From the NCBI RefSeq assembly GCF_000143415.4, contig NW_003314316.1:1279796-1343795 (forward strand): 64,000 nt of DNA, read 5' to 3'. Both the position numbers and the translations under genes were made by a program. How positions within the stretch are numbered: the first letter of the stretch is position 1; the number at the start of each line of letters is the position of its first letter. Positions 1 through 64,000 of this stretch are shown piece after piece. Below the pieces are notes generated by a model. The model searched no databases. It saw only the letters and a list, made by a program, of their open reading frames with translations, and had not been told where the DNA came from. The stretch comes from Selaginella moellendorffii (lineage: Eukaryota; Plantae; Lycopodiophyta).

Positions 1-1428
<1,428 letters not shown>

Positions 1429-1477
1429 TGTTTATGGTGGCGTCAACTTTGTAGATCACTTGCCATCAATGAATGTT

Positions 1478-4400
1478 TTAGACTTTTACGATCTCCCATG
1501 ACGCGGCATATTCGGCTTCACGAGGGGGCACGAAAGGCTTCCACAAATCACGAACACTTCTCTCGCCACAGTGGGGGCATTCGTTAGCCACGATCTCGGC
1601 AATCTCTGCATTAGCCTTTCACGAAAACAACGCATTTCTTAGAAGAACTCAAGGAGAAGTGTCTTGACTCTCACCTGGTCCAAGGGATGGATTCCCGATT
1701 CCTCCTCCTCCGCAAGATAGTCTTTTTTCGAGTGTGGAGGCTTTTCCACTGCAAGCACTGACATTCGTTTCTTCAGCTCCAGTATCCGATCTCTCTGCCA
1801 TTCCAAAGTTGAAGCATTTTCAACAACGAAAAAAACAGGAGCATACCTCAGCCTTCTCGCCAGTTTTCAACATGTAGTTGATCAAGCATTCCGTGTGGAA
1901 ACAATGCTCGCAAGGGAACACGTAGAAGAGACTTGCCGGACCATGGAGGGGGTCATAAGCGAGTATCTTTCTCCGGCAATCCTGGTGACGCCAACACAGC
2001 TCGACTAACAGAGTTTATCAACAAGGAAGACAAACTTACAGCGCATTCTTCGTCTGGCGTTGTAACTGCGGATCGTTGGGAAAGATCATTGATGTCTTTT
2101 CTCAGTTTCTCGGCATTGAGAGTGTCGTCGTTCATTTCTAGTTTCAGTTCTTCGATGCGAGCGTTGTACTCTTGCAGAGACGCGTATATTGCTTCCTGAA
2201 GTGATGCAAAAGGTCATTAAGTCGTTACTGAGAAACAAAAAGAGATTGCCAGACCTGAAAATCGTTGATGAGGGTGAATTCTGGAAAGAATGGAAGGATG
2301 TCTTCGATTTTGAGCAGGCCTTGCGTTTCATTCACGAATGCCACGGCCTTCTTGATGTTTTCTCTCTTGGTTCCTTTCTCCTCCTTTATCACGTGCTTTG
2401 CAATGCAGAGCCATAGTTTCTTTCGAAGCTCTTCGTCCCCTTCAACTTTATCGGCCTCCATCTTTGCCAGGTCCACATCAACCTATATCAAAAGGATGGC
2501 ATCCAGTAAAACAACAATGTAAACGAACCTTCAAAGAAAGAGAAACTGCCTCTTCGTGCAACCCCATCATACTGTAAAGAAAGACACAGGCCTCCGTTTG
2601 CTTTTCGTCCAGACACACTCGCAACGCGTAGTTCGGGTCGTAAAAAACATCTGGTTTCCCAGGCTGTTCTCTACCATATTTCACTTGCAAGAATTTGAGA
2701 AGCTCTTTTTCGTCTCCCTAAAGTGATGATAAAAAAGAAAATTGAGGAAAAGGCAGAGAAACTAGGTACCTGTTTCACAAGAAGTGATACTAGAAGATTG
2801 TGTATGGTTGTGTCTTCGTTTTTCAGTCGCTGCACACAAAACTCCAAGTACTTGATTGCCTGGTGAGCCTCTTCCCTGCACGAGTAAGAGAATCAGAAAA
2901 GGCATACAAGGATAGCACATACCTTGGCCGGGAAATACTAGAATATCGCATCAAAGCAGGAATCAAGTTTTGAGGATTGAGCCCTTCGCACGACATCCAA
3001 AACTCAACGGTCTCATTAGCGTCGAGCATTATCAACGCTGGTGCAAATTTATACTGTCGGGAACAGACACAGAATTAGCACAAGGAAAAACTAAAAAGAA
3101 AGTATAGTACCTGAAGTTCGAGAGGTACGTTCTCTCTTCTCAGCACGGCCAGTGCCTTCTTGGCGTTTCGTTGCTGGTAAACAGCACGAGAATTCAGTTA
3201 ATAACACTTAATAAACAAATTAACCTGAATGTGATGGTTCACAACAGTCTCGTAACGATTTTTGAGACTTGCGAAGAATACAAGTTCTTCATGTCTTCCA
3301 TAGCTGAAACAGGGACAACAAGTTAAAAGCTTTAAAGTTACAACCTACACAAACCTTGTAAGAAGCTTCAATGTGGTAGCCTCGTCCAGGGTATCCTTAG
3401 AATCACTCAAAAAAGCCTTGAACTCCTCCACAACTCCAGCATACTGCGACTGCGTTTCGTCGTTGTGTAGCAATAGCTGATTCATCTGTTATCGGGAAGA
3501 CAAAAAAATTACAGACTATATATCTGCATTCATGCTTGAAGTACCTTATCCAGATACAATTCCACAACCCACGTCGCCACCATTGTAATTTGTGATCGTT
3601 CATCTCTTCCGAGGCTGTCTAATTTCCGGAGGAGATAAGTGCGCAAAGCATCCTATAGTAACATACACGTCAGTGTTCAGCTCAAATAAATGTTTTGCGG
3701 GTTCTTTACCTGTTCGTTTATTTTCAAAAACTTCAACGCAATTTCTTCGAACGTTATGACACCAGTAATCTGAAAGTTCTCTATTAGATAGGAAGAGCTC
3801 ATGAAGAAAGGTCACCTTTGCGTAGAAGGAAGCTGCAATCATGTACTTCTTCGCCTCAAAAGCAGCATCTGCCTACACATAGAGCTGTGAATTTATTTAC
3901 AAAGGAGAAAAACGCAGATAATACCTGTGCTCTGTAAACTTCATCTTTCTGAAAGATGTTCCGGCAATGCTCAAGTGCGGCAGCATACTCCTTCATACCA
4001 AGGTAGACTCGCCACATATCACGGTCCTCGTCGTGTACAGTTATCTAGAACCAAAGAGAACTAAGAAACCAAACCTCAAACTTTCTTACCTCGAAAATAG
4101 ATGTGTTACTGTAAGCGTAATACGCCCCAGCAGCATAGTCTGCACAGAGTCCGAGCATGTTTGGCGCGGTCATATCGAACACAGAATCCTCTTCTACAAG
4201 CTTCTGACTGGTCCGATTCACTACCTGGGACCGTCAAAACATCTCAAGATCTCCATATGATACGATTCAATAGGAAGTTACCTTCAGTTTCCCTCCATAA
4301 AGAAGGAGAAAATGGTGCTGTGTCAATGAAAGCGCCTCAGGTCGTGTGCTACTGCCATCCTCATTGATCTTTGAGTACTCCAGAAGCCATTTGCTTCCCA

Positions 4401-5673
4401 CGATACTGTCCTCGCTGCTCGAGATGGTCATAGATCAGTCTCTTATGAACAGTCAGAGCATAAAAATTTAGCACCTTACTTGGGTGGTGATATGAAGCTC
4501 ACCGTGATATATACCTGGTCCAGCCAGCCAAGCGAACGACTCCGCGTAGCGTTTTCCATAAAAGTGTATCTCACTGTGCATGAAAGTTAGGAACAGATAC
4601 AGGAGTATATAAAACCCACCTCTTTTGAAACTCGCCGGGAAGTTCTGTGAACTTGACAACACGGCCTGCATACGAAGAAAACAGGCTCTGCGAGCACAGC
4701 ATGAAAATGTTATAAAGTTCTCACAAACAACACAAAATGAACATACCTCTAGCGAGCCCGTACCAACGAAGACGTAAAGCTTTGTCGGAGTCACAGCCAT
4801 GATGAAGTACCGCGTAGTAGTGCTGCTGCTTATATTCTCGATCTAGAGTCAAGTTTCGTCAGCCAAAGAAGAAACAATGCCGCAAAACATACCTGCAAGC
4901 CCGTAAACGCCTCCTTGAGCTCCGTAAGTTCAAACAAAACTTTCACGTATTTCTCCTTCTTGTCCTTCTCCTCTACGAGCATTTCATAGATCTGTCCACT
5001 TGCGGTTGCAAGCACAATCTCTCCCGATGAATCTGCATTGTCATGAAATCGACTTCCTTAGCAGCACAAGCAGGCAGCGGAAAATCTTCACTACTTACAG
5101 TCGCTTAGCTGGGACTTGTTCCAGCAAACAGCATTGACGAGCACGCCTTTGAGCCGAGAAACAGCGCGAACTTTCTTCCATTTCGCATGGATGTAAAAGG
5201 TCTCGGCACCACTGCTGCTCCGGAGATTTGCTAGACAGTGCCTTCCACTGGGATCCAGGAAAACCTTACAAACGTATTGGTCGGCTCCGCGGCTCAACTC
5301 CAACTCTATCCGATCACGGGAAAAAAGCTCACAGTTTTCAGAAGAAACAAAGAAAGCGAGCGTGAATTTTCCTTGATTTTTTGGGAGACTCACCTAAGTT
5401 ATCCCCGCCTCCAAAATCGTGACGAACAATCCAGCCGCTGCTAGTACCGACGAGCAGGACATTGTTTCCAGCGGCTACTGAGGTGACAAGCCCGTGACCT
5501 TTGGCGGCGTTTTGCTCCAGCACATCCAAGCTGAAGATCTTGATCTCTGGCCTCGACAGTGAAATCGCCTGGAAATCCTGCGAGGAATTGGATCAGCGAT
5601 CGACGATTCAGCTCAATCTCACCTCGTTGAGCCCCGATTGAGCGGGCGAAGACGACGTCCATTCATCCAGCAT
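1478..5673 (-). CDS. VPS18: Vacuolar protein sorting 18 (HOPS/CORVET core subunit), multi-exon, apparently complete
   Basis: Exon peptides FSLDVLEQNAAKGHGLVTSVAAGNNVLLVGTSSGWIVRHDF, KVFLDPSGRHC, AETFYIHAKWKKVRAVSRLKGVLVNAVCWN, MAVTPTKLY, FAWLAGPGIYHG, FYDPNYALRVCL and LRKKLWLCIAKHVI...LLKIEDILPFFPEF. RING-type C-terminus (FYVFPCEHCFHTECL...ECPHCGE). Probable ATG at 5673 (MLDEWTSS..., followed by a short intron). Stop TAA at 1478-1480. Confidence 0.95.
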
Positions 5674-5681
5674 TGCTGCCT

Positions 5682-5690
5682 AAACCCTAA
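5682..5690. promoter_or_regulatory. Telo-box (AAACCCTAA) just upstream of the VPS18 start
   Basis: Exact AAACCCTAA 9 nt from the predicted ATG. It is retained in the duplicated copy (~12849) and the relic (~51137). Confidence 0.5.
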
Positions 5691-6599
5691 TCTCGCCCAG
5701 GTGTAAGAATTATGAACCTAATGTAAAAAGGTAAAGTAGATTTCGTTTGACCATAAGCATCTTTTACAACTTAGATGTACAAATTGGGTTTTACTAAATC
5801 TGCTCTCGCTTCAAATTTAAGAGTTTGTTTTTAGGATAAGTTTGAAAACTAATTAAATATAAATTGGTGCTAGATTATAAATTTAGATGTGATCATTATG
5901 TTTAAGATAATTCTTATATTCTGTATAATTGGCAAATTTAGACACTTTTCATAAATAGCTAATAAGTTTAAAATTTGACCAAATGGGAAACTACAACAAA
6001 AGTGTCTTGATAAATATAATAAACTATTACATAATAAATAATGAAAGGTTAAGCTCAATATGAAAATGGTTTTTAACACTAATTTAACAATATACCATAT
6101 CAAATATATTTTGTTAGATGACAATTTACAACTTCATTCTTTAGTGCCCTTCTAGATTATGTACCACTGACTAGTCTCTCAACTAGTTTGAATGGAAACT
6201 CTAGCAATACCAATTTCCTACTATCATGTTAGTAAAAAAAATTTATCTAAAAAGATTAATAGATAAATTTTGATACCCACAATACCCATTTGTTTTGTGA
6301 CAATAACATATCTCAAATAACTTTTTATATGGCTCAATTTGATGTTAATTGTGTTAACTCTCTCCACCTTGTGCAAACAATTGTCCTTTAGGAAAATCTT
6401 TTTATTTCCTAGAACAAATCTCCTCCCCCTACCTTATATGAAAGCATGTTCTAGGCTTTCACCCCAGTTGTAAGAGTTTGTCTCATTAAATATAGAATGA
6501 TGTTAGATTATGAATTTAGATGTAAGAATAATACTATTGTGTTCAAGACAATTTTTAAATCTGTAAATATGCCCAATTAACAAATTTAAACACCTTTTA

Positions 6600-7900
6600 T
6601 AAATAACCAATAGGACCAAACAGGACCAAACATAGAAAATGATAACCAAGACTTAAGTTCGCCTTAGAATTTTTTATGCAAAGCCAATACCATAGCACCT
6701 CATTCATGCCAAGGAGAACACCATATGAGGTTTGGTATGGCATTAAACTGGATGTGAGTCTTTGCAAGTAGTGTTCAGGAAACACAAGGATAAGTTTAAA
6801 AAGTTTCTCTAACTGAAGTCAACAAAGGACAATTAGGCCACATGTAATATTGCACAATAGAGCTGGAGGATGGTGACAATCAAGGGAATTTAGCAGGACA
6901 ACAAGGGTGATGCATCAAGTGGGGATGGTGTTGGAGACAACAGAAATAGTGGATCCAGTTGGTCCCAAGATGGCAAATCCATTGGTTGCAAGGAGGAAAG
7001 TCATAAGAATGAAGTTCCCAGAAAGCATCAAGGGTATGATCCCAAGCATAGAGGCAGAAAAGGTAGTGATAGATAGGATTCCATACACATAGATGGTGGG
7101 TGGACTAGTCTACTTCATAGGGAGTATTCTTGGCAAATCCTGACTTTCCATATCAAACTGGTGTTATGTCCTTGAAGGGAATAGCAAATTCTGTTTTGTG
7201 TTACACAAGACAAGCAATTTCAGCTCAAGCTGCTAGGATACTCAAATGTGGATTGAGTAGGAGAAGTTGATAAGCAACTTCTAGCTACGTCTTCAATGCA
7301 ATAGTTATATGGGGTAGCCTAGGGATGACACAAGCAATCAAGGAGATCCTCTGACTCAAAACTTTGCTCCATAGCTTGAGCTACAAGCAGGGAGAGGCAA
7401 CTCTCCCTAATTATGGCAATCGAGGAACCATTGTGTTGCCTAAGAGTTCATGGATTCATAGCAAGACAAAGTAATCCAGCAAAAATGGTGGACATATTCA
7501 TGAAGCAATATTTGCACAACACACACAAGCTCTTGGGGTGCAGACAGCTTAGCTTAAGTGGGAATATTAAGGGAATGTTCCAACTTCCCTCAAGACCAAG
7601 TTGACTCTGGCACTGTCTCAAGAGCTCTGTGCGGGAGGGATCTTGGGGATAAGCTGCTCGTCCATGGCTTTGAAAGATGCCCTGTTGAGCTTGGGGAAAC
7701 TCTAACAGTGAGATAGTCACTGCAGCCCTTGTGATGGCTTGTGAATCAAAAGATGCTAGACTTTTGATGATCTTGCATGACAGGTTAGTGTCCAAGACCT
7801 TAGAGTCTTACAATTTGGGCAAACACTCCAGATTTCATAAGACCCATGTTGTATATCCAAGGTGAGGGCTATGTAGACCAGCAACAGAAGAAGCAGTGAA
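6600..7900 (+). mobile_element. Old, degenerate Ty1/Copia remnant (post-integrase, RT and RNaseH traces, PPT-like site)
   Basis: Decayed peptides TPYEVWYGIKLDVS and RIPYT*MVGGLVY. The duplicate copy also shows CDNQGTIVL. Many stops. 'agtgggaat' PPT-like sequence at ~7557. Confidence 0.55.
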
Positions 7901-9163
7901 CATCTTCTTGAGATATTTTATTTGCTAGATTTAAGCATTATTAATTGAGAATAAATAAGAAATCTACTTTTCTTTTGCTAATCAGGAGCAAAACACTACA
8001 CTCGCACATGCAAAAAGTTTGGCATCATGAAAGACTAGAGAATGAATCAGCACTCACCTCTTAGACAGCCAAGAAAAAAGCTTAATCCAATATATCTTTG
8101 GAAAGGATAAAAATTACATGTTTCATTTTTGAAACCAAAGCCAAGATTCTGGAATGCTTGTTGGCTCTGCTAGGTACTATTAGGTTTTTATTGACAAAAT
8201 AAAATAATTTGTTATGCGTTGCATGTAGCAATATCTGGTTTGCTTAATAGTAGTGTTATTTCTACTTATTAATCCAATTGATCAAATAAAACTTTATAAT
8301 TATAAATATGTTTATAATTTTTAAACACAAGATTAACCATTAGAATAAAAAATAATATATTAGAAAGTGTTTATGAAAATTTATTTATTATAAAAATGTT
8401 TATAAATTATAAATACAAAATTAATCTAAATGAATAATAATCATTGGCAAAATATCCTAGAATATCCAAACATATTTATGTATATTCACTACCACCCTAT
8501 ACAGCTTAAGCAAACCAAAAAAAGAAGAGACACAACTAACAGCCATGGTGATAGAGCCTGTTGGAGAAGCAATCCACAGATCCAATAATCTGATTGCTCA
8601 GCTGATCAAACCAGGAGGTAAATACTGTGTATGTATCTGCTGTTTTAAATCTTTGTGACACTCTGCCAAATCTAGAGACATACATATACCTCAGCCTGCG
8701 TGCGTGTGAGGGAGGGGGGGAAATATATATATATATATTTCCTCTAGACCCTTAACTCAGATAAACATTGACTGATTGTTGCTTGGACGACAATTATTAG
8801 TTGGGAAACCGTACAATCCTTATTTCAAGGTATGTATGTGTCTTCAGATACAAAAACGAAGAGCCTTTATATTTTCCAAAGGTCTACCGGATTCAATTCA
8901 TTGCTTGGTCCGACTGCACTCGCGTCCTGTTTCTCCAGGATGACAAGAACGGGATAACTGGAGGTGAGTACTGTCATCAAGGGCCTGAAACATACACGAG
9001 TTTTCTTGTCTGATTAAAGTATAATTCCCAGACAAAAAACATTATGCCTTAGGACTTAGAATTATTCAAAAAGAAAAGTCCACGGTAGACTTTTCCCACG
9101 CTATACCTTTCCAAGATCACGAGCAAAGCAATGGTGCGGTGCTGGTAGTGATCACCAACGGGC

Positions 9164-11377
9164 ATGGCAGCAGCGACTTTGCTCGAGGCGATTCGAATCG
9201 CGGACAAGGTTGGCACAATATCCACTTCGAGCAAGGTCTGTAGAAACCAATGTAGGATCCTCATCGCGGCAGTCGGCTATGTCCGAGACTACCTCAGGCA
9301 AATCCAGGATCTCAACTTCGCGAGCAACGAGCCAGCCTTCGTGTGGGACGAAACCGTGGTTGTCCTTAAGAGAGGCATCCATCTCCTCAAGTCGTGCCAA
9401 GAAGGCAATTGGATTGCCCGGAGCCTGCTGTTCAAGGAAAGCTGCGATGAGTTCCAGAGCATTTATCCCGAGATCTTCAACTGCGTCGAGCTCGTCAGCG
9501 TCTATCTCTTTCAGCTGGCAGCGTCCACCTCGCACAGATCCAGGATTTCCCAGGCTTACAACTCGTGCCTCATGAGGCAGAACTCGAGCAGCATACTGGA
9601 AGAAGCCGGAAGGAACGATCAGAAGGAGCTCATGACTCTCGCAATGAGCCAAGAGCCGGGAAGCCTGACGACCGAGAGCGAACGAGCCAAAGAGATACTC
9701 TGCTCCATGCTCCTGGGAAACAAGTCAGTGATTAACCACAAAGAACTCAAGCTGACAACACACCTGGGACAAGGAGGTTTCGGAACCGTGTACGAAGCAA
9801 TCTGGCTCGGTCACAAGTTTGCAGTGAAAGTCTTCCCTCAAGGTGACAAGAGCTTCGCCAAAGAGCTCGCGGTTCTTCAAGCGGACAAGCATCCCAACGT
9901 GTTGCACATCGCCAGCCAGTCTTTCGATGAAGAGAAGCAGCGGTACTCGCTGGTGATGGAGAAGATGGACATGGACCTGGAAAACTACGTCCTCAAGAAG
10001 AAGAAGTCTCTCCCGTTGCTGTCGATCATGGCAGTGATGCTCCAAGTTGCTACTGGCATGGCGTGGCTTCACTCGAAGAATATAATCCACCGGGACCTCA
10101 AGCCGCAGAACATCTTGGTTGGCGAAGAAGACAACGATCTCGTGAGTATCAGGATTGCCGACTTTGGAGTCTCGAGGCCAAACTTCATCTCCTCCCAGAT
10201 CGAAGCCGTTAGCATCCAAGGCACCAGGAACTTCATGGCACCGGAAGTGTGTAGCGGCGAGCGCTACACGAAAAAGGCCGACGTTTACAGCTACGGGATG
10301 TTGATTTACCAGCTTGTCACTGGAAACGTTCCGTTCGAGGACGGGATGGACATGGAGCAAGTCCTTCAAGGCGAGCGTCCTGAGATACCAGCCACCTGTC
10401 CGGAGTTCCTGTCGCAGCTCATGCGGGAATGCTGGAGCCACGATGCGAAAGAGAGGCCTTCCTTCTCGGATATCTGCGAGCGGCTGAGGCAGCTCAAGAC
10501 CAGGATCATCACTGGCATCGAGTCCATCGACGAGTTACGGGCCAAGTTGGTTGAAGTAGCCGGGTCGTCTTCTTCTTCTTCGTACTCGTCGTCTTCCTCA
10601 TCCTTGTCGCACAGCAGGACTCGAGTGAACCTGGATTCTTTTGTCCAAGCGACTGAAGGGCTTTGGACCAAAAATCCTCCATCTCCCCTTGTACAGGTAA
10701 ACTCTTTTGTTTTTAGTAACTTCCGGTGCTCATTGCGTTTAGTTTCAGCCGGTACCACACCGTCCTCAGCACGTCGCACCAGTAGCAAAACCGGATAACA
10801 GGACCGAGCTCTTCGAAGTGGTGAAGAACGGCCTCGTCAAAAACGCCTTCGAGAAAGCTCTGTCCCTGAACGATCCTTCCACGGTCTGGTGGCTTTGCAC
10901 CAAGGTAATCCATTCACGTCCTCCAGCTGCTCATCAAAGCTTTGTCAGCTCAGGTGGAGCATACCGTCCTGCTCGTCTTCAGTGAATCAATGCTCATGGA
11001 ACTGGCCGAGCAAATCAACACCAACTTCAAGGAAGACACTGCTCGCAGGTTGCTCTGGATCGACGAGATTGGCATCTTGCTGTTCAAGGACGTCAATGGA
11101 CAGGCATGGTCATCACCTCGGATGCTGAGGATCCTGGAGCAGCTTTCACAGAACCTCCACGGCATGATGGCTATAACACCGCCAAAGAGCGAGCTGGGGA
11201 TGAAGCTGGCGAACATGCTGGGCGGCACCAACGTGGGTCTCCAGGTTCGTATGAAGCTCTTCGTGTTATTCGTTTGATTCAAATCGTTTGTCGTCGCAGC
11301 GTATCCGCGTTGCAGTTGACAACAAAGTTCAACACATGGGACTCCTCGGAGGATACTTTCCAGCGGAACACCGGTAG
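9164..11377 (+). CDS. Kinase-fusion gene copy 1 (intact, ~685 aa): MLKL/HeLo-like N-terminal helical domain + TKL/Raf-like Ser/Thr kinase + Ser-rich linker + VARICOSE/EDC4 C-terminal-like domain. Exons 9164-10696, 10749-10904, 10954-11244, 11300-11377
   Basis: Kinase motifs LGQGGFGTVY, FAVK, IIHRDLKPQNILV, IADFG, GTRNFMAPE, KADVYSYG, W..D...RPSF. Three phase-0 GT-AG introns give a continuous frame (511+52+97+25 codons plus stop). Confidence 0.88.
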
Positions 11378-11529
11378 TTTCGGAGTATTTCGATGTTCTA
11401 ATTTCCTGCCTGCCAAAAGCATCAACCATGCTTCACGAAAGAACCATAAAGAACTTGCCAATTCCCGTTCTGAACTTTGAGTGAACGCCTATCATCGTTT
11501 CATCCTGCGACAAATATCCAAGAACAAAG

Positions 11530-12130
11530 CTCTCACCATTCTTGAGTAGACGGTGAAGATCCCAACCTTTTCGATCTAGCAGCAGCAGTAGCAAGCAGCC
11601 TTGGCAGCTTCCGCAGCAGCGTAGACACCAGTAATTCTCGTCGCCACAGCATCGAGGATCATTGCTCTCCGCTCAAAGAACGACTTTGCCACTTTCAGCT
11701 TCTCGGATCCCCATAGGCTTGTAGACGATCCCGGCAGCTAGCCGCTGCTTCATGACCTTGGCTGGACGAACGTAAGCATCGCCCAGCTTGGCCTTCAATC
11801 TCTTCAAGCGCTTTTGGGTACAGCAACCCACCTGAAAATCCGATCGTCCGCATGACCACCACCACCGCCTCCCGCTTTGTTGCGCTTGCCCGGATTCTTG
11901 GAGCCGGTGCTCTCGCCGTGCAAGGACGAGGAATTTGCTGGAGCCACACCAGCAAGCGCCTTGTCTTGCTCTTTGGTCCCTTCCTTCTCGGCGTGCTCGG
12001 ACCAGAGATCACGCGATCCAATCGGGCCATAGGTGCGAACAATGCTGAGTACATCGGCAGATCCTTGGGTCTCTTCTTGGCGTAGAGGAAGGGATTGGAG
12101 ATCGTGGATGTAGAGGCAAGAACACAAAAG
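11530..12130 (-). pseudogene. Antisense partner gene copy A (frameshifted), small basic protein
   Basis: Homologous to ORFs 30826-31305 and 47687-48379 (NPGKRNKAGGG, DRIFRWVAVP, LVWL). Frame changes relative to those copies. Confidence 0.6.
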
Positions 12131-12289
12131 GAACTAGAATCGAACTAGAATCGAGGCCATTTCTTATGGCTGATTAAAAGCCATTTCTTATGGCTGATTA
12201 AAGTATAATTCCCACAAAAGAAAAGTCCACGGTAGACTTTTCCCACGCTGCAAAGCAATGGAGCGGCGCTACTGGTGATCACCGACGAG

Positions 12290-12374
12290 CATGGCAGCAG
12301 CGACTTTGCTCGAGGCGATTCGAATCGCGGACAAGGTTGGCACAAGATCCACGAACACAAACTCGAGCAAGGTC
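12290..12374 (+). pseudogene. Truncated 5' fragment of the kinase-fusion gene (first ~28 codons)
   Basis: ATGGCAGCAGCGACTTTGCTCGAGG...CTCGAGCAAGGTC, matching the 48764 copy, then an abrupt switch to VPS18 sequence. Confidence 0.85.
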
Positions 12375-12841
12375 ACCACTGCTGCTCCGGAGATTTGCTA
12401 GACAGTGCCTTCCACTGGGATCCAGGAAAACCTTACAAACGTATTGATCGGCTCCGCGGCTCAACGCCAACTCTATCGGATCACGGGAGAAAAGCTCACA
12501 GTTTTCAGAAGAAACAAAGAAAGCGAGCGTGAATTTTTCTTTATTCTTTTGGAGACTCACCTGAGTTATCCCCGCCTCCAAATTCGTGATGAACAATCCA
12601 GCTGCTGCTAGTACTGACGAGCAGGACATTGTTTCCAGCGGCTACTGAGGTGACAAGCCCGTGACCTTTGGCGGCGTTTTGCTCCAGCACATCCAAGCTG
12701 AAGATCTTGCTCTCTGGCCTCGACAGTGAAATCGCCTGGAAATCCTGCGAGGAATTGGATCAGCGATCGACGATTCAGCTCAATCTCACCTCGTTGAGCC
12801 CCGATTGAGCGGGCGAAGACGACGTCCATTCATCCAGCATT
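12374..12841 (-). pseudogene. Duplicated 5' fragment of VPS18 (first exons only)
   Basis: Near-identical to 5207-5673, e.g. ACCACTGCTGCTCCGGAGATTTGC...CATTGCTGCCTAAACCCTAA. Confidence 0.9.
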
Positions 12842-14408
12842 GCTGCCTAAACCCTAATCTCGCCCAGGTGTAAGAATTATGAACCTAATGTAAAAAGGTA
12901 AAGTAGATTTCGTTTGACCATATATATGGTAGTACTAAATTTGCTGTCACTTATTTTCTAGGATAAGTTTGAAAATTAATTAACTATAAAATGGTGCTAG
13001 ATTATAAATTTAGATGTGATCATATGTTTAAAATAATTTCTATTAACAAATCTAAACACTTTCCTTAAATAGCTAATAAGCCTAAAATTGACCAAATGTA
13101 TCTTGGCAAATATAATAAATTATCACATAATGAATACTGAAAGGCTAAGCTTAATATCAAAGGGGTTCCTAATACTAGTAAATGTAATTTAATTATATAA
13201 ATTTCATATTAAATATGCTTTATTAAATGATAATTTAAGATATCATTCTTTTGTGCCCTTCTAAATTATTGTATACTGACTAGTCTCTTAACTAGTTTGG
13301 GTGGAAACTCTAGCAATATTAACTTCCTACTATCATGGTAATAAAAGAAAAATATCTAGAAAGATTGATAGATAGATTTTGATACCTACAATAACATTTG
13401 CAATAATGATACACCTCAAATAACTTTTTACATAGATTAAGTTCATGTTAATCATGTTAACTCCTTCCACTTTGTGCAAACATTTGTCCTTTAAGAAAAT
13501 CTTTTTATTTCCTAGAATTAATCTCCTCCTCTTACCTTATATGAAAACACATTTTGGGCTTTCACCCAGTCTTAGGAGTTTCTCTCTAGGACAATCACAA
13601 AAATCTATTAAATATAAAATGATGTTAGAATGTGAATTTGGATATGGGAACAACACTATTATGTTTAAGTTAATTTTTAAATCTGTAAATATGCCCACTT
13701 AACAAATCTAATCTCTGTTCATAAATATCCAATAGGACCAAATGAGACCAACACATAAAGAATGATATCAAGAGTATCTTGATAAACACAGTAAACTATC
13801 ACTTAGCAAATATGGAGGGACCAAGCTTGACATTATAAAAGTTCCCAATATTAGCAAGTGTAAGCCATCACACTCTAGGAGGCAACAAAAGCTCACTAAC
13901 AAGACTTAAGTTTGCCTTGGAATTTTTTATACAAAGCCAATAGCAATTTAGCCAACTTACCTCATGTCAAGGAGAACACCATATAAAGTTTGGTATGGCA
14001 TTAAACTGGATGTGAGTCTTTGCAAGTGGTGTTCAGGAACCACAAGGTTCAAAGATGATCATTAGTTGTCATCTTTAATGAGTCTAGGACATATACAACA
14101 CAAGATCTTTAACCATTGAAACAGTTTTCCTTGACTGAAGTCATAAGGGACAATTAGGGCACATATAATAGTGTAGCTGGAGGTGAGGATGGTGACAATG
14201 AAGGGAATTTAGTAGGATAACAAGGATGATGCATCAAGTGGGGATGGTGTTGGAGACAGCAACAATAGTGGATCCAGTTGGAGTGCCAATATGGCAAATC
14301 TATTGGTTGGGACCTTGAGCTACTAACAAGGAGGAAAGTCATAAGAATGAAGTTCCCCTTGGAAAGCATCAAGGATATGATCTAGAGGCAGAAAAGGTAG
14401 TGCTAAAT

Positions 14409-17400
14409 TGTTAGGCGCCAACTTTGACCACGTGGTCAACGTTGGTCAAAGGGAGGCTTAAGGATATATTAAAGCATGTTAGGGTGAGGAACCTCAAGAG
14501 GTGGCGTAACATAGTCTAGGGTGATTAGATTTTTGTCTTTTTGTGCTGGATCATAACATTGGTATCAGAGAAGTTGGTTGCAATGGTCGACCAAGCTGAA
14601 TGCTAGAATCCTATTGTCGATGGTGGTGCCGACGAAGCTGCAGAGATTTGGACCATTCAAGATGTGGTTCACGAGCTGTGAGCCCTTAATTGAAATCAGC
14701 AAGAGATGCAAGATGAGATGCATGGCATGATGGATACCATGCGTGGGCGTGTTGAGGCACTCGAGGTTGGACGGGGTAGCACTCCAAGTAAGCCTTCTTT
14801 GGTAGATCGACTCAAGATTCCAACCTTTTCTGGTGATGGTGGTGTGGACGAGTGTCTGGCTTGGCTAGCCAATGTGAATAAGTTCTTGGCTGCTAGGGGA
14901 ACTCCAGATGTAGAGGCTTTAGTGGCTATTCCAATGGTTTTGCGTGATGTGGGTCTTCGATGGTGGAATTGGCTTGAGGAGTCTCGTGTTGCAGATAAGA
15001 AACCACCAGTGTCTACTATGGATGAGTTTGAGGTTGCTTTCCATTTACGTTTTGCCTCTCATTACAACATGGAGAATGCTCGTACAGAACTTTAACATTT
15101 CCAGCAAGGGAAAATGACACTTGGGGACTATATTGAGAAGCTTACTTGCTTGATTAGTCATATTCCAACGAAGGATCCAGATCAAAACAAGTCTTACTTC
15201 ATTGATGGCCTATATAGTGAGAACATGTGGCAACACTTGCATCATTTTCAGCCTACAAAGAGTTTGGAGGAGCTCTTTGATGGGGCTCGTCGACTTGACA
15301 ATTACAAGCACAAGTCTTGCAAGCGTTCGTGGAGTCCTTCTATCGAGAATCATCGTGATGATCGCCATGGACACGAGGATAGGAACAAGTATCACAAGTT
15401 GAAGTCAGTGGTGACTACTTCGGATGCAAAGGGGTCCAAGAAGCAGAAGTTCTTTGTGAAGAATTATAGACAGGGTTGTCATCATTGCGGCGAACTTGGA
15501 CACTACAAGGCTGATTGTCCACAGTTGAAGAACAAGCAATAGGACAAGAAGAATGCCCAATCTTCTTCTCACCATAAGTTAGATACTAAAAAGTTACAAA
15601 CTTTGCAGCGTGAGGATGACGAGAATGACCATTCCGGTTAGAGGAAGAGACTTTCGATTGTTGCTCATCAGCTCAACTGTGTGTGGAACAAGATGGAGCT
15701 CGAGGATATGCGTGAATCAGCTTTAATGCTGGAGGGCGTGTTCCATGGCGATCCAGTGTGAATTTTACTGGATAGTGGGAGCGATGACAACTTTGTTTCG
15801 GCAAAGTTTGTTGCGGAGCATGGCCTGGTCACATGTGGAGTTCTTCCATACGCAGTGGAAGGTGCAGCTACCTCTGCTCAACATTTTGATGTTTGTGTCG
15901 AGGGGTTGGAAGTGTTGGTTGGCAAAATCACACTTGTGGAGACTTTTTATTTCGCGGATATCCATCGTGTGGATCTCATTCTTGGGATGCCATGGTTGGT
16001 GAAGGTGGATCCAGAGATAAAGTGGAGCATTAAGTGTATCTTGCTGAAGTATGGTGGCGTTAAAGATGTGTGGTTTGGCGAGGGCGTTCAACCATCAGTT
16101 GTTATACTCTCTACTACATCTTTGAAGCAGGTTTGTCATAATGAAAAGCACTTTCGAGTTACTTATTGTTTGTTCGTGACTTGGGGGCCTAAGGCACATG
16201 TGGGGAAGAAGCAGCAATATGGGACGTACTTGATGAGTTTTTTGATGTTTTTCCATTTGAACTTCCCCATGGGTTGCCTCCGTTACAAGGTGTGGAGCAT
16301 GGGATTACATTGGAGCCGGGGACGTGGCCAATTTACCGGCGTTCATTTCGGTTAAGTTATGCAGAGGAGCAAGAAGTTCAACAACAACTCAAGGAATTAC
16401 TTGGGTTTGGATTTATTCAGCCAAGTAAGTCCCCGTTTGGTGCTCCGGTCTTGTTTGTGAAGAAGAAGGACAATTCAATGCTAATGTGTATTAACTACCA
16501 CGCTTTGAACAAGAAGACAATAAAGGATAAGATGCCAATGCCACGTGTGGATGATATCCTAGACAAGCTTGGTGAAGCACGAGTGTTTACCAAGATTAAT
16601 CTGAGGAGTGGATATTATCAGATTGCAATGGATGATGCATCTATCTCCAAGACGGCATTCAACACAAACTTCGGACATTTTGAGTTTACAGTTATGCTGT
16701 TTGGTTTAATGAATGCACTGGCCACATTTACTCGATTGATGACGGAGGTATTTGGGCGTTATCTTCATGAGTTTGTGGAGATTTTCTTGGACAATACTCT
16801 TGTTTTAGCAAGAATATGGAGGAGCATAAGGTGCATTTGAGCAAGGTTCTTTTGTTACTCCGAGACAGCAAACTTTATACGAAGAAGAGCAAATATGAAT
16901 TTGCAAAGTTGAAGGTGGAATATCTAGGCCATATTGTGACATCTAAGGGTGTCAAGACGGATCCAAGGAAGGTGGCTGTGGTGGAAAACTGGCCTACACC
17001 GACTACAGTGGCCGAGTTATGCAGTTTTCTTGGTATGGCTAGTTACTACCGACGTTTCCAGCATAAGTTTGCCAAGGTGGCTATTCCTTTAACGCGGTTG
17101 TTACGCAAGAATGTGCCATTCGAGTGGAAGCAGCCACAAGACGAGAGTTTTGTGTCGCTGAAACGATTGTTGAGCGAGACTCCAGTGCTTTGGATTGCTG
17201 ATCCATCGAAACCTTACGAGGTGACATGCGATGTGAGTGGTTATGCACTGGGAGGAGTTCTCATGCAAGAAGGACAGCCTATTGCATATGAGAGTCGAAC
17301 TTTGAATTTCGCGGAGCAATGTTATTCCACATATAAGCAAGAGTTACTCTCTATTGTTCATGCTTTGCGGACGTGGCGGCACTATCTTTATGGTGCAGTG

Positions 17401-19210
17401 TTCGTGGTATTGACAAATCACAAACCAGTTGTGTATCTTTTCACACAGAAGGAGTTGAACACTAGGCAAGCTCGTTGGATGGTCAAACTCATAGAGTTTG
17501 GGAAGTTTCCTATTGAGCATCGTCCGGGAAAATCAAATGTGGTGGCTGATGCTTTATCTCTTGTTCGTCATGTGACAACGTTACAAACATGATTTTGTCA
17601 TCATTTGAGTAAAGTGGTCAGCGAGTTTGGGCAGTTGGTTGAGCATGCTCAGGCTCAGGATGCTAAGATGGCCTCTTTGTGAGACCAGATGGAAGCCCTT
17701 TTCTCCTTGGTGGATGGGATTCTCTACTACAATAGCTGTGTATATTTGCCACGGGTGGATGCATTACTTACTCAAGTTTTATTTCACTATCATGATCGTC
17801 TAGAGGCCGGTCATTTTGGGGGGAAGAAGACATATGAGTTGATTAAGCGCAACTTTTATTGGAGGAATATGAAGGCTGATATCCTCAAGTATTGTAAATC
17901 ATGCGAGCTTTGTCAGCGGGTTAAGGTGCCATAGGAGAAGCCAGGGGACTTTTGCAACTTTTACCTATTCCTCAGAGCCATTGGTGTAGTTATCTCTATG
18001 GGTTGTTTGCCACGAACACAAAGGCAAAAGGAGCAAGTATGGGTCATAGTGGATCGGTTGACGAAGTATGTGTAGTTGTTGGCTCTTAGGAAGACTCACT
18101 GGCTCAAACTTGGCTGCGGTTTACTTGGAGAAGGTTTTTCTTGATTTTGGTTTGCCAGAGGACATCATTAGTGATTGAGATTCAAAGTTCACTAGTGGAT
18201 TTTGGAAAAGCTTTGCAAAGGCTATGCGAGTGACTTTGAAACTCTCGAGTGGAGATCATCCTCAGACGGATGGGCAAACCAAGTGTATGAATCAGGTGGT
18301 GGATATGCTACGTTGTAGCATTGGTCAAAGGCAAGGACAGTGGGATCCATATCTTCCGTTGGTGCAATTTGCTTACAACAATAGCCAACACAATGGAACC
18401 AAGCTAAATCCTTACTTTGCCATGTTTGGAAGGCATCCTTGAACAACAGTGGAGTTGGGATTGCATTTGAGTAAGGACGTTCAACTTAAGCTTGATTCCG
18501 AAGCGATTGATTTGGCCACAGAACTTGATGAGATTCTGGTGGTGTGCAAACAGAATTTGCAAGCAGCTCAGGATAGAGTAGAGAAGTTTGCCAATAAGCA
18601 TCGCCAATTCTGGGAATATAAGGTCGATGATCTCGTCTTTGTGCGAGTGATCTTTCCGTCAAGTGAGCGGCAGAACACCTTGGTGCCTTTACGGACAGGG
18701 AAGAGTGATAAACTTTCTTATTGATATGCTGGTCCATATAAAGTGTTGGAGCACATTGGTAAAGCGGCTTATCGGGTGTGGCTGCTAGCTAGGGTGAAAA
18801 TTCATCTGGTATTTTATGTCAGCCAGTTGAAAGGTGTACTATCTCGGAGTGACAGGCCTAATGCCTCCTTGATGTATACGGCTGTGGAAGATGGCCCAAG
18901 AGCTTGAGTAGGGTTCCCTAGAAAGGGTGATCACCAGTCCTTGGGACAAGGACTTTGTTGGGGGGGAATTGTTAGGTGCCAACTTTGACCACATGGTCAA
19001 CGTCGGTCAAAAGGAGGCTCAAGGATAAATTAAGGCATGTTAGGGTGAAGAACCTCAAGAGGTGGCATGCCAACTTTGACCACGTGGTCAACACCGGTTA
19101 AAGGGAGGCTCAAGGATATATTAAGGCATGTTAGGGTGAGGAACCTCAAGAGGTGGCATAGCATAGTCTAGGGTGACATGATCTCTGTCTTTTTGTACCG
19201 GATCATAACA
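14409..19210 (+). mobile_element. Ty3/Gypsy LTR retrotransposon, family A copy 1 (full length, degenerate). 5' LTR 14409-14558, 3' LTR 18970-19210
   Basis: TG...CA LTRs, 5-bp TSD TAAAT (14404-08 and 19211-15), Met-i PBS TTGGTATCAGAG, G-rich PPT. Gag with CHHCGELGHYKADC knuckle, protease LLDSGSDDNF, RT, RNaseH and integrase in Gypsy order, with stops and frameshifts. Confidence 0.95.
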
Positions 19211-20095
19211 TAAATAGGATTCCATACAGGTAGATGGTGGGTGGCCTATTTTATTTCATAGGGAGTATTCCTAGCAAATCTTGACTTTCCATATCAAGGT
19301 GCTTGAAGGGAATAACAAATTATGTTTTGTGTTACACAAGATAAAAGCAATTTCAACTCAAGCTACTAGGATAACTCAAATGTGGATTGAGTAGGAGAAA
19401 TTGATAAGCAACTTCTAGATATGTCTTCAGTTTGGGCAATGCAATAGTCATATGGGGTAGCCTAGGGATGACACAAGTAACCAACGAGATCCTTTGACTC
19501 AAAACTTTGCTCCACTACTTGAACTGCAAGCAGGGAGAGGCAAATATTCTTAATTGTGACAATCAAGGAACCATTGTGTTGCCTACAAGTTCATGGGTTC
19601 ATAGCAAGACAAAGTATATCTAGCAAAAATGGTGGACATATTCATGAAGCAATGTTTGCACAACACACACAAGCTCTTGGGGTGCAGACAGCTTAGCTTA
19701 AGTGGGAATATTAAGGGATTGTTCCAACTTCCCTCAAGACAAGTTGACTCTAGCACTATCTCAAGAGCTCTGTGTGGGAGGGATCTTGGAGATAAGCTGC
19801 TCATCCATGGCTTTGAAAGATGCCCTATTGAGCTTGGGGAAAGTATAACAATGAGATAATTGTTGCAATCTTTGTAATGGCTTGTGAATCAAAAGATGCT
19901 AGATTTTTTATGATCTTGCATGACAGATTAGTGTCCGAGACCTTAGAGAAGTCGAAACCTCTTGCAATTTGGGCAAACACTCCAGATTTCCTAAGACCCA
20001 TTTTGTATATCCAAGGTGAGCACTATGTAGACCAGCAACAAAAGAAGCAGTGAACATCTTCTTGAGATATTGTACTTACTATATTTAAGTATTAA

Positions 20096-23000
20096 TGTAG
20101 CGCATGTGATCATGGGATGAGATTTGGATATACTGTCACCGTGAATCCTTGGAACCTTAGGGGATAAATAGGGATAAAATAGCCACTAAGGGCTCTCTTA
20201 TCAAGCAATTGCCCCTTTTTCAGTTGGCTTAAGGGGAGAGAGATAAAGTGCACTATAGTTGGTATCGGAGCAAATGGCATGGGTTTGATTCCCATTGATT
20301 AGTGGCTACTTAAAAATATAATATACCCTTAAGTAAGGTATATTCCTACCCGTAAATTTGAAATCGTACGTATTAGGCATCCATGCGTACATCCTTCCTT
20401 TTGTGTGGAGTATCTACGGACGAAAGTATCCACTATGGGACTGCGGTACGGGTGTGTTAGGCGCCACCTTTGACTACGTGGTCAACGTCGGTCAAAGGGA
20501 GGCTCAAGGGTATATTAAGGCATGTTAGGGTAAGGGACTTAACCTACCCTAGGGCTCACAGTGGAGTGGCGGCGTAGTGGAGCTTTTGAGGTAGCTCGGG
20601 GGTGGTTGGTGGTGAGGAACCTCAAGAGGTGGCGTAGCATAGTCTAGGGCAACTAGATCTTTGTCTTTTTGCGCCGGATCATAACATTGGTATCAGAGGA
20701 TTGGTTGTGATGGCCGACCAAGCTGAACGCTGGAATCCTATTGTCGATGGTGGTGCCGACGATGGTGCCGACGAAACTGCAGAGATTTGGAGCATTCAAG
20801 ATGTGGTTCATGAGCTGCGAGCCCTTAATCGAAATCAGCAAGAGATGCAAGACGAGATGCATGGCATGATGGATACCATGCGTGGGCGTGTTGAGGCACT
20901 CGAGGCTGGACGGGGTAGCACTCCAAGTAAGCCTTCTTTGGTAGATCGACTCAAGATTCCAACCTTTTTCGGTGATGGTGGTGTGGACAAGTGTTTCGCT
21001 TGGCTAGCCAATGTGAAGAAGTTCTTGGCTGCTAGAGGAACTCTAAATGCAAAGGCTTTAGTGGCTATTCCAATGGTTTTGCGTGATGCGGGTCTTCGAT
21101 GGTGGAATTGGCTTGAGGAGTCCCGTGTTGCAAATAAGAAACCACCAGTGTCTACCATGGATGAGTTTGAGGTTGCTTTTCATTTACGTTTTCCCCCTCA
21201 TTACAACATGGAGAATGCTCGTATAGAACTTTGACATTTCCAGCAAGGGAAAATGACACTCGGGGACTATATTGAGAAGCTTACTTGCTTGATTAATTGT
21301 GTTCCAACGAAGGATCCAGATCAGAAAAAGTCCTACTTCATTGATGGCCTATATAGTGAGAACATGCGGTAACACTTGCATCATTTTCAGCCTACAAAGA
21401 GTTTGGAGGAGCTCTTTGATGCGGCTCGTCGACTTGACAATGACAAGCACAAGTCTCACAAGCGTTCGCGGAGTCCTTCTGTCGAGAATCATCGTAATGA
21501 TCGCCGTGGACACAAGGATAAAATGCCGATGCCACGTGTGGATGATATCCTGGACAAGCTTGGTGAAGCACAAGTGTTTACCAAGATTGATCTGAGGAGT
21601 GGATATCATCAGATTGCAATGGATGATGCATCTATCTCCAAGACAGCATTCAACACAAGTTTCGGACATTTTGAGTTTACAGTTATGCCGTTTGGCTTGA
21701 CGAATGCACCAGCCACATTTACTCTGTTGATGACGGAGGTATTTGGGTGTTATCTTCATGAGTTTGTGGAGATTTTCTTGGACAATATTCTTGTTTTTAG
21801 CAAAAATATGGAGGAGCATAGGGTGCATTTGCGCAAGGTTCTTTTGTTACTTCGCGACAGCAAACTTTATGCGAAGAAGAGCAAATGTGAATTTGCAAAG
21901 TCGAAGGTGGAATATCTAGGCCATATTGTGACATCTAAGAGTGTCAAGACGGATCCAAGGAAGATGGCTGTGGTGGAAAACTGGCCTACACTGACTACAG
22001 TGGCTGAGTTGCGCAGTTTTCTTGGTATGGCTAGTTACTACCGACGTTTCCAGCATAAGTTTGCAGAGGTGGCTATTCCTTTGACGCGGTTGTTACGCAA
22101 GAATGTGCCATTCGAGTGGAAGAAGCCACAAGACGAGAGTTTTGTGGCGCTGAAACGATTGTTGAGCGAGACTCCAGTGCTTCGCATTGCTGATCCATCG
22201 AAACCTTACGAGGTGACATGCGATGCGAGTGGTTATGCACTGGGAGGAGTTCTCATGCAAGAGGGACAGCCTATTGCATATGAGAGTCGAACTTTGAATT
22301 TCGCGGAGCAACGCTATTCCACATATGAGCAAGAGTTACTCTCTATTGTTCATGTTTTGCGGACGTGGCTGCACTATCTTTATGGGGCAGTGTTCGTGGT
22401 GTTGACAGATCACAAACCAGTTGTGTATCTTTTCACACAGAAGGAGTTGAACACTAGGCAAGCTCGTTGGATGGTCAAACTCATGGAGTTTGGGGAGTTT
22501 CCTATTGAGCATCGTCCGGGAAAATCAAATGTGGTGGCGGATGCTTTATCTCGTGTTCGTCATGTGACAACATTATGAACACGATTTTATCATCATTTGA
22601 GTAAGGTGGTCAGCGAGTTTGGGCAATTGGTTGAGCATGCTCAGGCTCAGGATGCTGCGGTGGCCTCTTTGCGAGCCTAGATGGAAGCCCCTTTCTCATT
22701 GGTGGATGGGATTCTCTACTACAATGGCCGTGCATATTTGCCACAGGTGGATGCATTAATTACTCAAGTTTTATTCCACTATCATGATCGTCCAGAGGCC
22801 GGTCATTTTGGGGGGAAGAAGACGTATGAGTTGATTAAACGCAACTTTTATTGGAGGAATATAAAGGCTAATATCCTCAAGTATTGTAAATCATGCGAGC
22901 TTTGTCAGTGGGTTAAGGTGCCACAGGAGAAGCCGGGGGGACTTTTGCAACCTTTACCTATTCCTCAGAGCCATTGGTGTAGTATCTCTATGGACTTCAT

Positions 23001-24340
23001 CACTTGTTTGCCACGAACACAGAGGCAAAAGGAGCAAGTATGGGTAATAGTGGATCGGTTGACGAAGTATGTGCGGTTGTTGGCTCTTCAGAAGACTGTC
23101 ACTGCCTCAGACTTGGCTGCGGTTTACTTGGAGAAGGTTTTTCCTGATTTTGGTTTGCCGGAAGACATCATTAGTGATCGAGATTCAAAGTTCACCAGTG
23201 AATTTTGGAAAAGCTTTGCAAAGGCTATGCAAGTGACTTTGAAACTCTCGAGTGGAGATCATCCTCAGACGGATGGGCAAACTGAGCGTGTGAATCAGGT
23301 GGTGGAGGATATGCTACATTGTAGCATTGGTCAAAGGCAAGGACAGTGGGATCTATATCTTCCATTAGTGCAATTTTCTTACAACAATAGCCAACACAGT
23401 GGAACCAAGCTAAATCCTTACTTTGCCATGTTTGGAAGGCATCTTCGAACAACGGTGGAGTTGGGATTGCATTTGAGTAAGGACGTTCAACTTAAGCTTG
23501 ATTCCGAGGCAACTGATCTGGCCACAGAACTTGATGAGATTCTGGTGGTGTGCAAACGGAATTTACAAGTAGCTCAGGACAGAGCGGAGAAGTTTGCCAA
23601 TGAGCATTGCCAATTCCAGGAATATAAGGTGGGTGATCTCGTTTTTGTGCGAGTGATCTTTTCGTCAAGTGAGCGACAGAACACCTTGGTGCCTTTACGG
23701 ACAGGGAAAAGTGATAAACTCTCCCATCGATATGCTGGTCCATATGAAGTGCTGGAGCGCATTGGTAAAGCGGCTTATCAGGTGTGGCTGCCAACTAGGG
23801 TGAAAATTCATCCGGTATTTTATGTCAGCCAGTTGAAAAGTGTACTATCTCATAGTGACGGGCATAATGCCTCCTTGATGTATACAGCTGTGGAAGATGG
23901 ACCAGGAGCTTGAGCAGGATTCCCCAGAAAGGGTGATCAGCGGTACAACTTGTCCTTGGGACAAGGACGTTGTTGGGGGGGAAGAATTGTTAGGCGCCAG
24001 CTTTGACTACGTGGTCAACTTCGGTCAAAAGGAGGCTCAAGGGTATATTAAGGCATGTTAGGGTAAGGGATTTAACCTACCCTAGGGCTCACAGTGGAGC
24101 GGCGGTGCAGTGGAGCTTTTGAGGTAGCTCGGGGGTGGTTGGGTAGTGAGGAATCTCAAGAGGTGGCATAGGGCAACTAGATCTTTGTCTTTTTGCGCCG
24201 GATCATAACAGGGTGGATGATTAATTACTTCACATGGAATAATTGGTTTACACAATGGAAGGATTGGTAAATTCAGTGCGGAAATGGAGGTGCTGGTTCC
24301 CCTTGGCTCAGTAGGGGTTGTAGTCAATAGTCAATAAGGA
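20096..24340 (+). repeat. ~480-bp dispersed repeat (20096-20454 + 24216-~24340), split by Gypsy A2; contains a PBS-like TGGTATCGGAGC
   Basis: Reverse-complement homology to ~24590-25011 and to ~44110-44345. It is absent from the paralogous region 7940-8010. Confidence 0.55.
20455..24210 (+). mobile_element. Ty3/Gypsy family A copy 2 with an internal deletion. 5' LTR 20455-20686, 3' LTR 23988-24210
   Basis: TSD GGGTG (20450-54 and 24211-15), PBS TTGGTATCAGAG. RT/RNaseH ORF 21376-22578 and integrase ORF 22681-23913. Zinc knuckle and protease are missing. Confidence 0.95.
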
Positions 24341-24589
24341 CAAGTTTGGCATCATTCATTCATTCTCCAAAAAAGCTTAATCTGATCTATCTTTGGAAAG
24401 GATAAAAATTAAATGTTTCAATTTTGAAACCAATGCCAAGATTCTGGAATGCCTTAAGCACTACTAGGTTTTTATTGACAAAATAAAAAAAGGAAGAGAC
24501 ATAACTAACAGCCATGGTGATAAAGCCTGTTGGAGAAGTAATCTATAAATCCAATAATTTGATCGCTCAACTAATCAAACCTTTACTAA

Positions 24590-25011
24590 CATCAACCTCT
24601 AACAACCTCTACTGAGCTAGAATTTACCAATCCTTCCATTATGTAAACCAATTATTCTATATGAAACAATTAATTATCCACCTGTGTTGCATGTGGATCA
24701 ATCTTTCATCCATAGATGCTTTATAAAAGGAAGAATATAGATATCCAATACTTACAATTTCAAATTTAAGGGTAGGAATATATATTGCTCAAGGGTATGT
24801 TATATTTTAAGTAGCAACTAATGAATGGGAATCAAATTTGTGTCATTTGCTTCGATACCACAATCTCTCTCCCCTTAAACTAACTGAAAAAGAAACAATT
24901 ACTTGATGAGAGAGTCTTTAATGGTTATTTTGTCCCCATTTATTCTCTAAGGTTCCAAGAATTTATAATGACCATATATTCAAATATCATCCTATAATCA
25001 TATGTAGTACA
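24590..25011 (-). repeat. Second, inverted and more AT-eroded copy of the ~480-bp repeat
   Basis: The reverse complement of ...CTAAGGTTCCAAGAATTTATAATGACCATATATTCAAATATCATCCTATAATCATATGTAGTACA matches TGTAGCGCATGTGATCATGGGATGAGATTTGGATATA...CTTGGAACCTTAG at 20096. Confidence 0.7.
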
Positions 25012-25058
25012 ATATATATTTACTATTTTAAATCTTTGTGACACTCAATTAAATCTAG

Positions 25059-25074
25059 ACACACACACACACAC

Positions 25075-25109
<35 letters not shown>
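25059..25109. repeat. Compound (CA)n/(TA)n microsatellite
   Basis: Directly visible in the sequence. Confidence 0.95.
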
Positions 25110-25110
<1 letters not shown>

Positions 25111-26140
25111 GAGTTATTACCCAACACCATCACAAGCCATCTCCACTCTTGATGCAAACTTATTTTGGAATAATATCAAAACAAAAAAAAATTGAATTCC
25201 ACTTTGAAAGAAGAATTGAGGAAATAATTATAAAGATGTGCTTCCTCAAAGGAAATTATCAAATTCGTTAAGGGAATTATCAGATCCAAGTGACATAGTA
25301 GTGAGTATCCACAGCAAAAAGTTCAATATCAATACCAGTCAACACTTTACATGTGATATGTGTCATAACACCTTTTCTCACCCTACCTCCCATTGGCTGA
25401 GAGTGTAAGACGTGGTTAACAAAATAACCCTTTGACAATTACCCCCCATTGGACGGCAGGATGGCTGCCATAGGCTGGATCCAGTGGCCCAGAAAATTTG
25501 GCAACTCTTTATTTTTATAAATTTCCTATAGATTTGGCATCAACTCATATAACATTGACAGCTTGTTGCTTGGACGACAATTATTAGTTGGGAAATGGTA
25601 CAATCCTCAAGGTGTCTTCAGATACAAAAACGAAGATCCTTTATATTTCCAAAGGCCTACCAGATTCAGTCCGACTGCACTTGCGTCCTGTTTCTCCAGG
25701 ATGACAAGAACGGGATAACTGGAGGTGAGTGCTGATCCATTTCCAGTCTCTCATGTGAGCCTCCCACTACTGTCATCAAGGGCCTGAAACATACACGAAT
25801 TTTCTTGTCTGATTAAAGTATGATTCCCATGCCTTAGGGCGGGGTTCCATGCTCCACCCTGGGGGGAAAATTTCCAGGGGGGGGAAATAAAACCCTGGGT
25901 TCCATGCCCCCCCTGGTGACATGGCACCAAAAATGGGGGGGAAGGGGGGAACCCGGTGTCCCCTCCGTAAATTTCTCCCAGAGCCTGGAACCCGGTAAAA
26001 TACACAAATAAAATAATGCCATGTGGCTAAATTGCCACATCATCTAAAAATTTGGCCTGCCCTAATTTTGTGAGCATGCGAGTTCTTGGAGGGTTTTGGG
26101 GGGGATTTTTGCAGTGATTTGAGAAGGAAGTTTGTAAAAA

Positions 26141-26948
26141 ATGGAGAATTGCTCACCCTCACCTCATCCATGGTTGCAATTTGGCTCTTATTCTAGTTCA
26201 TCAATAGCTCAAACTCATGTAAGTATGAAATTTTGTAATTCTAGAATTTTGCTTATTTTTCTTAATGTCCAGGGAGGAGAGGGCTCTTCTTTTAGTGCTA
26301 GCATGGGATCTATGCCAAATGCAGCTATGATCCAGGTACTTTTCATTTTCTCTTTGGTTTTTTTCTTTTGTTTAATAATGGTTTTTAGCCTGGCATTCCT
26401 ACATTCAACCCGATAATTGGATTTGTTCCAAGTATCCCTACAATGCAAGCTAACTTCAATTCATCGAGCCAGGTATTTTTTTCCAATTGTTTTCCTACTT
26501 TGTGTTGAATGCATTTTTGCAATAGCAAGGATTTCATGGTGGGGGAATTGGAAATTCCTCTTTCACAACTTTATTATCACTACCTCCTCCAGGAACTAGC
26601 TCTTTTGATGGAGCAACAAGTATTCCAGAGGTACAATAAATATTATTTATGTTTATTTTTTGATTTCACAACTTGTTTTCCCAGAATGAACCAACTTTGA
26701 ATGATGAACAAAAAGGAAAATGGTCTACTGATGAAAATATGGCTCTTCAATATGCAAAGAGGATGGAAAAAGAGAAGGATCGAGAAGGCGGTGGCCGTAG
26801 AAAATCGATGAAAGGACCAGAGAAGTGGCAACACATTTCCGGCATCTTACGTTCACAGGGATTTCATCACACACAAATGCAATGTGAGTCACAATGGGAT
26901 GAGCTTGTGGATGACCGGTATAAGAACCCTAGCCTGCATCATGGTTAA
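26141..26948 (+). CDS. Harbinger Myb/SANT-like DNA-binding protein (spliced, possibly degenerate)
   Basis: Last exon GKWSTDENMALQYAK...EKWQHISGILRSQGFHHTQMQCESQWDEL has the trihelix/Myb W pattern. Several short GT-AG introns lie upstream. Confidence 0.7.
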
Positions 26949-26949
26949 A

Positions 26950-28179
26950 TTTGTCGGGGTCAAAATCTTCCATGAACCTATCATTCCGTGTGATCATTAA
27001 GTTATGTAGCACACAATAAGCCATGATGTTATTTGCAAGGATGCCTGGATGACCTCCGAATCCTTTTCGAGCTAGCAATTTCCATTGCCTCTTTAAAATT
27101 CCAAAAGATCACTTGACAACAATCCTCGTAGAAGAATGAAGGAAGTTGTACTGCTCTTTGCTATGAAACCTGTTTGGATATGAGACCAACACCGGTAAAG
27201 CACAGTAATATCCTCCATCTGCAATGATATATTGTGGAATGTCCCCAAACTCTGTGTGGTATACTGGACCACATAAACGCTTCTTCTCAATCCAAGCCTT
27301 CTTCAAACCACTAGAATTCCAAACTCGTCTATCTGGAACACTACCTGCTATCCCTATTGTTATGTCAAGGAATGAAGTCTTACTGTCTACCACGGCTTGA
27401 ACTACCATCGAGTAGTACTTTTTTGCCCCAGCATACCAATCCGTTGCATCCTCTGATCCTGGGAGCTCGATTGCAATGTGAGTGCAATCCATTGCACCAC
27501 AACAATTTGGAAATCCACGCAATCTCTGAAATCCAGTTATAACTTCTTTCATTCCCTCCTCATCCGGCCAATGGATCATTAGTCCTTCATGCTCAAGCAA
27601 TGCATACCTGAAACGGCATAGACAAGCTTGGGCAATGCATGAAGCCACTCCAAATGCATCACCAATTGTTCGCCACATATCCCCGGATGCCAAACGTTTC
27701 AAAGCAATAGCTACTTGCTTTGAAATAGGCAAGTGCCGCCTTGGTATTTCTGCCAAACCTGGAGGAGGCCTCCTAACCAATTTTGGAGCAAGCTCATCAC
27801 AAAGAAAAGTGAATATAGATACCGAAACCCGAAAAACTTCTCTGAATCTTTGTGGATCTATATGAAGAACCTCAAGTTCTGTTTGATACCACCAGTGTAG
27901 ACTTCTCGGCTTGATGTAGTACACACTGATTGATAGCCCTAGGAGCTCCTTTTTAGTGATCACTCTCTCAACAAATGAAGATGTAGCAGGACATGGCATA
28001 GAAAGAACTATAGCAATCGCTTCCTCCACCATTCGAATGAACAAGAGTTTTCTTAAAACCAGAACTAAAATCATATCTTCCTCCTCCAGAAAGAACAACT
28101 CTACCAAATTTAAGTACCTCATCACAATCCCTACAGCATGGGAAATGATCGCCAAGGAAAAATCAGTGAGCCGTGGCAT
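26950..28179 (-). pseudogene. Harbinger (HARBI1-like) DDE transposase with a premature stop at 27109
   Basis: FREVFRVS..F..LC, KQVAIALKRLASG, GFPNCCGAMDCTHI, YSMVVQAVVD, GSVPDRRVW, YIIADGGY, YNFLHSSTRIVVK*SFGILKRQW...CVLHN. The homology continues past the TGA. Confidence 0.9.
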
Positions 28180-28464
28180 GGTGTGTGCTCAATTTAGGGT
28201 AAACAAAATTGGCACCCTAATCCTTTATGACGTGGCAAAAAAAACGCTGATGTGTAAACTTACGTGGCATATAAAGAAGAGGGTTACATGTAACCATTAA
28301 AAAAATGGGGAGGGGAGTTTTTTTTGGAGGGGGGGAGAAATTTCCAGGTGGGTGGAGCATGGAACCCTGCCCTTAGGACTTAGAATTATTCAAAAAGAAA
28401 AGTCCACGGTAGACTTTTCCCACGCTATACCTTTTACAAGAATGGTGCGGCGCTGGTAACGGGC

Positions 28465-30634
28465 ATGGCAGCAGCGACTTTGCTCAAGGCGATTCGAATT
28501 GCGGACAAGGTTGGCACAATATCCACTTCCAGCAAGGTCTGTAGAAACCAACGTAGGATCCTCATTGCGGCGGTCGGCTATGTCCGAGACTACCTCAAGC
28601 AAATCCAGGATCTCAACTTCGCGAGCAACGGGCCAGCCTTCGTGTGGGACGAAACCGTGGCTGTCCTTAACAGAGGCCTCCATCTCCTCAAGTCGTGCCA
28701 AGAAGGCAATTGGATCGCGCGGAGCCTGCTGTTCAAGGAAAGCTGCGATGAGTTCCAGAGCATTTATCCCGAGATCTACAACTGTGTCGAGCTCGTCAGC
28801 GTCTATCTCCTTCAGCTGGCACCGTCCACCTCGCACAGATCCAGGATTACCGAGGCTTACAACTCGTGCCTCATGAGGCAGAACTCGAGCAGCATGCTGG
28901 AAGAAGCCGAAAGGAACGATCGGAAGGAGCTCATGACTCTCGCAATGAGCCACGAGCCCGGGAAGCCTGACGACCGAGAGCGAAACAGCCAAAGAGATAC
29001 TTTGCTCCATGCTCCTGGGAAACAAGTCAGTGATTAACCACAAGGAACTCAAGCTGACAACACACCTGGGACAAGGAGGTTTCGGAACCGTGTATGAAGC
29101 AATCTGGCTCGGTCACAAGTTTGCAGTGAAAGTCTTCCCTCAAGGTGACAAGAGCTTCGCCAAAGAGCTCGCGGTTCTCGAAGCGGACAAGCATCCCAAC
29201 GTGTTGCACATCGCCGGCCAGTCTTTAGATGAAGAGAAGCAGCGGTACTCGCTGGTGATGGAGAAGATGGACATGGACCTGGCAAACTACGTCCTCAAGA
29301 AGAAGAAATCTCTCCCGTTGCTGTCGATCGTGGCAGTGATGCTCCAAGTTGCTACTGGCATGACGTGGCTTCACTCGAAGAATATAATCCACCGGGACCT
29401 CAAGCCGCAGAACATCTTGGTTGGCGAAGAAGACAACGATCTCGTGAGTATCAGGATTGCCGACTTTGGAGTCTCGAGGCCCGATTTCATCTCCTCCCTC
29501 ATCAGCAAAGCCACCGCCAAGCAAGGCACCAGAAACTTCATGGCACCAGAAGTGTGGACCAGCGAGCGCTACACGAAGAAGGCCGACGTTTACAGCTACG
29601 GGATGCTGAGCTACCAGCTTGTCACTGGAAACATTCCGTTCAAGGTCGGGATGGACATGGAGCAAGTCCTTCGAGGCGAGCGTCCTGAGATACCAGCCAC
29701 CTGTCCAGAGTTCCTGTCGCAGCTCATGCGGGAATGCTGGAGCCACGATGCAAAAGAGAGGCCTTCCTTCTCGGATATCTGCGAGCGGCTGAAGCAGCTC
29801 AAGACCAGGATCATCACTGGCACTGACTCCATCGATGAGTTACGAGCCAAGTTGGTTGCAGCAGCCAGGTCATCTTCCTCTTCTTCGTACTCGTCGTCTT
29901 CCTCATCCTCGTCGCACATCATGAACCTGGATTCTCCTGTCCAAGCACCTGAAGGGCTTTGGACCCAAAATCCTCCATCTCCCGTTGTCCAGGTAAACTC
30001 TTTTGCTTTATGTAACTTCTGGAGCTCACCACCTTTGGTTTCAGCCGGTACCACACCGTCCTCACCAAGTCGCACCACCAGATCAAAGGACCGAGCCCTT
30101 CGAACTGGTAAAGTACAGCCTCTTCATAAACGCCTTCGAGAAAGCTCTGTCCCTGAACGATCCTTCCACGGTCTGGTGGCTTTGCACCAAGGTAATCCAT
30201 TCACGTCCTCCAGCTGCTCATCAAAGCTTTGTCAGCTCAGGTGGAGCAAAGCGTCGTGCTCCTCTTCAGTGACTCAATGCTCATGGAAGTGGCCGAGCAA
30301 ATCAACACCAACTTCAAGGAAGACACTGCTCGCAGGTTGCTCTGGTTCGCCGAGATCCTGTTCATCTTGCTGTACGTCAACGTCAATGGACAGACATCAC
30401 CTCGGATGCAGAGGATCTTGGAGGAGCTTTCACAGAACCTCCACGGCATGATGGCTATAACACCGTCAAAGAGCGAGCTGGGGATGGAGCTGGCGAACGT
30501 GCTGAAAAGAACCAACGTGGGTCTTCGGGTTCGTATGAAGCTCTTCGTGTTATTCGTTTGATTCAAATCGTTTGTCGTCGCAGCGTATCCGATATGGGAA
30601 CAAACTTCAGAAGAAAGGGAAAAGAAAACTGTGA
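28465..30634 (+). pseudogene. Kinase-fusion gene copy 2 with a +1 frameshift (~28957) between the N-terminal domain and the kinase
   Basis: GAGCCCGGG here versus GAGCCGGG in the other copies. ORFs 28465-29037 and 29009 onward. Same intron positions. Last exon RIRYGNKLQKKGKRKL*. Confidence 0.85.
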
Positions 30635-30825
30635 AATAAAAAAGCTGCGGAACACCGGTAGTTTCTGAGTATTGAGATGTTCTAATTTTCTGCCTGCCAA
30701 AAGTATCAACCATGCTTCACGAAAGAACCATAAAGAACTTACCAATTCCCATTCGTAACTTCGTCTCATCCTGCCGGGATAAACGTGAAGGAAACTTACG
30801 AGATAAATATCAAAGCACAAAGGTC

Positions 30826-31372
30826 TCACCATTCTTTAGTTCTTAAACTCGAGTAGACGGTGAAGATCCCAACCTTTTCGATCTGGCAGCAGAGCCTTGG
30901 CAGCTTCCGCCGCAGCGCAGACACCAGTAGTTCTCGTAGGATCATCGCTCTCCGCTCAAAGAACGATTTTGCCGCTTTCAACTTCTCGGGATCCCCATAC
31001 TTGTATGGCTTGTAGACGATCCCGGCAGCTAGCCGTTGCTTCTTGAGCTTGGCTGGACGAACGTACGCATCGCCCAGTCTCTTCAAGCGCTTCTGGATCA
31101 CTCTCCTCCGGTACACTTGCGGCTCGGGGATCTTGGGATCGGCGAGCGGCAGGCGATCCGGAGGTGGCACAGCAACCCACCTGAAAATCCGATCGTTCGC
31201 GTCACCGCCTCCCGCTTTGTTGCGCTTGGCCGGATTCTTGGAGCCGGCGCCCTCGCCGTGCAAGCACTGCGTGTGGACGAGGAATTTGCTCCGGAATTTG
31301 AGCAAGCGCCTGCTCTTGATCCCTTCCTTCGCGTGAGATTGCGCGATCCAATCGGGCCATCGGCAGATCCTT
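30826..31372 (-). pseudogene. Antisense partner gene copy B, 3' part; the 5' part is displaced to 43821-43940 by a Copia insertion
   Basis: Nearly identical to 47687-48255. The flanks ...GGCAGATCCTTGG and TCTTCTTGGCGTAG rejoin to the sequence at ~48245-48275. Confidence 0.8.
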
Positions 31373-32919
31373 GGCCTGTGCCACGTGGCTAGTCCACGTG
31401 GAGAGACACGAGTTCATTATGCCATGACGGATCTTGAGCGTTTCACCTTTCGTTAGATGGTATCGGAGCAATGCCTGGGAGAGCGAGAAGAATTCGAAAC
31501 CGTAGGATCAGGGCGACACTTGCTAGGGTGAATCGGAGCCTCCGTCTACGTAGACAGGGGCGTGGCCTAATCCTAGCGCTCCAGGCCTTGCAAGAGGCAC
31601 TGGACAACTAAGAACCTGGACCTAGACTTGAACGAGTGGTGGGATTGGGTATCGGCACCCATGGCAGCCACTGTTCCTACAAATCCGCCTCCAAATCCAC
31701 CATCTCAAATCCGACTGTGTCTACAGCGGATATCATTTCAGTGGACGCAAATCCACCAAAATTTGATGGGAGGAACTGGCGCTTCTGGAAGACAAAATTC
31801 GAATCCTATATGGATGAACGAGGCCTCTGGGACATCACCACAGGAACTGAGACACTTCCAGATACAGCCACAATGGATGAAACTGCCAAGTATCGCAAGA
31901 AGGACCGGAGAGCTTTGGGCAAATTCCACGCAGCGCTGGAGGGGCGAGAATTCCATTGCATTGGACGGTGCAAGAGTGCAAAGGAAGCGTGGGAGGCCAT
32001 GAAGCAGACTTACCAGTTCCCTTCAACATCCCATCGCATTTTTCTACGGAAGCAGCTTCATGCACTGGTGATGGCTGAAGGGGACGACCTCAAGGATCAT
32101 CTTGCTGCTGTGCGAACAATCCTAGATGATCTTAAGGATGTGGGAGCAAACATAGAGGATGAAGAAGAAGCAGAGCTGGTGCTCGTCACACTTCCTCCAT
32201 CCTTTGATCCTCTCATACGTAGCCTCACTACCACTGGAACTACTCTAACCCTGAATGGCGTGATCAGTAGCCTCCAGGACGATGATCTGAGACGAAGAGC
32301 AACAACAGGATCAGAGGCCGTTGCATTCTACTCTTCTCTCAGGAAAGAACCAGTGAACAAAGGGAAACAAGGAGCCTCTTCATCCAAGAAGCCCAAGTGT
32401 TCTCATTGCAACAAGAAAGGCCATGACGAAGCTCAATGCTGGGTGAAAAATCCATCTCTCAAGCCTGCAAGGAACAATGCAAAGAAAAAGGTCGTACATG
32501 CCTTCATCTTGTCACGAGCTATGGCTGTGGCAGCACTGTCTACAGAGTGCATCTACCTGGATTCTGCTGCTACAGACCATATGTTCAACAGTGATAAGTA
32601 CTTTGAAGCCTATGTTCCTACAGCCACTGAGGAGTATGTCATAATTGGCAATGCCCAGCAGCTTGCTGTGAAAGGAATTGGAACCATCATTCACTTTACC
32701 ACAAGGAATAGTCGTGAAGATTCATGAGGTTCTTTATATTCCTGGTTTATGTGCTAATTTGTTCTCTATGGGCCAATTTGCTAAGGATGGGTATCAGTTT
32801 GCCATTACACCTTGCCAATTCCAGCTGATCTCGACCACAGGAGCTATCCTCACAGTGTCCTGGCCTGAACGGCATGACCTCTACCACCTTACCATGCTGC
32901 CCGACACGAACCATGGGAA

Positions 32920-34565
32920 TATTCTAAGAATATTCTATGGCATGTGGCCGTAATGCCTTAAGGGTTGGGAGGTTGGCCTAGGGTTTGTTCTCTTGTTCGT
33001 TTCATTGGTATTAGAGTAGTATGTTCTTTTGGGGATGGCAAGTGAGCAAAATATTGATCCTAATGAGGAGTATGGCGTTAATGATGATAGCTATGACGAT
33101 GTGAAAGAAACTTTTGATGATGTCGTTATGTGGCAAGGACGCCAAATTTCTAAGGTTCAAAACGACATAAAGGAAGTTAAGGATTTCGTCAATCTTATTA
33201 AGGATTTTTTGCTTCTCATGGACCCTCAAGGGTTGAGTCAATCTCATGTCCGTGATTACCATTAGTATGTCAAGCATCTCAAGGATTATGGTATCATGGA
33301 ATGAAAATCATCACCAAATGTTTGTGATAGTCAAGAGGTTGATTCTTGGTTGAAATTATGGGAAAGTTGTTAGTCTCACAATTCTTATGAGGATAAGGTG
33401 AAGATAAATTTCTTTGTGACGAAGCTTACGGGCCATGCTTCTTCGTGGTGGAAGAACTACATCAAAGCTAATCCAAAGCTGACTTCTTAGACTAATTTGA
33501 CGAAGGTTTTCCACACTTCATTTGTCAAAAAGTTTGAAGAGGTTGATCTTGTGAGCTAGCTGTTAGAGATCCGGCAGGGGACTTTGTCTTTAGATGCGTA
33601 TGCCCGCAAGTTTCGTGATCTTTGCCTTGGTCTTACGGGCACCTATAATGAGCTGCTAAAAGTGTAATGTTTCATCAAAGGATTGAGCTCAGTGGATATG
33701 CAGTAGAAGGTCAAAAAAGATTTTCCAGCAACATTGACTGATGCTATCACTAAGGCTCAAATCTTTTTGCCCAAACCGTCGGTCAACTAAGTCAACTCTG
33801 GTTAAAAGGATGGTCTCCGGGGTGGTCAACGTGATGACCAACCCATCAATACTTCATCTTCAGGGAAGAAATAGCCATTGTTTCATTGTAGCTCGAAGAG
33901 TGGAGATGGTAATGAGGCAAAAAGACATTGGTTAGACCAACAAGAGAAGAACAAGGTGGAGGGCAATTGTTTTTGTTGTCACAAGGCTGGACATCATGGC
34001 AAGGATTGTCCTCTTGTGAAGGGATCAAAAAATGCTAAAGTGAATGTGGTGGAATCCATTGTGAATACAGCTCAGGCATTTGTTGTGGTGGCTCTTCCAC
34101 AAAAATTCAAGAATCTAAATCTCGAGTTCATATCAACTCTGTTGAGATTAATGGTTCTATGCACAATCAACTTGTGAAGGCCAAAGGGGACATTCAGGGT
34201 AATGCTGTTAGTATTCTTTTTGATCCAGGTGCTACACACAACTTTTTGAACTCCAAGGTGGTGAAGAAACTTGGTTTGCCTGTGGAAAAGAGTTCAATCA
34301 TCTACGAGATGGTTATGGCAGATGGATATAGCACTCATGTTTACGGTGAATGGGCTCCAAGTGTTCCTTTGACGGTTCAGGGGATTCTCGACCATTTTAA
34401 CATTTGAAGCAGTGTTGTATCTCTGCTCCAATATTGAAGATTTTTGATCTTGAAAAGCCTTTTGTGGTCGAGACAGATGCAAGTGACATTGCTATTGGAG
34501 CCGTATTGCTTCAAGTTGGGCATCCTCTTGTATATATGAGCCATAAGTTTGATGCCACACAGCGG
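32920..34565 (+). mobile_element. Gypsy-type internal fragment (gag, zinc knuckle, protease, RNaseH piece) embedded in the Copia, without LTRs
   Basis: KLTGHASSWW, CFCCHKAGHHGKDC, ILFDPGATHNF and APILKIFDLEKPFVVETDASDIAIGAVLLQ. Confidence 0.7.
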
Positions 34566-36303
34566 AAAGGCTCTCTATGCATGCACCATGGAGGGCTGGG
34601 TCATTCCGCTGTTCAGCTCGAGACATGGTCTCATCTTGTGCAGCTGGGACTCCGAGGACCTATGGAGAAGCCATGGCCTCACAGGAAGCGTATTACTGGC
34701 GTGTAGCAATGGAAGCCGAGATTGCTTCATAGCAAAAGAACAAGACACATGTTCTTGTTCCAACTGTGCCTTCCAATCGCCAGGTTATCAAGAGCATGTG
34801 GGTGTATGCTCTGAAGATTAATCCTGATGGCTCAGTTCGCTACAAGGTGCAATTGGTGGCGAAAGGATGCTTGCAAGTTCCTGGACTTGACTACAATGAC
34901 ACCTTCGCTCCCGTGATGGATGTGACCACGGCGTTTCTTTATGGTGCGCTTGAAGAAGAAATCTATATGGCACAGCCAGAAGGATTTCTAGCCGCTGGAA
35001 AAGAGGATCATCTCTGGCTTCTCAAGAAAGCTGTCTACAGCTTGAAACAAGCACCCAGATCTTGGTACAAATGCTTTGACGATTTTATACTAAGTGTGGA
35101 CTTTTCCCGTAGCATGGCAGACCCAAATCTTTATATTCAGGTGGACGGTGAATCATTTGTGATCATCGCTCTTTATGTTGATGATACTCTTGTCATCCAT
35201 AATCACCGCTTAATTTTTCTCCAGGTTAAGTGAGATCTTTGCAGCCAATTCGAGATGAAAACTCTTGGCTCAACTTCCTACTTTCTTGGCATGGAACTTG
35301 TGTGTGATCACTCTCAACACACTATCTATCTTCACCAAGCCAAGTATATAGAAGAGATGCTAGCCAGGTTTTCTATGACGAGCTCTAATCCAGTGGCGAC
35401 ACCAATGGAACCAGGCTGCTAGCTTTCACGAGCCATGTCTCCTAAGACAGAGGACAACAAGAGAGCCATGGACTCCATCCCTTACAGACAAGTGTAAATC
35501 ACAAATTTTTCCTTTCCAATTTGCCAACTTACCTCGTCTATTTGACCAACATTGCCTTGGCTTTTACCTAAGTTCCCTCACCAAGGTTCCCGCCTATTGT
35601 ACCAGCTACTACTTGGTCCTACTTGGTTTCAGCTACTCACTGCATGAGCAATGAAGCGTTAGCCATCCATCCAATGATTCCCAAATCTTTCCCAATCCCC
35701 CTCCCCAGGTTAGATTGGATTTAAGGTTTGGCTACACTCCCCGTAGGCACAAGCAGCCAAGCACACCAAGTCTCTAGGTTCTTAACATCCCTTGGTGCAA
35801 CAAGACTTGGTCATAGGACCCTCTAAATCCCAAGCCTTGGGTGCAACATTTGCTTCGGGACGCCAGGGCAAAACACCGTGGCCTAACGGCCCGTTATGGG
35901 TACCTCTAGTCCCCCCCCCCTCACTTCCATCTCGAAAGGAAGGCCCAAGCCCTTAGAAAGGGCTAGGACCAATGAACCACAAGGTACTCAAGTGGGGCAC
36001 GGCACCACTCCACATGAGCCAAGAGCACTGCAGTCAGTTTCCCTTCCGGGAGTGGGAGTACTCTTGAGCACTTCCTTGGGTGGCCCTCCGGCACCACTGA
36101 GTCCATGCTCACTCCCACCCAAGGCCCCTCGGTCCCAGTCTCAACTCAAGTTAGTTTGGAGGTACCACTGGAAAGTTCCTTCAAGACTGGTTCCTAGACC
36201 TCACTATCCCTACTATACTTTTGGAACCCCTTGCACAGCCCCCCCCCCCCCCCCCCCCTGGGAGACACACGCTTTGGGCTTTCACCCCTCGACTTGTATT
36301 AAT

Positions 36304-36555
36304 ACTCGGACTTGGTCTCGGACTCGATCTCGGACCCGACTTAGGACTCGATCTCGGACTAGATCTCGGACTTGACCTCGAACCCGATTTCAGACTCGAC
36401 CTCGGACTCGACCTCGGTCTCAGACCTGATCTCGGATATCGAACTTTGTCTCGAACTCGGTCTCAAACTTGGTCTCAGAGTCGGCCTTGGACTCGATCCC
36501 GGACTCTATCTCGAACTCGGTCTTAGAGTCGGTTTTAGACTCGATCTCAGACTTG
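36304..36555. repeat. Degenerate 12-bp tandem repeat (GACTCGATCTCG-like) inside the chromovirus LTR
   Basis: Visible periodicity, giving RTRS/LDLG low-complexity translations. Confidence 0.85.
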
Positions 36556-39500
36556 GTCCCATCCAATCAACTCTCTATCATTTCAGTCATGCTTTCAATG
36601 ATCCTTTAGCCTACGACACCTTGGGGAGTTGGTTCCTTACAACTCCACCACCTATAGAAGAAGTTCGATGCCAACATTGAACATATCTTTTTAATCCTAT
36701 GACTTGTTGACCACGTCTTCGGGGGCATCCCCCCACTTAGCGGTGTGTTTAAGTTAGCCTCCCCGGTCAAGAGCCCATGACAACGGAATATAGGTGTCCC
36801 TATACCCCTTACTTCACCACGCCCTAGTATGGGGTCGGGACTTGAACATAGCCTTACTTTACTAGAGGTTTGGGACTCAAACCCAACCTCCGTAGAATAC
36901 GTCTACGGATTCGACATCCCCGTGGGGAGTTGGGCGTAATTCCCTACGCCTGGTTGACCTAGCTAACCCATGCTAATTAGCTACCTTCGGCGCGCCTTCA
37001 AGTCCCAACATATGCCATTGCTCAACTTCACAAGTTGATACTTTTAATTGAACTTTGCATAACTATAGAGAGTTCTGCCATGCAGAAATTCCTCCACTAG
37101 ATCTCGCGCGTTCGCTAGGTTCTCCTCCGGTTCCCATGTTACTTTGCAGTGTGGAAAACCTTTCCACTTCACATGGAACTCTTTCACCTCGTGTGCTTGT
37201 CGCTTGCTCTTGCATGCATTGAGGATGGCCTCGACTTCATATTCCTCTTCCCCTTGGATAACCTCAGGTAAAGGTTTCACTTGGTCCTTGCGAAGTGGAT
37301 CCTCAAAGTACGGTTTGAGTAGGTTCACATGGAACACGGGTGCATCTTCCCCATCTCTCGAGGAAGTCGGAGGCAGTAAGCCACTTTACCGATTTGTGCC
37401 TCAATCTCGTAAGGCCCTGCGAACTTGTTTAATAAACTCAAGATCAGTTCATTTCCAGGAATAGATGCATTTTTACCTTTGGGTCAACTTCCAGCTGATC
37501 CCACTTGGTAGCCTTAGGTTCTTGGTGTTCAGCCACACCTTCTCCCCAGGTTGGAACTCTATGTCCCGGCGCTTCTGATTCGCATATTTGGTTTGCCTTT
37601 GTTGAGCCCGCTCCAAGGAATCCTTCACTAGATTCCAAATGTTGAGCCTTTCCACCATGAATGCCTCCATTGCAGGTAACTCTCCATGATATTTGGCCAC
37701 GCTGCGTTCCACAAGACCTTCAATAGCTCGCCCATTGATGACTTCCCATGACTCACCCCGATACTCGAGTGTGGTGAGTTGTTATAACACATTTCCGCAA
37801 GTCTTAAATGACTTACCTAATCGGTCTAGTCTCCCGAGACATAACATCGCAAATAATCCTCTAGCTGCCTATTCACCCTTTTCATTTGTCCATCTGTCAA
37901 GAAGTGTTAGTGCTACCAAACTTGACTTAATACTCAATACCTATCTGTGGGTGATAGGTTGTGTTGAATTTCAACTTGGTGTGATACTATTCCAGGAGAG
38001 TTCTCTAGAACCTACTGGTGAATATCTTATCTCAATCTAAGATGATCTCTTCTGGCCTTCCCTGCACTCAAACCACTTGTTCGAAGAATAGCTTCACCAT
38101 ACCTTCCGCATCCACTTCCGTTGTGGTGGGTATGAAATATGCCATCTTCGAAAATCAGTCCACCACCACAAATATCGCATCGAACCCCTCACTTGGGGGG
38201 AGTCCCATGATGAAGTCCATCGTAAGACATTTCCACTGGCAATCTGGAATTGGGATACTTTGTAATAAGCCCCCACTAGCCTTAGTCACGGCTTTGACCT
38301 ACTGACATGTTGGACATGTCTTTACATAGTCTTGGATGTCCTTAGCCATATCTGGCCAGTGATACTTCCTCTTGAGTAAGCCCATCGTCTTGGGCACTCC
38401 GCCATGTCCCGCAAGAGGTCTGTCATGACACTCTTTTAAAGCTATCTTCCTTAATTCCCCTTCTGGAACATACACCCTTGTTTCTTTATAATATATAAGT
38501 CCATTGCATTCCGCATAACTTGTTATTTCTTCCATTGGCAACTCACCTCTCTAGTGAGCTTCTCACGCCTCAGCAACACTTCTTGTGTTAGACCATCGCT
38601 CTTATACGTTGTCCGCACATTATCCCAAAAGGTTTTTGTTGTGCTAGATATTATTAACTTCAAGCTTGCTTTTCAACTTAGAGCATCTACCACAATGTTG
38701 CTCTTCCCAGGTTTATACAAAATCTCGCAATCAAACTCAGCCAAAGCGTTAGCCCACTGACCTTGTTTCCCTTTTAGGTCAGGTTGTGACAAGAAATGTT
38801 TCGTTGCCACATTATCCATGTAAACTTTGAAGTGCCTCCCAAGGTAGTGTCGCCACTCCTTGAGTGCGTTGACCACCGCAAATAATTCCTTCTTATGGGC
38901 AAGCCACTTTCACTGAGCCTTGTCCAACTTCTTCGAGAAAAACGCCATTGGATAGTTGTCTTGCTTCAAAATTGCGCCTAACACAAAGTCCGAAGCATCT
39001 GTTTCTACCTCAAAGTCCTTACCAAAGTCAGGTAACGCCAACACGAAGGTCTTCCTTAACTTCCCTTTGAGGTGGACAAATGCCGCCTCGCATTCCATTG
39101 TCTATACCATCTTCCTTTTACCTGTTTGGTCCGTTAAGGGCAGGGCTACTCTCGAATAATGTTTGATAAACTTTCGATAGTAGTTGCATAGCCCCAAGAA
39201 TGCCCTCAGCTTATGTACATTCAATGGTCACTCCCATTCCTGGATCACTTAGACCTTCTCAGGGTCCACCTTGAGCCCGTCCTTGCCCACCGTGTGCCCG
39301 AGAAACTTTACCTTTTGTTGAGCAAAGTCACATTTGCTCTCTTTAGCATATAGCTTGTGTTCCCTTAGTTTCTCAAACACCTTCGTCAAGTGTTCGGCAT
39401 GCTCCTCTAGCGTCTCGCTATATATCAGGATGTCGTCAATATAAACGACCACGAAGTGATCCAGATAGGGTACAAAATGTGGTTCATCAGCGCCAAAAAT

Positions 39501-42500
39501 GTTGCCAGCGCATTGCACAACCCAAAGGGCATCACTAGAAACTCGAAGCTCCCATACCTTGTTTGACAGGTTGTCTTTTCGACATCTTCCTCTACTACCT
39601 TGATCTAATAGTATCCTAACTTTAGGTCAATCCTCAAAAAGTATTTTGCCTTTCCCAATCTATCGAACAAGTCCTCAATCCTTGGCAAAGAGTACTTGTT
39701 TTTCTTTGTATACATGTTGAGCAACCGGTAGTTTGTGCACATATGCATAGATCCATTTTTCTTTTTCACAAATAACACTGGTGCCCCATACAACGACTTG
39801 CTCAACTTAACATACCCTTTGTCCACCAACTCTTTTAGTTGGCGTTTGAGCCCCTTGAGTTCCTTTTTGTTCAAATGATAGGGGGGACGAACCACCACCT
39901 TAGCACCTCAACCAACTCAATCTTGTGTTCTATCGGTCGTGCGGGGGGCAACCCCACTAGAAGCTCCTCTGGCATAGTATCCTAGAATTAGTCCAACACC
40001 CACTGGATCACTAAAGGTATTTCTTCCATTCCCGTCTTTTTGTCACTCTTCACCGAGAGTAAGCATAAAAATCCTGCCTTGGTTCCTTTAGTGAGTTGTC
40101 CTCTCATGGACACCATGTTTAAGCAGGAGTCTTTGGCTTTACATTGCCCTACTTTTAGATCCTAGGCCTCCACCTTGGATCGTTCTCCCCGAGCATTCGC
40201 CAGTACCACAAAGTTCCACCCTTGTCCATGTAGGGCTACTACAAACCGATTAAACCAATCCATCCCGAAAATTATGTCAAATCTTGCCATGTCTAACACG
40301 ATTAAATCCATGTCTACTTTTCATATCCTTACTTCGACTCTCGCTTGTCTAAGTATCTCATCGGTGCTTTAGCTACCTTGAATAAACTCTATCATCCTTG
40401 GTTCACCCAGCCGTTGCACTATTAGTCTGGCTTGCCGGACTATGTCTGCAGCCACAAAATTATCCGAAGCACCCGTGACAATAAGGATCTTAATAAAGTT
40501 ACCTTCGAGCTTCCCTCGGAGGGTTAGTAGATGTCGCGAACAACTCTCTACCAAAGTTGCTCATGTAATGAAGAACTTTGAGCTAGGGACTGGATCATAT
40601 ACCTCAATTTAAATTTCACCCGACTTAATGGCCATATTGGCTCTGGCCTTCTTCGGGTAAGGACATTCCCTCAAAAAGTGTCCCACTTCACTACAATTGT
40701 AGCATATGTTATTTCCCATGCTGCTAACAAACTTGACCTTCTTATCCATGGGTTTATCTCTTTTTGCTTGACTCTCCCACGTACTTGCTCGCTGGCCACT
40801 AGATTTACCTTTCCGGAACCCCGAGGACTCATTCTTAGAGAAACTCTTCTTGAATTTCCCTTTGCTATATGTTCCCCTTGGTTTAACCCCTTTGCTAAAC
40901 GTGAACCTCGACCCCATCGTGTTCCCTTTTCACAGGTTATCATTGAAATGCACCTTGATAGCCGTATCCAACGCTTCCTTGTAGTTGGTCGAGTTCCAAT
41001 GCATCACCTCGCCGCAAGCCCAAGTTTGCAAGCTTGATATGAAGGCATGGAATGCATCCATATCACCCATATCTGTAACAAGTATCCTCTTTGCCATAAA
41101 CCCATTCATATACTCTTGAATGGTTTTAGTCTGCTTCAGCTTACTCAGCTCACCCCTTAGGTGTGGAGTAGCATTCAGGGGAACATAAGTCGCATGAATC
41201 CTTGCCTTCATCATTTCCCAAGTGGCCACTGATCCTTCATTAGCCTCTATCGTTCTCCACCAAGACTTAGCATTATCTGCCAAGTATGGTTTTGCATATG
41301 GGACCTTCTCTGAGCTCGGTAACTGCAACGCTCAGAAGTAGTCTTCCATATCGTAAAACCAATCCTCCACCACCTTATAGTCATTCACTCCCTTGAAGAC
41401 CGGTAGGGGCTTTGGTTTGTACTTGGGAACTGCTTGAGGGACTGATTCCACTTCGGTCTGTTTGACCTTGTTTGGTTTTGCCTCAGTCCCTGCCGAAGGG
41501 TCTGCAACTTCTGCACTGCCAGCATCTGCAATCTTTCGCCTTTTCTTCCGCTTCTCGTCACGCTTTAGCTTGCGTATGAGAGTCTCTAGCAGGGCATTGG
41601 TATGTGCCAATTGTCCTTCTAGAACATCCAATCGAGCCTTGGATGACTGAACCTCACCACCACACTCCTATTTGGAAGTTTCCTCACTAGAGTCCTCCTC
41701 ATGCAAGGATTCCTCATCCATATCCTCTTGTTCAACCAAAAGCTCTAGCTCTTGAGGAGGTTCCATCTTCGCCTTAGTTCGTTTCTGCCCTAACTTTGCT
41801 ATCTCTCAGCAATCCACCTCTATCCTTCGCTAGAACTGAGGAAAAGGCTCCAATACCAAATTGTAAGCCACAAATTTTTTCTTTCCAATTTGCCAGCTTA
41901 CTTTGTCTATCTGACCAACACTGCCTTGGCTTTTACCTAAGTTCCCTTGCCAAGATTCCCGCTTATTGTACCAGCTCCTACTTGGTCCTACTTGGTTTCA
42001 GCTACTCACTGCACGAGCAACAGAGTGTTAGCCATCCATCCACAAATCCCAAATCTCTCCCAATCCCCCTCCTTGGGTTAGACTGGATTTAAGGTTTGGC
42101 TACACTCCCCGCAGGCACAAGCAGCCAAGCACACCAAGCATCCAGGTTCCTAACATCCCTTGGTGCAACAAGACTTGATCATGGGACCCTCTAAATCCCA
42201 AGACTTATGTGCAACACTTGCTTCAGGATGCCAAGGCGAAACACCATGGCCTAACGGCCTAGTATGGGTACCTCAACCCCCCCCCCACACACACACTTCC
42301 ATCCCGAAGGGAAGGCCCAAGCCCCTAGGAAGGGCGAGGACCAATGAACCACAAAGTACTCAAGTGGGGCACCACTCCACATGAGCCGGGAGCACCGCAG
42401 TCAGTTTCCCTTCCGGGAGTGGGAGTTGCTCTTGAGCACTTCCTTGAGTGGCCCCTCCGGCACCACCTGAGTCCATGCTCACTCCCACCCAAGGCCCCTC

Positions 42501-42664
42501 GGTCCCAATCTCAACCTCAAGTCAGTTTGGAAGTACCACTGGAAAGTTCCTTCAAGACTGGTTCCTGGACCTCACTATCCCTACTATACTTTTGGAACCC
42601 CCTGTATCCCCCCTCCCCCCTGGGAGACACATGCTTTGGGCTTTCACCCCTCGACCTGTATTAA

Positions 42665-42935
42665 TACTCAGACTCGGTCTTGGACTCGATATCGGACTCA
42701 ATCTCAGACCCGACTTTGGACTCGGTCTCAGACTCGATCTCAGACTCGACCTCAAACCCGATCTCGGACTCGACCTCGAACTCAGTCTCAAACCCAATCT
42801 CGGATTGCTGACTCTGTCTCGAACTCGGTCTCGAACTCGGTCTCGAACTCGGTCTCGGAGTCGGCCTCGGACTCGATCCCGGACTCTATCTCGAACTCAG
42901 TCTCAGAGTCAGTCTTGGACTCGATCTCAGACTTA
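42665..42935. repeat. Same 12-bp tandem repeat in the other chromovirus LTR
   Basis: TCTCGAACTCGG and GACTCGATCTCA units. Confidence 0.85.
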
Positions 42936-44411
42936 ATCCCATCCGATAAACTCTTTATCATTTCAGTCGTGCTTTCGGGGATCCTATAACCTACGACACC
43001 TTGGGGAGTTGGTTCCCTACAACAAGCTGTTGGCAGTCTCATGTATCCACGCACCCAGATATTTCTTTTGCCGTGAGCAAAGTTAGCCAATTCCTGGCTA
43101 ATCCTAGATCTCAACATTGGGCAGCAGTGAAACGCATCTTCAGGTACCTTCGAGGTACTACTTACCTTGGATTGTGCTACCAGGGAAAAGAGCTTACCCT
43201 CACGGGCTACTGTGATGCTGATTTTGGGGGAGACTGTGACACACGCAAGTCCACCTCTGGCTATTCGTTTTCCCTGGGCAATGTGACAGTCTTGTGGTGC
43301 AGCAGGAAGCAAAGTACAGTGGCAACCTCTAGTACTGAAGCAGAATATTTGGCAGCCTCACAAGCTACCAAAGAAGGTGTGTGGTTATGCTCACTACTTT
43401 CTAACCTTGGTGTGAGTGTGAAGACTCCCACTCGCCTCTTCTGTGACAATCAAAGCTGCATTGCGTTAGTGGCCAATCCTCACTTTCATTCACGCACCAA
43501 ACACTTTGGGATTCATCATCATTTTGTTCTTGAGAAAGTGGAAGATGGCACAATTGAGCACTGCGACACGACCACTCAGGTTGCAGATATCTTCACAAAA
43601 GCAGATTTCAAGTCCATCATGAAGGGCTACTGATGAGCATCACTCGTGATGGCCACAGTGCCAGTGGGAGTGTTGAGAGTGGCCCTGTGCCACGTGGCTA
43701 GTCCACGTGGAGAGACACGAGTCTTCACTGGTTCACCATGTCACACATATGTACATTTTTCATTCCATATATGCTATGACGGATCTTGAGCACCATCACT
43801 CAGTTTCACCTTTCTTTAGATCTTCTTGGCGTAGACCTCGTGGATGTAGAGGCGCAACGAGCGATCTCCACTTCAACAACCCTATCGAAATATCGATTGC
43901 AGAACAGAATCGAACTAGAACAAGAACAGCATGATCCATTTCTAGTCTCTCAATTTTGAAACCAATGCCAAGATTCTGGAATGCCCCAGGCACTATTAGG
44001 TTTTTATTGACAAAATAAAAAAAGGAAGAGACATAACTAACAGCCATGGTGATAGAGCTTGTTAGAGAAGCACTCTATAAATCCAATAATTTAATCACTT
44101 ATAGTTACTAACTAACCTTTATTGAGCCAGAATTTACCAATCCTTCCATTATGTAAATTAGTTATTTTATATGAAACAACTAATTATCCACCTGTATTGC
44201 ATGTGGATCGATCTTTTGTCCATAAATTCTTTATAAAAGGAAGAACATAAATATGGATGCCTAATATCTACAATCTCAAATTTAAAGGTAAAAATATACC
44301 TTGCTCAAGAGTATGTTATATTCTAAGTAGTAATCAAATTTGTGACCATCTTCTCCCACTATTGTCTTGAAACATATATGAATTTTCTTGTCTAATTAAA
44401 GTATGATTCCT

Positions 44412-44661
44412 AGAAAAACAAAATGCCTTAGGACCTAGAATTATTCAAAAAGAAAAGTCCAGACAAAAAAAAATGCCTTAGACTTAGAATTATTCAAAAA
44501 GAAAAGTCCAGACAAAAAAAAATGCCTTAGGACTTAGAATTATTCAAAAAGAAAAGTCCAGACAAAAAAAAATGCCTTAGGACTTAGAATTATTCAAAAA
44601 GAAAAGTCCAGACAAAAAGAAAACTGCCTTAGGACTTGGAATTAATCAAAAAGAAAAGTCC
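44412..44661. repeat. ~50-bp tandem repeat x5 derived from the kinase proximal upstream sequence
   Basis: Unit AGACAAAAAAAAATGCCTTAGGACTTAGAATTATTCAAAAAGAAAAGTCC. It is single-copy upstream of the other paralogs. Confidence 0.95.
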
Positions 44662-44667
44662 ACTGTA

Positions 44668-45114
44668 GGAAGAAGTCGGAAGGAACGATTGGAAGGAGCT
44701 CATGACTCTCGCAATGAGCCAAGAGCCGGGAAGCCTGACGACTGAGACAGAACGAGCCAAAGAGATACTCTGCTCCATGCTCCTGGGAAACAAGTCAGTG
44801 ATTAACCACAAGGAACTCAAGCTGACAACACACCTGGGACAAGGAGCTTACGGAACCGTGTACGAAGCAATGTGGCTCGGTCACAAGTTCGCGGTGAAAG
44901 TCTTCCCTCAAGGTGACACCAGCTTTGCCAAAGAGCTCGCGGTTCTCGGAGCTCACAAGCATCCCAACGTGTTGCACATTGCCGGCCATTCTTTCGATGG
45001 AGAGAAGCAGCAGTACTCGCTGGTGATGGAGAAGATGGACATGGACCTAGCAAACTACCTCCTCAAGAAGAACTCCCTCTCGTTGCTGTCGATCGTGGCA
45101 GTGATGCTCCAAGT
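44668..45114 (+). pseudogene. Internal kinase fragment (linker plus N-lobe only)
   Basis: MTLAMSQEPG...GQGAYG...SIVAVMLQV, followed by upstream-region sequence again. Confidence 0.85.
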
Positions 45115-45317
45115 CGGAATCAAATTTGTGACCATCTTCTCCCGCTACTGTCATCAAGGGCCTAAAACATACACCAATTTTCTTGTCTGATTAAAGTATG
45201 ATTCCCAGAAAAAAAATAAAATGCCTTAGGACATTAGAATTATTCAAAAAGAAAAGTCCACGGTAGACTTTTCCCACGCTATACCTTTACAAGAATGGTG
45301 CGGCGCTGGTAACGGAC

Positions 45318-47487
45318 ATGGCAGCAGCGACTTTGCTCGAGGCGATTCGAATCGCGGACAAGGTTGGCACAATATCCACTTCCAGCAAGGTCTGTAGAAA
45401 CCAACATAGGATCCTCATCGCGGCAGTTGGCTATGTCCGAGACTACCTCAAGCAAATCCAGGATCTCAACTTCGCGAGCAACGGGCCAGCCTTCGTGTGG
45501 GACGAAACCGTGGCTGTCCTTAACAGAGGCCTCCATCTCCTCAAGTCGTGCCAAGAAGGCAATTGGATCACGCGGAGCCTGCTGTTCAAGGAAAGCTGCG
45601 ATGAGTTCCAGAGCATTTATCCCGAGATCCACAACTGCGTCGAGCTCGTCAGCGTCTATCTCTTTCAGCTGGCACCGTCCACCTCGCACAGATCCAGGAT
45701 TGCCGAGGCTTACAACTCGTGCCTCATGTGGCAGAACTCGAGCAGCATGCTGGAAGAAGCCGGAAGGAACGATCGGAAGGAGCTCATGGCTCTCGCAATG
45801 AGCCAAGAGCCGGGAAGCCTGACGACCGAGACAGAACGAGCCAAAGAGATACTCTGCTCCGTGCTCCTGGGAAACAAGTCAGTGATTAACCACAAGGAAC
45901 TCAAGCTGACAACACACCTGGGACAAGGAGCTTACGGAACCGTGTACGAAGCAATCTGGCTCGGTCACAAGTTTGCAGTGAAAGTCTTCCCTCAAGGTGA
46001 CACCAGCTTCGCCAAAGAGCTCGCGGTTCTTGAAGCGGACAAGCATCCCAACGTGTTGCACATCGCCAGCCATTCTTTCGATGCAGAGAAGCAGCGGTAC
46101 TCGCTGGTGATGGAGAAGATGGACATGGACCTGGCAAACTACCTCCTCAAGAAGAAGAAGTCTCTCCCGTTGCTGTCGATCGTGGCAGTGATGCTCCAAG
46201 TTGCTACTGGCATGGCGTGGCTTCACTCGAAGAATATAATCCACCGGGACCTCAAGCCGCAGAACATCTTGGTTGGCGAAGAAGACAACGATCTCGTGAG
46301 TATCAGGATTGCCGACTTTGGAGTCTCGAGGCCCGATTTCATCTCCTCCCTCATCAGCGAAGCCACCGCCAAGCAAGGCACCAGAAACTTCATGGCACCG
46401 GAAGTGTGGAGCGGCGAGCGCTACACGAAAAAGGCCGACGTTTACAGCTACGGGATGATGATTTACCAGCTTGTCACTGGAAACGTTCCGTTCGAGGACG
46501 GGATGGACATGGAGCAAGTCCTTCGAGGCGAGCGTCCTGAGGTACCAGCAACCTGTCCAGAGTTCCTGTCGCAGCTCATGCGGGAATGCTGGAGCCACGA
46601 TGCAAAAGAGAGGCCTTCCTTCTCGGATATCTGTGAGCGGCTGAAGCAGCTCAAGACCAGGATCATCACTGGCACCGACTCCATCGACGAGTTACGAGCC
46701 AAGTTGGTTGAAGCAGCCAGGTCATCTTCCTCTTCTTCGTACTCGTCGTCTTCCTCGTCCTCGTCGCACAGCATGAACCTGGATTCTCCTGTCCAAGCAC
46801 CTGAGGGGCTTTGGACCCAAAATCCTCCATCTCCCGTTGTCCAGGTAAACTCTTTTGCTTTTAGTAACTCCACCTTTAGTTTCAGCCGGCACCACACCGT
46901 CCTCAGCACGTCGCACCAGCAGCAAAGCCGGATAACAGGGCCGAGCTCTTCGAACTGGTGAAGAACGGCCTCGTCAAAAACGCCTTTGAGAAAGCTCTGT
47001 CCCTGAACGATCCTTCCACGTTCTGGTGGCTTTGCACCAAGGTAATCCATTCACGTCCTCCAGCTGCTCATCAAAGCTTTGTCAGCTCAGGTGGAGGAAA
47101 GCGTCCTGCTCACCTTCAGTGAATCAATGCTCATGGAAGTGGCCGAGCAAATCAACACCAACTTCAAGGAAGACACTGCTCGCAGGTTGCTCTGGATGGA
47201 CGAGATCCTGGCCATCTTGATGTTGGTCGACACATCACCTCGGATGCGGAGGATATTGGAGAAGCTTTCACAGAACCTCCACGGCATGATGGCTATAACA
47301 CCTTCAAAGAACGAGCTGGGGATGAAGCTGGCGAGAGTGCTGGAAGATACCAACTTGGGTCTTCATGTACGTATGAAACTCTTCGTGTTATTCGTTTGAT
47401 TCAAATCGTTTGTCGTCGCAGGATATCCGAGTTGAGAACAGCAAAGCTGAGAAGAAAGGGAAAAGAAAACAGGGACCTATGATGTGA
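45318..47487 (+). CDS. Kinase-fusion gene copy 3 (apparently intact)
   Basis: Uninterrupted exon 1 and conserved splice sites. Last exon DIRVENSKAEKKGKRKQGPMM*. Confidence 0.85.
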
Positions 47488-47686
47488 AATAAAACAGCTA
47501 TATATTTCCAGCGGAACACCGGTAGTTTCTGAGTATTGAGATCTAATTTTCTGCCTGCCAAAAGTATCAACCATGCTTCACGAAAGAACCATAAAGAACT
47601 TACCAATTCCCATTCGTAACTTCGTCTCATCCTGCCGGGATAAACGTGAAGGAAACTTACGAGATAAATATCAAAGCACAAAGGTC

Positions 47687-48379
47687 TCACCATTCTTTAG
47701 TTCTTAAACTCGAGTAGACGGTGAAGATCCCAACCTTTTCGATCTGGCAGCAGAGCCTTGGCAGCTTCCGCCGCAGCGCAGACACCAGTAGTTCTCGTAG
47801 GATCATCGCTCTCCGCTCAAAGAACGATTTTGCCGCTTTCAACTTCTCGGGATCCCCATACTTGTATGGCTTGTAGACGATCCCGGCAGCTAGCCGTTGC
47901 TTCTTGAGCTTGGCTGGACGAACGTACGCATCGCCCAGTCTCTTCAAGCGCTTCTGGATCACTCTCCTCCGGTACACTTGCGGCTCGGGGATCTTGGGAT
48001 CGGCGAGCGGCAGGCGATCCGGAGGAGGCACAGCAACCCACCTGAAAATCCGATCGTTCGCGTCACCGCCTCCCGCTTTGTTGCGCTTGGCCGGATTCTT
48101 GGAGCCGGCGCCCTCGCCGTGCAAGCACTGCGTGTGGACGAGGAATTTGCTCCGGAGCCACACGAGTAAGCGCCTGCTCTTGATCCCTTCCTTCGCGTGA
48201 GATTGCGCGATCCAATCGGGCCATAGGTGCGAACATTCTGCGTCGGCAGATCCTTGGGGCTCTTCTTGGCGTAGACCTCGTGGATGTAGAGGCGCAACGA
48301 GCGAGCTCCACTTAAAGAACCCTATCGAAATATCGATTGCAGAACAGAATCGAACTAGAACAAGAACAGCATGATCCAT
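47687..48379 (-). CDS. Antisense partner gene copy C, open ~230-codon frame, basic protein of unknown function
   Basis: Open frame from MDHAVLV... to ...SLRTKEW*. Related copies are at 11.5-12.1 kb and 30.8-31.4 kb. Confidence 0.5.
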   Translation of the reverse strand: MDHAVLVLVRFCSAIDISIGFFKWSSLVAPLHPRGLRQEEPQGSADAECSHLWPDWIAQSHAKEGIKSRRLLVWLRSKFLVHTQCLHGEGAGSKNPAKRNKAGGGDANDRIFRWVAVPPPDRLPLADPKIPEPQVYRRRVIQKRLKRLGDAYVRPAKLKKQRLAAGIVYKPYKYGDPEKLKAAKSFFERRAMILRELLVSALRRKLPRLCCQIEKVGIFTVYSSLRTKEW

Positions 48380-48763
48380 TTCTAGTCTCTCGTAAGTCCA
48401 CGATTGACGAGGTCGAGCGCGCAACCTGTGCTCGCTGCGCCAAGAAGAATCCGCCAAACTTTCTGGACAGGCGCTCAAGACGTTACGTGCAAACCACTGG
48501 TGGGCATGCAGGATAGTGTCGTCAAACGCTATGCTACCGGGATGCGAGAGTGAACTAGCAGGGCGGAAACTAGGGTATCCTGGCCGTCCAATCCTAAACA
48601 ACCTGTTTGGAGTACTGAAACAAGAAAAGCCATACACGGATTTTCTTATGCCTGATTAAAGTATCCCAGACAAGACTTAGAACTTAGAATATTCAAAAAG
48701 AAAAGTCCACGGTAGACACTCTGCAAAGAAATGGAGCGGCGCTAGTGGTGATCACCAACGAGC

Positions 48764-50989
48764 ATGGCAGCAGCGACTTTGCTCGAGGCGATTCGAATCG
48801 CGGACAAGGTTGGCACAAGATCCACGAACACAAACTCGAGCAAGGTCTGTAGAAACCCATGTAGGATCCTCATCGCGGCGGTCGGCTATGTCCGAGACTA
48901 CCTCAAGCAAATCCAAGATCTCAACTTCACGAGCAACGGGCCAGCCTTCGTGTGGGACGAAACCGTGGCTGTCCTTCACAGAGGCCTCCATCTCCTCAAG
49001 TCATGCCAAGATGGCGATTGGATCGCCCGGAGCCTGCTGTTCGAGGAAAGCTGCGATGAGTTCCAGAGCATTTACCACGAGATCTACAACTGCGTCGAGC
49101 TCGTCAGCGTCTATCTCTTTCAGCTGGCACCGTCCACCTCGCACAGATCCAGGATTGCCGAGGCTTACAACTCGTGCCTCATGAGGCAGAACTCGAGCAG
49201 CATGCTGGAAGAAGCCGGAAGGAACGATCGGAAGGAGCTCATGGCTCTCGCAATGAACCAAGAGCCGGGAAGCCTGACGACCGAGACAGAACGAGCCAAA
49301 GAGATACTCTGCTCCATGCTCCTGGGAAACAAGTCAGTGATCAACCACAAGGAATTGAAGCTGAGAACACACCTGGGACAAGGAGCTTACGGAACCGTGT
49401 ACGAAGCAATCTGGCTCGGTCACAAGTTCGCGGTGAAAGTCTTCGCTCAAGGTGACACCAGCTTCGCCAAAGAGCTCGCGGTTCTCGGAGCTCACAAGCA
49501 TCCCAACGTGTTGCACATTGCTGGCCATTCTTTCGATGGAGAGAAGCAGCGGTACTCGCTGGTGATGGAGAAGATGGACATGGACCTGGCAAACTACCTC
49601 CTCAAGAAGAACTCCCTCTCGTTGCTGTCGATCGTGGCAGTGATGGCTACTGGCATGGCTTGGCTTCACTCGAAGAACGTAATCCACCGGGACCTCAAGC
49701 CGCAGAACATCTTGGTTGGCGAAGAAGACAACGATCTCGTGAGTATCAGGATTGCCGACTTTGGAGTCTCGAGGCCCGATTTCATCTCCTCCCTCATCAG
49801 CGAAGCCACCCCCAAGCAAGGCACCAGAAACTTCATGGCACCAGAAGTGTGGACCAGCGAGCGCTACACGAAGAAGGCCGACGTTTACAGCTACGGGATG
49901 CTGAGCTACCAGCTTGTCACTGGAAACATTCCGTTCAAGGTCGGGATGGACATGGAGCAAGTCCTTCGAGGCGAGCGTCCTGAGATACCAGCCACCTGTC
50001 CAGAGTTCCTGTCGCAGCTCATGCGGGAATGCTGGAACCACGATGCAAAAGAGAGGCCTTCCTTCTCCGATATCTGCAAGCGGCTGAAGCAGCTCAAGTC
50101 CAGGATCATCACTGGCACCGACTCCATCGACGAGTTACGAGCCAAGTTGGTTGAAGCAGCCAGGTCATCTTCCTCTTCTTCGTACTCGTCGTCTTCCTCG
50201 TCCTCGTCGCACAGCAGGACTCGAGTGAACCTGGATTCTCTTGTCCAAGCGACTGAGAAGCTTTGGACCCAAAATCGCCCGCCTTCTCGTGTCCAGGTAA
50301 ACTCTTTTGCTTTTAGTAACTTCCGGACCCTCACCACCTTTGGTTTCAGCCGGTACCACACCGTCCTCACCAAGTCGCACCATTACCAAAACCAGATAAA
50401 AGGACCGAGCTCTTCGAACTGGTAAAGAACGGCCTCATCATAAACGCCTTCGAGAAAGCTCTGTCCCTGAACGATCCTTCCACAGTCTGGTGGCTTTGCA
50501 CCAAGGTAATCTGTTTACGCTCTCTGGCCGCTGATCACGCCCGTCCTTTGTCAACTCAGGTAGAGCATACCGTGCTGCTTGTCTTCAGTGAATCGATGCT
50601 CATGGCACTGGCCGAGAAAATCAACACCAACTTCACGGAAGACACTGCTCGCAGGCTGGTCTGGATCGACGAGATTGGCGACTTGCTGTTAAAAGACCGC
50701 AATGGATGGGCATCACCTCGGAAGATGAGGATCCTGGAGCAGCTTTCACAGAACCTCCACGGTATGATGGCCATAACACCACCAAAGAGTGAGCTGCGCA
50801 TGACCTTGACGAACATGCTGGAAGGCACCAACATGTGGCTGCAGGTTCGTACATATGAAGCTCTTCGTTTCTTTCGTTTCCATCTCCTTGATTCACATCG
50901 TTTTGTTGCAGCGTGTCCGGGTTGCAGTGGAAAACAAAGTTCGATACATGAGCATCGTTGGCGGATATTTTCCAGCGGAACACCGGTAG
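48764..50989 (+). CDS. Kinase-fusion gene copy 4 (open frame; 3-aa in-frame deletion of LQV in the kinase alphaE region)
   Basis: SIVAVM-ATGMAWLH versus SIVAVMLQVATG. Conserved introns. Last exon RVRVAVENKVRYMSIVGGYFPAEHR*. Confidence 0.8.
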
Positions 50990-51899
50990 TTTCTGGATGT
51001 TGATGTCCTGGCATAAAACATGCTTCACCTTACCCTGGCCAGCAAAACTTACGAGGAAAAGAATGAGCTCAACAGCCGTGACCTTTGGCAAGCTGAAGAT
51101 CTTGCTCCCCAACTGAAATCGCTTGCTCGCTCGCCTAAACCCTAATTTCGCTCAGTTAATGATCGATTCCAGCCTGGATTTGAATTGAAAGGGTTGCGGC
51201 ACTGCTTGCTGCCGCTGGAGACGATCTGATGTCCCTGTTGCTACAAGGGAAGGCTTCCTTGGGCTGGAGATTTGCTGATGCTGCCAAGAGGCCTCTCTTC
51301 TTGTTGGGCACTAGGCGTGGAATTGCTGTGCGAAAGGGCCTTGAGGCTGATGGAGAGATCACATTCGAGTGGGGCAGATGGAGCTGGTTCCTGATGGGTC
51401 CTGATACAAGCTGGGGTGTGTGCAAGCTTGGATACCATGCTGCTGCTGCTGTTCAACACCACAAGATGCTGATTTCATGAGCTCGGCTTTTCTGGCTGAG
51501 TGGGGAGTGAGATAGGGTTCCCAGTGGTAGTTTTTTTTTTTTTTAGCCTTTGCATACTGATCTCGGAGCAATAGAGTTTTTTTCTTTTCTTCCTTAGTTT
51601 TCAACATGGACAACACAAGTAGCCTGTGGATTAATGAGGTACAATAGAAGAGGATCTAGCCCAGCTTGATTAGGAATTTCCACTGTTGGAGCTTACATGA
51701 TCTCTTTTTGTTGAAGACATGAAATGCTGAATTAAGCCATACTGACAGTATGTATAGAATCTGGCCACCTGCAACATATGTCAATAAGCCACTTTCTACT
51801 GGTGATGATTACTTACATAACAAAGCTAAATCAATGGTGCTTGACATACACCCCAGGATCTTCATCTTGCTCCATGATCTCAAGTACAACATTTGGAAG

Positions 51900-52500
51900 C
51901 TTGCATGTGAGGAAACCCTGGATAACCACAGCGAAATCTTCCAAGAACTTGATAAGTCTTCAAGAGTATCAACGATTGCCTTACAAGTCTCATTCCTAGT
52001 CACAGTACTTTCGCTGATTCTGTAGAGCTCTAAGAGTGTGATATACTTCTGCTCCGTTTCATAGCTTGTACAAAGTACAAGCAACCCAGATTTGCACAAA
52101 AACTGCTCTACGATAGCTGGTATCTTGCTTTCGAATGTGATGGTGTAGGAGATGCACAATACTATTAAATGTTGTCTTTCATGGGCTTGATATCTAGCCT
52201 GAATAAAGAACTTGCTCTAGCTCGTCAAACATTTCTTGCATGATCCTCATTTGTAGTTTCTCTGGGATCAAAGCTTGCTTCCCAGCCTCATCAAGGTTGC
52301 ACATCAGTTACTCTTGTTATATTTTTCTACTCTACTGTTGAGAAGCTTCACTAAGATGCACTCCCACTTCTTGGCTATCGACACCATCTTTTCTCGTTGA
52401 TCTATGTTCATTAACTCATCTTTAGTCTCATGGAGCTTCACATTGATGAGGAGCATAATTTCTACAAGAGACCAATTTGGCATGTGATCTCTTGGTAGTA
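51900..52500 (-). pseudogene. Degenerate trihelix/Myb-SANT-like gene, possibly transposon-derived
   Basis: PNWSLVEIMLLINVK...MVSIAKKWECILVKL pattern. A downstream segment resembles a trihelix C-terminal helix (AIVDTLEDLSSS). Stops and frameshifts present. Confidence 0.45.
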
Positions 52501-52975
52501 AAGTTCTTGCTTTTGTTAGTGACGGCCTTAGCAGTAGCAACATGAAGAGATGGCCCAGACCCGTCAGCAGTAAAAGCAACCTCAGTAGCAACAAGAAAAT
52601 TTCTTCCATTGAAAGCTTTTCTATTACTTTGAAAGTTCTAAAAATGCTTGTTTACCTCTAAAGTTCTTTTTATGTATGTTGCTCCTCATAAAAGATCCTT
52701 GGCAAGCACAAGAACTGATAGTGCTAGAACTTCCAAGGAATGGAGGATGTGTTCTTCCATAACAAAGCAAAAATTCACACTTTAAGTGGAAAAATTGATA
52801 AATCACTTTTTTACATAGAATTCTTGCTCGTATAGTTGTTCCCAACTTCTGGCAACAAATTGACGCGCTCCCAATTTCCCACTACAAAGCAATTCAATCA
52901 ATCCACACTAAGAACCAAAATTTGTACTAAGAGCTAACATATCTTAAATCAATTAATCTGATCTGACCAGCAATT

Positions 52976-53104
52976 NNNNNNNNNNNNNNNNNNNNNNNNN
53001 NNNNNNNNNNNNNNNNNNNNNNNNNNNNNNNNNNNNNNNNNNNNNNNNNNNNNNNNNNNNNNNNNNNNNNNNNNNNNNNNNNNNNNNNNNNNNNNNNNNN
53101 NNNN
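52976..53104. other. Assembly gap (129 N)
   Basis: Run of N. Confidence 1.
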
Positions 53105-53233
53105 NTAATGGTAAATGGTATGAATTAAGTTTTTATTAATGACATATTTTATTTATAATTTGAAGAGCAAAAGGGATCATGGGATCAAAGTTGATGACTT
53201 AACTAGGAGTTAATGACTGTTATTTATTCAGAC

Positions 53234-53528
53234 TTTCTATGAGAAAGAGAAAGAGTGAGCCATATAAATTGTTGAAAATTGATATTTTACTAGTTCTTAT
53301 GTTTATATATAGATCTGGAAATATTGAGAATCCAAAAGCACCCACTTTCCTATTTTAATAACCAACTTATGATTTGGGGGATCAAAGAGTTATTAAAATA
53401 GGAAAGTATAAATTATTTTCCCTTTTATAAGTGCTTTTGGATTCCAGACACATATATAAACATAAGAACTAATAAAATATCATTTTTTAGCAATTTAGAT
53501 GGCTCACTCTTTCTCTTTCTCAAAGAAG
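53234..53528. repeat. Long imperfect inverted repeat / foldback (MITE-like)
   Basis: TGAGAAAGAGAAAGAGTGAGCCAT pairs with ATGGCTCACTCTTTCTCTTTCTCA. AGTTCTTATGTTTATATAT pairs with ATATATAAACATAAGAACT. GAATCCAAAAGCAC pairs with GTGCTTTTGGATTC. TTTCCTATTTTAATAAC pairs with GTTATTAAAATAGGAAA. Confidence 0.85.
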
Positions 53529-56500
53529 AACATGTATCTCACATATTAGTAGGAGGAAGCAAATATCACTAAAACACATCCATCATATTACTTACAAGAG
53601 TAATTTCAATATTATACAACTTTTCTAAGTGAAAAAAGTTGAGGTAAAGGCCTTTGAGGTAGAAGTAGAGGTTGTTTTCAAGTGGATGATGTTAGGTCAT
53701 AGTAAATACATCATGAGTTTATAAAGTTCTTAGATCAATTTTCACTTTTCTTGCAAGTTTGAGTGCAAAAAGCTTGCTTAGTATCCTAACCAATTTGATG
53801 GGGGAAGCTGAAAAATTCATGTAAGTGTTGATATTTCTCAATAATGAATATTGGGTAAATTAGTGGAGATGAAACTTTAACTTGTGCATTTTCATCTAGC
53901 TAGCATAAGTAAATCTTTGGAACATATCCCATTCTCATAGCGGAAAACTTATAAACAAAAGTCTATATGTAAAAGCTTTTTATATGTAACTCTTTTTCCT
54001 TTGTATGTTAGGCACATTCTGTGAAATATAAGTATTATTCTTGCATTCAATATAGACTTGCAATAAGAACACTACATTAGATTGATGGCTAGGGCTGTTT
54101 GTTTTTTCTTGCTTGGGTGTGTTGTCATCCATATATAGTGCTATTAGCAAGTAGCAACAAATGCCTTCAAAGGGTAAAACTATAATTTATATATTATGTC
54201 AGAAAGGTTTTCATTAATGAAAAGTATCATTCCATGCAAAAGTTACAATCAATGCCAAAAATAAATAAACTCCTCCCCAAGTTATGTGATATGTAATGTT
54301 ATAAAACTATATGGAGCATCGACTCACAAAAAAAGTTATAACTCTGAAAATAAGCAAATAAAATACTTATAGCTAAGGTTCTTCTCAAAATGTGAGATGT
54401 GAAGTTATTCACCATTGCTATGCACACAGCTTCACTTTACATATTGCCATTAGTTGCTTAAGCTTATATTTCTCAACATAATTTAGAGGAGGAGGAGGTG
54501 ATGACTTGCATTTGGAGATTTTAATCTCTAAGCCTTGCATTGAGATAATGAGTTTATCCTTAAATTTTAAAAACATAGGAAATTAATTTTATATATAAGT
54601 TGTAGCATAATGTTTCATAAGTCTATTTCTAACACTCTTATGAGCCTTATATTGTGTAACCTAAATATCATTATAAAGTTCCTTAAACACTTTTATGAGT
54701 TTAGAGCTTCTACCTTCACCATCAAAGCCTTCACCTCCATCTACACCATGTAATGTGGAGTATCCACCATAGCCTTGACCAATTGGAGCCTTCATGATGT
54801 TACATAAAATTTGCTCATTTGTGAATTTGCATCACACTTGAAGCTCTTCATTCACCATTTTATTCCTAATCTCCTTGTGTTGCACTTCCTCACATAGAGG
54901 CACCTCCTCACATGGAAGCACATCGTCCACCTCCTTAGTTTTGTCTTTCCTCACATAAGTCACATTTTCCATTTCCTTATATTGCACTTTTTCCTCCATC
55001 TCCTCATATTGCATATAGAAGCATCTCCTCTGCCTCCTCATATGAAGGCACCTTCTCTATTTTCGTGTGTTGCACCTCCTCATATGGAGGGAGCTCTGAA
55101 TCCTTTAGCATCTAGGAGTTCTAGATTTTCCAGCACTTCATGAGACTCAAGCTCTAAATCTTACTTTTCACGTCATACAATATAAAATTGTGTTCTAGGC
55201 TCCATTGCCCCACTACATAAGTTCTAAAAGAGTTAGCAAACAAATTCTAACACATTGAATTGAATCCTTACATTTCAATGGCAATCATTACACCATTTGT
55301 AGTGATGAAAACTCTAACTAGTGCATGTTTTTAAAGTGTTGGTGCAATTTCTTTTAATATCTCCATTTCAATAGGATCCTCCACCAGTGGTGTTTTTATG
55401 TGATTTGTAGTGGAGTTGATTCTTCCACAATTTGTAAAGGACCAAGATCTTGTTGAAAAAATGCATATGTTTTGTGGATCTGGGGAATAGAATATAATAT
55501 GGTCCTCGATATTGAAGCCATATGTACATGAATAACATGCCCATTCTAAGCCTAAAAATTCACAATACCCACCTCAATAGAGCATGAATGTTTCTCTTAG
55601 GAAACAAAAATAATAACAAATGTGTCAATAGGTAGAAATTTATTATGCCACCCACAAATTAGTATTCCCGTACATGAATTAGAACCATGCATGGTTGATC
55701 TATAAATATTGCCTCTAAATCTCCATTTACACTTTGCATAAAACACAGGTTCATATTGTTTACTATATATTTTAAAGCTTATCAGCAAAAGACTAGCTTG
55801 AAAGTATGTTTGCGTGAGTGTGGTCATGTATATGTATAGGTTGAGCAAATTCAGCAAAGTGGAGGGCATCACCCATATGCCCCCTTCCACGTCATATAAA
55901 CACATGCATAATTGACACATAAAGAATCATTACAACCACTTGTGTATAACTATAACATTCCAATGCCCCACAATTATGCTCACTGCAATGAGCATAAAAC
56001 TTATACCAATGAAAAAAGCTAAATAAATGAAAAATTACCCCACACAATAACTATCTCTATGTATTGCAATATGCCCAAGAAAAGAAACAAAAAGCCTTGA
56101 CCAACAATCTAATATAAACTCCAACCTTAAGTCCACAATCAATGCAAGAACAATGCCTATATCACGTGGGAATAGCACAATATGCCCAAAACACAAAGGA
56201 ACGAGAGTTACAAGTATTTGCAATCTCACTTAACCTTGATCAATATATGCTAATCTTCAAGTGCCAACATCACTCCTAAATAGCACACATGAAAGAATGG
56301 AAGTCATAACTGCTTGCATACAAAGACCTCTCACCCAAACCCTAATCAATGCATGCTCCTACTCTTCATCACACCCACCAATATGTAAAATTTGCTTTTG
56401 AAGCATATCATGCCCACATCACACCTAAGATTGTGGGAAAGCTGTTGTTCTTGGCTGGATATAAAGGAAGTGCAATACTAAAGACAAAAAAAACTTCACT

Positions 56501-57075
56501 AGATTTTTTGTGATGTCTATGTGGCAGGTTTAAATGGCATACAAATCACATTTTAATCATATAAAATGATGTACTTTAAATTCTGTTGATTCCATATCAT
56601 CATATTTTCTTGTAGTGTTAGTGATATAAAAAACATATTTAACTTTACTTTTACTACATAGGCCTTGCAAAACACCTCTGATATCTTGGATCAAACTTCC
56701 ATGCTTAGTCACCTAAAACAGTACTTTTAGAAGTTCAGACTCTTAAACAACTTTAAGTAGCCTTTTATGGTCTTATTAAACGTATTATTCCCCAGGAGTA
56801 ATGGATATTTCTGCACACCCACATTGGCAAGTTGCATCAAACACAATCACTTAGCAAGTTGGCCTCAAACACAATCACGTTTCCCCAATAACTAGCACAA
56901 CTCCACCAAAAAAATATCAATAGCATTACCCCTTGATCTTGCCACTATGGAGAACAAAACGTGCCATGATACTAGTTTATATTTTCGAAGCGCAACTACA
57001 CATGAAATTCGAAAAGTCAACAATCATTTTCCAGGATATAGCTTTCTAACATCAATCGGCGCTGGTGGTGATTGC

Positions 57076-59170
57076 ATGGCAGCAAAAAGTTTGGCCGAGG
57101 CAATTCGAATCTCAGACAAAGTTGCCGCAAGGTCCACGAACACAAACTCGAGCAAGGTCTGTAGGAACCAATGTAGGATCTTCTTAGCAGCGGTCGACCA
57201 TGTCGGAGACTACCTCAAGCGAATCCAGGATCTCAACTTCACGAGCACTGGGACAGCTTTCGTGTGGGACGAAACCGTGGCTGTCCTTAAGAGAGGCCTC
57301 CATCTCCTCAAGTCGTGCCAAGAAGGCAATTGGATCGCGCGGAGCCTGCTGTTCAAGGAAAGCTGCGATGAGTTCCAGAGCATTTATACCGTCCACCTCG
57401 GTAAGATCCAAGATTGCCAAAGCTTACAACTCGTGCCTCATGAGGCAAAACTCGAACAGCATGCTGGAAGAAGCCGGAAGGAATGACAGGAAGGCGCTCA
57501 TGGCTCTCGCAATGAGCCAAGAGCCGGGAAGCCTGACGACCGAGAGCGAGCAAGCCAAAGAGATACTTTGCTCCATGCTCCTGGGAAACAAGTCAGTGAT
57601 TAACCACAAGGAACTCAAGCTGACAACACACCTGGGACAAGGCGGTTTCGGAACCGTGTACGAAGCAATCTGGCTCGGTCACAAGTTTGCAGTGAAAGTC
57701 TTCCCTCAAGGTGACAAGAGCTTCGCCAAAGAGCTCGCGGTTCTCGAAGCGGACAAGCATCCCAACGTGTTGCACATCGCCGGTCATTCTTTCGATGAAG
57801 AGAAGCAGCGGTACTCGCTGGTGATGGAGAAGATGGACATGGACCTGGCAAACTACGTCCTCAAGAAGAACTCTCTCCCGTTGCTGTCGATCGTGGCAGT
57901 GATGCTCCAAGTTGCTACTGGCATGGCGTGGCTTCACTCGAAGAATATAATCCACCGGGACCTCAAGCCGCAGAACATCTTGGTTGGCGAAGAAGACAAC
58001 GATCTCGTGAGTATCAGGATTGCCGACTTTGGAGTCTCGAGGCCAAACTTCATCTCCTCCCAGATCGAAGCCGTTAGCATCCAAGGCACCAGGAACTTCA
58101 TGGCACCGGAGGCGTGGAGCAGCGAGCGCTACACGAAAAAGGCCGACGTTTACAGCTACGGGATGCTGATTTACCAGCTTGTCACTGGAAACGTTCCGTT
58201 CGAGGACGGGATGGACATGGAGCAAGTCCTTCGAGGCAAGCGTCCTGAGATACCAGCCACCTGTCCAGAGTTCCTGTCGCAGCTCATGCGGGAATGCTGG
58301 AGCCACGATGCGAAAGAGAGGCCTTCCTTCTCGGATATCTGCGAGCGGCTGAAGCAGCTCAAGACCAGGATCATCACTGGCATCGAGTCCATCGACGAGT
58401 TACGGGTCAAGTTGGTTGAAGTAGCCGGGTCGTCTTCCTCTTCTTCGTACTCGTCGTCTTCCTCATCCTCGTCGCACAGCAGGACTCGAGTGAACCTGGA
58501 TTCTCTTGTCCAAGCGACTGAAGGGCTTTGGACCAAAAATCCTCCATCTCCCCTTGTACAGGTAAACTCTTTTGTTTTTAGTAACTTCCGGTGCTCATCG
58601 TGTTTAGTTTCAGCCGGTACCACACCGTCCTCAGCACTTCGCACCAGTAGCAAAACCGGATAACAGGACCGAGCTCTTCGAACTGGTGAAGAACGGCCTC
58701 GTCAGAAACGCCTTCGAGAAAGCTCTGTCCCTGAACGATCCTTCCATGGTCTGGTGGCTTTGCACCAAGGTAATCCATTCACGTCCTCCAGCTGCTCATC
58801 AAAGCTTTGTCAGCTCAGGTGGAGCATACCGTCCTGCTTGTCTTCAGTGAATCAATGCTCATGGAACTGGCCGAGCAAATCAACACCAACTTCAAGGAAG
58901 ACACTGCTCGCAGGTTGCTCTGGATCGACGAGATTGGCATCTTGCTGTTCAAAGACGTCAATGGACAGGCATGGTCATCACCTCGGGTGCTGAGGATCTT
59001 GGAGCAGCTTTCACAGAACTTCCACGGCATGATGGCTATAACACCGCCAAAGAGCGAGCTGGGGATGAAGCTGGCGAACATGCTGGGCGGCACCAACGTG
59101 GGTCTCCAGGTTCGTATGAAGCTCTTCATGTTATTCATTTGATTCAAATCGTTTGTCGTTGCAGCATATC
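57076..59170 (+). pseudogene. Kinase-fusion gene copy 5: ~50-nt deletion/frameshift at ~57388, and last exon interrupted by Gypsy A3 (it resumes at 63960)
   Basis: CATTTAT|ACCGTCCACC junction. Kinase and C-terminal exons are nearly identical to copy 1. Sequence after 63960 (GTTGCAGTGACAGACAAAGTTCAACACATG) matches the copy-1 last exon. Confidence 0.85.
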
Positions 59171-62100
59171 TGTTAGGCACCAGCTTTGACTACGTGGTCA
59201 ACATCGGTCAAAGGGTATATGAAGGCATGTTAGGGTAAGGGATTTAACCTACCCTAGGGCTCACAGTGGAGTGGCGGTGCAGTGGAGCTTTTGAGGTAGC
59301 TCAGGGGTGGTTGGGTGGTGAGGAACCTCAAGAGGTGGCGTAGCATAATCTAGGGCAACTAGATTTTTGTCTTTTTGCGCCGGATCATAACATTAGTATT
59401 AGAGAAGTTGGTTGCGATGGCCGACCAAGTTGAACGCTGGAATCCTATTGTCGATGGTGGTGCCAACAATGGTGCTGACGAAGCTGCGGAGATTTGGACC
59501 ATTCAAGATGTGGTTCATGAGCTGCGAGCCCTTAACCGAAATCAGTAAGAGATGCAAGACGAGATGCATGGCATGATGGATACCATGCGTGGGCGTGTTG
59601 AGGCACTCGAGGCTGGACGGGGTAGCGCTCCAAGTAAGCCTTCTTTGGTAGATCGACTCAAAATTCCAAATTTTTCCGGTGATGGTGGTGTGGATGAGTG
59701 TCTCACTTGGCTAGCCAATGTGAAGAAGTTCTTGGCTGCTAGAGGAACTCCAGATGCAGAGGCTTTAGTGGCTATTCCGATGGTTTTGCGTGATGCGGGT
59801 TTTCGATGGTGGAATTGGCTTGAGGAGTCCCGTGTTGTGGATAAGAAACCACCAGTGTCTACCATGGATGAGTTTGAGGCTGCTTTTCATTTATGTTTTG
59901 CCCCTCATTACGACATGGAGAATGCTCGTACAGAACTTTGACATTTCCAGCAAGGGAAAATGATGCTCGGGGACTATATTGAGAAGCTTACTCGCTTGAT
60001 TAGTCATGTTCCAATGAAGGATCCAGATCAGAACAAGTCCTACTTCATTGATGGCCTACATAGTGAGAGCATGCGGCAACACTTGCGTCATTCTCAGCCT
60101 ACAAAGAGTTTGAAGGAGCTCTTTGATGTGGCTCGTCGACTTGACAATGATAAGCACAAGTCTCGCAAGCGTTCGCGGAGTCCTTCTGTCGAGAATCGTC
60201 GTGATGATCACCATGGACACAAGGATGGGAACAAGCATCACAAATTGAAGTCAGTGGTGACTACTTCGGATGCAAAGGGGTCCAAGAAGCAGAAGTTCTT
60301 TGTGAAGAATTATAGACAAGGTTGTCATCATTGCAGCGAATTTGGACACTACAAGGCTGATTGTCCGCAGTTGAAGAACAAGCAGCAGGACAAAAAGAAT
60401 GGCCAATCTTCTTCTCACGGTAAGTTCGATACTAAAAAGTTGTAAACTTTGCAGCGTGAGGATGAGGAGAACGACCATTCCGGTTGGAGGAAGCGACTTT
60501 CGATCGTTGCTCATCAGCTCAACTGTGTGTGGAACAAGATGGAGCTCGAGGATATGCGTGAATCAACTTTAATGTTGGAGGGTGTGTTCCGTGGCGATCC
60601 AATGCGGATTTTACTAGATAGTGGGAGCGATAACAACTTTGTTTCTGCTGCGGAGCATGGCCTGGTCACACGTGGAGTTCTTCCATACACAGTGGAAGGT
60701 GCAGCCACCTTTACTCAACATTTCGATGCTTGTGTCGAGGGGCTGGAAGTGTTGGTTGGCAAAACCACACTTGTGGAGACTTTTTATCTCACGGATATCC
60801 ATCGTGTGGATCTCATTCTTGGGATGCCATGGTTGGCAAAGGTGGATCCAGAGATAAAGTGGAGCATTAAGCGTATCTCGCTGGAGTATGGTGGCGTTAA
60901 AGATGTGTGGTTTGGCGAGGGCGTTCAACCACCAGTTGTTATGCTCTCTGCTACATCTTTGAAACGGGCTTGTCATAATAAAAAAGCACTTTCAAGTTAC
61001 TTGCTGTTTGTTCGTGACTTGGGGGACCAAGGCACGTGTGGGGGAGAAGCAGCAGTACAGGATATATTTGACGAGTTTTCTGATGTTTTTCCATATGAAC
61101 TTCCTCATGGATTACCTCCGTTACGAGGTGTGGAGCATGGGATTACATTGGAGTCGGGGATGCGGCCAATTTACCAGTGTCCATTTTGGTTAAGTTATGC
61201 GCAGGAGCAAGAAGTTCAACGACAAGTCAAGGAGTTACTTGAGTTTGGATTTATTCAGCCAAGTAAGTCTCCGTTTGGTGCTCCAGTCTTGCTTGTGAAG
61301 AAGAAAGACGGTTCAATGCGGTGAAGGACAAGATTTACCGTGCTTTAAACAAGAAGACAGTGAAGGACAAGATGCCGATGCCACGTGTGGATGATATCCT
61401 GGACAAGCTTGGTGAAGCACGAGTGTTTACTAAGATTGATCTGAGGAGTGGATATCATCAGATTGCAATGGATGATGCATCTATCTCCAAGACGGCATTC
61501 AACACAAGTTTCGGACATTTTGAGTTTACCGTTATGCCGTTTGGTTTGACGAATGCACTGGCCACATTTACTCAGTTGATGACGGAGGTATTTGGGCGTT
61601 ATCTTCATGAGTTTGTGAAGATTTTCTTGGACGATATTCTTGTTTTTAGCAAGAATATGGAGGAGCATAGGGTGCATTTGCGCAAGGTTCTTTTGTTACT
61701 TTGAGATAGCAAACTTTATGCGAAGAAGAGCAAATGTGAATTTGCAAAGTCGGAGGTGGAATATCTAGGCCATATTGTGACATCTAAGGGTGTCAAGACA
61801 GATCCAAGGAAGGTGGCTATGGTGGAAAACTGGCCTACACTGACTACAGTGGCCGAGTTGTGCAGTTTTCTTGGTATGGCTAGTTACTACCGACGTTTCC
61901 AGCATAAGTTTGCAGAGGTGGCTATTCCTTTGACGTGGTTGTTACGCAAGAATGTGCCATTCGAGTGGAAGAAGCCACAAGAGGAGAGTTTTGTAGCGCT
62001 GAAATGATTGTTGAGCGAGGCTCTAGTGCTTCGCATTGCTGATCCATTGAAACCTTACGAGGTGACATGCGATGTGAGTGGTTATGCACTGGGAGGAGTT

Positions 62101-63959
62101 TTTATGCAAGAGGGACAGCCTATTGCATGTGAGAGTCGAACTTTGAATTCCGCAAAGCAATGTTATTCCACATATGAGCAAGAGTTACTCTCTATTGTTC
62201 ATGCTTTGTAGACGTGGCGGCACTATCTTTATGGTGCAGTGTTCGTGGTGTTGACAGATCACAAACCACTTGTGTATCTTTTCACACAGAAGGAGTTGAA
62301 CACTAGACAAGCTCGTTGGATGGTCAAACTCATGGAGTTTGGGGAGTTTCCTATTGAGCATTGTCCGGGAAAATCCAATGTGGTGGCAGATGCTTTATCT
62401 CGTGTTCGTCATATGACGACATTACAAACACGATTTTGTCATCATTTGAGTAAGGTGGTCAGTGGGTTTGGACAGTTGGTTGAGCATGCTCAGGCTCAGG
62501 ATGCTGAGGTGGCCTCTTTGCGTGACCAGATGGAAGCTCCTTTCTCATTGGTGGATGGGATTCTCTATTACAATGGCCGTGTATATTTGCCACGGGTGGA
62601 TGCGTTAATTACTCAAGTTTTATTCCACTATCATGATCGTCCAGAGGCCAGTCATTTTGGGGGGAAGAAGATGTATAAATTGATTAAGCGCAACTTTTAT
62701 TGGAGGAATATGAAGGCTGATATCCTCAAGTATTGCAAATCATGCGAGCTTTGTCAGCGGGTTAAGGTGCCACGAGAGAAGCTGGGGGGACTTTTGCAAC
62801 CTTTACCTATTCCTCAGAGCCGTTGGTGTAGTATCTCTATGGACTTCATCACTTGTTTGCCACGAACATAGAGGCAAAAGGAGCAAGTATGGGTTATAGT
62901 GGATCGGTTGACAAAGTATGTGCGGTTGTTGGCTCTTCGGAAGATTGTCACTGCCTCAGACTTGGCTGCGGTTTACTTGGAGAAGGTTTTTCCTGATTTT
63001 GGTTTGCCAGAGGACATCATTAGTGATCGAGATTCAAAGTTCACCAGTGGATTTTGGAAAAGCTTTGCAAAGGTTATACAAGTGACTTTGAAACTCTCGA
63101 GTGGAGATCATCCTTAGACGGATGGGCAAACCGAGCGTGTAAATCAAATGGTGGAGGATATGCTACATTGTAGCATTGGTCAAAGGCAAGGACAGTGGGA
63201 TTTTTATCTTCCGTTGGTGCAATTTGCTTACAACAATAGCCAACACAGTGGAACCAAGCTAAGTCCTTACTTTGCCATGTTTGGAAGGCATCCTCAAATA
63301 GTAGTGGAGTTGGGATTGCATTTGAGTAAAGACATTCAAGATAAGCTTGATTCCAAGGCAACTGATCTGGCCACAGAACTTGATGAGATCTTGGTGGTGT
63401 GCAAACAAAATTTGCAAGCAGCTCAGGATAGAGCGGAGAAGTTTGCCAATGAGCATCACCAATTCCGGGAATATAAGGTGGGTGGTCTGATCTTTGTGCG
63501 CGTGATCTTTCTGTCAAGTGAGCGGCAGAACACCTTGGTGCCTTTACAGACAGGGAAGAGTGATAAACTTTCCCATCGATATGCTAGTCCATATGAAGTG
63601 TTGGAGCACTTTGGTAAAGTGGCTTATCGGGTGTGGCTGCCAACTAGGGTGAAAATTCATCCGGTATTTTATGTCAGCCAGTTGAAAGGTGTACTATCTC
63701 AGAGTGACGGGCCCAATGCCTCCTTGATGTATACAGCTGTGGAAGATGGACCAGAAGCTTGAGTAGGATTCCCCAGAAAGGGTGATCACAAATACAACTC
63801 GTCCTTGGGACAAGGACTTTGTTGGGGGGGAAGAATTGTTAGGTGCCAGCTTTGACTACGTGGTCAACGTCGAGTTAGTTTGGGGTTGGTTGGTCGGTGA
63901 GGTGGCGTAGCATAGTCTAGGGCAACTAGATTTTTGTCTTTTTGCGCCGGATCATAACA
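59171..63959 (+). mobile_element. Ty3/Gypsy family A copy 3. 5' LTR 59171-59392, shortened 3' LTR 63837-63959
   Basis: TSD ATATC/GTATC (1 mismatch; the empty site GCAGCGTATCC is in copy 1). Gag-PR-RT-RH-IN order with many stops. Confidence 0.95.
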
Positions 63960-64000
63960 GTATCTGAGTTGCAGTGACAGACAAAGTTCAACACATGAGA

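Follow-up and report, generated by a model that had tools for sequence, protein, structure and literature searches.

Gene structure of copy A

Copy A lies at positions 9164-11377, on the + strand, of the 64,000-nt window, that is, the whole stretch of Selaginella moellendorffii DNA that was analysed. Its gene model, built from the sequence, comprises four exons that splice into a single open reading frame of 685 aa with the stop codon at 11377. This four-exon model had been proposed in the first-pass annotation; its translation is identical to RefSeq protein P0001, and the peptides quoted at that stage are encoded where they had been placed, with the LCTK|VEH junction exactly as splicing yields it. 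All three introns are of the GT..AG type and in phase 0. Exon 1 (9164..10696, +), characterised by its ORF, by Pfam, by catalytic motifs and by AlphaFold2 and Foldseek analysis of the N-terminal part, encodes an MLKL_N-like four-helix bundle with a brace (aa 1-~190), a kinase domain (aa 195-441) and then a Ser-rich linker (aa 467-481), and ends at aa 511. Intron 1 (10697..10748, +; 52 nt) marks the boundary between the kinase gene and the exons derived from VARICOSE (VCS). The first half of the EDC4_C domain (..PDNRTELFEVVKNGLVKNAFEKALSLNDPSTVWWLCTK) is encoded by exon 2 (10749..10904, +) and the second half by exon 3 (10954..11244, +), separated by intron 2 (10905..10953, +; 49 nt), which splits LCTK from VEH. 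After intron 3 (11245-11299; 55 nt), exon 4 (11300..11377, +) adds a 25-aa tail and the stop codon; native VCS has nothing equivalent to this tail, its last exon continuing to its own stop.

P0001 is an annotated RefSeq model that already carries a precomputed EDC4_C match in the protein database, and what is new here is the interpretation of the gene, not its sequence. Some RefSeq models of paralogues stop inside a retained intron 1 or are without EDC4_C (P0005, P0007), so that not every transcript need include this domain. An exact-sequence look-up for P0003 returned no gene on record.

A tandem array of fusion genes

The array was mapped within the window by tblastn and DNA alignment. Five full-length copies were found, all on the + strand and with every splice site kept, three of them intact and two frameshifted, plus two fragments. 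Besides copy A, the intact copies are copy C (45318..47525, +), which matches all 667 residues of RefSeq isoform P0004, the lengths differing by 7 residues, and copy D (48764..50989, +), whose translation is identical to RefSeq P0009 (683 aa). Copy B (28465..30661, +) is full length and retains its splice sites, with a frameshift in exon 1 around 28960, and the exon 1 frame of copy E (57076..59225, +) is broken around 57390, a break shared by the other haplotype; judged from these lesions, both are likely pseudogenes. A kinase fragment corresponding to residues 139-296 lies at 44648..45118 (+), and an orphan duplicate of the 5' end, in which ~75 bp of upstream sequence precede codons 1-28, at 12291..12374 (+). 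The repeat unit spans ~8969-12086, and Ty3/gypsy, copia and PIF/Harbinger-type elements are found between copies. The allelic scaffold L002, 99.3% identical to window positions 55140-63875, extends beyond the window end, where it holds two more intact copies, followed by unrelated genes. With five full-length copies, two of them frameshifted, and additional fragments, the locus fits the tandem birth-and-death array that had been suggested from the sequence. No NLR partner gene was found within the window.

dN/dS was calculated by the Nei-Gojobori method and summed over ten pairs of the five intact copies, pairs that are not independent. The ratio was lowest in the kinase (0.40), followed by EDC4_C (0.45) and the bundle with its brace (0.46), and highest in the linker (0.70). 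The value of 0.45 for EDC4_C against 0.40 for the kinase therefore indicates that the captured domain is translated and constrained like the remainder of the protein. The fusion family as a whole is evolving fairly fast; there was no sign of positive selection in these domain-wide ratios, which are only moderately raised. The lengths of exons 2 and 3 are still divisible by three even in the copies that are broken.

Domain composition of the fusion protein

A Pfam search of P0001 placed EDC4_C (PF21289) at residues 535-643 (E 1.8e-6, 28.1 bits against a gathering score of 27), the match spanning profile positions 4-114 of 121 (111/121), and six paralogues scored between 26.2 and 33.9 bits. When the unspliced exons were searched, exon 2 alone gave an E of 0.041 and exon 3 alone no match; EDC4_C is therefore detectable only after splicing, in line with the earlier remark that the ORF track splits exons 2-3. 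A domain profile built from seven paralogue C-termini (A1) was searched against 1.84 billion representative proteins and matched 56 proteins beyond the family itself at E up to 0.001, in long proteins at the extreme C-terminus. All ten matches that were scanned carry EDC4_C (64-99 bits), and three of the ten (P0121, P0123 and P0136) have WD40-type domains, two of them passing the Ge1_WD40 cut-off. The best match was Selaginella's own VCS, P0121 (E 4e-15, residues 1141-1275 of 1279), to which the fusion is 35% identical over 136 aa by BLASTP (E 3e-22). The AlphaFold2 model of the C-terminal 181 residues is all-helical (pLDDT 74.9), and its top PDB match in Foldseek is 2VXG, the C-terminal region of Drosophila Ge-1 (probability 1.0, TM 0.71), with the Ge1 domain of S. 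pombe Pdc1 and domains of SPIRAL2 and katanin p80 also ranking high. A sequence search of the C-terminal part against PDB chains gave no significant match, and the structural links come from AlphaFold2 and Foldseek only. The VARICOSE/EDC4 identity proposed for this domain in the first-pass annotation is thus borne out by a Pfam score above the cut-off, by 2VXG as top structural match and by native VCS as best relative.

Alignment with VCS of Selaginella, Riccia, Chara, Diphasiastrum and others showed that the fusion keeps the invariant, family-wide VCS motifs AFxKAL, WLC, DTxxxLxW and LxxNLH, with a 5-residue loop deleted and the last helix altered. An origin from SPIRAL2 or katanin p80, which have the same fold, was also considered and rejected, as Pfam and the library-wide profile search match EDC4/VCS only. 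The Ge1_WD40 propeller and the proximal helical region, present in native P0121, are absent from P0001 in Pfam; P0001 is therefore not a VCS orthologue, and contains one VCS-derived domain only. Work on human EDC4 has assigned oligomerisation and the binding of DCP2 and XRN1 to the proximal helical region and not to the distal part corresponding to 2VXG (PMC4005699), and the distal C-terminal region of Ge-1 is linked to P-body localisation in the account that PMC10756542 gives of Jinek et al. 2008. Both P-body localisation and decapping-complex interactions had initially been ascribed to the domain. The former stands as a link to the distal part, whereas the latter cannot be assumed, since only the distal part of Ge-1 is present.

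Upstream of this domain, Pfam Pkinase matches residues 198-439 of P0001 (E 2e-52), with GQGGFG at 202, FAVKV at 219, HRDLKPQN at 309, DFG at 333 and APE at 359. The VAIK lysine, HRD, DFG and APE are present in all intact copies, and the G-loop pattern in all but P0003. In the same comparison, angiosperm DUF1221-kinases display HGD and GFG, and are without G-loop or VAIK. The phosphoryl-transfer motifs of the fusion are complete, which sets it apart from the pseudokinases of animal MLKL and the AtMLKLs, and this complete set of catalytic motifs suggests that the kinase is apparently active. The kinase domain is closest to Raf-like/STY and DUF1221-kinase sequences, with 35% identity to the DUF1221-kinase domains.

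The N-terminus had been compared to the four-helix bundle of plant MLKL/DUF1221 proteins. Its only Pfam signal is DUF7792, at 15-20 bits and below the cut-off of 27; Pfam returned no match to MLKL_N on the fusion protein itself and none to DUF1221 (PF06760) in the fusion proteins, a sequence search of the N-terminal part against PDB chains gave nothing significant, and a word-based search with residues 1-190 retrieved S. moellendorffii paralogues only. P0018, from a public sequencing-run assembly, carries Pfam MLKL_N at residues 22-108 (29 bits, cut-off 27), and P0001 aligns with it unbroken from residue 24 through the kinase. When the N-terminal parts were compared alone, residues 24-111 of P0001 matched the MLKL_N region of P0018 with an E of 3e-7. 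The AlphaFold2 model of residues 1-195 reached a pLDDT of 81, and its top PDB matches in Foldseek are AtMLKL3 (6KA4) and the executioner domain of human MLKL (6ZVO, 6D74), with probabilities of 0.97-0.98 for AtMLKL3 and the human MLKL four-helix bundle (0.98 for AtMLKL3), but an E of 0.17. An MLKL-type four-helix bundle with a brace is therefore moderately supported as a prediction for the N-terminus. Of the original comparison, the MLKL_N-type bundle thus has moderate support from the P0018 alignment and the AlphaFold2 and Foldseek results, whereas the link to DUF1221 is not supported: hhalign of the Selaginella N-termini against DUF1221 N-termini gave an E of 0.61, from two alignments that are both shallow and hence of low sensitivity. 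Taken together, Pfam, the structural matches and the P0018 link support the three-part architecture proposed at the outset, an MLKL/HeLo-like bundle, a kinase and a VCS/EDC4 domain.

Origin of the EDC4_C exons

For comparison of introns, the last exons of the native VCS locus (L001) were mapped. The last native intron falls between Q1177 and V1178 (LCNQ|VDP) in phase 0, and the LCTK|VEH intron of the fusion occupies the same alignment column in the same phase, so that the comparison of the LCTK|V intron with a native VCS gene, put forward as a check in the first-pass annotation, came out in agreement on both position and phase. The preceding native intron, K1129|V1130, is two codons from the acceptor of intron 1 of the fusion. 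The shorter paralogues show a 7-residue gap, as would result from splicing to an alternative acceptor 21 nt further downstream. The matching intron column and phase, with a junction at most two codons from a native intron, therefore argue that the last two VCS exons were captured at the DNA level. As read from these gene structures, the last two VCS coding exons and the intron between them were attached, by way of an intron, to a kinase gene already ending in a Ser-rich stretch. We hold the architecture together with its exon-capture origin to be very likely.

In the EDC4_C tree, the fusion clade sits on a stem of ~2.2 changes per site and was first drawn to another long branch. A second tree, from which the long-branched rows P0141 and P0157 were left out, joins the fusion clade near the land-plant VCS group. 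The AU test does not reject a grouping of the fusions with Selaginella VCS (p 0.14), but the tree does not demonstrate that grouping and does not place the donor. The 35% identity and the stem of ~2.2 indicate that EDC4_C diverged quickly after its capture, and the substitution ratios that it is now under purifying selection no weaker than that acting on the kinase.

No kinase with EDC4_C was found outside S. moellendorffii when the exon-1 protein, the N-terminal region and the C-terminal profile were used as queries, and residues 440-685, searched as a stand-alone query for transcript-derived fragments or orthologues of 135-430 aa, returned no match. Known from one species, the family is therefore young or narrowly distributed. 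The fusion is not described in the literature searched (MLKL in Selaginella; VARICOSE/EDC4_C, integrated domains, decapping), in keeping with the first-pass annotation, and the same literature contains no integrated EDC4_C domain in immune receptors. The fusion is apparently an undescribed domain combination, and a variant of kinase-fusion or MLKL proteins.

Comparison with known proteins

To our knowledge, wheat and its relatives are so far the only source of cloned non-NLR resistance proteins that are based on kinases or, more recently, on MLKL-type bundles, and the cloned kinase fusion resistance genes all come from Triticeae. The Selaginella protein is likewise a kinase fused to an unrelated host-derived domain. 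Wheat Pm13, a resistance protein with an MLKL_NTD and an active kinase, is classed as a kinase fusion protein (PMC10951266), and wheat R3AK is an MLKL for which cell death is executed through its bundle (10.64898/2026.08.07.743466). Like these cereal MLKL_NTD-kinases (wheat/Aegilops Pm13 and the wheat R3AK helper MLKL), the fusion has a catalytically complete kinase, and it is predicted to combine this with an MLKL-type bundle and a brace. Unlike the fusion, the cereal proteins have no third domain beyond the kinase, and they come from grasses as opposed to a lycophyte. The kinases differ in affiliation, that of Pm13 being of the RLK/Pelle LRR_8B group and that of the Selaginella protein closest to Raf-like/STY and DUF1221-kinases, and the Selaginella fusions themselves fall below the Pfam MLKL_N cut-off.

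Seed-plant MLKLs consist of HeLo, brace, pseudokinase and Ser-rich tail (10.1101/681015). AtMLKL1-3 (DUF1221, pseudokinase and Ser-rich tail) share with the fusion a kinase fold and a Ser-rich stretch following the kinase, and have the HeLo-like bundle and brace that are predicted for its N-terminus, but their kinase domain is a pseudokinase that shows HGD and GFG and lacks both the G-loop and VAIK (10.1101/681015), and their tail is without a known domain. The AtMLKL-type family has been described across seed plants only, whereas the fusion is from a lycophyte. With respect to the distal domain of VCS/EDC4/Ge-1 (EDC4_C; PDB 2VXG, 4Q2S), the C-terminal part of the fusion is homologous and has the same fold, the invariant motifs and the intron position. 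By contrast, the fusion is without the WD40 domain and the proximal helical region of VCS, which serves DCP2/XRN1 binding and oligomerisation (PMC4005699), and differs from VCS by its 35% identity, the lost 5-residue loop, the altered last helix and the extra tail exon. As in kinase fusion proteins and NLRs with integrated domains, a signalling chassis is combined with a piece of an unrelated, pathogen-targeted host protein, and the genes form a clustered birth-and-death locus; the chassis of the fusion differs from theirs in having its own putative executioner domain.

Possible functions of the fusion family

By analogy with Pm13 and R3AK, the fusion family may constitute intracellular sensors/executors of the kinase-fusion type in which EDC4_C mimics the distal domain of VCS, the reading that we favour, though tentatively and at somewhat below an even chance. 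The integrated EDC4_C would imitate the distal domain of VCS and thereby tie the fusion protein to whatever binds it, be it a component of P-bodies or a VCS-targeting protein of a pathogen. Binding to EDC4_C would then alter kinase activity, and the four-helix bundle, once released, would oligomerise and signal or kill. Several observations speak for such a sensor/executor. Proteins that combine MLKL_NTD with an active kinase are wheat resistance proteins and cell-death executors (PMC10951266; 10.64898/2026.08.07.743466). Fungal effectors act on EDC4/VCS, PST02549 and TRADE having been found to bind or associate with it (PMC4749346; 10.1101/2025.01.09.632073), and the array is amplified and contains pseudogenes. 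Moreover, only about 2 NLRs have been reported in S. moellendorffii (PMC3782705), and an expanded family of the fusion type would therefore be a candidate answer to the question of how intracellular attack is detected there. On the other side stand the missing sign of positive selection, the lack of an NLR partner gene in the window, the restriction to one species, the below-threshold or indirect nature of the evidence for the N-terminal bundle, and the paralogue models that do not include EDC4_C. For a role as bait in particular, EDC4_C should resemble its model, yet it is only 35% identical to VCS, has lost a loop and has a changed helix.

A guard or decoy function of the fusion family is plausible as a candidate role. 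In its boldest form, the proposal would be that, in a near-NLR-less lycophyte, a family of MLKL-based receptors with an integrated decoy guards the decapping scaffold VCS, with EDC4_C as bait, the kinase as switch and the bundle as executioner, all in one chain. We consider this form unlikely, albeit worth stating: if it were true, integrated-domain immune receptors would for the first time be known from outside the seed plants, and MLKLs would have their first member with a bait domain. In the fusion, an apparently active kinase is joined to a putative executioner and to part of a known effector target, and the origin of that part can be traced exon by exon. The family provides a simple, testable connection of P-bodies with regulated cell death, and is of clear interest for researchers in plant immunity and cell death.

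A second reading, to which we give rather less credence than to the sensor/executor, is that of a regulatory kinase targeted to P-bodies. EDC4_C would serve as a localisation module, and the kinase would phosphorylate decapping factors and tune mRNA decay under stress, as SnRK2 acts on VCS. The association of the distal Ge-1 region with P-bodies, as PMC10756542 reports it from Jinek et al. 2008, the use of a C-terminal VCS fragment as a plant P-body marker (PMC4749346) and the regulation of VCS by kinases (10.1101/2025.01.09.632073) are consistent with such a role, as are the complete catalytic motifs and an EDC4_C domain that is under purifying selection with its invariant motifs kept. However, a P-body kinase gives no account of why there is an MLKL-type bundle, why the genes are tandemly amplified with pseudogenes among them, or why the family is restricted to one species, and one would expect a housekeeping regulator to occur as a single copy, to be conserved throughout lycophytes and to evolve more slowly than dN/dS values of 0.4-0.46 suggest. 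If correct, it would make the family a natural experiment in which the distal Ge-1 domain alone works as a portable module.

It is improbable that the protein is an MLKL-like executor in which EDC4_C has been re-purposed for autoinhibition, oligomerisation or binding to the cytoskeleton and has lost every link to decapping. The very fast divergence that followed capture (stem of ~2.2 changes per site, 35% identity) would suit a change of role, the same fold has microtubule functions in SPIRAL2 and katanin p80 (PMC10756542), AtMLKLs associate with microtubules (10.1101/681015), and seed-plant MLKLs too have a C-terminal extension past the (pseudo)kinase. Nevertheless, the sequence is clearly derived from VCS, not from SPR2 or p80, and it retains the invariant VCS motifs.

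Least probable of all, and by some distance from being likely, is a young chimeric family of little or no function, decaying after a segmental-duplication accident in a transposon-rich region: two of the five window copies carry frameshifts, there are fragments as well as an orphan 5' end, retrotransposons fill the region and the family is known from a single species, but five copies retain intact four-exon ORFs and all splice sites, dN/dS is 0.40-0.46 in three domains against 0.70 in the linker, and the lengths of exons 2 and 3 have stayed multiples of three even where exon 1 is broken.

The array and its allelic haplotype

Most repeat units of the array (those of copies A, B and C) include a piece of a minus-strand gene, at window 11817-12086, 31166-31363 and 48027-48275. 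The sole intact version of this gene lies where the cluster ends on L002 (GL377616.1:775208-803552), the scaffold of the other haplotype, as a 255-aa ORF on the minus strand (L002:18891-19658), for which a Pfam search returned no match. We conclude that the repeated pieces are a trace of the unequal crossing-over by which the array was built. After copy A, we also found an orphan duplicate of the family 5' end (window 12291-12374), consisting of the first 28 codons together with ~75 bp of upstream sequence. These 28 codons are 100% identical to copy D at the protein level, and the repeat that comes after them (window 12374-13500) shares 84% identity with window 5207-6397.

Window 55140-63875 is 99.3% identical to the allelic haplotype, which carries two additional intact family copies past the window end, followed by Ribosomal_L31e and expansin genes. 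On this scaffold, neighbouring family copies were fused into single RefSeq models: the paralogue model P0005 spans 16 kb, and P0002, of 804 aa, contains two kinase stretches.

Transposable elements and a putative flanking gene

Strong GC skew (+0.2 or -0.2) was observed at window 14000-24000, 36000-44000 and 60000-64000. On the plus strand, the skewed stretches overlap Ty3/gypsy pol ORFs (RT, RNase H, integrase and Tf2-1 SH3). The skew of the 36-44 kb stretch is of opposite sign, suggesting a putative element on the other strand. Also located between family copies are a minus-strand ORF for a DDE_Tnp_4 (PIF/Harbinger-type) transposase (window 27109-28179) and plus-strand copia-type gag and RVT_2 ORFs (window 31636-32727 and 34766-35230). 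The fn3_6 domain is found at the C-termini of subtilisin-like proteases; the plus-strand ORF bearing it at window 790-1428 (E = 3.6e-28) would be a neighbouring gene, with no relation to the kinase-EDC4_C family.

Relatives outside Selaginella

The nearest non-Selaginella relatives spanning the N-terminal domain (28% identity) are P0017, from a JGI record, and P0018, from the assembly of a public sequencing run. Both combine MLKL_N with a kinase, the motifs of which read HGD but DFG.
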